In this document: positions 1 to 56,306 of the stretch, in pieces
How the letters are laid out: every line of letters starts with the position of its first letter
How positions within the stretch are numbered: position 1 is the stretch's first letter
DNA from: a virus
Taxonomy: Duplodnaviria > Caudoviricetes
Length of the DNA stretch: 56,306 nucleotides
IMG/VR virus record: IMGVR_UViG_3300037478_000259
Span: 1-56,306 of that record
Direction: 5' to 3' (one strand)
Position numbers and translations under genes: made by a program
The notes under the pieces: model-generated
What the model saw: the letters and a program-made list of their open reading frames with translations, nothing else
What the model was told of the DNA's origin: nothing
Databases searched by the model: none

Positions 1-65
1 CCTTCCGCTTAAAAAATCTTGGCCCGGATTGCCCATCTTTCAGGCTGCAGCTGTGAGGTGCCATT

Positions 66-356
66 GTGGACATCCGTAAATCGGTGTTGGCCGATTTGGC
101 GGGTCTGCCGGCTGCGCTACGCAACGGTTCACTGGCGGCATCGGCGCTGACGTTAGCTGAGTTGATCCCGGAGTCGGCACCCAGGGATGCAGCGTCCCTG
201 GTGCGCGAGCTTCGGCAGACCATGGCCGAGCTGAGGTCTAGCGCGGCGCAGGTGCCGGAGGAGGTGGACCCGGTTGACGAACTTGCTCGCCGTCGCGCCG
301 CCCGCCGCTCGGCCAAGGTATCTACACATGCCGACGGGGATCAGCTCGGCAGCTGA
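66..356 (+). CDS. terS: Terminase small subunit (type A)
   Basis: Directly upstream of and overlapping TerL; C-terminal DPVDELARRRAARR typical of actinophage TerS. Confidence 0.75.
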   Translation: MDIRKSVLADLAGLPAALRNGSLAASALTLAELIPESAPRDAASLVRELRQTMAELRSSAAQVPEEVDPVDELARRRAARRSAKVSTHADGDQLGS

Positions 357-1752
357 GGATGTGATCGGGTTAGCCGATAGTGTCAGCCTGGACTTGGATG
401 GCGACCAGCGGATGGTGCTGGCGGGGGCGCTGACCGAGCGGCTGGATGGCATGTGGGCCGCGAACCAGGTTGGGTTCATTGAGCCACGTCAGAATGGGAA
501 GACCCAGACTCTCGCAGCCGACGCCCTTGGTTCGCTGTACGTGGTGAAGCTAAAACTGGTGATGTGGACCGCACACCGGTTCTCCACGGCCATCGAAGCC
601 TGGCGGCTGATGCGGGACATTGTGACCAACTGGGATCATCTGCGTCGACGGGTCCGCGGTGTCCGTCGGACAACCTGGGGTGGCGGGGAGATCGAGTTAC
701 TCGACGGCAACCGGGTCCTGTTCGGGTCGCGGTCTGCTGGTGCGTCGGGGCGAGGGTTCTCGCTTGAGAAGCTGTATCTGGATGAGGCGTTCGACCTGAC
801 CGACGATGACCTGGCGGCGCTGCTGCCGGCGTTGTCGGCTCGGCCGAATCATCAGGTGTGGTATGCCAGCTCGGCGCCGAAGCCGCACAGCGAGGTGTTG
901 CGCAGGGTCTGCCGCGCGGGCCGCCGGGGCGCGCCGGGGATGGCCTACGTTGAGTTCTGCGCGGCCGACGATGCGGCCAGCGATGACCCGGTTGCGTGGG
1001 CCGAGGCGAACCCGGCCTTCCCGCAGAGGATTACCGACGAGACTATTCGTGGGGAACTCGGCTCTATGTCGGATGAGGATTTCCGGCGCGAGCGGTTGGG
1101 CATATGGAATCCTGATCTTGACGAGTTGTATCGGATCATTCCTACCGAGTTGTGGCAGTCGCTGGCAGACCCGGAGGCCGAGCGGCCGGAGACGGTGGCG
1201 TTCGCGCTGGTCGTCAACCGAGACCGGACCCGGACGGCGATCGGGTACGCCGGGCGCCGCGGCGACGGGTTGATGCAGGTTGGCCTGTCGGATTGGATGC
1301 CGGGCACGTCGCAGGCGGTTGCGCGGCTGGTGGAGTTGCGGGATCGGTGGAACCCGGTCGGGTTCGCGGTGGCCACCAAGAGTGAGAGCCTGTTGCTCGA
1401 TCTGGAGAAGGCCGAGTTCACCGTGCCGGATGATCCTGACGAGCCGCAGCGGGGGGATCTGGCCGTGGTGGGTTCGGCTCAGGATGCAGCAGCCTACGGC
1501 GTATTCGTGGACATGGCCCGCGGCGATCTCCAGGGTGAGGAGCGGGTCGATCTGCTCCGGCATGCCGATGATGCGCCGGTGTCTACGGCTTTGGCGCAGG
1601 CGAGGACGCGGTCGGTGGCTGGCGGTTCGGCATGGGACGACAAGGCCAGCGAGGTGGCGCCGCTGCGGGCGGTGTGCCACGCGCTGTGGTTGCACGAGGC
1701 GTGGGCGCATCTGGTGCAGGCCGATTACGACCCGCTGGCCAACATCTACTAG
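274..1752 (+). CDS. terL: Terminase large subunit (type A); start uncertain
   Basis: Walker A PRQNGKT, Walker B LYLDEA, motif III YASSA, WAEANPA, FRRERLG. Confidence 0.92.
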   Translation: MTNLLAVAPPAARPRYLHMPTGISSAAEDVIGLADSVSLDLDGDQRMVLAGALTERLDGMWAANQVGFIEPRQNGKTQTLAADALGSLYVVKLKLVMWTAHRFSTAIEAWRLMRDIVTNWDHLRRRVRGVRRTTWGGGEIELLDGNRVLFGSRSAGASGRGFSLEKLYLDEAFDLTDDDLAALLPALSARPNHQVWYASSAPKPHSEVLRRVCRAGRRGAPGMAYVEFCAADDAASDDPVAWAEANPAFPQRITDETIRGELGSMSDEDFRRERLGIWNPDLDELYRIIPTELWQSLADPEAERPETVAFALVVNRDRTRTAIGYAGRRGDGLMQVGLSDWMPGTSQAVARLVELRDRWNPVGFAVATKSESLLLDLEKAEFTVPDDPDEPQRGDLAVVGSAQDAAAYGVFVDMARGDLQGEERVDLLRHADDAPVSTALAQARTRSVAGGSAWDDKASEVAPLRAVCHALWLHEAWAHLVQADYDPLANIY

Positions 1753-1755
1753 GGG

Positions 1756-2037
1756 GTGCCGATGTCCACGTTCGTGCATGGCATTCCCCGGGCCCGCCAG
1801 GTAACTCGTGCCCGCCGCCGGCTACTGCCGGCGGCAGCCGCGGCCGCCGGGCATGTGCTGCGGCTGTCGGTGCAGGTCGGTGCGCAGTTGCCGGGGTTGG
1901 CTGGTGCCGGCGCGATCTGCTACGGGGCGTGGCTGGCATGGGCTCCACTTGGGTTCGCGACGGCCGGCGCGTTCCTGCTGTTGGTTGACCGCCGGTCGGC
2001 GGCCGAGCCGGCTGAGCCGGGGGGTGTCGCGCGGTGA
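1756..2037 (+). CDS. Small membrane protein between TerL and portal
   Basis: Hydrophobic C-terminal half; homologous ORF at 54340..54621. Confidence 0.75.
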   Translation: MPMSTFVHGIPRARQVTRARRRLLPAAAAAAGHVLRLSVQVGAQLPGLAGAGAICYGAWLAWAPLGFATAGAFLLLVDRRSAAEPAEPGGVAR

Positions 2038-3257
2038 GTGTGTTCTTCCGCGCCCGGACCCGGCCGCGCGCGCCGGAGCAGCGCGCCGGCTGGCCGGTGA
2101 ACCAGTTGTCGCAAGCTCTGCTCTCCCTGACCCGGCAGCAGTTCAACGAGGTTGACCTTTCAACAGCCGAGTCGAGCCTGCAGTCGGTGGCGGTTCGTTC
2201 CGCGGTGGACCTGATCGCGTCGATCGGCTCTGAGCTTCCAGCGGACGTGTTCCGCGGCAAAGGGTCGACCCGGCAGGAGCTGCCGATGCCCGGCTGGCTA
2301 CAGGACCCGGACGGGTCCGACCAGGGCCTGGAGGACTGGTGCTACCGGGTGCTCGTGTCCTGGCTGCTGCGGGGCAACTTGTATGGGGACGTCCTGGAGC
2401 GCGGCCCGGCGCAGATGCTCAAGCAGGTGGACATCTTCCATCCTGACCGGGTGCACCCGTTGATCGAGGACGGCGAGGTGAAGTGGCTGCACCAGGGCCG
2501 GGAAGTTCCGACTAACCGGATGCTGCACCGCCGGGTCAACCCGGTGCCGGGTTGCCTGCTCGGCCTGTCGCCGGTGGCATATCACGCGTGGACGATCGGC
2601 CTGAACTTGACGACCACAAGGTTCGGCCTGCAGTGGTTTCAGGACGGCGCCCACCCGGGCGGGGTGTTGAGGAACACCGAGGTTGACTTGTCGAAGCCGG
2701 GTGTGGCGGAGACGGCCAAGGACCGGTTCATGGCCGCGCTGCGCGGCAGCCGCGAGCCGCTGGTGTTGGGCAAGGGTTGGGAGTGGCAGCAGATCCAACT
2801 CAACCCGGACGAGTCGCAGTTCCTGGAGACACAGGGTTTCACCGCCGCTGAGTCGGCCCGGATCTTCGGGCCGGGGATCGCGGAGATCCTCGGCTACGGC
2901 ACCAAGGGCAGCTCGTTGACCTACAGCAACCTCATCGACCGTGACCTGCACGTCCTCAAGTACGCGCTGAACAAGTGGCTACGCCGGCTGGAGCGGTTGC
3001 TGAGCATGTTCCTGCCGCGGCCGCAGTACGTGCGGTTGAACCGGGATGCGCTGCTGGAGACGGACACCCTGCGCCGCTACCAGGCGTACCAGATCGCCCT
3101 GAACAACAGGTTCAAGGTCGTCAATGAGATCCGCGACAAGGAAGAGCTGCCGCCGGTCGACTGGGGTGACGAGCCGAACCCGACACCGGGTGCCGCTCCG
3201 GCCCCGGCGCCGAGCGACGAGCCGCCGGGCGAGCCTGAGGAAGACGACGACGAGTGA
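2034..3257 (+). CDS. Portal protein (HK97-like)
   Basis: LLRGNLYG, GLSPV, F..GAHPGGVL, SQFLET, NEIRDKEELPP motifs; position. Confidence 0.95.
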   Translation: MSVFFRARTRPRAPEQRAGWPVNQLSQALLSLTRQQFNEVDLSTAESSLQSVAVRSAVDLIASIGSELPADVFRGKGSTRQELPMPGWLQDPDGSDQGLEDWCYRVLVSWLLRGNLYGDVLERGPAQMLKQVDIFHPDRVHPLIEDGEVKWLHQGREVPTNRMLHRRVNPVPGCLLGLSPVAYHAWTIGLNLTTTRFGLQWFQDGAHPGGVLRNTEVDLSKPGVAETAKDRFMAALRGSREPLVLGKGWEWQQIQLNPDESQFLETQGFTAAESARIFGPGIAEILGYGTKGSSLTYSNLIDRDLHVLKYALNKWLRRLERLLSMFLPRPQYVRLNRDALLETDTLRRYQAYQIALNNRFKVVNEIRDKEELPPVDWGDEPNPTPGAAPAPAPSDEPPGEPEEDDDE

Positions 3258-3419
3258 TCGCCGGACGGGGAGTCGAACCCCGCGGCACTGTCGCAACGAC
3301 TGGTACCAGCCACTGCTCAGCCCGCCAGCGGGTCGGAAGTGGGTCCGTCGACCCCCCGCCGTTCACCGCTGTGGATGGTCCCGCCGATACCACTTCGCGG
3401 CAACCACTCACGTCCAGCA
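3258..3419 (-). ncRNA. Putative tRNA-like structured RNA (acceptor stem + T-arm + long internal helices)
   Basis: Minus strand: 5' UGCUGGA pairs with 3' UCCGGCG; T-arm CGGGG-UUCGACU-CCCCG; 10-bp helix UGGUAUCGGC/GCUGGUACCA; G-U pairs work only on the minus strand. Confidence 0.65.
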
Positions 3420-3433
3420 TACGAGGAGGACAA

Positions 3434-4276
3434 GTGATGCGCGCGATGCGTGGCCTGTATGTGATCCGCGGTGGTGGCCCGGCATCACAACTGAACACCC
3501 GACAGGTTCGAGCCGACGAACCCGAGGCCGCAGCCCCGGCCGACGGGCGAGTCGGCACGCTGGTCGTCGACTTCTCCCGATTCGACACCTGGTACGAGAT
3601 CGACTCGTTCTGGGAGGGCCGGTTCATGGAGCAGGTCAAGCGTGGGTCGTTCAAGAAGACGATGAAGGAGAACGGGTCCAACGTCAAGGTCCTGTTCAAC
3701 CACGGCTTCGACATGTTCCTTGACCAGAAGATGCTCAGCGTCCCCGAGGTCCTGGAGGAGCGTGAGAACTTCGCGCACCTGGAGGGGCCGCTGTTCCGCG
3801 GCACCCCGGAGCTGATCGTCGAAGGCCTGCGCGCCGGCGCCTACGGCTCGAGCTTCATGTTCGAGGTGCTGGCCGAGAAGTGGGACCGGGAGGCGGACAA
3901 GTCGGAGGGCAACCCGGACGGCCTGCCTGAGCGGACGATCACCCAGGTCCGACTGTTCGAGGCTGGCCCGGTGACGTGGCCGGCGAACCCGGACGCAACC
4001 GCCGGGCTGCGCTCGGGCACCGACTGGTGGGCCGAGCAGATACAGAAGCGTGATCAGGACCGCTACGACGAGCTTGTCCGCTCGTTCGCAGCGTTCCGGG
4101 CCCTGCACGGGCTCAGCACCCCCACGGGGGCCGCTGCCCGGCCGGGGTCCAAGCCGGAAGCGCCGGCATCCGACATCGGGTCGGACCGCCACGTCGACGG
4201 GACGGCGGCAGCACGCCGCCTTCGCCTGCAGCAACTGCAGGGAGTCGACACGCGGCGGAAGGTTCCGTCGCATTAG
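3434..4276 (+). CDS. Prohead (capsid maturation) protease, HK97 family
   Basis: GAGGAGG RBS before GTG 3434/ATG 3437; LFNHG, GSSF, EAGPVTWPANPDA motifs. Confidence 0.92.
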   Translation: MMRAMRGLYVIRGGGPASQLNTRQVRADEPEAAAPADGRVGTLVVDFSRFDTWYEIDSFWEGRFMEQVKRGSFKKTMKENGSNVKVLFNHGFDMFLDQKMLSVPEVLEERENFAHLEGPLFRGTPELIVEGLRAGAYGSSFMFEVLAEKWDREADKSEGNPDGLPERTITQVRLFEAGPVTWPANPDATAGLRSGTDWWAEQIQKRDQDRYDELVRSFAAFRALHGLSTPTGAAARPGSKPEAPASDIGSDRHVDGTAAARRLRLQQLQGVDTRRKVPSH

Positions 4277-4293
4277 CGGGTTGGAGAACCCCG

Positions 4294-5736
4294 ATGTCAG
4301 TGAAGGTCCAGTTCCGCCTTGCGGAGCTTTCGATGGAGGACGCCGAGAAGCGGCTCACCGAGATCGAAGCAGAGATGAAGGAGATCAACGACGAGGCCGG
4401 CGACGGTGACCTCGACGACGAGCAGCGTGCCACCTGGGATGAGCTCGGCGTCGAGCACGACGAGCTGGCGCTGTCCACCCGCAAGGCCAAGCGGGCGCAG
4501 CGGCTGCAGGACGCCCGGTCGAAGTACCAGAGCCTGCAGGTCGGCACGAAGCGTGAGGACCCGTGGGACGGGGATGTGCGGATCGTGCCCGAGCAGCAGG
4601 CTCTGACCCGGGCGCGCAACATCCTGGACGACCGGGAGCTCGGCGGGCATCTGCGCTCGGATCAGAAGGAGCATCTGGAGAAGCTGTTGCGTACGCGCAA
4701 CGCGAACCTGGATGGTGACCTGCTGGCCCGGCATGTGATCGCCACCCAGCACCCGTCGTACCGGTCGGCGTTCCAGAAGTATGCGTCCGGCTCGCACGCG
4801 TATACCCAGGAGGAGGCTCGGGCGATCGAGGTGGTGCGGCATCTGAACCGTGCTGCGTCGCTGTCCGACACCGCCGGCGGGTTCGCAGTTCCGGTGCTGA
4901 TCGACCCGACGATCATCATGACCGCGCAGGGGTCGACGAACGACATCCTGCGTCTGGCCAGGGTGGAGACCATCACCACCGACGTGTGGAAGGGTGTCAG
5001 CTCGGCCGGGGTGTCGTGGAAGTTCGACACCGAGGCGGCGGCGGCCACGGACAACGCGCCGACGGTCGCGCAGCCGACGGTGACCACGAGGCGGGCTGAC
5101 GGGTTCATCCCGTTCTCGATCGAGATCGGGATGGACTGGCCAGGCTTCGCCGAGTCCATGTCGGGCTTGCTCGCCGAGGGTTACGACGAGTTGCTCGCCG
5201 AGAAGCTCACCACGGGTACGTCGGGCAGCACTGAGCCGACCGGTCTGATCACCCGGCTGGACGCGACCACCACCATCGAGGTGGAGTTGACGACTGCTTC
5301 GACGATCGTGGCTGCGGACATCTACGGTCTGTGGGCGGCGCTGCCGCAGCGGTTCCGCCGGGCCGCGAACTGTGCCTGGATGTCGAGCACCGACGTGCAG
5401 AACACGATCCGGCAGTTGGGTACTCTCGACCCGAACTTCTCCGTGGACATCACCCAAGAGGCCATTCCGAGGATGTTCGGCCGGCAGTACCCGATGAACG
5501 ACTACATGAACGATCTCCCCGCCTCGGGCACCGGCACCCAGCCGTTGCTCGTCGTCGGCGACTTCAGAGGGTATGTGGTCGCACAGCGGGCCGGGATGAT
5601 GGTCGAGTTCATCCCGATGTTGTTCGACACCACCAACAACCGGCCCACCGGCCAGCGCGGCTGGTTTGCCTGGGCGCGGATCGGCGCCGACGTGGTGAAT
5701 ACGGCGGGGTTCCGACTGCTCACCAACAAGGCCTGA
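4294..5736 (+). CDS. Major capsid protein (HK97 fold, N-terminal delta domain)
   Basis: Coiled-coil N-terminus, AGGFAVP, GDFRGYVV, GWFAWARIGADVVN. Confidence 0.93.
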   Translation: MSVKVQFRLAELSMEDAEKRLTEIEAEMKEINDEAGDGDLDDEQRATWDELGVEHDELALSTRKAKRAQRLQDARSKYQSLQVGTKREDPWDGDVRIVPEQQALTRARNILDDRELGGHLRSDQKEHLEKLLRTRNANLDGDLLARHVIATQHPSYRSAFQKYASGSHAYTQEEARAIEVVRHLNRAASLSDTAGGFAVPVLIDPTIIMTAQGSTNDILRLARVETITTDVWKGVSSAGVSWKFDTEAAAATDNAPTVAQPTVTTRRADGFIPFSIEIGMDWPGFAESMSGLLAEGYDELLAEKLTTGTSGSTEPTGLITRLDATTTIEVELTTASTIVAADIYGLWAALPQRFRRAANCAWMSSTDVQNTIRQLGTLDPNFSVDITQEAIPRMFGRQYPMNDYMNDLPASGTGTQPLLVVGDFRGYVVAQRAGMMVEFIPMLFDTTNNRPTGQRGWFAWARIGADVVNTAGFRLLTNKA

Positions 5737-5740
5737 TCTC

Positions 5741-6040
5741 ATGATCTGGCATAAGCCCAAGTGGATCGACAGCGAGACCACGCTGGGTGCATCTGTGGCT
5801 GAAGAGGTGACGGCAAGCCGATACTGCCTTCAGGTGTCCGGCCCGGTGAACGCGGTTGGTTACATCCAAGGATCACTTGACGGCGACAAGTGGGTGATTC
5901 TGGCCAGGGCCGAAGTCACCAATGGGAACTTGCTCACCGAGCTTGTCTGGGTCGAAGGCAATCCCGTCAAGCACATCCGGGCAGTTCTTGCCGCCAATGG
6001 TGGTGGGTCCGTAACCATCAGTGTGCTCGCAACCGACTGA
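5741..6040 (+). CDS. Hypothetical beta-rich protein (possible capsid accessory)
   Basis: Intact ORF immediately after the capsid gene. Confidence 0.6.
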   Translation: MIWHKPKWIDSETTLGASVAEEVTASRYCLQVSGPVNAVGYIQGSLDGDKWVILARAEVTNGNLLTELVWVEGNPVKHIRAVLAANGGGSVTISVLATD

Positions 6041-6044
6041 AATC

Positions 6045-6083
6045 TCACGTGGCGGGTGTGCTCACCTCACACCCGCCATGTGA
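6045..6083 (+). terminator. Long hairpin (terminator or mRNA-stabilising)
   Basis: TCACGTGGCGGGTGTG-CTCACCT-CACACCCGCCATGTGA; no U-tract. Confidence 0.5.
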
Positions 6084-6117
6084 CCAACCACCACCTCCAA
6101 GGTGAGAGGAGATCGCG

Positions 6118-6462
6118 ATGAAGTACAGCAAGATTGCCGGTGTGACCAGGTGGTCCGGTGGGACCACACTGTTGCGTAAGGGCCAGTCTGCCGACGAGGA
6201 CCACGGTCTGGTCAAGGAACGCCCGGACCTGTTCACTGACGTGGCACCGGGTGCGTCGCTGGCGGCTGGCCACAAGGTTCCACCGCCGGCGGTGGAGCGG
6301 GCCACTCGCGCGCCGGGGGAGGTTCGGGTCACCGAGTCGCCGTCGACGAGGGCGATCCGGGAGTGGGCTGTCGCCGCCGGGTTCGAGGTGGCGGCGCGTG
6401 GGAAGTTGTCGCCTGAGGTGGTCGAGGCGTACAACGCTGCGCATGAGCCCGTCGATGGGTGA
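6118..6462 (+). CDS. Protein with C-terminal Lsr2-type DNA-binding domain
   Basis: AIREWAVAAGFEVAARGKLSPEVVEAYNAAH matches the Lsr2 C-terminal pattern. Confidence 0.85.
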   Translation: MKYSKIAGVTRWSGGTTLLRKGQSADEDHGLVKERPDLFTDVAPGASLAAGHKVPPPAVERATRAPGEVRVTESPSTRAIREWAVAAGFEVAARGKLSPEVVEAYNAAHEPVDG

Positions 6463-7213
6463 GCCGGCGGTGGCTGGGAACGGCAGGGTACAGATCGCGT
6501 ACCTGCACCGGCACAACGTCAGCCACAGTTGGCACGAGAGCATGATGCGGCTGATCGGCTACGACGCGGCGAACCACTGCCGGATCGTTGACACCGCCGG
6601 CCCGTTCATGATCTCGACCGATGCGTCTGGTCTGGTCGCCGCGCGTAACACGGGTGTACAGCGGTTCTTGGACGAGACCGACCACGAATGGCTGTGGTAC
6701 GTCGACACCGACATGGGGTTTCTGCCGGACACGATCGACCGGCTCGTCGACGCAGCCGATCCGGTTGAGCGTCCGGTTGTCGGCGGGTTGTGCTTCGCGC
6801 TGCGCGAGGTTTGCTACGACGGGTACGGCGGCCGGCGGGTGATGCCCGCCCCGACGCTCTATGTGCCGGCGAAAACCCCGGAAGGGCACACCGGGTTCAC
6901 CACCCGGTGGGATGTGCCGCCGAACACGCTGCTGCAGGTGGCCGGCACCGGCACCGCGTGTCTGCTGATGCACCGGGGGGCGTTGGAGAAGCTGCGGGCT
7001 GAGTACGGCGACGCCTGGTTCGACCGGGTGCGCTACGAGGACGGGCAGCCGATCTCCGAGGACCTGTCGTTCTGCGCCCGGCTGATCCAGCAAGGTGTCC
7101 CTCTGTTCGTCCACACCGGGGTTCTGACCACGCATCACAAGCAGTTCTGGGTGGGTGTGGAGGACTACACCCCGCCGAACGTGATGGCAGCCGATGTTCG
7201 CGACTCCGGTTGA
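6455..7213 (+). CDS. Glycosyltransferase (GT-A/GT2-like)
   Basis: ARN..VQRFL, WLWYVDTDM (DxD), GTGTACLLMHR, SEDLSFC. Confidence 0.85.
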   Translation: MGEPAVAGNGRVQIAYLHRHNVSHSWHESMMRLIGYDAANHCRIVDTAGPFMISTDASGLVAARNTGVQRFLDETDHEWLWYVDTDMGFLPDTIDRLVDAADPVERPVVGGLCFALREVCYDGYGGRRVMPAPTLYVPAKTPEGHTGFTTRWDVPPNTLLQVAGTGTACLLMHRGALEKLRAEYGDAWFDRVRYEDGQPISEDLSFCARLIQQGVPLFVHTGVLTTHHKQFWVGVEDYTPPNVMAADVRDSG

Positions 7214-8142
7214 CGTCGGATGGCGCCGCCGTGAAGCTGCTGCTGCTCGGCACGCCCGACTACGGCCGCGACTGCTGGCATGACGACCTGGCCGACGAGG
7301 CCGCCGTGCTCGGCTGGCAGGTGGACTACATCGCCGCCCGTGACCGGCCGGTCGATGACGTGGTGCGGCAGGCCAAGGGTGCGGATCTGCTGATTTGGGC
7401 GCGCACCCACTTGCATTCCCCGGCCGGTGACGTGGACGGCATGCTCCGGCGGATCGAGGACGCGGGCACTGCCACGGTCGGGCTGCACCTGGACTTGTAC
7501 TGGGGTGTGCCTAGCCGGGAACAGAAGATCGGGAATCATCCGTGGTGGTCTTGCCAGTGGGTGTACACGGCCGACGGTGGGCCGCGGCCGTGGCACACCC
7601 GGGGTGTCAACCACCGGTGGTGCCCACCCGCGTTGGGCGGTAGGCATCTGGGCCGGGTCAAGCCTGAGGGTGAGGCCCGGTACGTGTTCACCGGCGGGGC
7701 GATGCCTGTGCACGGCGAACATCGGCTGCAGTTGTTGGCGTGGGCGCATGCCCGCTGGGGTGACCGGTTCGCCGTCTACGGTGAGCCGCCGGAGACCGCC
7801 GTCTACGGTCAGCGGCTGTCCGGCGTCGTGTCGTATGCGCATGCTGTGCTGGGGGATTCGGCGCCGGCCGCCTGCTACTGGTCGGACCGGGTGGTGCGGA
7901 TCCTGGGTCGTGGCGGGGTGTTGGCGCATCCGCGGGTGGCCGGCATGGCCGAGCAGGGGTTCACCGACGAGACGATGGTCCCGTTCGGCCGGTACGACTT
8001 CCTTCGGCTCGGGTCACGGCTGGATTCGTTGATGAAGCGGCAGCGGACAGCCATCCGCGACGCCGCGGTTGCCGTGGTCGAGTCGCGGCATCTGTGGCGG
8101 CACCGGCTCCAGTCGATCGCCCGGGAGGTGGGCTGTGGCTGA
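7210..8142 (+). CDS. Glycosyltransferase-like protein (GT-B, CgeB/Glyco_trans_1_2-like C-terminus)
   Basis: FTGG, YWSDRV..ILGRGG, HLWRHRL end motif. Confidence 0.7.
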   Translation: MTSDGAAVKLLLLGTPDYGRDCWHDDLADEAAVLGWQVDYIAARDRPVDDVVRQAKGADLLIWARTHLHSPAGDVDGMLRRIEDAGTATVGLHLDLYWGVPSREQKIGNHPWWSCQWVYTADGGPRPWHTRGVNHRWCPPALGGRHLGRVKPEGEARYVFTGGAMPVHGEHRLQLLAWAHARWGDRFAVYGEPPETAVYGQRLSGVVSYAHAVLGDSAPAACYWSDRVVRILGRGGVLAHPRVAGMAEQGFTDETMVPFGRYDFLRLGSRLDSLMKRQRTAIRDAAVAVVESRHLWRHRLQSIAREVGCG

Positions 8143-8199
8143 CTCCTGCTGGTGGCCGCCGACGTGGCCAAGGCGCGCAAGCTGCGAAGGGGTGAGCTC

Positions 8200-8859
8200 G
8201 TGAGGATCGTCATCGCCTGCGCCGGGTCGGGCGCCAAATGGGGCAACTACCTGGATGTGCCGCGGCATCTGGCCCCGGTCGACGGGGAACCGCTGCTGCA
8301 CCGCACCACCCGGCAAGCCCTGACCGTCTCGCACGACGTGCACATCGCATCGTTGGACGACGACCGGTACCTGCTGCCCGGCACCACCCGGCACGTGATC
8401 CGCGGCCAGCACGTCAACGAGTACGCGTCGACCCGGCATCTGTGGTCCACCTACGGGCGGACGCTGCTGCTGTACGGGGACGTGTACTACACCGATGCGG
8501 CGATCGGAACCATCAGCGGATACGACGGGCCGCTGTGGCGCATGTTCGGCCGGGCGGGCCCGTCGAGCATCACCGGCTCCCGGTGGGGTGAGATTTTCGC
8601 CGGATCCTGGCTGCCGAGGCACCACGGCATGCTCGACGACCACATGCACAAGGTCGCGTTGGCCTACGCGGCCGGGTATTCCCGCCGGTTCACCGCATGG
8701 GAGTTGCTGCGCAGCATCCAGCGGACGCCGCTGAATGAGCACATGATCAACCCGACCTGGTTCACCGACGTTGACGATGAGACCGACGACTTCGACACCC
8801 CGGACGACTACGACCGGCATCCGGCCACGGCCGGGCGGGTGGTGGTCAGCGGTGGCTGA
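8200..8859 (+). CDS. Nucleotidyltransferase-like protein (sugar/phospho-NTP transferase fold)
   Basis: IVIACAGSGAKWG..PRHLAPVDGEPLLHRT, LLYGDVY, DFDTPDDY. Confidence 0.8.
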   Translation: MRIVIACAGSGAKWGNYLDVPRHLAPVDGEPLLHRTTRQALTVSHDVHIASLDDDRYLLPGTTRHVIRGQHVNEYASTRHLWSTYGRTLLLYGDVYYTDAAIGTISGYDGPLWRMFGRAGPSSITGSRWGEIFAGSWLPRHHGMLDDHMHKVALAYAAGYSRRFTAWELLRSIQRTPLNEHMINPTWFTDVDDETDDFDTPDDYDRHPATAGRVVVSGG

Positions 8860-9196
8860 TGGGGTGCGGATCCAGCCGCAGCCGGCCAGGCTGGCCGCTG
8901 AGGGCATCGGATCGGTGGCCCACCGGTTGTTCATCGTCCGCGACCAGTCGCGGCCGCTGCCGCCGAACCCGCACCGGCCGGTATGCCGGCTGTGTGGCCA
9001 CCCGCACCAGTGCAAGACGTACCACCTCCAACTCGACGCCGACGGCACCATCATCGTGTCGACCACCATCTGGGCGCACATGCAGCGCATGTTCGATCAC
9101 GGCGGGTTCGAGGCGGTCAACATCGTGACCAAACCGCCGACGCAAGGGCTGGTCCTGCCGCCGGCAGCGGCCCGTGCCATCCCGGCGAAAATGTGA
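8852..9196 (+). CDS. Hypothetical protein (CxxC...HxCKTYH)
   Basis: Overlaps the upstream stop in the co-directional operon. Confidence 0.6.
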   Translation: MADGVRIQPQPARLAAEGIGSVAHRLFIVRDQSRPLPPNPHRPVCRLCGHPHQCKTYHLQLDADGTIIVSTTIWAHMQRMFDHGGFEAVNIVTKPPTQGLVLPPAAARAIPAKM

Positions 9197-9235
9197 GGAG
9201 GGCGCGCAGCAGCGCGCCCGTATCAGGAGGTCGTC

Positions 9236-9658
9236 TTGAGCACCATCGTTCACACCAATTGGCTTCAGCTGATGCTCGGCGCCGGGAACCACGCGTTGCC
9301 CGACTTCGACACCGATGACATCGAGGCCGCGCTGATCGATTCGGCCATTGTCACAATCCTCTCTTCACACGAGGACTATGCGGATGTCTCGGCCGGCTTG
9401 ATCGTTGCTGGCGCACAAGCGGACGTCCCTGGAGGCACCGCTTCCGGTGGGGTGGTGACCCTTTCGGGTGCGCTCACATTCTCGGCGATAACTGGGGACC
9501 CGGCGGACTACCTAACGGTGTTCAAGAACACCGGCACGGGAAGTACGTCCCCGCTGATGATCACCTGGGACTCCGCATCAACTGGCCTGCCAGTCACCCC
9601 CAACGGGGGGGACATAACGGTCACCTGGGGATCGAACATCCTCGTCACCCTCGCCTGA
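9236..9658 (+). CDS. Putative virion structural protein
   Basis: AGGAGG RBS; LPVTPNGGDITVTW C-terminal motif; head-region location. Confidence 0.6.
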   Translation: MSTIVHTNWLQLMLGAGNHALPDFDTDDIEAALIDSAIVTILSSHEDYADVSAGLIVAGAQADVPGGTASGGVVTLSGALTFSAITGDPADYLTVFKNTGTGSTSPLMITWDSASTGLPVTPNGGDITVTWGSNILVTLA

Positions 9659-9690
9659 GGGATGCACGTCCGTTTGATGGAGGGAATGAC

Positions 9691-9987
9691 ATGGCTGCCG
9701 GTTTCGCTGCACTGCTCACCAAGGACCAGATCAACCAGACGATCGGCCGGCTCGCGGTAACGCTGCGCGAGACGTTCGCCGACATCGCCCAGTTCAGCGC
9801 CTGGCACGCTGGTGTGGGCGGTGCTGGGCTGGAGGCCACGTACGGCTTCACCGCGGGCGACGCTGCCATCATCGGCTCGGCCATCACCGACTTCAAGCAG
9901 TTGGAGCAGATCTACCTGGGCCTTGCGGCGCTCGCGTCGGCGAAGGACTTCCGGGCGTTCTCCGATGACGTCGAGGGTCTCCGGTAG
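9691..9987 (+). CDS. Hypothetical protein
   Basis: GGAGGG RBS, intact ORF in the structural operon. Confidence 0.6.
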   Translation: MAAGFAALLTKDQINQTIGRLAVTLRETFADIAQFSAWHAGVGGAGLEATYGFTAGDAAIIGSAITDFKQLEQIYLGLAALASAKDFRAFSDDVEGLR

Positions 9988-9997
9988 GGCCTGACCC

Positions 9998-12160
9998 GTG
10001 TCGACCGTCGTCCGCCGGCTCGGCAACGCCGACGACATCACGTTTTCCACCGGGCTCGGTGGTGTCGACGCGACGACGTACGGCACGATTGCGGTCCTGT
10101 TCCGGCCGTCCGCAGACACGGTGTTCCGATGGATTGTGAAGCTGTACGACGCGACCGGTGGGGACCTGGGTGGCGTCGGGCTATTGAGCGACGGGACCAT
10201 CTTTTGGAAGGGCGCGAGCACCTGGGCCACCGAGGGGCCGGCTGTCACCTTCGACGACTGGCACTTGCTGGTCGCGCGTAAGGCAACCGGGGATGTACGC
10301 CCTCGGTTCAGTCTGAAAAACATCGCAACAGGCATATGGGTCCATGACGACGCCGTCGACACCCAGTTGGACTGGGTTGCGCCCACGGGTGGCAGCGTCC
10401 GAACCAAGGATGCGACCTCCGGTGAGGGCCCGGGTGCCGACTACGCCGCGGCGGCGATCTGGGCGGACGAGCTGCCTTGGGCGGCTGACACGTTCGGCGA
10501 CGCGGCGATCGAGGCGGCGGCTCTCGACGAGCACTTGGACAACTGGCGGGCCGTAGACCCGGCGTCCGGGTGGGAGTTCTCGCAGTCGGATGCGAACTAC
10601 ATGGTCGAGGACTTCACCCTCAACCGGGCCGATGAGACCAGCTTCGGTGTGGGCACCCCGACCACCGTCACCGACCTTGACTTCGTCTATGCCACCGCCG
10701 GCATCCTCGCCCTGTCGCGGAACTTCCTGCGTGACACCCAGGATGAGCCCGGTGCCAGCGGGATCATCCATGACCTGTCAGAAACCCAAGGCACCCCGAC
10801 CACAATCGGGTCGGGCAGCATCAGCTCCGGATCCTTCATCAAGGTGCTGGAGTTCTGGCGGGTCGTCGACGCGACAGTGGACGCCAGCGTGGCAATCGAC
10901 ACGTCCATTTCCATGGCGGCAGTGTCCGCGGCCACGTTGCGGTACCAGTGGATAGTTCATCGGTACAACAGCTCCGACGTCCTTCAGGAAAGCTCCACGG
11001 CCTCATCCGAGCACAACACCACCGGTGTGAAAACGCAGACCATGGTGCTCGCTGGCCCGTTCGCCGCCGGTGACAAGCTCTCGGTGTCGCTCTGGCTGAA
11101 GAAGGCGGGCGGCGGCGGCTCCCGCAGCTTCACGTTGAACATAAACAATGCTGACTCGTGGGTGGAGTTCTCGGTCGCGGAGACCCCGCCGCTGGAGATA
11201 ACCCCGGCCGCGGTAACGATCGACGCCACACCCGGCACGCTGACCATCACCAGCACGGTCGGCCTCACCCCCGCACCGGTGACCGTCACGGCCACACCAG
11301 GCACGGCGACGATCACAACCACGGCAACGATCACCCCGGCCCCGGTCACAGTGACAGCCACACCGGGTACGGTCGAGGTGGCCACCGAAGGCGGCAGCCA
11401 ACCGGTCACACCAGCCCCGGTCACGGTGACCTGCACCGCGGGCACCCTGACCGTCACAATCGGCGCGGTCAACCTCGTGCCCGACCCGGCGACCATCACC
11501 GCCACACCGGGCACGCTGACCCTGACCGCCACGGTCGACGTCATACCAGATCCGGTCACGGTATCCGCCACCCCGGGCACCTTGGTCCTAACTGCCACAG
11601 CGGATATCGTCCCGGCTGTCGTAGTGGTCGACGCGAGCCCTGGCACCCTGACCGTCACCACCAGCGCGCCAGGCCAGGACATCACCCCGGATCCGGTCAC
11701 GGTGGCCGTCACCGGCGGGATTCTGGCCGTTGGCCAAGGCCTCACCGTTTTCCCGGCAACGATCACCGTCGCAGCCACTCCGGGCGTCTTGACGATGACC
11801 ACCGGCCCCGTAGATATCACCCCGGCCGTGGTGAGCCTCACCGCAACTCCAGGGACGCTGGCCATCGGCCTCGGACTGGACTTGGTCGACGCCAATGTCG
11901 ACGTTGACCCCGGCACACTGACGATCACTGCCGGTTCCGTGGACATCACACCGGCCGCAGTTAGCATCACCGTCACCCCAGGGCTGGTAGTCCTCGCGAT
12001 TCTCGCGCTCGAATTGGACCTGGGCGGCGCGAGCATTGCCGTCACCGCTGGTGCCTTGACCGTTGCCACCGACGAGATCATTCCGGGCACCCTGGTTGCT
12101 ACGGCACCACGCAGCGGCTTGGTTGCTACTGCGCCAACCGCCACCATGGGAGGGAGGTGA
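9998..12160 (+). CDS. Putative head fibre/adhesin: beta-sandwich N-terminal domains + ~13 Thr/Pro-rich repeats
   Basis: Repeats of form ITPAPVTVTATPGTLT from 11198 onward; WHLLVARK segment reminiscent of LamG/ConA lectins. Confidence 0.6.
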   Translation: MSTVVRRLGNADDITFSTGLGGVDATTYGTIAVLFRPSADTVFRWIVKLYDATGGDLGGVGLLSDGTIFWKGASTWATEGPAVTFDDWHLLVARKATGDVRPRFSLKNIATGIWVHDDAVDTQLDWVAPTGGSVRTKDATSGEGPGADYAAAAIWADELPWAADTFGDAAIEAAALDEHLDNWRAVDPASGWEFSQSDANYMVEDFTLNRADETSFGVGTPTTVTDLDFVYATAGILALSRNFLRDTQDEPGASGIIHDLSETQGTPTTIGSGSISSGSFIKVLEFWRVVDATVDASVAIDTSISMAAVSAATLRYQWIVHRYNSSDVLQESSTASSEHNTTGVKTQTMVLAGPFAAGDKLSVSLWLKKAGGGGSRSFTLNINNADSWVEFSVAETPPLEITPAAVTIDATPGTLTITSTVGLTPAPVTVTATPGTATITTTATITPAPVTVTATPGTVEVATEGGSQPVTPAPVTVTCTAGTLTVTIGAVNLVPDPATITATPGTLTLTATVDVIPDPVTVSATPGTLVLTATADIVPAVVVVDASPGTLTVTTSAPGQDITPDPVTVAVTGGILAVGQGLTVFPATITVAATPGVLTMTTGPVDITPAVVSLTATPGTLAIGLGLDLVDANVDVDPGTLTITAGSVDITPAAVSITVTPGLVVLAILALELDLGGASIAVTAGALTVATDEIIPGTLVATAPRSGLVATAPTATMGGR

Positions 12161-12164
12161 CCCG

Positions 12165-13019
12165 ATGCCGGACGTCGGCGACACCGCAACCGCCACCCTG
12201 ACCGTCACCCCGTTCGACGAGACCACCGACGCTGCACTACACGTCACCGCCCCCGATGCCACCACCAGCGACCCAACCCCGGCCACAGCCGACAGCGGCG
12301 CCACGTGGACGGCTGCGGTCACCTACGACCAGGCCGGCTGGTGGCTACTCACCTGGACGGTCACCGGCACCGGCGCCGGCGTCGAACACCAGAAAGTCCT
12401 GGTCACCGCCACCCCAGGCACACCCCCGTACCTGCCGGTGTACACCACCCTGGAGTTGGTCAAAGAGTCACTCAACGAACCAACCGGCCGGGATGCGCTG
12501 CTCCAGGAGAAGATCGTGTCCGCGTCCCGCTCGATCGACATCCACACCGGCCGCCGGTTCTACCTGGACGCCACGACCACCGCCAGGATCCTCAACCCGC
12601 GGCGCAGGGTCGTCGCCGACCGGGAAGGTCAACGGCTGCTCGTCGACGACATCGGCACCACCGTCGGGCTGATCGTCGAGGTGGGGTCGACCGCCAACGG
12701 GTGGACCGCGGTGACCACCTCGGTCGAGGCCGAACCCACCGACGCGCTGGTCAAGTTGGAGCCGGTCACGTCGCTGCTGCACCTGTCCGGGTCGTTCCTG
12801 TCCGGGCCGCGGGTGCGGGTCACCGCCAAGTGGGGCTGGCCGGCCATCCCGCAGGTGATCCGCGAGGCAACGCTGATCCAGGCTTTGCGGCTGTACAAGC
12901 GGAAGGACAGCCCCGAGGGTGTGTTGGGGTCGGCCGAGTGGGGCACGGTGCGCGTGTCCCGGCTCGACCCGGACGTGGCCAAGCTCGTCGAGTCGCTTGT
13001 GCTCCCAGGGTTCGGCTGA
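12165..13019 (+). CDS. Head-tail connector (gp6-like) with N-terminal extension
   Basis: ASRSID..TGRRF, VTAKWGWPAIP, LYKRKDSPEGVLG, DPDVAKLV. Confidence 0.8.
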   Translation: MPDVGDTATATLTVTPFDETTDAALHVTAPDATTSDPTPATADSGATWTAAVTYDQAGWWLLTWTVTGTGAGVEHQKVLVTATPGTPPYLPVYTTLELVKESLNEPTGRDALLQEKIVSASRSIDIHTGRRFYLDATTTARILNPRRRVVADREGQRLLVDDIGTTVGLIVEVGSTANGWTAVTTSVEAEPTDALVKLEPVTSLLHLSGSFLSGPRVRVTAKWGWPAIPQVIREATLIQALRLYKRKDSPEGVLGSAEWGTVRVSRLDPDVAKLVESLVLPGFG

Positions 13020-13444
13020 TGGATCTCAACGGGATCTGCGCAGCCATCGCCGCCGCCGCCGGCAACGCCGAGTCGACGCCGGCGTTGACCGCCACCGGGC
13101 ACGTTCCGGATGCGATCACCGAACCCCACTTCTTCGTTGCCGAGCCGGCCGTCGACTACGACAAGACGTTCGGGAAGACGGCCGAGATCGAGTTGACCTG
13201 CCGGCTGCTGGTCAGCCGCGCCGATGACCAGACGTCGCAGCGGCTGCTGCGGGCGTACTGCTCGACCGGCAACGACGAGTCGGTCAAGGATGCGATTGAG
13301 GCGGCGCGCGGCGGTCCCGGCCAGGCGGCGCTTGGTGGGCTCGCAGACGACCTGTGGGTGCGCCGGGTTGAGAAACCCCGCTGGTACGAGCATGCCGGCA
13401 CCCAGTACATCGGGGTGGACATCCAGATCAAGGTGGTGGAGTGA
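13019..13444 (+). CDS. Tail terminator/completion-like protein
   Basis: Size, position, SVKDAIEA...LGGLADDLWV motif. Confidence 0.6.
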   Translation: MDLNGICAAIAAAAGNAESTPALTATGHVPDAITEPHFFVAEPAVDYDKTFGKTAEIELTCRLLVSRADDQTSQRLLRAYCSTGNDESVKDAIEAARGGPGQAALGGLADDLWVRRVEKPRWYEHAGTQYIGVDIQIKVVE

Positions 13445-14202
13445 TGGGCAAGCTCGTCCTGCTCGATGCGCGGCTGTTCGTCGGCGCCGCTGACTTGTCC
13501 GGCCACGGCAGCAAGATCGAGATCGAGTCAGAGATTGAGGCCAAGGAGATCACCAACTGGCGTTCCGGCGGTGCCAAAGAGGTTCTCGGCGGGCTGGAAA
13601 CGGTCAGCATCGACGCCGAGGGCCAGTGGGAGGCCGGCGACCCGGGCAAGATCGACGACCAGGCGTGGGCCGACCGGCGGGTCCTCGAAGCGTGGACCGC
13701 GGGTGCCGAGTCGGCGTCGGACACCGGCGTCGGCTCGGTCGCCTACCTCACCAAGGCACTACGTTCGTCGATCAAACTGTTCGCCGCAGTCGGTGACGTC
13801 GCACCCTGGTCGGCTAAGGCCACCGGCACGTGGCCACTGGTCCGCGGCGAGTTCGCCCACCCGTCCGGCGTGGCCCGCACCACCGACGGCAATGGTACGG
13901 CGGTCGAGCTCGGCGCGGTGGCGGCCGGACAGAGGTTGTACGGCAGCCTGCACGTCCTGTCCGTGGCCGGCACCCTGATCCCGGAGATCGACGTCATCGT
14001 CCAGTCGGATTCGGCGGAAGCGTTCAACGTCACCCCGGAAACCCGGCTGAGCTTCGCCACGGCCACCGCACCCGGTGGGCAGGTCCTGCGTACCGACGGC
14101 ACTGCCCACGCGGACACCTGGTACCGGGTGGTGTGGGACATCACCGACAACGGCGGCACCGGCGAGTCGTTCCTGTTCGTCGCTGCAATCGGCATCGAGT
14201 AG
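13444..14202 (+). CDS. Tail tube-like protein 1 with C-terminal extra domain
   Basis: N-terminal ~130 aa align with the next gene (VLLDA, SGGAKEVLGG, VGDV). Confidence 0.6.
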   Translation: MGKLVLLDARLFVGAADLSGHGSKIEIESEIEAKEITNWRSGGAKEVLGGLETVSIDAEGQWEAGDPGKIDDQAWADRRVLEAWTAGAESASDTGVGSVAYLTKALRSSIKLFAAVGDVAPWSAKATGTWPLVRGEFAHPSGVARTTDGNGTAVELGAVAAGQRLYGSLHVLSVAGTLIPEIDVIVQSDSAEAFNVTPETRLSFATATAPGGQVLRTDGTAHADTWYRVVWDITDNGGTGESFLFVAAIGIE

Positions 14203-14214
14203 AGGAGTAGATCA

Positions 14215-14631
14215 ATGGCCAAGAAGGTGCTGCTCGACGCCGTGTTGAGCATCAACAGCAACGACCTCACGCAGTGGTGCGCGAAGGTTGAACTGGAGGA
14301 CGACTTCGAGGAGAAAGACGTCTCCACCTACGCGTCCGGCGGAGCCAAGGAAGTCCTTGGCGGGCAGGAATCCGGAACCCTCGGCGTGAGCTTCAAGAAC
14401 TCCCACACCGCCGGCGAGCTCGACGAGATCATGTGGGCGTTGCGGCGCACTGTGGTCGCGTTCACCGTCCGCGCCGACGATGCGGTCGTGTCTACTTCCA
14501 ACCCGCAGTATTCCGGGTCGATTCTGATCAACAAGTGGGCGCCGATCATGGGGTCGGTCGGTGACGTCAACGAGGCCGACTACTCGTTCCCGCTCTCGGG
14601 TGTGCTGGTCAGGGCAACGAGCACCGCCTGA
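14215..14631 (+). CDS. Major tail tube protein
   Basis: GAGGAG RBS; NPQYSGSIL, GSVGDV; upstream of chaperone and tape measure. Confidence 0.75.
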   Translation: MAKKVLLDAVLSINSNDLTQWCAKVELEDDFEEKDVSTYASGGAKEVLGGQESGTLGVSFKNSHTAGELDEIMWALRRTVVAFTVRADDAVVSTSNPQYSGSILINKWAPIMGSVGDVNEADYSFPLSGVLVRATSTA

Positions 14632-15128
14632 TGCCGATCGAGCTGTCGGCCGACCAGGAGTCGCTACGCAACGTCGGCCGAGCCCTGAAGCAGGAGGCCG
14701 ACGGCAAGAAGCTCAAGAAGGAGTTGGCGACCAACCTCAAACAGGTGCTGGAGCCGGTCGCCGAGCAGGCCCGGTCGAACCTGATGAGCATCGGCACCGC
14801 TGGCCTGGCCCACGGCGGATCGCCGCTTCGGACCACCGTCGCATCGCAGATGAAACCAGCCGTTCGGTTCTCCGGCCGGCAGACCGGTGTGGCGCTGCGG
14901 GTGCGGCGCAAGAACATGCCGCGCGGGTTCACCAACGCGCCGAAGGCGCTGAACACGCCGAAGGGTTGGCGTCATCCCGTGTTCAACTCCGACCGGTGGG
15001 TGCAGCAGGTGGCCGTGCCATCGGAGTGGTTCGACCGCGCCGCCCGCGCCGGGCATCAGCCTGCCAAACAGGCTGTGCACGCCGCTGTCGAGTCGATGGC
15101 GCAACGCATCGCCGACCGAGCCCAGTAG
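14631..15128 (+). CDS. Neck/tail protein (HK97 gp10-like)
   Basis: Basic protein, WRHPVF motif, position. Confidence 0.55.
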   Translation: MPIELSADQESLRNVGRALKQEADGKKLKKELATNLKQVLEPVAEQARSNLMSIGTAGLAHGGSPLRTTVASQMKPAVRFSGRQTGVALRVRRKNMPRGFTNAPKALNTPKGWRHPVFNSDRWVQQVAVPSEWFDRAARAGHQPAKQAVHAAVESMAQRIADRAQ

Positions 15129-15137
15129 GGAGTCGTC

Positions 15138-15548
15138 GTGTACCTGGTATACCAACCCGAAGGCTCGGATGAGCCGCAGCGGTGGGCGTACAACCCGCGT
15201 AAGTTGCGGGCCACCGAACGGGAGATGTTGGAGAAGCGCACCGATCTCAACTTCGCCGAGTTCACCGCGAAGGTGTTGCAGGGCTCGTCGCTGTGTCGGC
15301 GTGCCCTGCTGTTCCTGTTCCTGCGCCGTGAGCATCCGCGCACGCGGTGGGAGGATGTCGACTTCGCGTGGGATGAGCTGCGGTTGGAGTATTCCCGGCA
15401 GGAGTACCAGCGGCTGCGGGAAGGCATCGACGAGAACATGTCGGGGGCCGAACGCGACGCGGCTCTCCTCAAGATCGACGCTGAGATCGTGGCCGCCTAC
15501 GACGATGCGGACGCCGAGGGAAAAGCGCAGCTGCCGATCGCAGAATGA
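15138..15548 (+). CDS. Tail assembly chaperone (short form); -1 frameshift form extends to 15679
   Basis: Directly upstream of the tape measure gene; slippery site near its 3' end. Confidence 0.85.
   Translation: MYLVYQPEGSDEPQRWAYNPRKLRATEREMLEKRTDLNFAEFTAKVLQGSSLCRRALLFLFLRREHPRTRWEDVDFAWDELRLEYSRQEYQRLREGIDENMSGAERDAALLKIDAEIVAAYDDADAEGKAQLPIAE
15518..15524 (+). other. Programmed -1 ribosomal frameshift site G GGA AAA
   Basis: X XXY YYZ in the correct phase; -1 frame open to TGA 15677-15679 (..HLLGIRPWEWELLTVDE..). Confidence 0.85.
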
Positions 15549-15686
15549 GATCGCTCGGCAACGCGGCACATCTGCTCGGGATACGACCATGGGAGTGGGA
15601 ACTACTCACCGTCGACGAAGCCGACCAGCTGCTGGACTGGCTCGATCGGTATGAGGCCGAGATGAAGAGGGTGGGGTGAGCATCCC

Positions 15687-17618
15687 ATGGCGTCGGATGT
15701 GAGCCTCATTTTTAACCTGTTGGCTCGGGATAAGGCTTCCGGGACGATCGGCAAGGTTGAGAAGAACGTCGGCCGGATGGGCGTGGCTATCGTCGGCATG
15801 GGTGTGGCCGCCGGCGCCGGGCTGGTCGCCGTCGGCGACACGATGGATGAGGTGTTCGACACCATCCGCGTGGGTACCGGTGCCACTGGCCCGGCCCTGG
15901 ACGGACTGAAAACGTCGTTCAAAAACGTGGCTGGCACGGTGTCCGCGGACCTGACCGAAACCGGGTCGGTGCTCGCCGACTTCAACACGATGACCGGTGC
16001 GACCGGTGAGCATCTCGAGGGCCTGACCAAGACGTTCCTTGACCTGGAGAAGATCACCGGCGAGGACCTGCAGGTAGAAAACGTCACCCGGCTGTTCGGC
16101 GACTGGGGCGTTGCCGCCAAAGACCAGGTGTCCACCATGGATGAGCTGTTCAGGGTCAGCCAGACCACAGGGATCGGCATCGGCGACCTGACCAGCAAGG
16201 TTGTGCAGTTCGGTGCGCCGCTGCGGAACATGGGGTTCACCCTCGACGAGTCGGTTGCGTTGTTCGGGAAGTGGCAGAAAGAAGGCGTCAACACCGAGAC
16301 GGTGATGGCCGGGCTGCGTAAAGCATCCGGGACGTGGGCCAAGGAAGGTCTCGACCTGCCGGACATGCTGGGTGAGACGATCGCGGCGATTCAGGGTGCC
16401 GGGTCGGAGGCCGAGGCGCAGGCGATTGCCATGGAAAACTTCGGTGCGAAGGCCGGTCCGGACATGGCCGCGGCGATCCTGGAGGGCCGGTTCGAGATCG
16501 ACGACCTGATGGCCACCTTGGATTCCAACGAGGACACGATCACTGGCCTGGCTGACGAGACCGACTCCTGGAAGGAGAACCTGGCCAAGCTGAAGAACGA
16601 GGGTCTGGTTGCCCTGGAGCCGATCGCATCGACCGTGTTCGGGCTGCTCGGTGAGGGTGTGCCGATCCTGCGCAATGTTGGCACGTGGACGCAGAACAAC
16701 GCCGGGTTGGTCAAGAACCTGGCGATCGCGCTGGGTGGTATCGCCGCGGTGATTCTGGCCGTGAACGTCGGGTTGAAGGTGTACCACGGGATTCAGATGG
16801 TCATCCGCGCGGCGACGATCGTGTGGACCGCGATCAACTGGCTACTGGCGGCATCGGTGTGGGCGTCGCTGGGTCCGATCCTGCTGATAGCCGTGGCAAT
16901 CGCCGCGGTGATCGCCATCATCGTGCTTATCGCCACCAAGACCGACTGGTTCCAACGGTTGTGGGGCTGGGCGTGGGGTGGTATCAAGGCGGCGGCGCTG
17001 TTCGTGTGGAACTGGATCAAGAACACGCTTTGGCCAGGAATCAAGTCGGTGTGGAACGGGATCGTGGCCGGCGCGAAAATGGTCTGGCGCGGCATCCAGG
17101 TCTACTTCGGCTTCTGGAGGGGACTGTTCACCAGGGTCGTCGGCTGGGCGATCGGCGCGAAGGACCGGATCGTGAACGGGTTCAACAAGGTAGTCGGCTT
17201 CGTGAAGGGCCTGCCGGGGCGGATCAGCTCGGCGGCCCGCGGCTTGTTCGACGGGATCAAGAACGCTTTCCGTAGCGCCGTGAACTGGCTGATCTCCAAG
17301 TGGAACAACCTGTCGTTCACCCTGGGCGGCGGGTCGGTGATGGGGATCAACATCCCGTCGATCACCCTGTCCACACCGAACATCCCGTACCTCGCCGCGG
17401 GTGGCATCGTGACCCGGCCGACCCTGGCGGTGGTGGGTGAGCGCGGGCCGGAGGCGGTGGTGCCGCTCTCCCGCGGTGGTGGCGCGGCTGGGGTTGGTGG
17501 CCCGTCGGTGATCCACGTGCATGTCGATGGGTCGCGCGCGGCAAGGCTACTGGCTGAGTTGCTGCGGGAGGCGTTGCGGACGAACCCGGCGCTGCGGGCG
17601 GAGGTGCGGGCGGCGTGA
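15687..17618 (+). CDS. Tape measure protein
   Basis: Ala/Gly-rich helical protein, hydrophobic stretch, Trp-periodic repeats, LAAGGIVTRPTLAVVGERGPEAVVPL. Confidence 0.93.
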   Translation: MASDVSLIFNLLARDKASGTIGKVEKNVGRMGVAIVGMGVAAGAGLVAVGDTMDEVFDTIRVGTGATGPALDGLKTSFKNVAGTVSADLTETGSVLADFNTMTGATGEHLEGLTKTFLDLEKITGEDLQVENVTRLFGDWGVAAKDQVSTMDELFRVSQTTGIGIGDLTSKVVQFGAPLRNMGFTLDESVALFGKWQKEGVNTETVMAGLRKASGTWAKEGLDLPDMLGETIAAIQGAGSEAEAQAIAMENFGAKAGPDMAAAILEGRFEIDDLMATLDSNEDTITGLADETDSWKENLAKLKNEGLVALEPIASTVFGLLGEGVPILRNVGTWTQNNAGLVKNLAIALGGIAAVILAVNVGLKVYHGIQMVIRAATIVWTAINWLLAASVWASLGPILLIAVAIAAVIAIIVLIATKTDWFQRLWGWAWGGIKAAALFVWNWIKNTLWPGIKSVWNGIVAGAKMVWRGIQVYFGFWRGLFTRVVGWAIGAKDRIVNGFNKVVGFVKGLPGRISSAARGLFDGIKNAFRSAVNWLISKWNNLSFTLGGGSVMGINIPSITLSTPNIPYLAAGGIVTRPTLAVVGERGPEAVVPLSRGGGAAGVGGPSVIHVHVDGSRAARLLAELLREALRTNPALRAEVRAA

Positions 17619-19858
17619 GCGGCGAGTTGGTGACCGCCACGGTCGAGCTGTTCTACTCCGGGGTGTGGAATGACATCTCCGCCGACGCGCGCACCACGTC
17701 ACCGATCGTCATCGACCGGGGTGTGCCGAACCAGGCGAACAGTGGGGTGGCCGACCCGGCCGGGCTCACCCTGGTCCTGAACAACGGCCTGTCGAACGTG
17801 AACAGCGCGGTGTCGAACCGGTACTCCCCGCGGAACCCGATGTCCGACCTGTACGGGTTGATCGGCGCGAACACCCCGATCCGGGTATCGGCCGGGCTGG
17901 TGGGGGACACGCCTACGGTGCGCACGGTGCAGGAGGTGGTGTCGTGGCCGCCGCGTTCGGACGTGTCACAGAACGATCTTTGGGTGCCGGTGGAGGCGGC
18001 GGGGATTCTGCGGCGGCTGGGTGTGCAGTCCTCACCGCTGGTCAACACGGTGCGTCGGTTCGTAGCCGCCAATGACCCGACCGGCTACTGGCCGATGTCG
18101 GATCTCGCGGGGTCGACGTCGGCCGCATCTGGTGTGGGTGGGCAGCCGCTGCGGTTCGAGGCGACGTCATCGGCGATAGATGTGCGGCCCGAGTTCGGGC
18201 AGGGCGCTCTGCATCCGCATCTACCGACACCGATGACCCTGCCGTCGTTGACGGCGGTGTCTATGGTCCACATTGGCGCCTTGCGCGCCAGTGTGGGCGG
18301 CGCCGCGGCGGGTAGTTTCGCGGTGGATTTCCTGCGCCGCCGTGGTGATCTGCCGAACCCTGACACGCTTCCCCAGCGTCTCCGCGTCGACATCGATGCA
18401 TGGGACGCTGTAGACGTCCTGCATAAATGGTCCGTGGTGCTGTTCCAGAACAGTGGAGATCCTGCGGCGCAGGTCGCGTTCCGGCGAGCCGGCGTTCTCC
18501 AGTTCACCGACCTGAACAACGCAGTGCCTGCGGTGTTCGACCCGAGCACCCATCACTTCCGGTTCCAGGTCGATGATGAGTCGGGCACCGACGCCCGGAT
18601 GCGGATCATGGTCGACGGTGTGACCGTGGTGGACATCACCGACGACGCGAGCGCCGCAACCTTGCCTGCATTGAGCCAGGTGACCGTGGAATGGTCTTCG
18701 TTGACCGTTGACGACCTGGGTGGTGTCGATGTCGGCCAGTTGCTGGTGTGGACCGGGGCGATCCCGGACGTGGCCGACGTGATGGCCGCCTACAACGGCC
18801 ACGCCGGTGAAACGGCCGGCCGGCGGGTGGAGCGGCTGTGCGGCGAGCATGACGTCTCGCTCACCTCCACGGGTGATCTGGACGAGTCGGCGCCGATGGG
18901 GGCGCAGTACCCGGGCACGTTCCTGGAGGTGCTCGGCGCGTGCGCCAAGGTCGAGGCCGCGGGCAGCCGGGCGCCGATCCTGGTTGAGCAGCGGAGCGCG
19001 CTCGGTCTGCATTTCAACACGCTGGCCAGCCTGTACCTGCCCCGCGACCCGGACCTGACTCTTAGCTTCACGGCGGGCCAGCTGTCCCCGCCGGTGGATC
19101 CGACCCCGGACGACTTCGGCCTGGTCAACGACGCCACGGCGGAGCGCCGCGACGGCGGGCAGTCACGGGCACAGGTGACCGGCGGGCCGCGGGGGATCAC
19201 CGCCGCCGGCAGGGTCGACCTGGCCGAAACGTTCGACGTCATGTCCGACGGGAACCTGGGCGATATTGCCGGATGGTGGGTGCACCACGGCACGTGGGAC
19301 GAGGACCGGTTCCCAATGTTGCGCACCAACGTGCGCGGTTTGTCCACCCGCACCGACGGGACGGCGCTGGTCGCCGCTGTGCAAACCCTGGACCCCGGCG
19401 GGCTGATCCTCGTCCAGAACACGCCGTTGTGGGTCTCGGCCGAGGGCGTGTCGCAACTGGTGCTCGGCCTCACCGAGTCGATCCACACCGACGAGTGGCT
19501 GATCGACGCGCATACCACCCCGGCGCTGCCGTTCGCCGTGCCGACCGTCGAGGACGACGAGGGCTATCAGATCCTGGGCTCGGATTCGGCCACCCTCGCC
19601 GAGGCGCTCGACTCGACGGAGACCGGGGTGGACATCTCGGCCGGTGCCGGCCCGGACTGGGTGCACGAGACCGACTTCGACATCCTCGTCGGCGGTGAGC
19701 GGATGACCTTGACCGCCGTGGCGGCGATGGCCGGAACGTTCCCGGCCCGGACCACCACACTTACCGTTACGCGCAGCGTCAACGGGATCGTCAAGTCGCA
19801 CTCGTCCGGAGCGGCGATCACCCGCCACCGACGGGCCTATGTGGGGGCGTGGGGCTGA
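17615..19858 (+). CDS. Minor tail / baseplate protein
   Basis: 747 aa following tape measure; VTRSVNGIVKSH C-terminal motif. Confidence 0.75.
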   Translation: MSGELVTATVELFYSGVWNDISADARTTSPIVIDRGVPNQANSGVADPAGLTLVLNNGLSNVNSAVSNRYSPRNPMSDLYGLIGANTPIRVSAGLVGDTPTVRTVQEVVSWPPRSDVSQNDLWVPVEAAGILRRLGVQSSPLVNTVRRFVAANDPTGYWPMSDLAGSTSAASGVGGQPLRFEATSSAIDVRPEFGQGALHPHLPTPMTLPSLTAVSMVHIGALRASVGGAAAGSFAVDFLRRRGDLPNPDTLPQRLRVDIDAWDAVDVLHKWSVVLFQNSGDPAAQVAFRRAGVLQFTDLNNAVPAVFDPSTHHFRFQVDDESGTDARMRIMVDGVTVVDITDDASAATLPALSQVTVEWSSLTVDDLGGVDVGQLLVWTGAIPDVADVMAAYNGHAGETAGRRVERLCGEHDVSLTSTGDLDESAPMGAQYPGTFLEVLGACAKVEAAGSRAPILVEQRSALGLHFNTLASLYLPRDPDLTLSFTAGQLSPPVDPTPDDFGLVNDATAERRDGGQSRAQVTGGPRGITAAGRVDLAETFDVMSDGNLGDIAGWWVHHGTWDEDRFPMLRTNVRGLSTRTDGTALVAAVQTLDPGGLILVQNTPLWVSAEGVSQLVLGLTESIHTDEWLIDAHTTPALPFAVPTVEDDEGYQILGSDSATLAEALDSTETGVDISAGAGPDWVHETDFDILVGGERMTLTAVAAMAGTFPARTTTLTVTRSVNGIVKSHSSGAAITRHRRAYVGAWG

Positions 19859-20295
19859 TGAGCAGTGCAGGCCAGGAGTTGGTCGCCGGGCGCATCCCGG
19901 GGGAGCGGATCGCCACCACCCGGGTTGTCACCAGCGGGAGCGCGGTCACCACCACCGAGACGACGGTGATGACCGTGACCGCCGCGGTGGTCGCCGGCCG
20001 GCGGTACCGGATCACCGCCGACTGGTACTGGCAGTTCACTGTGGCCACCGACGTGTTCGACGTGCGAATCCGGGAGGACTCGGTGACCGGGACCGCGCTG
20101 GCCGGCCGCAGGTTCCCGGCCATCACCACAACCGGGTTCATCGGCAACACGCTGCAGGCCGAGTATGTGGCGGACGTCACCGAGGACAAGGTTTTCGACC
20201 TGACCTTCGACCGGCAGGCCGGGACCGGCAGCGCCACCTTGAACGGTGCGGCCACCGCGACCAGCATCCTCTACGTTGACTACATCGAGAACTAG
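19858..20295 (+). CDS. Minor tail protein
   Basis: Translationally coupled; beta-rich. Confidence 0.6.
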   Translation: MSSAGQELVAGRIPGERIATTRVVTSGSAVTTTETTVMTVTAAVVAGRRYRITADWYWQFTVATDVFDVRIREDSVTGTALAGRRFPAITTTGFIGNTLQAEYVADVTEDKVFDLTFDRQAGTGSATLNGAATATSILYVDYIEN

Positions 20296-20388
20296 CCCGG
20301 CCGCAGTGATGTCACGCCGTACCTGTCCCCCCCGGAGGAGTTCTGCCAGCTCGCTGCGGCCGGGTTAGCATCGATGGTAGCCGGTCCC

Positions 20389-20952
20389 TTACCCGACCTT
20401 GCGGGCCAGGCTGAACCCGGAGCCGACCGGATCTACGCACGACTGCAAGATCAGATCATGGTTGGCTGTCCACGCCGGCATCGTCTCCGACCCGCGGTAG
20501 TCCACCCACCGGTGCCCGGTCACCTCGAACGTTCCGGCGCACGCCCCGGCGGTGACCGCCACCCGCGCCCCGACCGGAACGTTGGCAAGGAACGCCCACC
20601 CGTCGGTGTTGTGGCCGGCGATGATGCACGGATCATGCCACCAGGTGACGAGCTTGCCCTGGTCGAGCACGCTCTGGTCGCCGTAGGCGGTGACCGGTGA
20701 CAGGGTGACCGTCTGCGGCTGCGCCGGGGCTGCCGGCGCCGCTGGCTTCGGCTTGGTCTTCGGCGGCGCAGACTTGACGACCGGCTCCGGTGGTGTCGGC
20801 TGCATCACCGGAACCACATCCGAGCTGGACGTCGCGACCGGCGGCCGCAGCGGTGCCGGCTGGGTCGGTGAGGCTGCGGCGACGAGGAATCCGGCGATGG
20901 CCGGGAGGATGATTGCCAGCGCTGTCGCGCGGCGGGTAGCGTGCACGCCCAT
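20389..20952 (-). CDS. Secreted sortase-fold protein
   Basis: Signal/TM segment, Pro-rich linker, IIAGHN and LILQSC resemble the sortase His and LxTC motifs; AGGAGG RBS. Confidence 0.6.
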   Translation of the reverse strand: MGVHATRRATALAIILPAIAGFLVAAASPTQPAPLRPPVATSSSDVVPVMQPTPPEPVVKSAPPKTKPKPAAPAAPAQPQTVTLSPVTAYGDQSVLDQGKLVTWWHDPCIIAGHNTDGWAFLANVPVGARVAVTAGACAGTFEVTGHRWVDYRGSETMPAWTANHDLILQSCVDPVGSGFSLARKVG

Positions 20953-21089
20953 GGGGTTAGCCTCCTAGTCAGGTGATCCCCTAGGCCCCGTCCGCGATTC
21001 GCAGTCGCTGGCGGGGCCGCCTACCTCCAGTGTGCACCATCCCGGCTGTCCGCGCATCATCCGTATCGGTAATCCGATAGGAGTGTCCT

Positions 21090-21284
21090 ATGGCACCGAA
21101 GCATGACTGGCACCTCTTCGACGCCATCCGCAACCTTGAGGTGCGGCAGGCCACTGCCCGGCTACGGCCCAACCGGTGGGATGTCCGCCGCGTCGACGGC
21201 GACCAGGTGGTCGCGTTGGACGATGCGCAGTGGGATGCGCTGCGCTCCGGCGGCCCGCTGCCCGAGGGGCTCGGCGATGGCTGA
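21090..21284 (+). CDS. Hypothetical protein
   Basis: AGGAG RBS; overlaps endolysin start. Confidence 0.55.
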   Translation: MAPKHDWHLFDAIRNLEVRQATARLRPNRWDVRRVDGDQVVALDDAQWDALRSGGPLPEGLGDG

Positions 21285-22203
21285 CAACCCGAACACCAGC
21301 CGGATCCCCGCGGCGATGTGGCGGCTGTGGCAGGAGTGCGACGACCTGATCCCCGGCGTCCTGTTGGGCGGCATTTACGCACGGAAGTCGGGCTACCACT
21401 CCAGCGTCGAGGAGAACCTGGCCAACTGGCCGTGGAGCTACTCCGTCCGCTTCGTGCTCGACCTGGAGCGCGGCCCGGATGACAAGGCACGCGCCATCGA
21501 CTTGACCATGAGCGCGGCGAACATGCGGACCTACACCGGCCGGCTGCTGGCCGCGGCCGACCGGAACGACCCGCGGATGCGCCCGGTCCGCGACTTCTAC
21601 GGCACCACCGATGCGGTGAACGTGGCGGGCCGGATCCGCGACACCGACACCGGCCCGTACCGGCGCTCCACCAGCGACACCAGCCACCTGTGGCACATAC
21701 ACATCAGCATCTGGGCCGCGTTCTGCGCAGACTGGACAGCCGTGTCTGGCGTCTTGTCGGTGCTGGCCGACGACAGCGTGAGGAGGGACCCGATGATCGG
21801 ACTGAAGATCGGCGACCAGGGCCAGGGCGTGTACGCGCTGCAGAACATCCTGCGCCGCGCGGGTCACGACCCGGGCCCCAGCGATGGGGACTACGGCCCG
21901 GCCACCGCGAAGGCGCTGCTGGCCTGCCGCAAGGCGATGGGCTCGTCGGCCACCTCCGGGGATGAGGTGACCGGCGACGCGTACGCCCAGGTGCACGCGG
22001 CGATGGCCCGGGTGTACGCCGGCAAGGACGGCGCTGCGGGTCCGACCGGGCCGAAGGGTGCCACGGGTGCGACCGGCCCGGCAGGACCAAGGGGTGCCAC
22101 AGGGGCGAAGGGTGATCCTGGCCCGGTCGGCCCACCGGGACTCACCCCGTCCAAGATCACCTTCACAGTGACCGCAACCGGCGACGTCACCGAAGCAGTC
22201 TGA
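21277..22203 (+). CDS. Endolysin: Zn-peptidase (M15-like) + peptidoglycan-binding domain + collagen-like tail
   Basis: SGYH...ARAIDL...HLWHIHIS; [22 protein letters not shown]; 14 Gly-X-Y triplets at 22021..22146. Confidence 0.82.
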
Positions 22204-22206
22204 GCG

Positions 22207-22455
22207 GTGAGCCGATCACTGCGCGACGGCATGGTTGTGGTCGCCGCACAAGGCCTGGCGATTTTCGAGATCACGCTCGGCGGGGCCCGGCCGGCCGTGC
22301 TCAGCTTTCTGGGCGCGATCCTGCTCAGTCCGATCTTCATGCGAATCGACGAAGCGAGACGAAGCCATGGTGCTACAAACGGTCAGGCAGTACGCGTTCA
22401 CGACGACGTGGCTGGTCCTGGGGCTGGGTCTGGCCCTGCTGGCGGCGGTGGTTGA
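22207..22455 (+). CDS. Small membrane protein (lysis cassette)
   Basis: Two hydrophobic segments directly after the endolysin. Confidence 0.5.
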
Positions 22456-22458
22456 CTG

Positions 22459-22803
22459 ATGTTCCGCTGGCTGCGGGACCGTCCGCTGTTCGCCGCGTTG
22501 CTGATGTTGGCGGTGGTGGCCGTGCCCGGGTTTGTGCGGGTGGAAGGCGTCGCCCGGCAGCAGGCGGAGCTGATCACCTGTGTGCAGGCGTGGGGTGATG
22601 CCAGCGTGGCCCGCACCGCTCTACTCGGCGGGCTGGCACAGGCCCGCGCGGACGCGTTGGACGAGTTGGTCCGCGCCGTGGCCGAGCAGGACGAGGAGCA
22701 GTTCGCGGCGGCGTTGGCCGCCTACCTGGCCGCCTCCGACGAGTACCGCACGGCGCTGGCGGAGCATCCGGTGCCGGAGCCGCCGAGCCTACGATGCGAC
22801 TGA
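22459..22803 (+). CDS. Membrane-anchored protein (lysis cassette)
   Basis: N-terminal TM, helical body, terminal Cys. Confidence 0.55.
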   Translation: MFRWLRDRPLFAALLMLAVVAVPGFVRVEGVARQQAELITCVQAWGDASVARTALLGGLAQARADALDELVRAVAEQDEEQFAAALAAYLAASDEYRTALAEHPVPEPPSLRCD

Positions 22804-22813
22804 GAGGGAAGAC

Positions 22814-23359
22814 GTGACCCGGATTTACTACGACTGCGAGTTTGTCGAGGATGGGGCGACGATCGACCTCGTGAGCATCGGCATGGTCGCCGAGGACGGC
22901 CGCGAGCTCTACGCCGTCTCTTCGGAGTTCAACACGGGGAATCTGCTCCGCAATCCGTGGCTGGTCGAGAACGTGTGGCCATCCCTGCCGCTCAAACAGC
23001 ACCCGCCCGGCTTCAAGTGCCGGTGCCGCCACGGCCATCTCGACACCGACCACCCGGACGTACGGCCCCGCGCGCAGATCGCCAGGGCGATCGCGGAGTT
23101 CATCCTGGGGACCCCGGACGTGGAACTGTGGGCGTGGTACGGCGCCTACGACCATGTTGTGCTCTGCCAGCTGTGGGGGGCGATGGTCAACCTGCCGGAG
23201 GGGGTGCCGATGTATACCCACGACCTGAAGCAGGAGTGCGACCGGCTCGGCAACCCGAGCATGCCCGAGCAGACCGAAGGCCAGCACAACGCGTTGGCCG
23301 ATGCCCGGCACGTCAAGGTGATGGCGGAGTTCCTGGCCGCCCTATCCGACAAGGAGTAA
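22814..23359 (+). CDS. 3'-5' exonuclease, DEDD family (Rv2179c-like)
   Basis: YYDCEF, LVSIG, WYGAYD, HNALADARH. Confidence 0.85.
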   Translation: MTRIYYDCEFVEDGATIDLVSIGMVAEDGRELYAVSSEFNTGNLLRNPWLVENVWPSLPLKQHPPGFKCRCRHGHLDTDHPDVRPRAQIARAIAEFILGTPDVELWAWYGAYDHVVLCQLWGAMVNLPEGVPMYTHDLKQECDRLGNPSMPEQTEGQHNALADARHVKVMAEFLAALSDKE

Positions 23360-23362
23360 GAG

Positions 23363-23539
23363 ATGGCACGTGTACGGAAGCTGGTAGCGGCGATCCTGGG
23401 CGGGTTGACCGCCATAGCGGTGGTCGGCGTCGCCCACCTGGCCGGGGTGGAGCTGGCACCGGAGGTGGCCGGGCTGGCGGCGGTGGTCGCCTCGGCGCTC
23501 GCCACGTATGTCTCGCCGGCCAACGAGCTGCCGACGTGA
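23363..23539 (+). CDS. Putative holin (58 aa; not in supplied ORF track)
   Basis: AAGGAG RBS; MARVRKLVAAILGGLTAIAVVG...VVASALATYVSPANELPT with two TM helices. Confidence 0.65.
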   Translation: MARVRKLVAAILGGLTAIAVVGVAHLAGVELAPEVAGLAAVVASALATYVSPANELPT

Positions 23540-23814
23540 GCCGACAGGATCCGGGCTGGCTGCGGGTCTACTGGCCGGTCCTTCTGTTGGCTGGGGTGCC
23601 TATTCTCTTCGGGGTCCCCCAGGGACTAGCACTGGTCTGGCCGGGCGTGGGCGGCACGGCCAGCGAGTGGACCCGGGACGTGCTCGGGGTTACCGACGGG
23701 CCTACGGCCCGCTTCTGGGTGTTCCTGGCGCTCTGGTCGGCGCTGGCCGTCTGGTTTCCGATCCACGTGCTCAAGGGATGGTGGTACGAGCGTCCGAGAC
23801 GCCGCAACGAATGA
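23536..23814 (+). CDS. Membrane protein
   Basis: GTGA overlap with the holin; two hydrophobic segments, basic C-terminus. Confidence 0.6.
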   Translation: MSRQDPGWLRVYWPVLLLAGVPILFGVPQGLALVWPGVGGTASEWTRDVLGVTDGPTARFWVFLALWSALAVWFPIHVLKGWWYERPRRRNE

Positions 23815-23892
23815 CGTGGCCGTGGGAGCGTGCCCAGAGTCGGAAACCCGACAAGATCGACTAGACGTTACTCGGGTAGGTGAAGTGGGTGG

Positions 23893-23934
23893 GAGCCCGG
23901 CTGGGAGGGAATGGTGGCCCTCCCGGCCGGGCTC
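23893..23934 (+). terminator. Strong hairpin, probable end of late operon
   Basis: GAGCCCGGCTGGGAGGG-AATGGTGG-CCCTCCCGGCCGGGCTC. Confidence 0.55.
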
Positions 23935-23980
23935 GTTCGCTGCGATAATGGAGGCTCAAGCCAAAACGAGAAGAGGCACC

Positions 23981-24148
23981 ATGCGTATCAAGATCATGAC
24001 TGCGGTTGCGGTGGGACTGCTCGCCGCCGGCGCGTTCGCGGCACCCGCCGCGGCCAACCCGGGCCCGGGCCAGAGTTTCGCCTGCGCCCCAGGGCAGCAG
24101 GGCAACCCGGAGCCGGCCTTCCGACCGGCGGCGTGCGACAAGCCGTAG
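23981..24148 (+). CDS. Small secreted peptide (55 aa)
   Basis: Sec-type signal MRIKIMTAVAVGLLAAGAFAAPAAA; mature ~30 aa with two Cys; GATAAT -10-like box at 23944. Confidence 0.7.
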   Translation: MRIKIMTAVAVGLLAAGAFAAPAAANPGPGQSFACAPGQQGNPEPAFRPAACDKP

Positions 24149-24163
24149 TACCATCACGGTAGC

Positions 24164-24272
24164 GTCATCCCGGTCTCCGTGACCGGGCTCCATTGCGGTA
24201 CGCACGCCCACCCGCCCTGCGACGGATTCAGCGTGGGTCATCCCGGTCTCCATGACGGGGCTCCATCGAAGC
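24164..24272 (+). CRISPR. Mini-CRISPR array (two 36-nt repeats, one 37-nt spacer), type I-G-like, no cas genes
   Basis: R1 24164-24199 GTCATCCCGGTCTCCGTGACCGGGCTCCATTGCGGT; R2 24237-24272 GTCATCCCGGTCTCCATGACGGGGCTCCATCGAAGC; internal stem CCCGGTC/GACCGGG. Confidence 0.75.
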
Positions 24273-24313
24273 CAGCCCGTAAGCTGGCATAGCCTGCTGT
24301 TCACGCGGGACAA

Positions 24314-24347
24314 AGCCCGGCCGAGGGAGACCTCGGCCGGGCTGTTT
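24314..24347. terminator. Probable bidirectional intrinsic terminator
   Basis: 13-bp perfect stem AGCCCGGCCGAGG-GAGA-CCTCGGCCGGGCT, flanked by AA and GTTT, between convergent units. Confidence 0.8.
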
Positions 24348-24360
24348 GCTGTGCGCTGGG

Positions 24361-24828
24361 TCAGCTGCGGCACTTCTCCGCGGCCTCGTCGTACGCCGCG
24401 TGGGCCGTGTCCATGTCGACCGCGACTGACTCCATCTCCACCGTCAGACCCTCCAGGTCGTCGGTGATGCTGTCGAGCTCGGTCGCATCCCACACGACCG
24501 CTGCCGCGATACCCTCACCGGCCAGGGTGAGCGCCTCAGCGTTGAGGGTGAACCCGCGGCTGGACAGGACGAACAGGTCCTCGGCTGCGGTGAGCGCGTC
24601 TTCGCACGCCGCCGGGGTGGTGGTGACGATGGTGCTGGTGCCAGGGCTGGCGTCGGTGGTCGGGGTGTCGCCGCCGCCAGCGGCCACACCGATGACGAAG
24701 GCGAACAGTCCGGTCCCGACGGCGACCAAGATCGTCCGGCCGCGCTTGGCCTTCGGTGCCGGGGTGGGCGGGGGTGGCTGGGTCATGTCGTAAGGCTCAG
24801 GCTGGGGCTGCATGTCGATGGTGCTCAT
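24361..24828 (-). CDS. Membrane-anchored hypothetical protein
   Basis: Pro-rich N-terminus, one TM helix, acidic helical domain with two Cys. Confidence 0.7.
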   Translation of the reverse strand: MSTIDMQPQPEPYDMTQPPPPTPAPKAKRGRTILVAVGTGLFAFVIGVAAGGGDTPTTDASPGTSTIVTTTPAACEDALTAAEDLFVLSSRGFTLNAEALTLAGEGIAAAVVWDATELDSITDDLEGLTVEMESVAVDMDTAHAAYDEAAEKCRS

Positions 24829-24933
24829 GATTCACTCATTCTTGCCGGGGGGTGTCGCCCTCGGCCGGTCGGGTGGCGGGTCTGTTCCGCCACTCGGCCC
24901 CCGCCCGCCGGAGCGGGTTGGGACCGGGCAGCG

Positions 24934-25164
24934 TCAGGGCCTACGGGCAAACTCCCGGCCGATCTGCCTGCGCAGCCGGTGGCGGGCGCGCCAGAGCGCC
25001 CACGCCAGACTGGCCTTGGTCAGCACTTCACCGGAATCCAGCAACCGATCGTGGTAGTACCCCTCCCAAAGCCAGCCGTTTCCGTGCCGGTACACCTCGA
25101 AGTCGATGTCGTCGATGCAGGCCGGCACCCAGCCGTGCTCAGGGTCGTACCTGCTAACGGTCAT
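24934..25164 (-). CDS. Hypothetical protein
   Basis: GGAGG RBS; member of leftward small-gene operon. Confidence 0.6.
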   Translation of the reverse strand: MTVSRYDPEHGWVPACIDDIDFEVYRHGNGWLWEGYYHDRLLDSGEVLTKASLAWALWRARHRLRRQIGREFARRP

Positions 25165-25288
25165 CGGGACCTCCGGTGTGGATGGGTGATGTGGTGGCCA
25201 TGATCCTCACTCCTCACAGGTAGGTGGTGCAGGGCGGTTGGGACCGGGCAGCGTCGTCCCGGTAAGTCAGACCAGCCGATCTGCTCGG

Positions 25289-25525
25289 TCAGCTGGTCGG
25301 GACACAGGGGTTCATTGGGTTGGTGGTGTCGTTGGGCCGGTAGATGGCCATCTGTTCGGCGGCGATGACGACTAGGTTGACGTCGGACAGCACCTCGGCA
25401 GCTCGTTCTTTCGTCTTGTGCACCAACTCGGGGGTTGTGTACAGCGGTACCCGGAGGATCAGTGTGTCACCGGGTCGGATGACCATTCCTTGCTCGATCT
25501 GTACCGGGATGCCTTGCTTGCTCAT
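25289..25525 (-). CDS. Hypothetical protein (alternative start 25582)
   Basis: GGAGG RBS before MSKQG. Confidence 0.55.
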   Translation of the reverse strand: MSKQGIPVQIEQGMVIRPGDTLILRVPLYTTPELVHKTKERAAEVLSDVNLVVIAAEQMAIYRPNDTTNPMNPCVPTS

Positions 25526-25646
25526 GTGTTCCTCCGTGTCGGTGATCGGTTGGGGTGTGGCTGGTTTTGTCTTCGAGCTCATCTATGGTGGGGGCGGTCC
25601 TCAATCCTCGTAGGTTGGGTGGGTGCAAGGGGCGGACCGGGCAGCG

Positions 25647-25790
25647 TCAGCGGGTCTGCAGGTCCAGGGCGGACGCCAGCCGCAGCATCGCCCGCAGACG
25701 GCGACGGTACGAGCCGTAGTCCTTACGCCAAGCCGAGTCGCCGACCCGGGTGGCCATCTGGCACACGTCCCACACGGTCACAGGTCGCAT
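25647..25790 (-). CDS. Hypothetical 47-aa protein (not in ORF track)
   Basis: GAGGAGTGACCATG junction; MRPVTVWDVCQMATRVG... Confidence 0.55.
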   Translation of the reverse strand: MRPVTVWDVCQMATRVGDSAWRKDYGSYRRRLRAMLRLASALDLQTR

Positions 25791-25792
25791 GG

Positions 25793-26005
25793 TCACTCCT
25801 CACAGATCTGGCACCCGGGAACGGTGCAAAAGTTCAAGGAATCCTGATGGTGGCCCTGGCCCTCTGGCCCGACCCCGGCCGGGTGCCCAAACAGCGCGCG
25901 AGCAACGTTGCAGCCCTGGCAGTGATCCTGCGTGCGGTACTGCGGGTGGTCGGTCGGGAGTGTGCAGGTGTGGTACACGGTTGCGCGCTCTCGGTATTCG
26001 CTCAT
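25793..26005 (-). CDS. Cys/His-rich hypothetical protein
   Basis: GAGGAGTGAGGATCATG junction; ends CEE. Confidence 0.6.
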   Translation of the reverse strand: MSEYRERATVYHTCTLPTDHPQYRTQDHCQGCNVARALFGHPAGVGPEGQGHHQDSLNFCTVPGCQICEE

Positions 26006-26010
26006 GATCC

Positions 26011-26205
26011 TCACTCCTCGTCGGCTGGTAAGGCGAACACTTCTGCACGGATGAGCGCGCCGAGCTCGGCCATCACCGCATCACGCTCCTGCCGGGACAG
26101 GGGCAGCGGTGCCGCGTCGAGCAGCAAACCCGCCGCTCGCCAGTCCGTGGCGCCGAGGGTGCGCAGGGCCTGGGCGATCTCGGCCGGTCGGGTGTTGGTG
26201 GTCAT
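26011..26205 (-). CDS. Hypothetical protein
   Basis: GAGGAG RBS; ends DEE. Confidence 0.6.
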   Translation of the reverse strand: MTTNTRPAEIAQALRTLGATDWRAAGLLLDAAPLPLSRQERDAVMAELGALIRAEVFALPADEE

Positions 26206-26210
26206 CGCTC

Positions 26211-26525
26211 TCACTCCTCGTCGTAGGCCACGGCGGTCGGCTCGGTGCCGGTGTCCGCGTCGGCGCCCTCCCACACCCGCACCCGCACCAGACCCTGCCC
26301 GGTCAGTTCGGCCGCGTCCTGCTGGTACAGGATGTTGCGGGCGAGCTCGGCGGCGGTGCCGGGATCGGTGACGGTCTCGGGCGGCGTGATCGCCTGCCAG
26401 TCGGCCGCGCGGTAGCCGACCACCCGCCGGTTCTCCAACGTCTCCTTGTCGGCGATGGTGATCGGGGTGTTCGGCACGCCGGCCTGGATCTGGACGGTGT
26501 AGCTCTGGTCAGCGGTGGTGGTCAT
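26211..26525 (-). CDS. Hypothetical protein
   Basis: GAGGAGTAAGGATCATG junction; ends YDEE. Confidence 0.65.
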   Translation of the reverse strand: MTTTADQSYTVQIQAGVPNTPITIADKETLENRRVVGYRAADWQAITPPETVTDPGTAAELARNILYQQDAAELTGQGLVRVRVWEGADADTGTEPTAVAYDEE

Positions 26526-26537
26526 GATCCTTACTCC

Positions 26538-26957
26538 TCACATGTCGCATCGGTGGCAGTCGGCGTCGATGCTCACGCCGTGGCTGCACACCTCGGAGTC
26601 GTCCCACGCCAAGACGGGCGGCGGGGGCGGCAGGTCGAGCCGGTCATGCTCGGCGCGTATCCGCTGAGCTGCCGCGAACTCCGCCCCGCTCATGTAGGCG
26701 CCCGCCCCTGCCTGCGGCGGCAGGTCGGCGGCGGCAGCGTCAGCGATGACGTACTCGGCAAGCTGTGCACACACGTCGCCGTAGGCGGTCAGCTTGGTGG
26801 CGTCCAACTCGTCGCGGACCAGGAGTCCCCGCTGCTGGTCGATGCGGCCGTACCACCGGTTGAGCCATAGCACGTAGGCGGCGTGCGCCTCGGGGCGCAG
26901 ATACACCATGCCGAGGCTGCGGTTTCGCGCGTCGCGGTAGATCGTGGTGGCGTCCAT
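26538..26957 (-). CDS. Hypothetical protein
   Basis: GAGGAGTGACCATG junction; C-terminal CxHG...CxxC. Confidence 0.6.
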   Translation of the reverse strand: MDATTIYRDARNRSLGMVYLRPEAHAAYVLWLNRWYGRIDQQRGLLVRDELDATKLTAYGDVCAQLAEYVIADAAAADLPPQAGAGAYMSGAEFAAAQRIRAEHDRLDLPPPPPVLAWDDSEVCSHGVSIDADCHRCDM

Positions 26958-26959
26958 GG

Positions 26960-27157
26960 TCACTCCTCCTCGCAGGTGTGGCAGGTGGTCTGCGGCTGGG
27001 GCTCGTCGGCCGGCTGGTCGCAGGTGCGGCACCAGCCGGTGGCGTCGATGTCAGTGTGGGTGCAGGGGACCTGGCCGGTGCCGCGGCAGCCGGTGCACCA
27101 CAGCTGGCCGCTGCGGGTCCATCCCCACTGCCTGGTCTGGGTCTCCGTTGTTCTCAT
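26960..27157 (-). CDS. Zn-finger-like hypothetical protein, probably leaderless
   Basis: Three CxxC motifs; ATG 6 nt after a -10 box. Confidence 0.6.
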   Translation of the reverse strand: MRTTETQTRQWGWTRSGQLWCTGCRGTGQVPCTHTDIDATGWCRTCDQPADEPQPQTTCHTCEEE

Positions 27158-27256
27158 GGGATAAGCGTATCACGCAAACTCTGGGGTGCAAGTCCTACAG
27201 CTCATCCTTTCGGCTAAATCGCGTGACACGTTGGCTGTGGTTGACGTGATACGCTA
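27158..27256. promoter_or_regulatory. Divergent promoter region with inverted operator-like repeat
   Basis: Minus: TTGCAC-16-TACGCT-6-ATG; plus: TGATACGCT before 27257/27263; AGCGTATCACG (27164) and CGTGATACGCT (27245) are reverse complements. Confidence 0.7.
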
Positions 27257-27460
27257 GTGGGCATGGACGACACCCCGAAGCGGCGGCCCGGGCGACCGCG
27301 CACCACCGGGACCCCACCCGTGCGCACCATCCGGATTCCCGACCAGTTATGGCACGCCGCGCTGGCCGTCGCCGCCGCCCGCAAGGAGAGCGTGCCGGAT
27401 GTGGTGCGCCGCGCGCTCGGCCGCTATGTGGCCCGCCACCGCGGCGAGGTGTCGTCATGA
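27257..27460 (+). CDS. Ribbon-helix-helix DNA-binding protein
   Basis: VRTIRIPDQLWHAA...SVPDVVRRALGRYV. Confidence 0.8.
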   Translation: MGMDDTPKRRPGRPRTTGTPPVRTIRIPDQLWHAALAVAAARKESVPDVVRRALGRYVARHRGEVSS

Positions 27461-27945
27461 CCGACAAGCCAACGCCCGCAGTGATCACCAACCTGCATAG
27501 CACCTGCCAGCACAAGAGGTACCGGATGCTGTGCGACGAGTTCGACCTCCTCATCCTGCGGTCAGGTGGTCGCTGTGAGATCTGTGATATTCCAGGCGAG
27601 GACAGCCCGTACGGTCGGCTGTTCATCGACCATGACGCGTGGTTGGGCTGGTGGGCTGTGCGCGGCCTGCTCTGCGGCACCTGCAACAGCAAGACCGGCC
27701 GCGGATGGCGCGCACCTGCCGTTGACCGGTATCTCGCGCAACCGTGGCGGACCGCAGAGCATCGGTACTTCTCGTACCTGGATTTCCGGACCATCCGGCA
27801 CATGACACCAGACCAAGTCCGGGAGCACCTGCGGCAACTGGCTAAGCGTGAGCCTCGACCATGGGCACGCTCCCACCGAAGGAGGGACCTGATTGCCGGC
27901 CCAAGCGTGCGGCTGTTCCGATGGTGGGCAAGGTGGCGGTCGTGA
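27457..27945 (+). CDS. Endonuclease VII-like protein
   Basis: CEIC...LFIDHD...VRGLLCGTCN. Confidence 0.85.
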   Translation: MTDKPTPAVITNLHSTCQHKRYRMLCDEFDLLILRSGGRCEICDIPGEDSPYGRLFIDHDAWLGWWAVRGLLCGTCNSKTGRGWRAPAVDRYLAQPWRTAEHRYFSYLDFRTIRHMTPDQVREHLRQLAKREPRPWARSHRRRDLIAGPSVRLFRWWARWRS

Positions 27946-28086
27946 GCCTGGCTGAGATCCTGCGCGCCACCGACCACGTGTGGAGCCGTGAGCATCTGCG
28001 GCAGCTGGCCAAGATTGAGCGCGAGCGTGGGCACGCTCCCACCGAAGGAGGGGCCACGTGATCTCCATCCGATACGGGGGTGCCAC

Positions 28087-28368
28087 GTGAGCGACAAGGC
28101 GATCTGCCCCGCGTGCCACTCGTACACCTCAGCCATCCACGAAGCGTTCTCCGGCGGCGACGAATGCCCGTACTGCGGCCTGCCGGCGGAAGCCGCCCAA
28201 GCCTGGTTCGCCGCGCAGGAGCGTGGGGCCAACGAAGACCTGGCGCGACGGGCGGCGAAGGCCGAGCAGCGCGCCGCGAAGGCGGAGCGTGAAGTGTTGT
28301 GGCTGCGCGACAGGCTGGACCAGATCGGCCGGATTTCCGCGGATCAGCAGATGGGGGAGACATGGTGA
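28087..28368 (+). CDS. Zn-ribbon/coiled-coil hypothetical protein
   Basis: CPAC, CPYC followed by helical region. Confidence 0.6.
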   Translation: MSDKAICPACHSYTSAIHEAFSGGDECPYCGLPAEAAQAWFAAQERGANEDLARRAAKAEQRAAKAEREVLWLRDRLDQIGRISADQQMGETW

Positions 28369-28550
28369 GCTTGTTCGACAGCATCATCGAGAGCGACGCC
28401 GTAGCCGAGGACACCATCCTGTTCGTGTCGCCGCGCAAGGTCGTCCGCATCACCTTGCCCGACGGTCGGACGGTCGAGCGGCTGGAGCCGATGGAGGAGT
28501 GGTTGCGCCGTTGCGCCGTGCTGCGCGTCAGAGAGGACCACCCGGCATGA
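28362..28550 (+). CDS. Hypothetical protein
   Basis: Coupled ORF, ends VREDHPA. Confidence 0.55.
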   Translation: MVSLFDSIIESDAVAEDTILFVSPRKVVRITLPDGRTVERLEPMEEWLRRCAVLRVREDHPA

Positions 28551-28777
28551 CGACATACGAGGAGTGGCGGGTGACCGGGGAGCCTGGCAACGGCTATCCG
28601 GCCTACGACTTCACCTGGTCTCGGCGACAAACTCCCGACCAGGACCCCGAGAAGGCAGCGCGGAGTTTCATCGAGCTAATCGCCGATGGCATGGGCTGGC
28701 AGGATGGCCCCCACTTGAGTCGGCGCACGGTTACTGAGACCGAGTGGGAGCCGGTACGAGAGGACCACCCGGCATGA
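28547..28777 (+). CDS. Hypothetical protein flanked by 21-bp direct repeats
   Basis: ATGA overlaps at both ends; also ends VREDHPA. Confidence 0.6.
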   Translation: MTTYEEWRVTGEPGNGYPAYDFTWSRRQTPDQDPEKAARSFIELIADGMGWQDGPHLSRRTVTETEWEPVREDHPA

Positions 28778-29271
28778 CCACCCTGATCGAGTTCCTACGC
28801 ACCCGGTACGACGAGGAACAGCGCGACGCGGAGGCGGCTTATGACGGCGACGGCTACCGCGAGTGGGATATACCGTGTACCGGCGTCGTCCAGGTGGCTG
28901 GTGGTGACCTCGACGGCCTAGTCGTGGCACCACGTGCCGCCGCGATCCACATCGCCAGCCACGACCCGGCGCGGGTGTTGGCCGAGGTGGCGGCCAAGCG
29001 GGCGATCGTTGACGCGTACGACCAGGCGGGGCAGTCGTGGCAAGAGGCGATCGTCAGCCGTGATGTCGATTCGCTACCCGTCAGGACTGCGCGACTGATC
29101 GCTCTGGAGTTCGCGGCTAGGCAACTGGCCGCCCCATTCGCCGACCATCCGGACTATGACCCGGCGTGGCAGCCGGCCCCGATGCCCCTGATGCTGCGAT
29201 GGAGCACTCCCCGGTTGATCATCGGGGAGTCAGGCCGGCCCGCGCAACGCCGTGCTCCCGGCTGGGGTTGA
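28774..29271 (+). CDS. DUF6221-like actinophage protein
   Basis: HIASHDPARVLAEVAAKRAIV...FADHPDYDPAW. Confidence 0.75.
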   Translation: MTTLIEFLRTRYDEEQRDAEAAYDGDGYREWDIPCTGVVQVAGGDLDGLVVAPRAAAIHIASHDPARVLAEVAAKRAIVDAYDQAGQSWQEAIVSRDVDSLPVRTARLIALEFAARQLAAPFADHPDYDPAWQPAPMPLMLRWSTPRLIIGESGRPAQRRAPGWG

Positions 29272-29291
29272 ACCCCGGGCTGGCCGCCACC

Positions 29292-29534
29292 TCACTCGAC
29301 CACGTAGCTGATGTCCCCAGGTGAGGACCAGTCCCGCGGGTCGTACACCGAGGCGATGACCACCGTGCCATCCTCCCGCGGCACACCCGGCCCGGTCGAT
29401 GCCGGCACCACCCAGTCATCCCGGCGCAGCCACGCCGCCTGCTCGAGCGCCTCGGCCCGGCTTGGCCACGGCCGGGCGCACACGTCGACCGCCTCCGCCC
29501 ACGGGCTACCCGGTGCACCAACCCCGTCTGACAC
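29292..29534 (-). CDS. Hypothetical protein
   Basis: AGGAGG RBS before GTG; divergent from an RHH gene. Confidence 0.45.
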   Translation of the reverse strand: MSDGVGAPGSPWAEAVDVCARPWPSRAEALEQAAWLRRDDWVVPASTGPGVPREDGTVVIASVYDPRDWSSPGDISYVVE

Positions 29535-29662
29535 CGGTCCCACCTCCTAAGGGTGCGGCCCGGCGGTTACGCCGGGCAGCGTGTGACGGCCGGGCCGCAC
29601 AGCCGCACGTTATCGCGTATCCGGGGACACGCATACCCCCATGCGGGTTAAGTGTCATCCAT

Positions 29663-29818
29663 ATGGGCAGGCAGACAACCATCTACGTCCGCGAGCAGGA
29701 CCTTGCGCTGTGGGAGCGGGCGGAGCGGTACGCCCGCGCCCACCGGATGCCGGTGTCCGGGCTGGTCATGGCCGCGCTGGAACGCTTCCTCGCCGAGCAG
29801 GGTCACCCGAATGGGTGA
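29663..29818 (+). CDS. Ribbon-helix-helix DNA-binding protein
   Basis: QTTIYVREQDLALWERA...VSGLVMAALERFL. Confidence 0.7.
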   Translation: MGRQTTIYVREQDLALWERAERYARAHRMPVSGLVMAALERFLAEQGHPNG

Positions 29819-30122
29819 CCCTCTGCGCTCCGTGATCTACGTGCCGTCCGGTCTCGAGCTGCACCGCTGGCTGGCCATCTGCGCGGAAACCGTGGAGCTC
29901 CACGGCTGGGACCTGACCGCCGTCGTCCGCCACTGGTCCGACGTGCGGCAGCTGCTGCATGCCGGGCTGCTCGACCTGCTGGTCGTCGGCCACCCCGGCC
30001 ACCTTGACCCGCAGCGGATCCCGCGGGTGGTCATCGCCGGCGACCCGCCGCTGCCGCTGGCCACCGAGCTCCGGCCGGAGCAGCGGCGGCCGGTCATCCG
30101 GCCAGGTCCGGCAGGCCGTTGA
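29811..30122 (+). CDS. Hypothetical protein (weak resolvase-fold resemblance)
   Basis: Coupled to RHH gene; convergent with and overlapping the integrase 3' end. Confidence 0.5.
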   Translation: MGDPLRSVIYVPSGLELHRWLAICAETVELHGWDLTAVVRHWSDVRQLLHAGLLDLLVVGHPGHLDPQRIPRVVIAGDPPLPLATELRPEQRRPVIRPGPAGR

Positions 30123-30906
30123 CCGCGGCGGTCAGCGCGGCCGGCGGCACCAAGGTGTACACCTGCGTCGTCGTCGGTGACGCATGCCCCAGCAGCTCCT
30201 GCACGGTGCGCAGGTTCGCCCCGCCGCCCAGTGCCGCGGTGGCATGCCAGCCGCGGAGCCGGTGCAGCCCGCCGGTCAGCCGGAGCCGGCGCAGCTCGTA
30301 CCGGCCGCGGTCGGAGATCCGCTTCGCGCCGGCGCCACCGGCCAGCAACCCGGCGGGCAGGTCGACCACCGCGGCCCACACCAGCGGGTGGCAGGGCACA
30401 GTCCGCTCCTTGGAGCCTTTGCCGTCCAGCCGGACGCTGGTCTGGGTGATGTCCTCGCGTCGTAGCCGGGAGATCTCGACGCAGCGGGCGCCGGTGTACG
30501 CGGCCAGCAGCGCCCACAGCCGCACCGGCGGGTCGGCGCGGGTCAGGATCCTGTGGGTCTCCTCGTCGGTGGCGGGCCGAGGCAGCCGGCGGGGGATGCG
30601 CACCGGGGGCAGCCGGGCACTGGGGTCGAAGTCTGAGTAGTCCCGGTCGACCAGCCACTTGTGCAGGCTGCGCAGGGCGGCACGGTAGGTGGAGCGGGTC
30701 GCCGGCGCCCAGTCGCGGGAGGTGAGCCACGCCCGGAGCTCGGCGGTCGTGGCGACGACCACACCGGCGGGCAGGTGATGGTGGGCCATGCGCAGCGCGG
30801 TGGTGTAGGTGGCGACAGTGCCGGCCGCTGCCGTATGTACCAGGTCTGCCAGGTACTCCTCGAGCAGATCCGAGTGCATCAGATCAGAGTGTGCGGTGAC
30901 GGTCAC
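30094..30906 (-). CDS. int: Tyrosine integrase (short, no arm-binding domain evident)
   Basis: YTGARCVEI, GKGSKER, HRLR, VQELLGHASPTTTQVY. Confidence 0.93.
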   Translation of the reverse strand: MTVTAHSDLMHSDLLEEYLADLVHTAAAGTVATYTTALRMAHHHLPAGVVVATTAELRAWLTSRDWAPATRSTYRAALRSLHKWLVDRDYSDFDPSARLPPVRIPRRLPRPATDEETHRILTRADPPVRLWALLAAYTGARCVEISRLRREDITQTSVRLDGKGSKERTVPCHPLVWAAVVDLPAGLLAGGAGAKRISDRGRYELRRLRLTGGLHRLRGWHATAALGGGANLRTVQELLGHASPTTTQVYTLVPPAALTAAVNGLPDLAG

Positions 30907-31394
30907 GTGCTGCTACCGGAGTGGGTGTGGCCGGTGATGGCCGGCCGGCGGAGCTCCGCCGGGGTTGTGCCGGACGTAGCGGACGCGGGTCGGCTGGTCG
31001 GGTGGCGGCCGCCGGCATGCCCGGGGGCGAGTAGCACCCGTTGGGACCGCGGCCCGGTCGCCCGGACGGGTGGTGTCGCATACGTCTTGTTAAGCGTGCG
31101 GCGGCGTGTGATGGTGCGCGGGCCGCGCCGTTCGGGCTGGGCGAGCGGGCCGCCCCAGCTCAGCCAGTCCCGGTCGATCCCCAAACCCTCGCTGATCGCC
31201 TCGACGGTGGCCGGGAAGTCGCGCGGGTTTCCGCCGTGCTCCCAGTTGATCCAGTTCTCTCGCGTCAGCCCACACCGCTCAGCCGCCTGCGTGGCGGTCA
31301 GGTTCCCACCGTGCAGGCGGACCAGCATCAGCCGCGCCGCGAAGGTGTCGGTTGGGATGGCTCCCCGGGTGGGCGCATCAACCGCTGTCTCCAT
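30903..31394 (-). CDS. Immunity repressor (XRE HTH) with long low-complexity C-terminal tail
   Basis: TQAAERCGLTRENWINWEHG HTH; divergent from Cro-like gene; GTGA overlap with int. Confidence 0.8.
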   Translation of the reverse strand: METAVDAPTRGAIPTDTFAARLMLVRLHGGNLTATQAAERCGLTRENWINWEHGGNPRDFPATVEAISEGLGIDRDWLSWGGPLAQPERRGPRTITRRRTLNKTYATPPVRATGPRSQRVLLAPGHAGGRHPTSRPASATSGTTPAELRRPAITGHTHSGSST

Positions 31395-31523
31395 GGCAAG
31401 AGTTTTACACGGTGGGATGGCGTAACGCAATGGTCACCGTTCCAGTCAGCCGGCAACTTTTACCCGAAAGGATGACGCGAGTCCCCTTGCGGAGATGAAG
31501 TCCCGTGGCGGAAACTTTGTTGC
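31395..31523. promoter_or_regulatory. Lysis/lysogeny divergent promoters, both apparently leaderless
   Basis: Minus TTGCGT-17-TAAAAC-7-ATG(31394); plus TTGCGG-18-GAAACT-7-ATG(31524). Confidence 0.55.
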
Positions 31524-31865
31524 ATGACGGAGACCACCACCACCCGCCTTCAGCGGCTGATCCAAGAGCGCCTGAACGATGTGACGCTCGCGGAGTACGT
31601 CGCCGCGGGCAGGACCGCCGGCTTGAGTTGGCGGACGTTGGCCAACGAGATCGAGGCGGCCACGCGGATCGAAGTCAGCCACACCATGCTTCGCCGCTGG
31701 TTCGGCCAGACAGCCACCGAGCCGGCCACAGACTCGCCCGGGACGCCGGGCGCCGGAGGCCGGGGAAAAGAGGCCCTAGTACCCGCTGGTGACGGCCAGC
31801 GGGGAATCAGGCTCCCAAGTACCCGGCCACACCCGGACCAGGCAACCGACGAGCCGGCATCATGA
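31524..31865 (+). CDS. Cro-like HTH protein
   Basis: SWRTLANEI...VSHTMLRRWF; position. Confidence 0.65.
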   Translation: MTETTTTRLQRLIQERLNDVTLAEYVAAGRTAGLSWRTLANEIEAATRIEVSHTMLRRWFGQTATEPATDSPGTPGAGGRGKEALVPAGDGQRGIRLPSTRPHPDQATDEPAS

Positions 31866-32620
31866 CCGCCCTGGTCCGCATCCCATTCCGCGGCACCGAA
31901 GTGCTCGCAGTTGATGTTGAAGGCCGGCCGCACGTTGTGCTCAAGCCAGCGATCGAGGCCTTGGGCATCGACTACGCCAACCAGTACCGCAAGCTCCAGG
32001 GCAAGTCATGGGCAACCGTTGTCACCAGCACAACGGTTGGCGCGGACGGCAAGGTCCGGCCCATGGTCACGGTCGACGTCCGCACCTTCCTGATGCTGCT
32101 CGCCACCATCGACGAGAACCGAGTCAGCGAGAGTGCTCGGCCGCTGCTGGTCGCCTACCAGTCTGAGGTCGCCGACGCGATCGAGGCGTACTGGACCCAA
32201 GGCGGGGCGATCAACCCGCGCGCCACCGACGACCAGCTCGCCACGATCATCGGCCATGCCGAAGCACAGGCCCGCGTGCTGCGGTCCTTGTCGGGGATCG
32301 TCGACCCGCGCTGGCTGGAGGCCAAGGCCCGCCACGTCGCCGCCCGCGCGCTCGGGGAAGAGCCGGAGATCGACCCGGCCACCCGACCACTCACGGTCGG
32401 CGAGTACCTCCAGGAGAAGGGCGTCACCGGCGCCGCGCTCCGGTCGCTGTCCGGCAACTTCGGCAAGTCGGTCAAGCGGCTCTACATCCAGCGCACCGGT
32501 GAGGAGCCTACCAAGCTCGACCGGTTCGTCGACGGCGCGATGCGACCGGTGGCGATCTACACCGAGGCGGAGCGGGACCTGTTCGACGCCGCCTGGACGC
32601 TGCTGGGGGTGGCGTCATGA
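31862..32620 (+). CDS. Antirepressor (P22 AR N-terminal-like)
   Basis: IPFRGT, VVLKPAIEALGIDYANQYRKL, YQSEVADAIEAYW. Confidence 0.85.
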   Translation: MTALVRIPFRGTEVLAVDVEGRPHVVLKPAIEALGIDYANQYRKLQGKSWATVVTSTTVGADGKVRPMVTVDVRTFLMLLATIDENRVSESARPLLVAYQSEVADAIEAYWTQGGAINPRATDDQLATIIGHAEAQARVLRSLSGIVDPRWLEAKARHVAARALGEEPEIDPATRPLTVGEYLQEKGVTGAALRSLSGNFGKSVKRLYIQRTGEEPTKLDRFVDGAMRPVAIYTEAERDLFDAAWTLLGVAS

Positions 32621-34768
32621 TCCGCCAACTCGTGCTCACCTGCATCGGCCTCGCCATGGTCGCCGCCATCCCCACCGCCGCCGTCGCCCGGATGACCTGG
32701 GGGCCGGTCGCCACCCTCACCCTGCTCGGCCTCGCCCTGACCGGCGTCGGCTGCCTACTCGCCGCCACCCCAGCACGCCACCCGGGAGGCACCCGATGAG
32801 CATGGCCGACGCCCAACTCGACCAGCAGATGGCAGCCTGCCGCGACATCCACGCAGGCCTGGTCCAACTCGCACGCGACGCGCTCGCCGACGGGATACCC
32901 GCCCAGGCCGTGCTCAAAGACATCATCTACCTGGCCGCGATGCGAAGTAAGCCGGGTCAGATCGCCGCCGCTTACGCCTGCGCCGTGATGCGGGACGCGG
33001 AGCGTGCGCCATGACCCGCACCCCGCACCCGGTCGACCCGCGGCAGCCGAAGCGGCGCAACACCGCCGACTACTACCACGGCCGAGCCGCCGGACGTGCC
33101 GCCGGCCGCGCCGCGAGACAAGCCGCCGACCGCAAGGGCTGTTGCCTGCTCCGCGTCCTGTTCCTGCTCCCGCTGCTGCCGCTACTCACCCTGGCCGGCG
33201 CGCTCACCACCTGGAGAACCCGATGAGCATCACCGAAGTCAACTGGCAGGGCCTGGGCTACCAGGGCCGGCATCGGGCCGACCCGCACCCCGACTGGGTG
33301 AGCGCCCACCTCGACCGGCTCGGCGCCCACCACAACGACCCGGAGCCGTTCCGCCGTGAGGACGCGGTGCCCGCCGCCGAACTGATCACCGGGGAGCCGT
33401 CGTGACCGGCAAGCATGAGCCGACCAATGTGTTCGACATCGCGCAGGCACTGGTTTTTCAGGTCGACCACGGCGGCGGAACTCCGTACACCCTGAGCGAG
33501 GCAGTTGACCGGGTTACGTGGCTGGTGGCCAAGCAGCGCCGGGAGGACATCCCGCGCATCATCGCCTGCCTGGCGTGCCAGGTGATCGGCTACCAGCGGT
33601 CACAAAACGCCGACGCGAAGCTGGCGATGGTCCAGGTCGGGCTGGTTGTGGACCGGTACCGGGAACAGATCGCCGGCAGGGCCGAGTCGTGACCACCGTC
33701 GCCGGACTGTCCCCGGCCATGCTCACCGTGCTGCGCGCCGTCGGCGAGGAGAAGGTGCGCTGCGACGTGTACGGCCCGCGCAAGCCCAGCCGACACTACG
33801 GGTGGGACGTCACCAGCACCGTCAAGGCCCTGGCCCGCCGTGAGCTGATCACCCTGGGGGAGCGGGACCGCCGGTGGATGACGTGGGAGCTGACCGACGC
33901 CGGCCGAGCCGTGCTCAACCAGCTGGGCGGTACGTCATGACCACGCTCCCGGTTGGCACCGTCGTCATCAGCAGCCGCGGGCTGGGCTGGATCACCCGCG
34001 CCGGCCAGCACGGCGGCGCCGACGGGTACTGGATCGCCGACCAGACCGGCGACCCCGGCACCCGGCCGGAACCACCCCGCTGGCCGGACACGATCACCGC
34101 CGTGGCCACGTTCGCCCCCGCGTGGTGCGTCACGGCGGCTGTGGTCGGACGCAGCGTGTGCCGGCGTCCATGGCCGCACGGCTGCGGGCTGCACCACGTG
34201 GCCGCCTCGGCGTTGGCGTGGCTGCCGGCTCTGCCGCCGCGGACGACGGTGACCGTTGACCTGCTCGACCAGATCCCGGGCGGTGCCCGATGAAACGTGC
34301 ACCCAACGGCGGGTTCACCCACGGCGCATCCGGCTACAACAACTACGGCTGCCGCTGCTACCGGTGCCGGGCCGGCCACGCCGCCGACGTTCGCCAGCAG
34401 CAGGCCACCCGGCGTGCCCGGCTGGCCGCAGACCCGACGTTGGTACCACACGGCCGCGAGTCCACGTACGGCAACTGGGGCTGCCGCTGCCGCCCCTGCA
34501 CCAGCGCGTACAGCAGTGCCTGCTACGAGCGTGAGCAGCGCCGCATGGCAGGTGCCCGATGATCCGCCGGCATGTGGCCGTGTGGGCCACCACCCCGCTG
34601 CTGCGCCTGCTTGCACTGCCCGCCGCGCTGCTGGTCGCCGCCGGCATGCCCCTGACCGTGGCCGTCCTGGCCCCGCGGGTCATCGGCGACACGTGGCCGG
34701 CGCTGCTCGGCCTGGCCTACCTGACCACCACCGCACTCATCCACCCACGCCGGCGAGGTGCGTCATGA
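32617..34768 (+). other. Run of ~9 small coupled hypothetical genes (includes 34290..34562 with a tandem HG..Y..GCRC..C motif)
   Basis: ATGA/GTGA overlapping junctions. Confidence 0.6.
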
Positions 34769-35295
34769 GCGCCGGCCTGCTGGTCGACCGGGACATCCTG
34801 GGCGCGGCCACAGCTACGTTCAGCCCGTGCCGCACCTACCGGTACGCGCTGACCCGCCGGTGGTCGGCACGGCCGCTGGCCGTGTTCGTGATGCTCAACC
34901 CGTCCACCGCCGATGCTCTCGTTGACGACCCCACCATCCGCCGATGCGCCGGGTTCGCCAGGCGGTGGACCTGCGGCGGGATCGGCGTGGTGAACCTGTA
35001 CGGGCTGCGCGCCACCGACCCGCGGGAGCTGCGCGACCATCCCGACCCGGTAGGACCCGACAACGACCTGGTGATCGCGTCCCTGCTCTCCGATGACCAG
35101 CCGGCCGGCCCGGTGGTGTGCGCGTGGGGCGCCCACCCGGGCACCGCCGAGCGTGCCCAGCAGGTGATGGAGCTGCTGCGGAACCGGCGGATTTCGCCGC
35201 TGTGCCTGGGCACCACCAAGGGCGGGCAGCCGCGGCATCCGCTGTACGTCCGCGGCGACACGGCAGGCGTGTCATGGATGGACGGTGCGTCATGA
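34765..35295 (+). CDS. DUF1643-like protein
   Basis: YRYALTRRW, MLNPSTAD, DDPTIRRC, VNLY, HPLY. Confidence 0.85.
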   Translation: MSAGLLVDRDILGAATATFSPCRTYRYALTRRWSARPLAVFVMLNPSTADALVDDPTIRRCAGFARRWTCGGIGVVNLYGLRATDPRELRDHPDPVGPDNDLVIASLLSDDQPAGPVVCAWGAHPGTAERAQQVMELLRNRRISPLCLGTTKGGQPRHPLYVRGDTAGVSWMDGAS

Positions 35296-35479
35296 GCGCT
35301 GCCCTGACCCCCACCGCACTCCGGCCGGGCACTCCGACCCGGCCGGCGCCCACCGTGGCGCGCGTTGTACCGCGTGCCGGTGGGCTGCGCGCCGCCCCGG
35401 TCGTGACCCGGGGCGGCGCGCCCACACGTCCGGCCCGGGGTTCCGATGGCTCCCCACTGTCCGCCCCGGGCCGGGCCAC

Positions 35480-35620
35480 TCAGCGGACGTACCGGCGCAG
35501 CATGTCCCGGATCACGTCGGACACGGTGCGCCCCTGCGCGGCCGCCTTGGCCTGCACCGCCGTCCACAGCTGGTCGTCGACGCGGACGTTGCGTAGTGGG
35601 GTCTTCGGCTGGTTGGGCAT
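35480..35620 (-). CDS. Ribbon-helix-helix protein (46 aa; not in ORF track)
   Basis: MPNQPKTPLRNVRVDDQLWTAVQAKAAAQGRTVSDVIRDMLRRYVR. Confidence 0.75.
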   Translation of the reverse strand: MPNQPKTPLRNVRVDDQLWTAVQAKAAAQGRTVSDVIRDMLRRYVR

Positions 35621-35621
35621 G

Positions 35622-35873
35622 TCAGCCCCTCAGGGTCGGGACGTCGAGGTCGAGCGTCTCGCAGTAGTCGGCCAGCTCGCCGATGAGCGCGAGGCCGATG
35701 GCGTCGGCCATGGCCTGCCGCGCGGCGCGGGTGAACCGGCGTGCGTCGAGGTGGTCCAGGGTGCCGTGCTGTCCGCGCATGAGGTCCTCGACCAGCGCCA
35801 CGGTGGCGGGGTCGTGGTTGCGGATGGCCCGTGCGATGTCGGGGCCGTGGGTGGCGGTGGGCTGGGTGGTCAT
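35622..35873 (-). CDS. Hypothetical protein co-transcribed with the RHH gene
   Basis: AGGAGG RBS and upstream TTGACG-18-TACGGT promoter-like element. Confidence 0.65.
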   Translation of the reverse strand: MTTQPTATHGPDIARAIRNHDPATVALVEDLMRGQHGTLDHLDARRFTRAARQAMADAIGLALIGELADYCETLDLDVPTLRG

Positions 35874-35962
35874 CGTGGCCTCCTAGGTGGTGTAGTTACA
35901 CCGTACATCGGGTGTGGGTACACCGTCAAGGGTTTGCCGGGAGCAATCTCCGGAGGTGCACG

Positions 35963-36694
35963 GTGAGCCGACCACGCATCCTGGATCTCTACTGCGGACC
36001 CGGTGGCGCAGCGACGGGATACCACCAGGCCGGCTTCGACGTGGTGGGCGTGGACATCGAACCCCAGCCGCGGTACCCGTTCAAGTTCCGTAAGGCCGAC
36101 GCGCTGACGTACCTGGCCGTCCACGGCCACGAGTACGACGCCATCCACGCGTCCCCGCCCTGCCCAAGATTTGCCAACGTCACCAGATGGCGCGGCAACC
36201 AGGACGACCACCCCGACCTGCTCACCCCGACGCTGCACATGCTCGGCTGTTTCGACGTGCCCTGGGTGGTCGAGAACGTGCCCGAGGCGCCACTGCGACG
36301 CGACCTGATTTTGTGTGGGACACAGTTCGGGCTCGCCGTGAAGCGACACCGTGTCTTCCAGTTCGGCAACTGGCAGGCGTTCCAACTGCTTCCGCCGTGC
36401 CACCACCATCGTCGGCTGCTCCCATTTATGCACAAGGCGGAACGCGCGTATGCCGACGCCATGGGCTGTACCTGGATGACGAAGTACGAGGCGAGGCAGG
36501 CGGTTCCGCCCGCGTTCACCGAGTTCATAGGCGAGATGTTGCTACACCACCTGTACCCGCCGGGTGCCGCCGTGCTGCCGAACCAGACCGCGGCGGCGCC
36601 CGGCCACCACAACTCCCAGGGTGCGCGTTTCGGGACGCTGCGCGCGCCCTGGGGCAGCGTCCCGAACGTCCCGCGACAAGGAGGTGCCACATGA
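35963..36694 (+). CDS. DNA cytosine-5 methyltransferase (short)
   Basis: LDLYCGPGG, ASPPC, VVENV, KRHRVF, QAVPP. Confidence 0.85.
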   Translation: MSRPRILDLYCGPGGAATGYHQAGFDVVGVDIEPQPRYPFKFRKADALTYLAVHGHEYDAIHASPPCPRFANVTRWRGNQDDHPDLLTPTLHMLGCFDVPWVVENVPEAPLRRDLILCGTQFGLAVKRHRVFQFGNWQAFQLLPPCHHHRRLLPFMHKAERAYADAMGCTWMTKYEARQAVPPAFTEFIGEMLLHHLYPPGAAVLPNQTAAAPGHHNSQGARFGTLRAPWGSVPNVPRQGGAT

Positions 36695-37490
36695 GCACCA
36701 CAGTGATCGGCCTGTTCTGGCTGGCGCTCGCCGTGGCCGCCGTCGCTGGGCTGCACCTGCTCGACCGGCGGCTGGTACGCACGGCCAGCCGGGAATGGGA
36801 GCAGGCCCGGCACGCGGCCCGGGTCAGCGGGTTGGCGGACCGGCGTTCGCAGGATGACCTCGAAGGGTGGCGGTGAACATGGCTGAGCAGGTCTACACCG
36901 AACGCCACGACGTGGGGCTGGTGGCACGGGCCATCCACGATCACGCCTGCCCATCTGACCCGGATGCTGGCTGCGCATGGTTTGAGGACGGCCCACCATG
37001 CGACATCGACGAGTGCGCCGGTTTTGCCCGCACCGTGTTGGATGCGATGGTCGCTGCCGGGTGGAGGCCGCCCAGCGCCACCGGCGCAGTCATCCACCCC
37101 ACCCACGCCGAGCAGGTGGCCTACGACGAGGGATACGCCCAGGGCCGCACGGCAGCCGCCGAGGCCATCGCCGACGCGCTCGACGCGGAACTGAAGCATG
37201 GCGCGCCTGCGATGTCACCGGCCTACCACAGCGGCTATCGCGAAGCTGCCCGCTATGTGCGTGACCGCGGGGCGGAGGCCGACCATGGCTGAGCACATCG
37301 AGCACGAAGCCGTGCAAGCCATCCGACAGTTCTTGGGCCCGGCCGCCACCCGCGCCGACGCAGCCACCGTCCTACCCGCCTGGGCCGCCTACCACCAATG
37401 GCGCCTCGACCAGCTGGACTTCGCCGCGGTGCTCGACCAGTTCGACCACACCGGATGGCCGGCCACCCTGCACACCACCGGGAGCACACC

Positions 37491-37793
37491 ATGACCGTCA
37501 CCATTACCGACCTGGACTGGCGGCTACGCGCCGCCTGCCGCGACCACCCGCTCGGCTTCGACGCATGGTTCCCGCTGCCCGGGGAGACCGGCATGGCGGC
37601 CAAGGCGGTGTGCAACACAGAATGCCCGGTCCGCTTCCAATGCCTGGAGTGGATCATGACCGCTGAGCGTGGTGCCGACGACCGGCACCGGTACGGCATC
37701 GCCGGCGGACTGTCCCCGCGAGAACGGTCACAGTCGGAACAGTGCCAGTTTGGCCGCTGCGTCCACCTCGACCACCAAGGGGGCGGGCTGTGA
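37491..37793 (+). CDS. whiB: WhiB-family transcription factor
   Basis: WRLRAAC...WFP...AKAVC..CPVRFQCL...GIAGGLSPRER. Confidence 0.9.
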   Translation: MTVTITDLDWRLRAACRDHPLGFDAWFPLPGETGMAAKAVCNTECPVRFQCLEWIMTAERGADDRHRYGIAGGLSPRERSQSEQCQFGRCVHLDHQGGGL

Positions 37794-39268
37794 GCGAGCT
37801 GACCACCACCCATCTGCGCGACCGGATGTTGCATGCGATCGGCTGCTACGAGGACGCCAAACGCCGCTTCGTCACCATCACCGACGCCTACAAAAGTTAC
37901 GGCCGGCACCCGGCCGACGCGGAGATCCTGGCCGCCGGAGACCCGCGCCGCCAGTCCGCCGCCGCAGACTGCGGCTTCTACGGCGCCGAGATCCAACGCT
38001 ACGGCACTGCGCTGATCGCCCTGACCCTGACGGGGGGCGACTCGTGAGCACCCCGTGGACCGCGTTCGTGGTCATGGCCGTCGGCGGCGCCCTGTTCTTC
38101 ATGATCTTGCTGGAGTACTTGAACTACGTGATGCACCGCGACCTCATGGAGCGGATCTTGTGGTACCTGGACTACCTCGCCTACGGGTCCGACGAGGAAG
38201 AGCCCGTCGACGAAGACGGCGAGTCTGATCCCCTAGTCGATCACCTGACGTACGACGAGGAGGAGTGATGACCGCTGTGCGCTGGGCGCGCACCCCAGCC
38301 GCCGTGCTGCGGTGGTGGCACCGGCAACAAGCCACCTGGCGTATCCGCGTCGCCCGGCGTGTCCTACGCCGCAACCGTGACGTCCTCGAATTACCTCGGC
38401 TGCTCCGCGCGGCCATGGCTGACCGTGCCACCTGCGCTGTCTGCGGCGAGGAGCATGCGCTGCGGCAAGACGGCCGGGTACGCGGCCACGGCCACGGCTG
38501 CCCAGGCGGCGCGGAGCTCCCCGCACCCATCACCGGGAGGACAACGTGAGCGACACCCCGACCGTGCGGCCCGGGCAAATCTGGGCCGACAACGACCCGC
38601 GCGCGACCGGCCGCACCCTGCGCGTCGACGAAATCTGGCCCGGCGAATGGACGGACCGGCTGATAGCCGTGTGCACCGTCCTGACCAACACGGACAGCAC
38701 TCAGCGGCTCGTCGACGACCCGGTTAGTAGCGTCTGCCGGCCGCGGGACATGCGCGGCCGGCAGACGCAGATCGCAGTCGTCCGGTTCGCGCGGCCCACG
38801 TCCACCGGCTACCGGCTGGTCCAAGACGCACCGGAGGTGCAGCCGTGACCCGCATCGTCAACGTGTACAAGGCGGCGCCCGGGTACAGCTACGAGCCCAC
38901 CGACACTGTGCACATCCGCGTCGACATCGACATGCCGGCCGACCCGCCTGACGACTACGCGCAACGCGACGCCAGCCTGATCTACGACGCGCTCTACGCA
39001 TCGTTGCCCTCGGGCACCCTCGACGCGTTACTCGCCACCATGGTCGACCGCCACCCCCGGCTCTACCGGCAGGTGACGCCGTGACCGCCGCGCAAGACTT
39101 GGCCGTCGCCACCGCCATGTGTGCCCGGCACGTCAAACTGTTCCGCCGCGGCTGCCCCATGCCCGCCGTGGAGCGGCCCACCGGCCGCTGCGAACACGGC
39201 CACAAGTTGGCCACCGCCTGGCTGGGTGCGTGGCGGCGGCACGTCGACGGCATGAGCGGGAGGCGCTG

Positions 39269-40144
39269 ATGGGCACCGTCATCACCGAGCCAGGCGTCTA
39301 CCAGCTGAGCGACGCGGACTACCATGCCGACCCGGTACCCGGCGGCAGCCTGTCCTCCTCCGGCGCCCGGATGCTCCTACCACCGTCCTGCCCGGCCCGG
39401 TACGCCTACCAGCGTGACCACCCGCCCACACCGAAGCCGGAATACGACCTCGGGCACGCCGCGCACCGGCTGATGCTAGGCGTCGGACCGCAGCTGGTGG
39501 TGGTGGAGGCGGCAGACTGGCGGACGAAGGTGGCGCGGGAGATACGGGACGACGCGCACGCCGCCGGCCGGGTGCCGCTGCTGGCCGCGCAACACGAACA
39601 GGTGCGGCGCATGTTCACCGCATTGCGGGAGCATCCCATCGCCAACGAGCTACTCAACCCGGACACCATGGCCGCCGAACAGTCACTGTTCTGGGTCGAT
39701 CCCGAGACCACGATCTGGCGCCGCGCCCGCCTGGATGCCATGTCCCGACCGGACCCCGACGGCCCTCCGGTTGTCGTCGACTACAAGAGCTGCCGGTCGG
39801 CAGACCTCGGCCACATCCGCAGAGCCATGTGGGACTACGGCTACGCAGCCCAGGCCGATTGGTATCTCGACGGCGCCGCGACGCTCGACGGAGCCTACGA
39901 CGGCACCTCGTTCTACTTCGTGTTCCAAGAGGTCACGGCGCCGTATCTGGTGAGCGTGGTCGAACCCGAAGTCGACGCGTTGGCCATCGGCCGGCAGCGC
40001 AACCGGGAGGCCATCGAAATCTACCGGGATTGTGTCGAGTCCGGCCGTTGGCCGGCGCACACCGATCCCGGCGACATACCACTGGTCGGTCTACCCGCCT
40101 GGGTGGAACGCCAGCACACCACCACCGAAGAGGAGTACCTGTGA
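39269..40144 (+). CDS. recE: RecE-like PD-(D/E)xK exonuclease
   Basis: LSSSG, GHAAH, EQSLFW, RARLD, VDYKS, YGYAAQADWY; adjacent to RecT. Confidence 0.85.
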   Translation: MGTVITEPGVYQLSDADYHADPVPGGSLSSSGARMLLPPSCPARYAYQRDHPPTPKPEYDLGHAAHRLMLGVGPQLVVVEAADWRTKVAREIRDDAHAAGRVPLLAAQHEQVRRMFTALREHPIANELLNPDTMAAEQSLFWVDPETTIWRRARLDAMSRPDPDGPPVVVDYKSCRSADLGHIRRAMWDYGYAAQADWYLDGAATLDGAYDGTSFYFVFQEVTAPYLVSVVEPEVDALAIGRQRNREAIEIYRDCVESGRWPAHTDPGDIPLVGLPAWVERQHTTTEEEYL

Positions 40145-41004
40145 GCAACACCAGCAGTGCCATCGCCCGGCGCAACCAGCAGCTCGCCGACAAGCAGAAG
40201 ACGTTGGCCCAGCAGATCGAGGCCATGAAACCGGAGATCGCCCGCGCGCTGCCCAAACACCTGAACCCGGAGCGGATGGCCCGCATCGCCGTCACCGTCA
40301 TGCGCCGCACCCCGAAACTGGCCGAGTGCACCCCGGCGTCGTTCCTCGGCGCGCTGATGACCAGTGCCCAACTCGGCCTCGAACCCGGGCCGCTCGGCCA
40401 CGCCTACTACGTGCCGTACAAGCAGCACCGCCGCAACTGCACCGACCGGCAGAACTGTGACTGCCCGTCAGAGGTCACGTTCATCGCCGGCTACCGCGGC
40501 CTGGTCGACCTGGCACGCCGCTCCGGGCAGGTGTCCACGGTCTACGCCCGGGTGGTCCGACCAGATGACAGCTTCGACTACGAGTTCGGGCTGAACCCGC
40601 GGCTGGAGCACAAGCCCGCCGACGACATCGACAAGCCACTCACCCACGTGTATGCCGTCATCGTCTACAAGGACGGCGGCAAGGACTTCGATGTCATGAC
40701 CAAGGCTGAGGTCGAGCGGATCCGCAAGCGCAGCAAGGCGGCGAAGGACGGACCGTGGGTCACCGACTATCCGGAGATGGCCAAGAAGACGGTGCTCCGG
40801 CGGCTGTGCAAGACGGCTCCGATGTCCGTGGAGTATCAGCAGGCGGTCGGTAACGACGAGCAGGCTCGCACCTCCACCGCCATCGCCGACATTGACCTGT
40901 CGGTGCCGGTCGACGAATCGGAGGCGATCGACGGTGAGGTCGTCGACGAGCCGGACACGTGGCCCGAGGTGGCCACCCCACCCGAGGCAGGCACCGATGC
41001 CTGA
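40141..41004 (+). CDS. recT: RecT single-strand annealing protein
   Basis: AQLGLEP, AYYVPY, GYRGLVDLARRSG, PWVTDYPEMAKKTVLRRL. Confidence 0.93.
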   Translation: MSNTSSAIARRNQQLADKQKTLAQQIEAMKPEIARALPKHLNPERMARIAVTVMRRTPKLAECTPASFLGALMTSAQLGLEPGPLGHAYYVPYKQHRRNCTDRQNCDCPSEVTFIAGYRGLVDLARRSGQVSTVYARVVRPDDSFDYEFGLNPRLEHKPADDIDKPLTHVYAVIVYKDGGKDFDVMTKAEVERIRKRSKAAKDGPWVTDYPEMAKKTVLRRLCKTAPMSVEYQQAVGNDEQARTSTAIADIDLSVPVDESEAIDGEVVDEPDTWPEVATPPEAGTDA

Positions 41005-41199
41005 CGTCACCCCGCTCGCCGCACGCATCACCGCCAAACAGCGGACGTACGAGAGGCTGGCCGCCGAGTACTGGGAACACTTCGACGTGTTCACGGCCGT
41101 GCGGTACCGGGCCATGGCGCTGGCCTACCGGGTCGTCGTCGAGGAAGACCTGACGTGGTACGCGCAATCCGACAGTGAGCCCGAGGCAGGTGAACCGGC

Positions 41200-41862
41200 A
41201 TGACCGTCACCATCCCCACCACCGACCTCGTGGGCATCCTCGCCGACACCGTGCCATTTGCCTCACCCGACACCGAAGTGCCAGTGCTCAACGCCATCCG
41301 CGTCGAATGGGACGGCGCCGCGCTGCACGCCATGTCCACCGACCGGTACCGCATCGCCTGGTCAACCTGGAACCCCGACGACGAACCGGACGACGACCGG
41401 CAGGACGACCTGTTCGCCGACTGGGGTGCCGACGACATCTTCGAAAAGTGGCACGTGCACATCGCGCTCGACGACGCCAAGGACATCATCGGCGCGTACA
41501 AGCTGCCCGCCAAAGAAGCTGGCGGGGTGGCGGTGAGTGTCCGCCGGGTTGTCGACGCCGCCGGGGAACAACTGGTCGTCGACCGGTCAAGATTGACCGG
41601 CCACAGCGCTATCACGATGGTCGTCCGCTGCATGGCCGTCGACCCCGACCCGGACATCCGCGGCCTACTCGCGCGGCACGACGTGGCCGAACCGGTGCGG
41701 CAGATCACGTACAACGCACGGTTCCTGGCCGACTTCGCCAAAGTCAGGCAGCAAGGGCCGCTGCGGATGACGCACACCCCCAGCGGGATGACCCTGGTCG
41801 CGATCGGCGAACGGTTCGTCGGCGCCATCCAAGCCGTCAAGGAGGCGGGCACCGATGGCTGA
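41200..41862 (+). CDS. DNA polymerase III beta-clamp-like protein
   Basis: PVLNAIRVE, STDRYRIA, YNARFLADF. Confidence 0.65.
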   Translation: MTVTIPTTDLVGILADTVPFASPDTEVPVLNAIRVEWDGAALHAMSTDRYRIAWSTWNPDDEPDDDRQDDLFADWGADDIFEKWHVHIALDDAKDIIGAYKLPAKEAGGVAVSVRRVVDAAGEQLVVDRSRLTGHSAITMVVRCMAVDPDPDIRGLLARHDVAEPVRQITYNARFLADFAKVRQQGPLRMTHTPSGMTLVAIGERFVGAIQAVKEAGTDG

Positions 41863-42053
41863 GCACACCCGATCCGCCAGCTCACACCGGCCAGGACCAC
41901 CCAGCCGCGGCACCTGCCCCACCTGTGGCGTCGCCACAGACGGCGTGCACATCGCCGGCAACGTCTACGACTACCAGTGCGAGCCGTGCGTCACCCAGAC
42001 CGACTTCGACTTCAACACGTTCCTCGACCACCCCTTCGACGAGGATGCCACCG

Positions 42054-42401
42054 ATGGCTAGCCGTATGGGCGAAGGAGACCTGCAAGGTGCGGTCATCGA
42101 CCTGTGCCGGCTGCTGCACCTGCGCGTCGCCCACTTCCGCCCCGCGCGCACCGACCTGGGCTGGCGCACCCCCGTCGGCGCCGACGGTGCCGGGTTCCCC
42201 GACCTGGTAATCGTCGGCCCCGGCGGGGTCGCCTTCCGAGAACTCAAGTCTGACCGGGGCCGGCTCAGCGCCGACCAGAAACTGTGGCAGGACGCACTGT
42301 ACGACGCCGGAGCCGACCACTGGGTCTGGCGTCCCACCGACTGGGTTGACGGCCTCGTAAACGAAGAGCTGCGGATGCTCGCAGGGAAGGACGACCGGTG
42401 A
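42054..42401 (+). CDS. VRR-NUC domain nuclease
   Basis: GFPDLVI, FRELKS..GRLSADQKLW, VWRP. Confidence 0.85.
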   Translation: MASRMGEGDLQGAVIDLCRLLHLRVAHFRPARTDLGWRTPVGADGAGFPDLVIVGPGGVAFRELKSDRGRLSADQKLWQDALYDAGADHWVWRPTDWVDGLVNEELRMLAGKDDR

Positions 42402-43963
42402 GACCCCCGACCCAGCGGCCGCGGTGGCGATGCCTGTCCCCCGGCTGCCCCGCCCACACCTGGCAGTGGATACCCGCCCACCTTGACCCGGTGCACGGCG
42501 GCCGGGATGCCATCGAAGCGCACTGGGCGGACGTCCACGGCGACGGCCCTGACCCGCCGTCGGCCGTGCTGGACACGACGCCGGCGAACACGGTGGTGCG
42601 CTGCCCAGCATGCGGGGCCCGGCAGCACACCTGGTCATGGGTAACGGCCGGACGCTGCCGGATCTGCAAGGGCCTGGTCACATGGGCAGAGGAGTCGCAC
42701 CGTGGATGAGCCACACGTGGAGGTTACCCGGTACACCGTCTCGGTGCTGCCGGAAGGCAGCATCAACCGGGGCCACTACGACATCACCGTTGAGCAGCGC
42801 GCGCCCGGCCGGTGGGGAGCCTGCTGGATGGGTCGATGCCTCGGTGCCGATGGTGAGTGGGACTACGAGCCGACGCCATCAAACCTTGAAGACGACTGGC
42901 TGGAGGCCCACCGTTTCGGCCTGGGCAGGGCGCTGCGCCTGGCGAAGCAGGCCGCGCCGGGTATGACCGTCAACGGGATGACCGCGGTGGAGTGCGCGGA
43001 GTGGGAGGCACACCGTGGCTGACACCTTCGATCGTGGAGAGCTGCAAACGTACGAGGTCGTGTGGACCAGCGGCCATACCGAACGGGTGCCGGCACACCA
43101 AGTCAGTTGGACCAACGCGTTGCAAAGGTCGCTGTTCGGCGACAAACCGGCCGTGCCGACACGTATCCGGTTCCACGCCGAGATCGACGGCCAATGGCTG
43201 CTTGTGCTGGACGCGCTGGAGCAGGACATCCGCACCGTCCGGCTCGTCACCCAGGGCGAAGGAGTCCCCCGTGGATGAGTTCGACGAGTTCGTGCTGTTC
43301 GACGACCGCGGGAATGAGCGGCTGGTGTGCCCGGACTGCATAGCCGTGTGCGCACCCGAGACCCCGGTCCGGTGCGACAAGGACTGGTGCTGCTGCGACT
43401 GCAACCAGGACGACCTGGACTGGCAACTAGCCGAGGAGTTGGCCGACCCGGAGTTCGCCGCCGCGTATCGGATGGCGCAGGACCGGGCTGCGGCCGCGCG
43501 CGCCCGGGAGTTGGACGACCGCGGCGACGACCAGCTGGCTGCCATCGCCCGCGACCTCGAGGCGGAGGCCCGGCCGGATGTTACCGCGCTGACCGTGGAG
43601 CGTTTCGGCCGGCCGACACGGGGCGCGGCCTGATGCCGGCCGGGATGGTGCGACCGCGCGGCCCGTACGACAGGTGGCTGGTCGCCGGCACCCTGGTGCG
43701 CGACCGGTATCCGTGCACGTGCAACGGGACGCGGGAGTGCGGCCGGCGGTGCTGGTGCCGGGGACGGCTGGACGCGGCGTCGATGGGCACGGCGTGCTGT
43801 TCGCGGCGGGCTGTGGAGACGGAGGCGAGGCAGGGATGAGCATGGTGAGCGTCCGCCGGCACGACTACCAGCCGGCAACTGGTGGCGGCTGCGTGGTGTG
43901 CCCGCTGCCGGACGACAACGAGATACATCGACCACAACGGACGTGCAGGACGGGGAGGCGGCA

Positions 43964-45247
43964 GTGACCACGAGCACCAAGGGCCTGGCGATCGCGGAGG
44001 TCGTCTGGCGCGAAGACCTGTACCCCCGTCTGGAGACTGACGCACGGAAGGTCGACCAGTACGCCGAAGACCTCACTGTGCTACCACCGATCGAGGTGAA
44101 CCAGCGGAACGAACTGATCGACGGCTGGCACCGGTGGACAGCGCACCGCAAGGCCGGTGCCGAACAGGTACCCGTAGTCGTGACCGAGACGACCAGCGAT
44201 GAGCACCTACTGGAGTTGGCGATCCGGCGTAACGCCAAGCACGGCTTGCAGTTGTCGGCCGAGGACAAGCGGGACATGGCACGGCGGATCTACAACGGCA
44301 CGGCCGAGCGGGACCGTGAGCGGAAGAAGGTCGAGCTTGCGTCGATCTTGTCTGTGAGCGAACGCACGGTGCGCGAGTGGTTGTCCAGAATCGACAAGGA
44401 CGCCAAGACGGCCCGCGACAAGCGCATCTTCGGTATGTGGCTGTCCTGTCATACAGATCAGGAGGCCGCGGATGCCGAGGGGATGGTTCGGAGGACGGTT
44501 GCCGACCTGACAGCCGACTTTGGCGAGATCGGCAAACTTTCCGAATCCGCCAAAGCTGCCGCACAGCACGCCACAGACTTCGACCCGCCGCTGTACAACG
44601 TGTGGAAGCAGCAGACCAAGACGGCCGGCGGCAAGCACTTCGGCAACAGCGAAGTCCGCTGGGTGGACAACCTGCTCTACCTCTACACCAAGCCGTTCGA
44701 CATCGTGGTAGACCCATTCGCCGGCAGCGGGTCCACGGCCGATCTGTGCAAGAAGCGGATGCGCCGGTACTGGGTCAGCGACCGCAAGCCGGCTGTTGGC
44801 CGGGAGGCGGTCATCCGTAAACACGACCTGACCGACGGCCTACCCCGGCTGCCGCGGTGGCAAGACGTCGGGCTGGTGTACCTAGATCCGCCGTACTGGA
44901 AACAGGCCGAGGGACGGTACAGCCAGGACCCGCAAGACTTGGCAAACATGGACCTCCCGCTGTTCACGCAGACGCTGGTCGGGTTGATCCGAGACTTCGC
45001 GAAGAAACTGCCCAAGGGTGCACACATCGCGCTCATCATCCAACCCACGCAGTGGAACGCGCCGGAGCACGAGTTCACCGACCACATCGCGGACACGTTA
45101 CGGCTGGTCAAGCACCCCGTGGCCATGCGCGTCTCGGTGCCGTATGAGTCGCAGCAGTACAACGCGCAACAGGTGGAGTGGGCCAAAGCTAACCGACGGG
45201 TGCTTGTGCTCACACGCGAGATCGTCGTGTGGCGGGTGGAGAAATAG
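43964..45247 (+). CDS. ParB-like domain fused to amino (N6A/N4C) DNA methyltransferase
   Basis: PPIEV...LIDGWHR; HTH VSERTVREW; VDPFAGSGST; YLDPPY. Confidence 0.8.
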   Translation: MTTSTKGLAIAEVVWREDLYPRLETDARKVDQYAEDLTVLPPIEVNQRNELIDGWHRWTAHRKAGAEQVPVVVTETTSDEHLLELAIRRNAKHGLQLSAEDKRDMARRIYNGTAERDRERKKVELASILSVSERTVREWLSRIDKDAKTARDKRIFGMWLSCHTDQEAADAEGMVRRTVADLTADFGEIGKLSESAKAAAQHATDFDPPLYNVWKQQTKTAGGKHFGNSEVRWVDNLLYLYTKPFDIVVDPFAGSGSTADLCKKRMRRYWVSDRKPAVGREAVIRKHDLTDGLPRLPRWQDVGLVYLDPPYWKQAEGRYSQDPQDLANMDLPLFTQTLVGLIRDFAKKLPKGAHIALIIQPTQWNAPEHEFTDHIADTLRLVKHPVAMRVSVPYESQQYNAQQVEWAKANRRVLVLTREIVVWRVEK

Positions 45248-45742
45248 ATGAGCCAGCGCCGACACTGCAAACGAGGACACGACCCATACATGGACCAGTG
45301 GCACCGCAAGGACTCGGTGAAGAGATTCATAGACCCGCAGCGCGCCGAGTGGCTCACCATGATCGACGTGGACTGCTGTGAGTACTGCTTCCTCGGCGGC
45401 TGTCTGGAGCCGGTGGCGCTGATCGAAACCAAACTGATCTGGAGCCGCGAAAAGAGCATCACCGTCACCACTAACCTGGCTCGCCGCGCAAACATCCCCG
45501 CGTACCTGGTCGAGTACCAGACCACCATGCCGACCGCACAGTGCGAAGCGTGCGAGCAGCCGATGGCGGTCGTGGACAACGACATCGAGTACTTCGCCAT
45601 CACCGGGCCTGGTGCACCCGAGGATGTCGTAAAGCCGCCGGATTACGCCGAGTGGTTGTGGTCGCTGCGGCTGGACCACTGGCTGACCGAGTGTCGGAAC
45701 CCCGCTGCCAAGCGGATGACGCAGTGGGAGACGACGCCATGA
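45248..45742 (+). CDS. Possible PD-(D/E)xK nuclease-like protein
   Basis: IDVD...ALIETK; CxxC; abuts the methylase. Confidence 0.45.
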   Translation: MSQRRHCKRGHDPYMDQWHRKDSVKRFIDPQRAEWLTMIDVDCCEYCFLGGCLEPVALIETKLIWSREKSITVTTNLARRANIPAYLVEYQTTMPTAQCEACEQPMAVVDNDIEYFAITGPGAPEDVVKPPDYAEWLWSLRLDHWLTECRNPAAKRMTQWETTP

Positions 45743-45971
45743 CCCGCCCCGGTTCCCGCGACCACGGCCGCGCGCCCGCCGGCGCCCGGCCCGCCGCCGC
45801 CTACACCACGGCCGAACTGCCACCCCCCGACACCCCCGTGCTGCACTGCGCATGCGGCGCCGTGTTCCGGGATCATCCGGCCAGCGAAGCCGCACACCAC
45901 GCCGTGTTCGGCCACCGACCCATCCGCCAACCGGCACCGACCGTCCAACTAGACCAACGGGGGGAACGCCC

Positions 45972-46358
45972 ATGAGCCTGCCGTGGGTCCGGCTGGACAC
46001 CACGATGCCCGACCACCCCAAAATCATCCAACTCGTCGACGACTACAAAGACGGCCGCGGCACCGCATTCATCTACATCTGCTCGATGGCCTACGCCGGC
46101 CGCCACGGCACCGACGGGTTCATACCCAAAGGTGCGCTCGCCCGCATCGGCGGCCGCCCCGTCGACGCCGACCGGCTCGTCCAGGTCGGACTATGGCACA
46201 AGGAAGGAACCGGATGGGTCATCCACGGCTGGGCCGAGTACCAGCAGACCAACGAGGAGACTCAAGAGCGCCGACGGAAGATCGAGGAGTTGTCACGAAA
46301 AGGCAACTGCGTACGGTGGCACGGCGAAGACTGCGGATGCTGGCGGGAGTCCCCATGA
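45972..46358 (+). CDS. Replication initiator-like N-terminal domain protein
   Basis: PWVRLD...HPKI...HGTDGFIP...WVIHGWAEYQ pattern of actinophage initiators. Confidence 0.6.
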   Translation: MSLPWVRLDTTMPDHPKIIQLVDDYKDGRGTAFIYICSMAYAGRHGTDGFIPKGALARIGGRPVDADRLVQVGLWHKEGTGWVIHGWAEYQQTNEETQERRRKIEELSRKGNCVRWHGEDCGCWRESP

Positions 46359-46391
46359 CCTATCCCCACGGGAGTCCCGCACGGGAGTCCC
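46344..46391 (+). repeat. Three copies of CGGGAGTCCC (iteron-like)
   Basis: Exact copies at 46344, 46369, 46382. Confidence 0.7.
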
Positions 46392-48133
46392 GGCCTGCGA
46401 ATCCTACGAGACGTGACGTGACGGGACTAACGGAGAAGTTACTCACCCACCGCAGCCATGGGTCAAGCACCGTACCGCGCACACGCGTACGTCGGCACGC
46501 CGCTACGCGGCCGCCGAACCACCCCGACCGCATCGCCGCCAAGGGTTATCCACAGCCACCCCGACCCTGCCGCTCGGAGCGGCTCGCCAGAACGGAGCCC
46601 ACATGACCGCCACCGCCGTCGCCGAGTTGTGCGGCACCTGGTGGCCCGCCGCCGACTGCCTTGGCCGGCGCAACCACCGCTGCACCCGCCCGCCCGGCCA
46701 CCGCGGCCGCTGCACCTGCCACTGCGGCAACCGGCGACCACTGCCCACCCCGAAGGAGACACCATGACCAACCACCTCGCAGACGAGCTCCGCGAAATCG
46801 ACCGCGAACTCGACCACGACCCCTGTGGCTACGTCGAGATCACCACACGTGAGCGGCTAAGGGCGCTGATCGCGCACGTGGAACGGCTCCACGCCGAGCC
46901 GGAACCGGCCACCGAGCTCACCGCCTCCGGCCTGGACCCGGAGCAAGAGATCCGGGCCCGGGCGTTGGACGCCGTGGCCCGACTCTTCACAGGCGCCCCG
47001 CCGACCATGTTCGGCGCGACCGAGTTGGCCGAGGACTTCGCCGGCTACATCCGCAGGGGCCGGCCATGACCACCACACCACCACCGGCCACACCCGCCGA
47101 CGCCCTGCGCTGGGCCGCCGAGCGCGCTGAGGGGCTGCTGCTGTCAACCGTCAGCGTGCGGGGGTTGCGCCGCTGGGCCGACGAGTTGGACGCCGCCCCG
47201 GCCGACCAGCCTGAGACGGAGCTGACCATGGCTGAGCCGACGATCCACCGCTACCAGGTCCCGGTCGACGACCAGTGGTACACGCTGTCGCTGTCCGGCG
47301 CCGTGCTACACGTCGCCGCCCGCGACCCGGCGGTGGTTGAGCTGTGGGCACTGGTCGGCATCGAGCTGCCCCGCTGGTGGGAGTTCCGGGTCTTCAGCAC
47401 CGGACAGCCGCTGCCGGCCTGGTGCGGCGAGCATGTCGGTACCACGCTGGCAGACGGAGGCCGGTTTGTCTGGCACCTGTTCCGTCGGGAGGGCCACCAT
47501 GGCTGAGCGCCGCTGGGCCGACGAGCACGACTGCACCTGCCCCACCGTCGGTGCCGGGTACGCCTCGGACTGCCCCACCCACGGCACCGCCACCACCGGC
47601 GTGGCATCCGGTGACGGTGTGGCCGGACCACAGGTCACCATCGAGGAGAGATCATGAGAGTCCTTATCGAGATCGACGCCGGCGAGCGTCAGGCGACGTT
47701 CATCCGCGAACCGCTGTACGTCACCATCTCCGACAACCCGTCTGACGTCATGCTCGACCAACTCGTCGGCGCCTTCGGTGAGGCACGTGAATGGCTGGAG
47801 CGCGGCACCCCACCCATGGAGGCCACAGATGAGCACTGAGCGGACCACCAAGTGGGTTGTGACCGTCACACCCACCATCCAAGACGGGCAGGTCGTGCGC
47901 TGGTATCGCACCCTGGTCGCCGCCGAGAACGACCTGGAAACCATGTCCGCGTCCCGTAACGGGGTGCTGGTCAAGGGCTTCCTGCACGAGGTCCCGGCGA
48001 CGCTGTTGGCCATCGCTGAGGACATCCGTCGCGGTCTGGCCGCCGGCTGGGACGCGTCGCATGCTGCCACCCACCGGCGAACCCGGCTGTTCGGCGGCGG
48101 CCTGGAGCCAATCGTTCCGCCAGGAGGCCGTCG

Positions 48134-49357
48134 ATGAGCACTGAGCAGAACCCCAACTGGCATGTCACCGCCTGCGTCCACCACCCGATCACCGCAGCGC
48201 AGGCGGATGGGCTGTTCGACACGCTGGCCGACGCGGCGCACGGCTGGGAGCCGGCCGGGATGGATGTGGACGTGTCCGGCGGGCCGTGCTACTGCCGGGA
48301 GTCGCCGGCCGCTGTGGCCCGGGTGGTAGACGCGGCGCGGGAGGTGGCCCGGGTGCTGCGGCCGGCGGTCTCGCGGCCGAGCAGGGCCCTCGTCGCCGCC
48401 GTGGACGCGCTCGACACCGACGCCGACCCGGTGGTCGGCACCCGCCCACCCTGGCAGGTGCACGACGGGCCGCCACCCACCCACGGCACACCAGCCGCAG
48501 AGCCGGCAGCCGGCCCTGGCTGGGACCAGGACACCATCGCCGACCTGGCCCGCTGCCTGCGCACCTTCGGCTACGCACCGCTGACCCCGGGTGCTGGCAT
48601 GGTCGCCGACCAGCTTGACGCCCTGCTTGCCGACCGGGACCGACTCGGGCGGATGGTCGAGGCTATGACGGCCACCATCCGTGCCGTGCCCGACTCTCAT
48701 AGCGCCGCCAACTTGGCTCACGCCCGTGCGGAGCGGAACCGGCTCCGCACCGAGGTGGCCGAGGTGACCGCAGACCGGGACCGGCTGCGGCAGCGGCTGG
48801 CCGACAGCATCGACCCCGCCAACATCCCCGACCAGCGGGCCAAGAACTGGCCCGACTGGCACCCAGAGAAGTACTGCCACCGCTGTGGACGGCCCAACAT
48901 CAACTGGTACGCGGACTCGGCGATCTGGAACGAGGTCCACGGCGGCTCCGGGCCGATCTGGTGCCCGGCGTGCTTCGCCCGCGCCTACGAGCAGACCACC
49001 GCCCGGCGGGTCTCCTGGCGGCTGGCGCCGGTTGAAAAGTCGGATCAGTTAGGTCACCTGATCCGCTCGGAGGCCGCGATGCGGCACGAGCGGGACTCCG
49101 CCCGCGCCGAGCTGTCCACCGCCCGCCGCGACGCCGCCGCCGACGCGCTACTCATGGTCCGCCGACGATTCGAAGAGAGCACTACCGACGGCAACATCGA
49201 CACCGGATGGTGGCTGATGTGGCTGGAGGCGTGGGCCGCCGAGGTCCGCACCGGGCAGCGCACCATCAGCCCTCAATCGGCCACCACTCCAGATGACCTG
49301 CCGGAGTGGGAACGGGACATCGTATTTCCGGCGACCGACACCACGGAGGAGCCATGA
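48134..49357 (+). CDS. Mosaic hypothetical protein
   Basis: Long coupled ORF with coiled-coil and CxxC segments. Confidence 0.55.
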   Translation: MSTEQNPNWHVTACVHHPITAAQADGLFDTLADAAHGWEPAGMDVDVSGGPCYCRESPAAVARVVDAAREVARVLRPAVSRPSRALVAAVDALDTDADPVVGTRPPWQVHDGPPPTHGTPAAEPAAGPGWDQDTIADLARCLRTFGYAPLTPGAGMVADQLDALLADRDRLGRMVEAMTATIRAVPDSHSAANLAHARAERNRLRTEVAEVTADRDRLRQRLADSIDPANIPDQRAKNWPDWHPEKYCHRCGRPNINWYADSAIWNEVHGGSGPIWCPACFARAYEQTTARRVSWRLAPVEKSDQLGHLIRSEAAMRHERDSARAELSTARRDAAADALLMVRRRFEESTTDGNIDTGWWLMWLEAWAAEVRTGQRTISPQSATTPDDLPEWERDIVFPATDTTEEP

Positions 49358-49619
49358 CCGACCTTGAGCGTCACGTCCGCCGCGCCGCCCTGGTCGCCGC
49401 GGTCGCCCGCCGGTACCGGGCCCGGCAGCTACGGCGCATGAGCGTCGGCTGGTGGTGCCGGCATGGATGAGCACGACACCGACACAGAGGAGGGCTGAAT
49501 GGGACAGCGCAGAGGACCACAGGACGACACGTTCATGGCGCAGTTCGGTTCGTGGATACCGCTGGCGGTGTTCTCCGTGATCGTGTTCGCGGTGTTGTGG
49601 ATCGTGGGGAGTTGCATCG

Positions 49620-50438
49620 ATGGCTGATTGCGCGATCTGTACCGAGCCGATCACCGACACCGCCTATGTCTGCCCTCGGGATGCCCTGCGCCTCGAAGGC
49701 CGACTCAAGGCCGCCTCCGGGCTGTGGCCCTACGTCGTGGACACCGTGGCCAAGCAGACCCGCACCGGCGATCCCACCCCGCGCGCGGGCAAGCCTGCGC
49801 CGGCAGAGTCGCCGCGTGCGGGTGGCACCGACGCCGACTGCCAGGCGCTCGGCTGGCCCACCGGACTGGTCGTCGACCTGGCCGCGGCTGAGACCCGCGA
49901 CGCCGCACGCAACACGCTGACCACATGGGCCCGGGTGCTGGCCGACGAGCTCGGTGCCGACCCGCCAACCCGGCTCGACCCGCTCACCCGGTGGACAGCC
50001 GACCAACTCGGCTGGGCACGCTACCGGCAGTGGGCCGGTGAGGCCTGGGGCGAGCTGGACTACGCGTGCACCCTGCTGTGGCGGCTGGTGGACAGTCGTA
50101 CCGGGCGCCGCTACCTTGGGCCGTGCGACGCAGGCGGGTGTGTGACCGACCTGTACGCCCGGCTGGGCGCCGAGCAGGCCACCTGCCCAGGATGCGGGCG
50201 CAGGCACAGCGTCAAGGACCGCATGGACTGGCTGGCCATGCTGGTGCAGGGCTACACCTACACCGCGAAGGAGATCTCCGACGCGTACCCGCAGATCCGC
50301 GCCGACCGGATCCGCAAGTGGGCCAGCCGCGGGCAACTCGCCAACCGCGGCGACCAGACCCGTCCGTTGTATTCGCTGCGGGATGTGCTCGCCCTAGCCG
50401 AGCGGATGGACCGACGCGCCGCACGACAGTCGGTATGA
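49620..50438 (+). CDS. Zn-ribbon + HTH protein (possible late regulator)
   Basis: CAIC, LGPC..C, CPGCG, TAKEIS...DRIRKWASRG; position before the packaging module. Confidence 0.65.
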   Translation: MADCAICTEPITDTAYVCPRDALRLEGRLKAASGLWPYVVDTVAKQTRTGDPTPRAGKPAPAESPRAGGTDADCQALGWPTGLVVDLAAAETRDAARNTLTTWARVLADELGADPPTRLDPLTRWTADQLGWARYRQWAGEAWGELDYACTLLWRLVDSRTGRRYLGPCDAGGCVTDLYARLGAEQATCPGCGRRHSVKDRMDWLAMLVQGYTYTAKEISDAYPQIRADRIRKWASRGQLANRGDQTRPLYSLRDVLALAERMDRRAARQSV

Positions 50439-51235
50439 TGGCCTGTCACACGCCGTATGCTACGCTCGCGCGTAGTGGCGCCGTAGCGGCCGGGAAGCGT
50501 GAGGTGTCGCCACCATCGGAGGAGCATCAGGCCAGTGCGCGTTGACACACGGCATCTCGCCGAGCTGATCTCCAAGCTCTATGACATCCACCCGACCGGC
50601 GGGCCGCTACACGTCGAACTCGACGACGGCAACGTGGACGGGGCCAAGACGATCGTCCCCTGCTACGACCACTACACCGACGTCGAACTCGACGCGCTCT
50701 ACCATGGGGCTGTACCACTTGCCGAACTGAGCCCCGGAGCGCCAGCAGTGGTGAACAAACTTGGGGTCAGCACTCGGCAACTGTGCGACGAGATCGCGGC
50801 CACACTCAACGCCATGCCCGAAGATGATCGATGTGCAATGTACGAGAACGGCTGGCAAGCGTGAGGTAGGCGCACCCTGGTGGTACCGTCCAACCAGTGG
50901 GCTAGGTCCTGGGGTGTGGCACAGCAACCCGCAGCAAGGGGCACCACCATGCGAGTCCCAGCAGACCCCACCAACCCGAGCTTCGACGCAACGTTCAAGG
51001 TCGGCTTCTGGCAGTGGTTCACCAGCAGCAAGGCGCAGCGCATCGAGTGGGCACGCCGGCGGCAGGCAGCTATCCACACCATGCCCAGCATCCGCAAGCT
51101 CAAGGCCGCCGACGACTGGGCCGGGCGTAAGGCAGCTGAGCAGGATGTGAAGCGTCAGGCCAAGCGCAACAAGTAACCCCAACCCCAACCCCCCGATGGC
51201 ATGACCCCGGGGGGCGTGCCATACCCGGGGGGGCC

Positions 51236-51514
51236 ATGCCAGGTGACAGGCTCCATACCACCCGGCCAGCCCGCCGGGCCAAAGCAGCCATGTTCGCCGT
51301 CCTCGGCCGCACCTGCTGGATCTGCGGACACCCAGGCGCCACCGATGCGGACCTCATCGTCCCCCGCTCGGTAGCACCACACCAGCCGGTACACCCACGC
51401 GCCTACCGCCCAGCCCACGGCGTGCGCGGCTGCCCAACCTGCGGCCGCAAGTGCAACCAGGAGCGGGGATCTCGGCCAGTCGACGAGGTGTGGCAACCGA
51501 GCCTCGGTTGGTGA
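51236..51514 (+). CDS. HNH endonuclease-like protein
   Basis: CWICGH...DADLIVPRS...RPAH...CNQERG. Confidence 0.75.
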   Translation: MPGDRLHTTRPARRAKAAMFAVLGRTCWICGHPGATDADLIVPRSVAPHQPVHPRAYRPAHGVRGCPTCGRKCNQERGSRPVDEVWQPSLGW

Positions 51515-51633
51515 GTCACCCAACGTGACATGCATCGGTGCATGAGTCCCGGTATGTCCGATTCTAAGACGATCAAGGGCAGCGGACCACCCCGCCACCT
51601 TTCGTCGAGCCGTACCGGTATCGGAGATCATTT

Positions 51634-52275
51634 TTGGGAGGTGCCGGTTTGGCTTCCCGACGTTGCAACCGCTGCGGCACGGTGTACGAGCCCGACCTGG
51701 TTCAGTACGCGTTCCAGCGGAGACGTGGGTTAGATGCATCCTCCCCACATGCTCGCGGTCAGCTACTCAAGGGTGTCTGCCGGCGGTGTGAGCAAACTGC
51801 TCGTGACAACCAGAAGCGGAAGAACCGCTGGGATGTCAAAGCGCGGGACACCATCCGGCGGCACGCGACGAACCTCACCAAGAAGCGGGCAGCGCGTGGT
51901 CTCGCTCCGGTCACCAAAAAGGACCTGATCAACAAGTATGGGTGGGACCCGAAGGTCGTTGCTCACCAAGCCGAGTACCAGTACGGCAACGGCTGCGGCT
52001 ACTGCCACGACCTGTATGCGTCCATGGGTCACGGACTGGCAGACATCACGCTAGACGTACAAGACCCAGAGAAAGAGCCCTACTACCGCACCAACACCAC
52101 GTGGTGCTGCATGACATGCAATCGGCGGAAGGGTCGGATGTCCCCGGAGGAGTTTGAAGCTGACCGCCGCATAACGGCTGCGTGGCGTCGACAGCAAGAA
52201 CAAGCTGAGATGGATCCAGGGTCGGTAGGCATGCTATTCGTCAACCCGGCCTCGGTGGGGGGGTTCTCAGACTGA
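51634..52275 (+). CDS. Second HNH-like/Zn-finger protein (start uncertain)
   Basis: CNRC, CRRC, CGYC, TNTTWCCMTCNRRKG; TGATG coupling to TerS. Confidence 0.6.
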   Translation: MGGAGLASRRCNRCGTVYEPDLVQYAFQRRRGLDASSPHARGQLLKGVCRRCEQTARDNQKRKNRWDVKARDTIRRHATNLTKKRAARGLAPVTKKDLINKYGWDPKVVAHQAEYQYGNGCGYCHDLYASMGHGLADITLDVQDPEKEPYYRTNTTWCCMTCNRRKGRMSPEEFEADRRITAAWRRQQEQAEMDPGSVGMLFVNPASVGGFSD

Positions 52276-52787
52276 TGCCTCGGACCAAGAAGCCTGCCGG
52301 CACGGCGGTTCGCCCCTACAACGGGCGCCGCGCGGATCTGGTGCCGGTGCAGGGTGGCCGCTTCGACCCGCCGGACGGGTTGAGCGAGCAGGCGCGGGTG
52401 CTCTGGGACCTGTACTGGGATGACACCGTGGCGACGGTGATCACCGTCGTCGATCGTGGGTTGTTGACCCGTTGGATCAGCGAGTACGACCGGTATCTGC
52501 GGACGATCGCCGAGGCCGACCAGGAGCCGTTGGTGCGCGGGTCGACCGGTCAGCCGGCGGAGAACCCGCTGTACCGGATTGCCTATCGGGCGCTGGATGC
52601 GGCCGAGCGGTGCGAGCGGCAGATGGGCATCGGCCCGCTGCATCGGTCGAGTCTGGGCATCGCGGTCATCACCGAACGCCGGTCGCTGGCGGACATGAAC
52701 ATCCGTTACGGAGGTGGCGATGACAACCGTCGCCCCGTCGAGGCCGAGGCGCGCACGGACCCGCGGGTCATCGAGGCCGAAGCCTGA
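52275..52787 (+). CDS. terS: Terminase small subunit (type B, P27-like)
   Basis: GSTGQPAENPL...GIGPLHRSSLG. Confidence 0.85.
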   Translation: MPRTKKPAGTAVRPYNGRRADLVPVQGGRFDPPDGLSEQARVLWDLYWDDTVATVITVVDRGLLTRWISEYDRYLRTIAEADQEPLVRGSTGQPAENPLYRIAYRALDAAERCERQMGIGPLHRSSLGIAVITERRSLADMNIRYGGGDDNRRPVEAEARTDPRVIEAEA

Positions 52788-54336
52788 CCCGGGTTGCCAG
52801 GCATGCGGGTGGAAGCCTGAGCCTGGCGCGCTGTGGCCGACCGAGGGTGCGGTGGCGGTGCGGTGGATCGAGGACAACTGCATCTGCGGTGAGGGCGACT
52901 GGTACGGGAAGCTGATGCAGTTGCGCCCGGATCAGAAGCGGTTCCTGTACCGCTGGTACGAGTTCTGCCCGGTCTGCGATCAGTGGCACTACGACGAGGC
53001 GTTGCGAGGTGCGGCGACCGGCGACGGTAAGACCCAGTTCATCGCTGCGATTGTGGTGTTGGAGTTCGCCGGTCCGCCGCAGATCGCGGTGGGTTCGCCG
53101 AACATCCCGATCGCCGCGGCGTCCTTCGAGCAGGCGGACCTGCTGTTCGGTGCGGTGGCCACGATGTGCGGCGGCCGGGACCAGGCTGTCAAGGATGCGC
53201 CGCTGTGCGGGTTTTTCGAGGTCTACGACACGGAGATCACGTTCTCTGATGGCCGGCCGGGGCGCATCTTCCGGGTCGCGGCCGTGGCGGGCACGAACGA
53301 GGGTGGGCTGCCGACCCTGTTCGTGTGCGACGAGCTGCACGAGTGGGGCGAGCCCGGGAGTAAGAAGGCCCGGGTTAAGACGGTGATCGGTAAGTCGACC
53401 CGCAAGCGGCGTACGCGGCGTGGCTGCGGCCGGCAGATCTCGCTGTCGACGGCCGGGTTCGACATCGACACGTCGCTGTTGGGCGATTTGGTGAAGCTGG
53501 GTCGGCGGGTGGAACGTAACCCGTCGGTCTCGCCGCGGTATCTGTTCGACTGGCGTGAGGCCCCGGCTGGGTTGGACTACCGCCGGCCGCGTGACCGGGA
53601 GTTGGCGGTCCGCGCCGCATCAGCGGCCGCGGACGTGTTGTGGTCGGTTGCGGACCGGGTGAACGCCTGGGGTAAGCCGGACATGCCGTCGCACGAGTGG
53701 ATCAGGTACTACGCCAACCGTTGGGTGGACGTGGCCAAGGATTCGTGGTTGAAGGATCACCCGTCGGCGTGGGGCCGGTGCCGTGGCGAGTGGGAGCCGT
53801 CGAACGAGAACCCGTGGCTGCTGGCCGTGGACATGGCGCTCAAGCATGACTCGGTGGCGGTGGATCGGATCGAGCAGCTGCCGGACGGGCGTGCGGCGGT
53901 CACGTCGAAGATTTGGCGGGCTGCCGAGCATGGCGGGCGGATTCCACACGATGACGTGTGGGTGTACATCCGGCAGCGGGCGACCGGGTTGGGCTTCCGC
54001 GGGGTGGTGTACGACCCGCGGTATTTCGAGGTGCCGGCTCGGATGCTTGAGGAACACAACGTTGTGGCGATCGAGTTTGATCAGTCGCCACAGCGGATGG
54101 CGCCGGCGTGTGGGCTGGCGTTCAAGCTGATTGTCGATCAGCAGATCGTGCATGACGGCGACCCGGATCTGGCGGCGCACGTGAAGGCCGCAGTGTCAGT
54201 GCCACAAGAGCGCGGCGGCTTTACGTTGAAGAAGGGCAAGAGCAAGGGCCACATCGACGCTGCGGTGGCGATGTGCATGGGCGTGTGGATTCTCCAGGGA
54301 TTCGCCGACTACGACCCGCTGGCCAACATCTACTAG
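52714..54336 (+). CDS. terL: Terminase large subunit (type B)
   Basis: Walker A ATGDGKT, AASFEQA, Walker B FVCDELH, LSTAG, nuclease AVDMA...YDP...HIDAAVA. Confidence 0.92.
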   Translation: MAMTTVAPSRPRRARTRGSSRPKPDPGCQACGWKPEPGALWPTEGAVAVRWIEDNCICGEGDWYGKLMQLRPDQKRFLYRWYEFCPVCDQWHYDEALRGAATGDGKTQFIAAIVVLEFAGPPQIAVGSPNIPIAAASFEQADLLFGAVATMCGGRDQAVKDAPLCGFFEVYDTEITFSDGRPGRIFRVAAVAGTNEGGLPTLFVCDELHEWGEPGSKKARVKTVIGKSTRKRRTRRGCGRQISLSTAGFDIDTSLLGDLVKLGRRVERNPSVSPRYLFDWREAPAGLDYRRPRDRELAVRAASAAADVLWSVADRVNAWGKPDMPSHEWIRYYANRWVDVAKDSWLKDHPSAWGRCRGEWEPSNENPWLLAVDMALKHDSVAVDRIEQLPDGRAAVTSKIWRAAEHGGRIPHDDVWVYIRQRATGLGFRGVVYDPRYFEVPARMLEEHNVVAIEFDQSPQRMAPACGLAFKLIVDQQIVHDGDPDLAAHVKAAVSVPQERGGFTLKKGKSKGHIDAAVAMCMGVWILQGFADYDPLANIY

Positions 54337-54339
54337 GGG

Positions 54340-54621
54340 GTGCCGGTGTCCACGTACGTGCATGGCATCCCCCGGGCCCGCAAGGCGGCCCGCGCCCGCC
54401 GCCGGCTGCTGCCGGCGTTGGCCGCGGTCGCCGGGCATGTGCTGCGGCTGTCGGTGCGGGTCGGTGTGCAGTTCCCGGGGTTGGCTGGTGCTGGCGCGGT
54501 CTGCTACGGGGCGTGGCTGGCGTGGGCTCCGGCCGGGTTCGTGGTCGCCGGCATGTTCATGTTGGCGCTGGACCGTCGGGCGGCGAGCGGGCCGGCTGAG
54601 CCGGGGGGTGTCGCGCGGTGA
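54340..54621 (+). CDS. Small membrane protein (copy 2)
   Basis: Homologue of 1756..2037. Confidence 0.75.
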   Translation: MPVSTYVHGIPRARKAARARRRLLPALAAVAGHVLRLSVRVGVQFPGLAGAGAVCYGAWLAWAPAGFVVAGMFMLALDRRAASGPAEPGGVAR

Positions 54622-55838
54622 GTGTGTTCTTCCGCGCCCGGACCCGGCCGCGCGCGCCGGAGCAGCGTGCGGGTTGGCCGGTGAACCAGTTATCGCAAGC
54701 CTTGCTCGCGCTGACCCGGCAGCAGTTCAACGAGGTTGACCTTTCAACCGCCGAATCGTCGCTCCAGTCGGTGGCGGTCCGGTCCGCGGTGGACCTGATC
54801 GCGTCGATCGGCTCCGAACTGCCGGCGGATGTGTTCCGCGGCAAAGGGTCGACCCGGCAGGAGCTGCCGATGCCCGGCTGGCTCCAGGATCCGGACGGGT
54901 CGGACCAGGGGCTGGAGGACTGGTGCTACCGGGTGCTCGTGTCCTGGCTGCTGCGGGGCAACCTGTACGGGAACGTCCTGGAGCGCGGCCCGGCGCAGAT
55001 GCTCAAGCAGGTGGACATCTTCCATCCGGACCGGGTGCACCCGCTGATCGAGGACGGCGAGGTCAAGTGGCTGCACCAGGGCCGGGAGGTTCCGGTCGAC
55101 CGGATGCTGCACCGCCGGGTTAACCCGGTTCCGGGTTGCCTGCTCGGCCTGTCGCCGGTGGCGTATCACGCGTGGACGATCGGCCTCAACTTGACGACCA
55201 CACGGTTCGGCCTGCAGTGGTTCCAGGACGGCGCCCACCCGGGCGGGGTGCTCCGCAACACCGAGGTTGACTTGTCGAAGCCGGGTGTGGCGGAGACGGC
55301 CAAGGACCGGTTCATGGCCGCGCTGCGCGGCAGCCGCGAGCCGCTGGTGTTGGGTAAGGGTTGGGAGTGGCAGCAGATCCAACTCAACCCGGACGAGTCG
55401 CAGTTCCTGGAGACGCAGGGTTTCACCGCCGCCGAGTCGGCCCGGATCTTCGGCCCGGGGATCGCGGAGATCCTCGGCTACGGCACCAAGGGCAGCTCGC
55501 TCACTTACAGCAACCTGATCGACCGTGACCTGCACGTCCTGAAGTACGCGTTGAACAAGTGGCTGCGCCGGTTGGAGCGGCTGTTGAGCATGTTCCTCCC
55601 GCGGCCGCAGTACGTGCGGCTGAACCGGGATGCGCTGTTGGAGACGGACACGTTGCGCCGTTACCAGGCGTACGCGATCGCCCTGGACAAGCGGTTCAAG
55701 GTCGTCAACGAGATCCGGGACAAGGAAGAGTTGCCGCCGGTCGACTGGGGCGACGAGCCGAACCCGACACCGGGTGCCGCCCCACCGCCGAGCGAGGGCG
55801 AGCCGCCGGGCGAACCTGAGGAAGACGACGACGAGTGA
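54618..55838 (+). CDS. Portal protein (copy 2)
   Basis: Near-identical protein to 2034..3257. Confidence 0.95.
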   Translation: MSVFFRARTRPRAPEQRAGWPVNQLSQALLALTRQQFNEVDLSTAESSLQSVAVRSAVDLIASIGSELPADVFRGKGSTRQELPMPGWLQDPDGSDQGLEDWCYRVLVSWLLRGNLYGNVLERGPAQMLKQVDIFHPDRVHPLIEDGEVKWLHQGREVPVDRMLHRRVNPVPGCLLGLSPVAYHAWTIGLNLTTTRFGLQWFQDGAHPGGVLRNTEVDLSKPGVAETAKDRFMAALRGSREPLVLGKGWEWQQIQLNPDESQFLETQGFTAAESARIFGPGIAEILGYGTKGSSLTYSNLIDRDLHVLKYALNKWLRRLERLLSMFLPRPQYVRLNRDALLETDTLRRYQAYAIALDKRFKVVNEIRDKEELPPVDWGDEPNPTPGAAPPPSEGEPPGEPEEDDDE

Positions 55839-56000
55839 TCGCCGGACGGGGAGTCGAACCCCGCGGCACTGTCGCAACGACTGGTACCAGCCACTGCTCA
55901 GCCCGCCAGCGGGTCGGAAGTGGGTCCGTCGACCCCCCGCCGTTCACCGCTGTGGATGGTCCCGCCGATACCACTTCGCGGCAACCACTCACGTCCAGCA
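55839..56000 (-). ncRNA. Putative tRNA-like structured RNA (copy 2)
   Basis: Identical by eye to 3258..3419. Confidence 0.65.
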
Positions 56001-56014
56001 TACGAGGAGGACAA

Positions 56015-56306
56015 GTGCGCGCGATGCGAGGCCTGTATGTGATCCGCGGTGGTGGCCCGGCATCACAACTGAACACCCGACCGGTTCGAGCCGACGAACC
56101 TGATGCCGCAGCCCCGGCCGACGGGCGTGTCGGCACGCTGGTCGTCGACTTCTCCCGGTTCGACACCTGGTACGAAATTGACTCGTTCTGGGAGGGCCGG
56201 TTCATGGAGCAGGTCAAGCGCGGGTCGTTCAAGAAGACGATGAAGGAGAACGGGTCCAACGTCAAGGTCCTGTTCAACCACGGCTTCGACATGTTCTTGG
56301 ACCAGA
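56015..56306 (+). CDS. Prohead protease (copy 2, truncated by window end)
   Basis: GAGGAGG RBS, GTG start, matches 3434 onward. Confidence 0.9.
   Translation, partial: MRAMRGLYVIRGGGPASQLNTRPVRADEPDAAAPADGRVGTLVVDFSRFDTWYEIDSFWEGRFMEQVKRGSFKKTMKENGSNVKVLFNHGFDMFLDQ

Follow-up and report, generated by a model that had tools for sequence, protein, structure and literature searches.

We consider it likely that the window, the whole stretch of 56,306 nucleotides analysed here, contains an A-type phage genome which was assembled across its cos site into a second phage, that the packaging cassette has been swapped, and that the C-terminal tail of the large terminase subunit (TerL), ADYDPLANIY, is a portal-docking peptide. 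Positions 1-51597 would constitute the complete linear genome of a temperate actinophage of the cos type, arranged as in the virion from terminase, portal, protease, capsid and tail through integrase and early genes to the small HNH gene. At 51597|51598 the assembly would then have passed over to a related phage from the same sample or a sister sample, entering it at its left end. Within a backbone that is otherwise 92-93% identical, the complete set for recognising and cutting DNA would have been replaced, the A form comprising the small HNH gene, the cos-proximal DNA, TerS-A and the TerL-A body and the B form comprising other DNA, an HNH/endonuclease-VII-like gene, the P27-like TerS-B and the TerL-B body. 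On the left the cassette would reach to where the last conserved gene of the right arm stops (about 50864), and on the right to a point inside TerL, 10 codons before its stop. ADYDPLANIY, presumably a flexible extension beyond the nuclease fold and native to the A lineage, would have stayed on the portal side and would serve as the portal-docking peptide of TerL, as in lambda, T3, P22 and SPP1. Since a recombinant would be able to package only if its tail and portal had remained together, viable swaps would be expected to break just upstream of the tail.

The two TerL genes share their last ten codons, and DNA similarity sets in abruptly at this point. Tail and stop codon occupy 1720..1752 in the A copy, where homology to the B copy begins, and 54304..54336 in the B copy, with the recombination joint at 54296-54304 (plus strand, as are all packaging, head and genome-end features below). 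A blastn comparison of window positions 1-6000 with 50001-56306 returned a single HSP, which pairs 1720-3728 with 54304-56306 at 92.9% identity over 2012 columns, and no similarity upstream of 1720/54304; in the pairwise alignment the DNA passes from unalignable to near-identical at GCCGA(T/C)TAC. This bears out the initial annotation, which had noted the common ADYDPLANIY end and the onset of DNA similarity at these positions into the portal genes. A convergent origin of the two identical tails was rejected because their DNA differs by one synonymous base only. The B side of the joint is delimited by L012, the locus with the closest B-type body (94% amino acid identity), whose DNA is 93.9% identical to the window up to 54296, where identity stops: the B copy tracks L012 up to ..TGGATTCTCCA and tracks the A copy from GCCGA onwards. 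The tail lies at the extreme C-terminus and outside the nuclease fold, as judged from the AF2 model of TerL-B, in which the last long helix spans residues 515-527 and residues 532-540 have pLDDT values below 50, and from the profile-profile match of the two TerLs, which stops at A476/B529.

The enzymes which carry this tail differ widely. TerL-A (274-1752; 492 amino acids from a TTG start as compared to 474 in the gene call of the source record) has the Walker A motif PRQNGKT, and its body (ATPase plus nuclease, 274..1719) represents a rare, divergent lineage of HK97-like large terminases. TerL-B (52714-54336; 540 amino acids) has the Walker A motif ATGDGKT and a body (52714..54303) of an HK97-like lineage common in actinophages. 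The two had initially been described as apparently unrelated, in agreement with BLASTP, which finds a sole meaningful HSP at the C-terminus (13/27 identities, E 2e-4) and only HSPs of E >= 0.78 elsewhere. Profile-profile comparison by hhalign, however, aligns them colinearly over 416 columns with a probability of 92% and 16% identity and brings their Walker A motifs into register. TerL-A matches phrog_9 (1e-39, residues 13-473), scores exactly at the cut-off of Pfam Terminase_6N, and as a profile matches 6z6d in the PDB (4.4e-14) along with the ATPase regions of T4 gp17 and of the herpesvirus terminase; its nearest database relatives are at most 57% identical over the full length. TerL-B matches phrog_9 (2.5e-51) and Pfam TerL_nuclease (PF20441, 3.2e-9), its AF2 model (mean pLDDT 89.3) has 6z6d, the HK97 large terminase, as best Foldseek match (E 1.7e-30), and a database search yielded 871 relatives at E <= 0.001, with identities of 65-94% among the 120 matches listed. 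Both proteins combine an ASCE ATPase carrying Walker A with an RNase-H-like nuclease in a two-domain fold, which is read from AF2 and Foldseek for TerL-B and from profiles and colinearity with TerL-B for TerL-A. Judged by these profiles, TerL-A and TerL-B are deeply diverged, distant homologues over their whole length, which share the same PHROG and the same best PDB match.

The A-type genome begins with CCTTCCG, and its first 65 bases (1..65), upstream of the TerS-A candidate, are probably the physical left cos end. The putative TerS-A (66..356, 96 amino acids) is assigned by position only: it matched no Pfam family and hit phrog_6975 of 'unknown function' (E 1.7e-5), and homologues precede A-type TerLs in L009 and L096. 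TerL-A is followed by a small predicted membrane protein of 93 amino acids (1756..2037; phrog_502 'membrane protein', E 4.4e-5), the portal (2034..3257, 407 amino acids; Pfam Phage_portal PF04860, 1.1e-47), the head maturation protease (3254-4276; phrog_80, 1.1e-22) and the major capsid protein (4294-5736; phrog_10, 2.8e-38). Homologues of the 93-residue protein lie between TerL and portal in L001-L007, L009, L010 and seven new tail-pattern loci, with no match reported for L008; the gene is inherited along with the portal. The last conserved right-arm gene (50499..50864, 121 amino acids), whose stop codon delimits the variable packaging cassette on the left, is 95.5% identical at the amino acid level in the B-type L001 and in the A-type L003, and right-arm DNA similarity ends at 50859 and 50872, respectively. 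The small HNH endonuclease (51236..51514, 92 amino acids; phrog_338 HNH, 6.2e-5) at the right genome end belongs to the A-type packaging set. It has homologues in the A-type contigs L003/L093, L006/L087, L005, L089 and L096 and a weak one (45%) in a single B-family locus, L043, and none was found in the L001 contig, where 379 other bases occupy the site. Neither end of the window had a megablast match among 50,697 GenBank phage records. The phages carrying the two terminase forms are described as soil or sediment phages, and a portal scan of genome contigs returned one distant locus in a Jiangellaceae MAG (53% identity), which hints at a host and is silent on the junction.

The B cassette opens with the HNH/endonuclease-VII-like gene (51634..52275, 213 amino acids; phrog_1035, 1.2e-6; Pfam HNH_5 weak and below cut-off), which is 100% identical at the amino acid level in L001 and L012. 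It continues with TerS-B (52275..52787, 170 amino acids), which had been called P27-like and is indeed of the P27/Terminase_4 type (PF05119, 7.8e-6; phrog_83, 6.1e-13); tblastn detects homologues in 74 of the retrieved loci. Downstream of TerL-B lie the B copies of the small membrane gene (54340-54621), of the portal (54618-55838) and of the start of the protease gene (from 55835, interrupted by the window end at 56306), and the DNA of 54340..56306 is 99.87% identical to L001. The L001 portal shares 100% of its amino acids with the B copy and 97% with the A copy.

The direction of the exchange can be read from relatives of either part. Nine of the ten loci with related portals have A-type TerLs (29-63% identity) and DYD-type tails, and L001 alone is of the B type; among A-type relatives the tail is retained next to TerL bodies that are only 26-63% identical. 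The TerL of L012 ends in EVPVQVREVWAAWQ, and its adjacent portal gave no BLAST match of at least 200 columns to the window portal. The tail is thus native to the A lineage, and the event is therefore best read as the entry of a B-type cassette (HNH, TerS-B and TerL-B body) into an A-type backbone. The initial annotation had proposed that the packaging motor was swapped as a cassette while the portal-docking peptide was kept. Comparative covariation supports this proposal in so far as the cassette was exchanged, the last 10 codons stayed on the portal side and the tail behaves as an element matched to the portal.

A wider search for TerLs with such ends, which had been suggested as a check, was made in IMG/VR with a degenerate DNA pattern for DYDPL[AD]NI[YWF]-stop. 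All 13 matches lie upstream of a portal of the window lineage (51-97% identical; for L090 the first 59 portal residues only), although their TerL bodies are down to 26% identical, and the junction is therefore not a matter of chance. The tail keeps 8-9 of 9 residues where TerL bodies are 26-40% and portals 51-58% identical. Across 58 B-family loci tail similarity tracks portal identity when the TerL body is controlled for (partial Spearman 0.42; 0/2000 permutations; partial Mantel), whereas tail and TerL body with the portal controlled for give -0.04 (1558/2000 permutations). Portals were assigned by an ORF filter, which failed at 10 of 76 loci, and four more loci were dropped for want of a body or tail motif. 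Tail types map to portal clusters: Mu-type portals (PF06074) go with ..xGF tails, and a portal family without Pfam match goes with RPxxRLxx tails. On a tree of 190 B-family bodies six tail classes (167 labelled rows) require at least 17 changes and the DYD class (six rows) at least five, the classes being regular expressions of our own making that leave 23 of the 190 rows as 'other'. The A family uses the same tail repertoire as the B family. In 11 of its loci the portal reaches at least 45% identity to one that is linked to a B-family TerL, and the tails of these loci have a mean score of 13.1 as compared to 5.4 for random pairs (1/5000 permutations); the difference is due to a handful of strong pairs (L178, L160, L157), with others such as L119 and L145 at or under the random level.

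These comparisons of sequences show that tail type covaries with portal lineage, both within and across TerL lineages; statistically, the specificity of the tail follows the portal rather than the enzyme body, as would be expected of a docking element, and we infer that the tail binds the portal. A single predicted complex of two portal copies (residues 1-375) with TerL-A residues 300-492 (score 0.00, mark 0.32) gives no verdict. Whether the principle reaches further seems to us evenly balanced: the last 8-15 residues of HK97-like TerLs may act as transferable 'address' peptides of a few kinds, each suited to one portal lineage, such that by tail exchange alone a given body has repeatedly been re-targeted to another portal or a new terminase been brought to an old one. 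The portal lineages concerned would be several Phage_portal sublineages, the Mu-type portals and one family without Pfam match.

As to the genome ends, the sequence across cos in A-type relatives whose contigs span it is ..CCGCCA|CCTTCCG.. (L003 and L007; L004 is similar), which corresponds to window positions 51584-51597 joined to 1-8. The cos-proximal segment of the right end (51546..51597) ends in ..GGACCACCCCGCCA and is shared by L003 up to about 51602. The proposed left end of the B-type genome (51598..51633) reads CCTTTCGTCGAG.., and the L012 contig starts at the base homologous to 51598, so that the starts of the window, of the L012 contig and of the X1 contig carrying the B module are homologous bases. 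Among B-family IMG/VR loci cut by a contig end 15 of 66 start with CCT, mostly shortly before a GGTACC-like motif. The small HNH gene stops 83 bases short of the proposed right end, and 36 bases separate the proposed left end of B from the start of the HNH/endonuclease-VII-like gene; as in a cos module, an HNH gene adjoins the terminase genes and the genome end. We infer that 51597|51598 is a cos cut, and the same position is probably a chimeric join of the assembly. Segment 51546..51597 is probably common to both phage types in the sample, A and B, and would be the node at which the assembly crossed. As a caveat to the composite reading, the right arm may be common, at 100% identity, to a real minor B-type variant.

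Since the assembly thus appears to run across cos into a second phage, the two terminase cassettes are most likely carried on separate DNA molecules of two phages. That the window is a true single molecule, a hetero-concatemer or tandem of two related phages with linked terminase sets, is unlikely. The contig was assembled in one piece, L001 shows that contigs can cross cos, and the cohesive ends may be alike, as both left ends start with CCTT and the right-end segment appears to be common; yet depth, taken from Logan contigs of runs X1-X4 with one figure per contig, is even across 51597 in none of the four runs. In X1, the best-matching run, values of about 330-540 are reached as far as 51575, of about 20-35 between 51598 and 54255, and of at most 2 past 54600, and the roughly 15-fold drop between 51575 and 51598 coincides with the end of one listed contig and the start of the next exactly at 51598 (328 to 24.6). 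X2 steps the opposite way (13.8 to 149), and X3 and X4 cover the stretch in fragments only, with many differences, and were not used for conclusions. Identity to L001 likewise switches from 92% or none before 51589 to 99.87% after it. X1 and X2 each have one contig that joins 50872 to 51546 and bypasses the small HNH gene, at a depth of 14.7 in X2 and, in X1, of 16.9, a low figure that matches the B module; this joint has only 30 letters on its shorter side. On the other hand, no Logan contig was seen to close 51597 to 1, and X1 contains almost no sequence like portal B at 97% likeness, which does not agree well with a source of window 54600-56306 in that sample. An integrated tandem prophage was rejected because there are no host genes and no tRNA in the window, the integrase (30094-30912) lies mid-contig and the contig starts at the cos-homologous base; a survey of direct repeats brought up none that was att-like. 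That the B junction itself might be an assembly chimera of a B-type terminase and an A-type portal region had been raised at the outset, in view of the metagenomic source, and is hardly credible any more. The independent L001 contig (33.8 kb, IMG/VR), which comes from another metagenome, has HNH-B, TerS-B, TerL-B and portal B at 100% amino acid identity and matches the window at 99.87% DNA identity over 4718 bases from 51589, the joint included. In X2, moreover, the B module and portal B (51589-56306) have an even depth of 114-172, and one contig (53691 to 54333) crosses the joint and extends 29-30 letters past 54304. The B junction is real.

But might the tail have stayed with the portal for reasons other than docking to it? 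Neutral hitch-hiking, with a breakpoint set by homologous recombination on conserved portal-side DNA and a tail without portal-specific role, appears distinctly improbable to us. It would suffice for the single recent event that this lineage offers at DNA resolution, where binding is deduced from comparison, but it would not readily explain why the tail is kept while TerL bodies and portals diverge as far as described above, nor why two TerL lineages show the same pairing of distinct tail types with their portal clusters again and again, one of the families having switched at least 17 times. In addition, passages of PMC5290284 and PMC13595956 report for P22, T3 and lambda that TerL deprived of its C-terminal region no longer binds the portal or prohead. 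Even less probable is that the tail docks another co-inherited product of the head module, be it the 93-residue membrane protein, the protease or the capsid protein. Covariation does not distinguish between the portal and linked head-module genes, and the small gene, which lies between TerL and portal in almost all of the loci with this portal, lends this idea some substance. However, in the main Phage_portal cluster the TerL stop and the portal frame are only about 140-260 bases apart, and the same association of tail and portal cluster is seen there; the portal is described as the experimentally established partner in four model phages in passages of PMC13595956. Docking to the portal thus remains our preferred reading of the tail.

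What is known, then, is the principle of docking by the TerL C-terminus; what is added here is a natural case resolved to the nucleotide and the broader notion of a 'tail code'. Among sources outside subscription journals and supplementary material, our literature search turned up reviews and structural work on binding of the portal by the TerL C-terminus and no paper on a code of tail-portal covariation. The window offers a natural, base-resolved example of where a swap of the packaging enzyme may break and yet give a working phage: cos-side DNA, HNH, TerS and TerL body travel as a unit and leave the last ten residues behind with the portal. If tail-portal matching were general, it would explain why terminase and portal trees are discordant and virions are nevertheless assembled, it would provide a simple sequence rule to predict which terminase suits which head, and it would define the minimal change for hybrid packaging systems in model phages. 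If the address-peptide reading holds as well, terminase-portal compatibility could be read from, and reprogrammed by, about 10 residues. The window also calls for caution, as metagenomic viral contigs can cross cos into a co-occurring relative and so mimic duplicated modules.

The closest parallel is lambda. Hybrids of lambda and 21, studied by Frackman, Siegele and Feiss in 1984 and by Yeo and Feiss in 1995, reportedly placed the specificity domain for the prohead and portal at the C-terminus of gpA. In both cases a short TerL C-terminus would set the prohead or portal partner, and the rest of the enzyme together with TerS the DNA specificity. Different from the lambda hybrids, the chimera of the window is natural, occurs in high-GC actinophage-like contigs, is resolved to about 8 bases, joins TerLs that are 16% identical, and is known from its sequence alone. 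HK97 provides the best solved relative of both TerLs, 6z6d, and has the order HNH - cos - TerS - TerL - portal - protease - capsid in common with the window, whose TerLs are at most 21% identical to 6z6d; an HNH protein has a role in HK97 cos cleavage. In the published map of the HK97 motor, with the portal-terminase complex at 7.4 A, the contact between tail and portal is not resolved, according to passages of PMC10359639. In P22, TerL lacking residues 483-499 loses binding to the procapsid form of the portal, and this tail, as described in excerpts of PMC5290284, resembles that of the window in lying at the extreme C-terminus past the nuclease domain and in being conserved within a portal lineage. 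It differs in being basic and proline-rich, whereas the window tail is acidic and aromatic (DYDPLANIY), and the portal families differ too. Finally, mosaic boundaries in tailed phages have been located to regions of protein-protein interaction (Casjens & Thuman-Commike 2011, as cited in a passage of PMC13595956), and the joint described here is alike in that surviving recombination joints keep co-adapted partners together.

A single contig, the window (56,306 bases, 68% G+C), makes up the whole "genome"; no near match was found among GenBank phages and no tRNA by a tRNA scan. Its genes stand in virion order, terminase side first: a TerS-A candidate of 96 amino acids assigned from position only (66-356), TerL-A (274-1752), a 93-residue membrane protein (1756-2037), a portal (2034-3257; Pfam Phage_portal, 1.1e-47), protease and major capsid protein, tape measure (15666-17618), tail fibre, a minus-strand integrase (30094-30912), an anti-repressor, a RecE-like exonuclease, a RusA-like resolvase and, last before the second packaging set, a small HNH endonuclease (51236-51514). 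The second set opens with an HNH/EndoVII-like gene (51634-52275) and continues with a P27-type TerS-B (52275-52787), TerL-B (52714-54336), followed by further copies of the small membrane gene and the portal and by another protease gene, of which the window end leaves only the start. Inside ORF 9995-12160, whose 721-residue product has no PHROG match, a 36-base repeat occurs three times in diverged form at a spacing of about 135-141 bases (11402-11713); the copies may represent domain repeats in a tail or decoration protein.

DNA likeness between the window ends is confined to 1720-3728 and 54304-56306 (92.9%). It sets in abruptly at GCCGA(T/C)TAC, the ADY codons of ADYDPLANIY, the C-terminus (here the tail) of TerL-A and TerL-B alike, and BLASTP aligns the two proteins only over their last 27 residues. 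The junction described in the initial annotation is real, since it was found independently in the IMG/VR locus L001, which holds HNH-B, TerS-B, TerL-B and portal B, each 100% identical to the window in amino acid sequence. Between the copies, 219 bases from portal end to protease start (3218-3436 and 55799-56017) are 100% identical in surroundings of 83-99% identity per 100 bases, which could reflect recent gene conversion or assembly-graph collapse. Both portals have a proline-rich, then strongly acidic C-terminus (..EPEEDDDE; 3150-3257 and 55740-55838), the most variable portion between the two copies.

The bodies of the two large terminases, that is, the proteins less their tails, had been taken as apparently unrelated, a view refuted by four lines of evidence for distant homology. 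Both proteins match phrog_9 (TerL-A 1e-39, TerL-B 2.5e-51); 6z6d is the best solved relative for both family profiles; the same entry, the HK97 large terminase per Foldseek, ranks top with the AF2-modelled TerL-B as query (E 1.7e-30); and profile-profile alignment places A41-471 colinear with B69-527 (probability 92%, E 5.7e-7, 16% identity). TerL-A and TerL-B are two deeply diverged lineages within one enzyme family. No similarity between the TerS-A and TerS-B candidates emerged in the searches made. The TerL P0123 matches TerL-A at 84% identity across no more than 57% of the query, its C-terminal part being unrelated, which indicates mosaicism within the TerL body too. A-family relatives of about 800 residues (P0145, P0172, P0183, P0222, P0233) contain PF05204, and four of them PF14528 as well; we take these to be intein or homing-endonuclease domains, which would suggest inteins within the terminase gene.

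How far does the exchanged unit extend? The B-type L001 and the A-type locus L003 both carry the 121-residue gene of 50499-50864, at 95.5% identity in each case, and DNA likeness to both stops at 50859-50872. The small HNH gene then follows in the A-type contigs L003, L006, L005, L089 and L096, and 379 unrelated bases occupy its position in L001. The right boundary lies 10 codons ahead of the TerL stop, and a TerS-B homologue is present in 74 of the loci retrieved. From these boundaries, the A-type content and the TerS-B linkage it follows that the exchanged unit is all that recognises and cuts DNA, with tail and head genes remaining; a cassette swap with the tail kept, as originally proposed, is well supported. 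The benefit suggested in the initial annotation, escape from satellites or Avs-type defence, is speculative. A homologue of the B-cassette HNH/EndoVII-like gene (57-62% amino acid identity) lies between small membrane gene and portal in two A-type loci (L004:2148-2705 and L007:2064-2624); in the B type the position of the gene is upstream of TerS. This gene appears to move independently, like a homing endonuclease.

A portal-based scan returned ten loci, nine from IMG/VR and one from a MAG. In nine of these ten the TerL is A-type (29-63% identical to TerL-A) and adjoins a portal 53-97% identical to the window's; the tails are DYDPLANIY, DYDPLANIF, EYDPVGQVF, DYDPVGQIF, DYAPEDQIF or DYDPEQDLW; L001 is the only B-type. 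The tail, written as a degenerate DNA pattern, retrieved 13 IMG/VR stretches, all with a window-lineage portal downstream (L090 being judged on its first 59 portal residues only); their TerL bodies range down to 26% identity to TerL-A, and the L001 contig alone is B-type. The tail therefore belongs natively with the A lineage and the portal of that lineage, the B cassette being the incomer. The nearest B body, that of L012 (94% protein and 93.9% DNA identity over 51598-54296), diverges past 54296, 8 bases ahead of the start of A-type homology; its TerL ends in EVPVQVREVWAAWQ, and its adjoining portal gave no BLAST match to the window portal over at least 200 columns.

The initial annotation had placed both terminase pairs within one genome. 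The identity switch, cos (cohesive-end cut site) ends and depth steps make an assembly run-on most likely, and the window is probably not one molecule. Identity to L001 is 92.4% at 49487-50859, absent at 50859-51589 and 99.87% over the remainder of the window, from 51589 on. A-type relatives spanning their genome ends read ..CCGCCA|CCTTCCG.. (L003, L007; similar in L004), and the window has ..GGACCACCCCGCCA at 51584-51597 and CCTTCCG at 1-7; given this match, we infer that 51597 joins 1 when the A genome is closed. L012 begins at the base homologous to 51598, and 15 of the 66 B-family loci truncated at a contig end start with CCT (about 1 expected by chance); these starts appear to be physical left ends. 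In many independent IMG/VR contigs that encode B-family terminases, CCT stands at the start and a GGTACC-like motif 12-16 bases further in (first 60 bases compared in L012, L015, L018-L020, L023, L027, L029, L032, L047, L052, L055, L062, L065 and L068). The combination resembles a conserved left end at cos together with a possible TerS or cosB site, and could be usable for calling complete genomes.

Four sediment-metagenome runs supplied Logan contigs, which were mapped on 46000-56306. In run X1 (95% of query words matched, no differences) depth is about 330-540 up to 51575, 20-35 at 51598-54255 and 2 or less after 54600; among the contigs listed, X1 contigs end at 51575 and resume at 51598, and a joint from 50872 to 51546 (depth 16.9) skips the small HNH gene. 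In run X2 depth is 13.8 at 50830-51364 and 114-172 from 51589 to the window end, with an L001-like joint from 50859 to 51589. Depth is even across 51597 in none of the four runs. The simplest reading is a three-part composite: an abundant A-type and a rarer B-type phage would share the last ~50 bases ahead of cos, the assembler would have crossed from one to the other there, and the last 2 kb would derive from an L001-like variant. The composite does not account for the source of 54600-56306 in X1; an A-like portal region may follow the B module in that run, which would amount to cassette polymorphism on one backbone.

Among the matches listed, 120 B-family proteins have a body conserved up to ..MCMGVWVLHEVPE, followed by discrete tail types. 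Tail and downstream portal were extracted from 76 B-family loci and 58 were kept; left out were 10 without a portal from the ORF filter, L083-L086 (too distant or frameshifted), L011 and L001 (duplicates of the window B copy) and 4 without the motif splitting body from tail. P-hydrophobic-hydrophobic tails (PFFAAWR, PLVAWR, PWVMYG, PFALWGD) accompany a large Phage_portal cluster (38 loci), DYD-type and ..QQIW tails the supercluster with the window's portal (19 loci), G.LFG tails a third Phage_portal cluster (6 loci), RPxxRLxx tails a portal family without Pfam match (5 loci) and ..xGF tails the Mu-type PF06074 portals (3 loci, the third being L083 with its frameshifted TerL). Over 1653 locus pairs, tail similarity tracks portal identity with body controlled (partial Spearman 0.42; 0/2000 permutations) and shows no association with body identity with portal controlled (-0.04; 1558/2000). 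A FastTree was built from 190 B-family bodies stripped of their tails; there the 167 rows labelled with one of six tail classes require at least 17 changes (1000 label shuffles: mean 38, minimum 35), and the DYD-type rows (n=6) at least 5. Tail exchange is therefore recurrent. The A family has the same repertoire (PMVAWR, PFALMGD, PMAAYA, MFRPGQRLKL and DYD types). For 11 non-redundant of 80 A-family loci, whose portals are at least 45% identical to a B-family-linked portal, A tails score a mean of 13.1 against matched and 5.4 against random B tails (1/5000 permutations), L119 and L145 being among the unconvincing pairs. In L023, L037 (about 1279 codons, open-ended), L041 (806) and L048 (839) the portal frame extends into a much longer ORF, which may be a portal fused to a downstream head protein.

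Comparative statistics and the parallel with model phages support the proposed, still putative role of the tail in portal docking. In the AF2 model of TerL-B the tail (residues 532-540, pLDDT < 50) lies beyond the last long helix (515-527). P22 TerL without residues 483-499 loses binding to the procapsid portal (PMC5290284); in the HK97 motor map, as far as the accessible part of PMC10359639 describes it, the TerL-portal contact is not resolved. A low-confidence extension after the last helix fits published work on C-terminal portal binding, such as that on P22 TerL. The C-terminal docking principle is already known from lambda, T3 and P22; possibly new are a base-level natural example between TerL lineages that are very distant, and a matching of tail to portal that recurs over Phage_portal, Mu-type and unassigned portals.

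Follow-up and report, generated by a model that had tools for sequence, protein, structure and literature searches.

A cas-less mini-CRISPR array in a sediment phage and its spacer match in related phages

Virus-borne mini-CRISPR arrays have been described, in the cited sections of two publications, as cas-less loci with one to two spacers and host-like repeats, whose targets lie in close relatives of the carrier, sometimes in adjacent genes, and not in the carrier itself (PMC6858448, PMC7099407). The phage locus reported here belongs among these arrays, the use of which in inter-viral conflict is an already described strategy. According to the cited part of Medvedeva et al. 2019 (PMC6858448), the portogloboviruses SPV1 and SPV2 of Sulfolobales likewise possess one to two spacers and host-like repeats but no viral cas genes. 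Moreover, as with the phage array, their spacers are directed against close, co-occurring viruses, the orthologous site of the carrier is mutated or deleted, and the target is situated near the array. On the other hand, SPV1 and SPV2 have an archaeal host and a leader with a promoter, whereas the phage array is without a recognised leader. Their targeting is reciprocal and was confirmed by PCR, while that of the phage array is one-way among the relatives sampled and is deduced from sequence only. Furthermore, unlike the arrays of SPV1 and SPV2 as described there, the phage array lies directly beside the targeted allele and partly replaces it.

Mini-arrays are also known from bacteriophages and prophages through the citations of Faure et al. 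2019 in PMC6858448 and PMC7099407. As described there, they have no leader and in most cases only one spacer, and they are directed against adjacent genes of close relatives but not against the carrier; the phage array agrees with them in each of these points. RNA anti-CRISPRs (Camara-Wilpert et al. 2023, PMC10651486) are also cas-less viral repeat mimics located downstream of a possible promoter. By contrast, the cited sections portray them as solitary repeats without a targeting spacer, whereas the phage locus has two repeats and a spacer with a target. A mini-array in actinobacteriophages was not found in the literature among the top-ranked matches. The locus is of interest for its allele-versus-allele arrangement, for the fact that all parties are found together in the same samples, and for the lineage concerned. 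It offers a clean, checkable case of a phage that would turn the adaptive immunity of the host on its own relatives, here in a high-GC lineage of sediment phages.

The phage and its repeat-spacer-repeat unit

The window, that is, the whole stretch of DNA analysed, is an entire IMG/VR virus record of 56,306 bases, which is listed as linear and rated 78% complete; its G+C content is approximately 68%. Up to about 23.5 kb, the plus strand codes for the large terminase, portal, major head protein, tape-measure protein and tail fibre-like proteins (PHROGs/Pfam). Beyond this position, leftward genes are followed by a tyrosine integrase gene. The window also encodes an Ant-like antirepressor, a RecE-like exonuclease and a RusA-like resolvase. 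Since a tyrosine integrase and an Ant-like antirepressor are present, the array-carrying virus is probably a temperate phage. A tblastn search with the terminase matched 851 phage records, all of them below 60% identity (best about 31%), and the names among the matches listed were almost all those of actinobacteriophages. Judged by such similarities, the phage probably infects an actinobacterium. A megablast search of positions 23000-26000 against the phage database returned nothing, and a sensitive blastn search of 24140-24300 against the same database gave chance matches only (22 nt at most or E of at least 2). The original prediction stated that no cas gene is recognisable, and this held: no match to Cas1 was found in the window, and no cas family was detected among the 35 ORFs scanned against PHROGs and Pfam, which are a part of the ORF set of this 78% complete record.

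The features that are important for the following considerations are:

23893..23934, plus strand: hairpin I5, closing the preceding rightward structural/late gene block; 17-nt arms, 94% complementary; conserved in relatives
23941..23949, plus strand: candidate extended -10 (TG-n-GATAAT) of a putative small transcription unit; block identical in the related phages L084 and L085
23981..24148, plus strand: small secreted-peptide gene, short allele, 55 aa; N-terminal signal-like hydrophobic stretch; without protospacer
24149-24154, plus strand: TACCAT, downstream of the peptide gene
24164..24199, plus strand: CRISPR repeat R1; intact hairpin, 3′ end ATTGCGGT
24200..24236, plus strand: the only spacer, 37 nt; antisense to the adjacent peptide gene in its long form, as carried by related phages
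24237..24272, plus strand: terminal repeat R2, degenerate; agrees with the array consensus at 31/36; stem weakened, last 6 nt divergent
24271-24288, plus strand: hairpin after R2, seen in the fold; partly long-allele remnant
24273..24308, plus strand: remnant of the long-allele gene, 3′ end and downstream sequence; aligns to the ORF end of L084 (...CCAGCCGTAAGCTGGCA...)
24314..24343, plus strand: intrinsic terminator; 13-pair stem with 11 GC pairs, T-rich tail GTTTGCTGTG
30094-30906, minus strand: tyrosine integrase; PHROG 1e-40, Pfam Phage_integrase 49 bits against a cut-off of 27.1 bits

Hence, the array has sense orientation within a compact, hairpin-bounded unit, in which the hairpin and the candidate -10 are followed by the peptide gene, the array itself and the terminator; in this region, rightward transcription meets leftward transcription. 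The terminator also serves the convergent leftward gene (24361-24828, minus strand) and is kept in L084, L085, L086 and L091. No Pfam or PHROG family was assigned to the peptide gene. An E. coli-type sigma-70 consensus scan of 23700-24500 yielded no promoter-like site at all and did not call the motif at 23941..23949. The suggestion that TACCAT might be a -10 element was borne out in part. The hexamer is indeed present at 24149, but it also occurs in the array-less relative L085 and was therefore rejected as an array-specific -10.

The two predicted 36-nt repeats were recovered, R1 and R2 being identical at 28 of their first 30 nt. When the 30-mer was searched with up to three mismatches, exactly two sites and no third copy were detected in the window, while none of 100 dinucleotide shuffles contained such a site. 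The fold of R1 is a perfect stem of 7 bp with a 5-nt loop (-13.8 kcal/mol). In R2, which retains 26 of its first 28 nt, the stem has the one internal mismatch already noted in the original prediction (-9.5 kcal/mol). The spacer reads as quoted there and occupies 24200-24236; the hairpin and the terminator that were expected downstream are those at 24271-24288 and 24314-24343. At gathering thresholds, no Rfam family was found in the window. A leader of the phage array was not recognised, and the two cellular arrays discussed below lack leader ends for a comparison: one of them (L090) runs off its contig, and the other (L088) abuts a transposase. The possibility that the repeat is a tRNA-derived attP core was rejected, as ARAGORN reported no tRNA or tmRNA gene in the window and a 23-base core of the repeat is absent from species genomes apart from one chance match.

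The repeat in cellular CRISPR arrays

A metagenome scan of 241 million records, for which two copies of the 17-nt hairpin core at a distance of 40-65 nt were required, yielded four stretches. Two of them (L090 and L088) are real CRISPR arrays, while the other two (L087 and L089) were rejected as arrays and consist of unrelated 77-nt tandem repeats. R1 and the 36-nt repeat of L090 and L088 are identical at 35/36 positions; among the 19 positions not covered by the search pattern, 18 agree. The sole difference is the last base, which is T in R1 and C in all nine cellular repeats examined. R2 agrees with the cellular repeat at 31 of 36 positions. L090 comprises six near-perfect repeats (GTCAT/CCCCGGTCTCCGTGACCGGGCTCCATTGCGGC) and a degenerate seventh one at the 3′ end, separated by spacers of 38, 35, 36, 36 and 35 nt. 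L088 contains three perfect repeats and, where the contig stops, a truncated fourth one; its spacers measure 38 and 36 nt. Next to the L090 array are an APH-family gene and an unassigned ORF, next to the L088 array a DDE transposase gene. On these two contigs, which are 2.1-2.5 kb in size, no cas genes were found.

The Rfam family CRISPR-DR20 (RF01333) is the only CRISPR family that touches the repeat at permissive thresholds, and it does so on the plus strand. The scores obtained for R1 (19.3 bits) and for the L090 repeats (20.5 bits) are to be compared with a gathering score of 42 bits. Nevertheless, the CRISPR-DR20 model also has 36 nt, its consensus ends in ...CAUUGCGGc like the cellular repeat, with which it shares the identical 3′ end CAUUGCGGC, and a hairpin is situated upstream of this end. 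The last 9 nt of R1 agree with the model at eight positions. By contrast, the stem and the 5′ part are different. The repeat resembles CRISPR-DR20 without belonging to this family. As degenerate repeats are positioned at the 3′ end of both L090 and the phage array, and the CRISPR-DR20 match is on the plus strand, the phage array is oriented rightward. By its sequence, the phage locus is a true repeat-spacer-repeat unit and belongs to a family of cellular CRISPR arrays. It ties a hostless viral contig to organisms with a specific CRISPR repeat.

Further searches for the repeat are summarized as follows. An exact scan of 185,579 species genomes with the 23-base core gave a single match, which falls within a coding gene, has no neighbouring repeats and is due to chance. 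Positions 22-490 of L090 did not match anything in plasmid and phage collections. In IMG/VR, 28-base and 19-base patterns of the repeat were not found beyond the record of the window itself, which such scans may leave out. A scan of IMG/VR for three-copy arrays ending in CATTGCGGC detected three stretches, all of which were rejected as plain coding-type tandem repeats. Two cellular spacers, used as 27-mers, gave no match each in IMG/VR, and nine cellular spacers and one partial spacer compared with the window and the fetched loci produced short chance matches only, among the matches listed. In the literature searched, the repeat sequence was not found. Judged by title and abstract, the papers listed for its 11-nt 3′ end were all unrelated and did not deal with CRISPR. 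The main text of a study on CRISPR in Mycobacteriaceae (PMC10333696) contained none of four 3′-end motifs.

With regard to the CRISPR subtype, the cited sections on the I-U/I-G system of Geobacter sulfurreducens report a predominant spacer length of 36 bp and a TTN PAM, including TTG, that licenses interference (PMC6547450). The spacers considered here (35-38 nt) and the TTG flank of the protospacers described below are similar in this respect. I-G loci also occur in Actinobacteria, as reported in part of the study on Mycobacteriaceae mentioned above. Neither of these two traits is restricted to I-G. The PAM is not diagnostic because, according to the cited section of a paper on Bifidobacterium lactis, the I-G system of this species, whose crRNA has an 8-nt 5′ handle, uses TAN (PMC9335239). 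Type I-G arrays adjoin cas3, cas8u, cas7, cas5/6 and a cas4-cas1 fusion, whereas no cas gene is linked to the phage repeat. Assignment to I-G is plausible, and other type I subtypes are also compatible with the 36-nt repeat, the 35-38-nt spacers and TTG. TTN-like PAMs are also used by other type I subtypes.

The spacer target, the polymorphic locus and its occurrence in sediments

The spacer was searched by blastn-short in the window and 90 fetched loci. It produced one significant non-self match, 27/30 with E = 2e-4, which is on the opposite strand and falls inside the version of the adjacent peptide gene present in L004. L004 and L092 are one and the same contig. A codon-degenerate scan of IMG/VR disclosed one further contig, L091, with 34 of 37 identical positions, and no perfect protospacer. 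In ungapped comparisons, the homologous site has 3 mismatches in L091, 6 in L004 (31/37), 10 in L086 and 12 in L084. By comparison, the best sites of 20 shuffled spacers had 11-14 mismatches in the same 746,893 bases (best 26/37), and two non-homologous sites of the real spacer with 11-12 mismatches are thus at chance level.

The spacer is the reverse complement of the coding sequence of the long allele and covers the residues TLNPSQGGW(V/A)C. Two forms of the peptide gene can be distinguished, a short one present in the window and in L085 and a long one present in L084, L086, L004 and L091. Synonymous third-codon changes account for two of the three differences in L091 and for four of the six in L004, which is what should be seen if the spacer was taken from an unsampled allele of the peptide gene. 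At every homologous protospacer site, the spacer-sense strand shows the 5′ flank GTTG. A candidate TTN-type PAM, for which a search had been advised, is present as TTG at all of these sites, on the side where type I systems read the PAM; this flank rests on one protospacer family located in a conserved coding sequence. In L091, the best match, one of the three mismatches falls on spacer position 7, a position within the seed of type I systems. For this reason, the sampled relatives may escape interference or trigger only priming. A second spacer match was not detected in the window at up to 13 mismatches, in agreement with the inspection by eye that had been made earlier. The carrier therefore does not target itself, and the idea that the array represses a gene, as far as one of the phage's own genes is meant, has found no support. 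Of the functions that had been considered, targeting of a rival element is favoured by the protospacers in related phages (34/37 and 31/37), and a decoy is not needed to explain a spacer with a rival target.

Among the related phages compared, the array is found in the window only. The repeat was absent from all 83 related viral loci at up to seven mismatches and from five whole records of relatives at up to three mismatches; accordingly, there was no reciprocal array with the same repeat in these five relatives. The flanks of the array in L084, L085 and L086 are 87-98% identical to the window. Homology resumes at position 24272 in L084, corresponding to the end of R2, and at 24309 in L085 and L086. 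L085 has the same stop codon and TACCAT, followed by 27 other bases leading straight to the terminator. Next to R2, on its 3′ side, lies sequence homologous to the L084 long allele at its 3′ end. Since positions 24273-24308 are homologous to this end and to the downstream sequence of L084, the locus reads as a mosaic composed of a short-allele gene, the array and a long-allele remnant. On the basis of these alignments, near-identical phages differ by the presence or absence of the array, an insertion polymorphism. In IMG/VR, scans with 28-base and 19-base patterns identified one viral contig as carrier. As this is a single contig, persistence of the array or turnover of its spacer has no support.

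Parts of the window are contained in seven sediment metagenome runs. One of them covers 97% of the sampled words and is possibly the source sample. Four runs (X1-X4) were compared as contigs over 23600-24900, with depths given per contig and summed, not as a quantitative ranking. In X1, one unitig joins phage position 23823 to R1 (depth 321), while another one joins R1, spacer and R2 to the terminator at 24343 (depth 356). Both are identical to the window, and the depths of the flanks are 381-414. Because the depth of the spacer unitig is close to that of the phage flanks, the array carrier is the dominant variant in X1. Array-less joints were observed in X3 (24156 to 24294 and 24151 to 24283) and in X4 (24155 to 24309, with the 27 bases of the L085 type). 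X4 also contains a joint from 23934 to 24164, whose shorter side has 24 letters and is too short to be interpreted. In X3 and X4, the summed depth over R1 amounts to 958-7520 compared to about 40-110 beside it, i.e. about 30-70 times as much. In X2-X4, seven unitigs lead from repeat to repeat through different inserts of 35-38 letters, all of which begin with C, the base on which the cellular repeat ends. Arrays with this repeat and many other spacers therefore occur in the same sediments. Spacer-matching contigs that continue on both sides into long-allele flanks were detected in X1 (24203-24236) and X4 (24200-24236), and in X4 the match is preceded by ...GTTGTTG. Thus, the carrier, its array-less siblings, target-bearing rivals and cellular arrays co-occur in these sediments. 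In the Logan unitigs, the upstream join between phage and spacer passes through a 30-nt overlap inside R1. Due to this overlap, it is the IMG/VR assembly on which the finding of exactly one contiguous spacer depends.

Proposed exclusion of related phages and competing explanations

It is probable that the array borrows the CRISPR machinery of the host against related superinfecting phages that carry the long allele. According to this proposal, the unit would be transcribed rightward together with the peptide gene, also from the prophage. A repeat-specific endonuclease of the host would cut within R1, leaving the 5′ handle AUUGCGGU if the handle comprises 8 nt, and would also cut, or trimming would take place, in or near R2, giving rise to one crRNA. 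After loading into the type I effector of the host, the crRNA could pair with the long allele of the same peptide gene in close relatives, next to the 5′-TTG flank. The carrier would be spared by its short allele, while incoming long-allele relatives would be attacked. The co-occurrence of phage and cellular arrays suggests that the latter belong to the phage's own host. The original prediction of a cas-less, phage-borne mini-CRISPR is strengthened by the agreement of R1 with multi-spacer arrays and by the protospacers in rival relatives.

The condition of the two repeats is in line with a single crRNA. R1, which such a crRNA needs for its 5′ handle and for processing, is intact, while R2 is scrambled only in its last 6 nt, a segment that would serve as the handle of a further crRNA, and none follows here. 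It had also been proposed that the two different 3′ ends may suit different Cas variants. This assumption found no support, since the last 6 nt of R2 are located at the recombination junction and are dispensable for a single-spacer crRNA, and since host arrays likewise end in degenerate repeats.

The array occupies the former place of the target-bearing 3′ half of the long allele, of which a remnant is left on the downstream side of R2. This placement suggests that linkage is of importance. With the array tied to the immune allele, the formation of self-targeting recombinants would be prevented. We tentatively suggest, as a possibility somewhat short of even, that the array and its neighbour gene constitute a linked cassette of a weapon plus an immune allele, the first example from an actinophage, which possibly exploits type I-G. 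If so, recombinants would self-destruct, and the haplotype of short allele and array could be driven through a mixed phage population. Such a cassette would also explain the proximity of mini-arrays to their targets that was noted in archaeal viruses. The locus makes it testable whether mini-arrays structure phage populations and why they adjoin their targets.

A different explanation would be that the array is an inactive passenger or scar, a fragment of a host array gained by recombination and decaying unused, whose spacer was originally acquired by the host from rival phages. R2 is indeed degenerate, the last base of R1 is unlike that of all nine cellular repeats examined, a recognisable leader is missing, and a single viral contig carries the array. 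The mosaic of short and long allele indicates that recombination has happened at this locus, and the cited sections of PMC6858448 state that phage mini-arrays are leaderless and may arise by recombination with host arrays. Against this, decay is confined to parts that a single-spacer crRNA does not need, R1 being conserved at 35 of 36 positions with a perfect hairpin and R2 at 26 of 28. The unit has sense orientation and is placed between an upstream block that is conserved and a terminator, the carrier has the non-target allele, and in X1 the spacer unitig is about as deep as the flanks, with the carrier being dominant there. A passenger is therefore regarded as unlikely, though it is the best of the alternatives.

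Much less probable is an RNA anti-CRISPR, i.e. a Racr-like decoy, in which the repeat RNA would bind processing or backbone Cas proteins of the host and block immunity against the carrier. Viral repeat mimics can inhibit CRISPR-Cas according to the cited sections of PMC10651486, R2 is a variant repeat, and host arrays co-occur with the phage. The same sections describe Racrs as solitary repeat units, whereas here two repeats 37 nt apart enclose a spacer, and the pipeline used there sets aside a full and a partial match within 100 bp as a mini-array. In addition, the spacer has a canonical length and a specific rival target well above chance level, which a decoy does not require.

The remaining two alternatives are hardly credible in comparison with the exclusion of related phages. 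That the repeats serve as a homology handle for recombination with the host array, either for integration or for a spacer swap, instead of targeting would fit the transposase abutting the array in L088, but the phage already encodes a tyrosine integrase of its own, homology is limited to 36 nt, and the rival-specific spacer is left unexplained. An assembly chimera, in which the assembler joined a host array fragment to phage sequence, might be suspected, as unitigs break inside R1, where host-array paths branch, and as the contig wraps onto a 93% identical variant of its own start, a sign of strain mixing in the assembly; yet the X1 unitigs link phage position 23823 with R1 and R1-spacer-R2 with 24343 at depths near those of the flanks and with no differences from the window, and R2 and the long-allele remnant occur only in this context.

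The small secreted-peptide gene and its slot

The gene for a small secreted peptide (window 23981-24148) occurs in two forms among near-identical phages, represented by the window and the related viral loci L085, L084, L086, L004 and L091. While the mature peptide comprises approximately 30 residues in the short form and approximately 47 in the long one, each form contains two cysteines. Searches of the Pfam and PHROG families did not yield any match for this gene which, situated between two hairpins, behaves like a variable accessory gene. Two of the relatives possess additional DNA between the upstream hairpin and the peptide gene:

L004 5269-6551 and L086 4804-6253, additional 1.3-1.4 kb

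Since these two phages carry extra DNA at the same position, the slot is probably a hotspot of cargo exchange.

In X4, one of four sediment metagenome runs compared with this region, the end of the upstream hairpin was joined straight to the start of R1, the first CRISPR repeat (23934->24164), in one low-depth contig. Because the shorter side of this joint has only 24 letters, the contig could reflect either a fortuitous joining or another arrangement that carries the array.

Metagenome contigs sharing the repeat or its hairpin core

Contig L088 harbors a cellular CRISPR array whose first repeat begins about 15 nt after the end of a transposase gene:

L088 273-1574, minus strand, DDE transposase (DDE_Tnp_1 and its associated N-terminal domain)

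The leader side of this array has apparently been replaced by an insertion sequence.

Two other contigs contain tandem units of 77 nt, adjoining a repetitive coding region rich in cysteine codons:

L087 2223-2370 and L089 2197-2344, 77-nt tandem units

The units include the same 17-nt hairpin core (CCGGTCTCCGTGACCGG, then ACAAAA). Outside this core they are unrelated to the CRISPR repeat.

Record ends and a methylase fusion

The end of the record (54304-56306) repeats its start (1720-3728, portal region) with 93% identity, and two large-terminase genes are present:

274-1752, first large-terminase gene
52714-54336, second large-terminase gene

The similarity of the terminases is, however, limited to a short C-terminal stretch. 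From this and the repeated ends, the record appears to wrap round a unit of approximately 52.6 kb and to unite two strain variants, each having its own terminase module.

Elsewhere in the window (43898-45247), a ParB N-terminal-like domain and an N6/N4 DNA methylase domain are encoded by a single ORF, a common phage fusion of the anti-restriction type.
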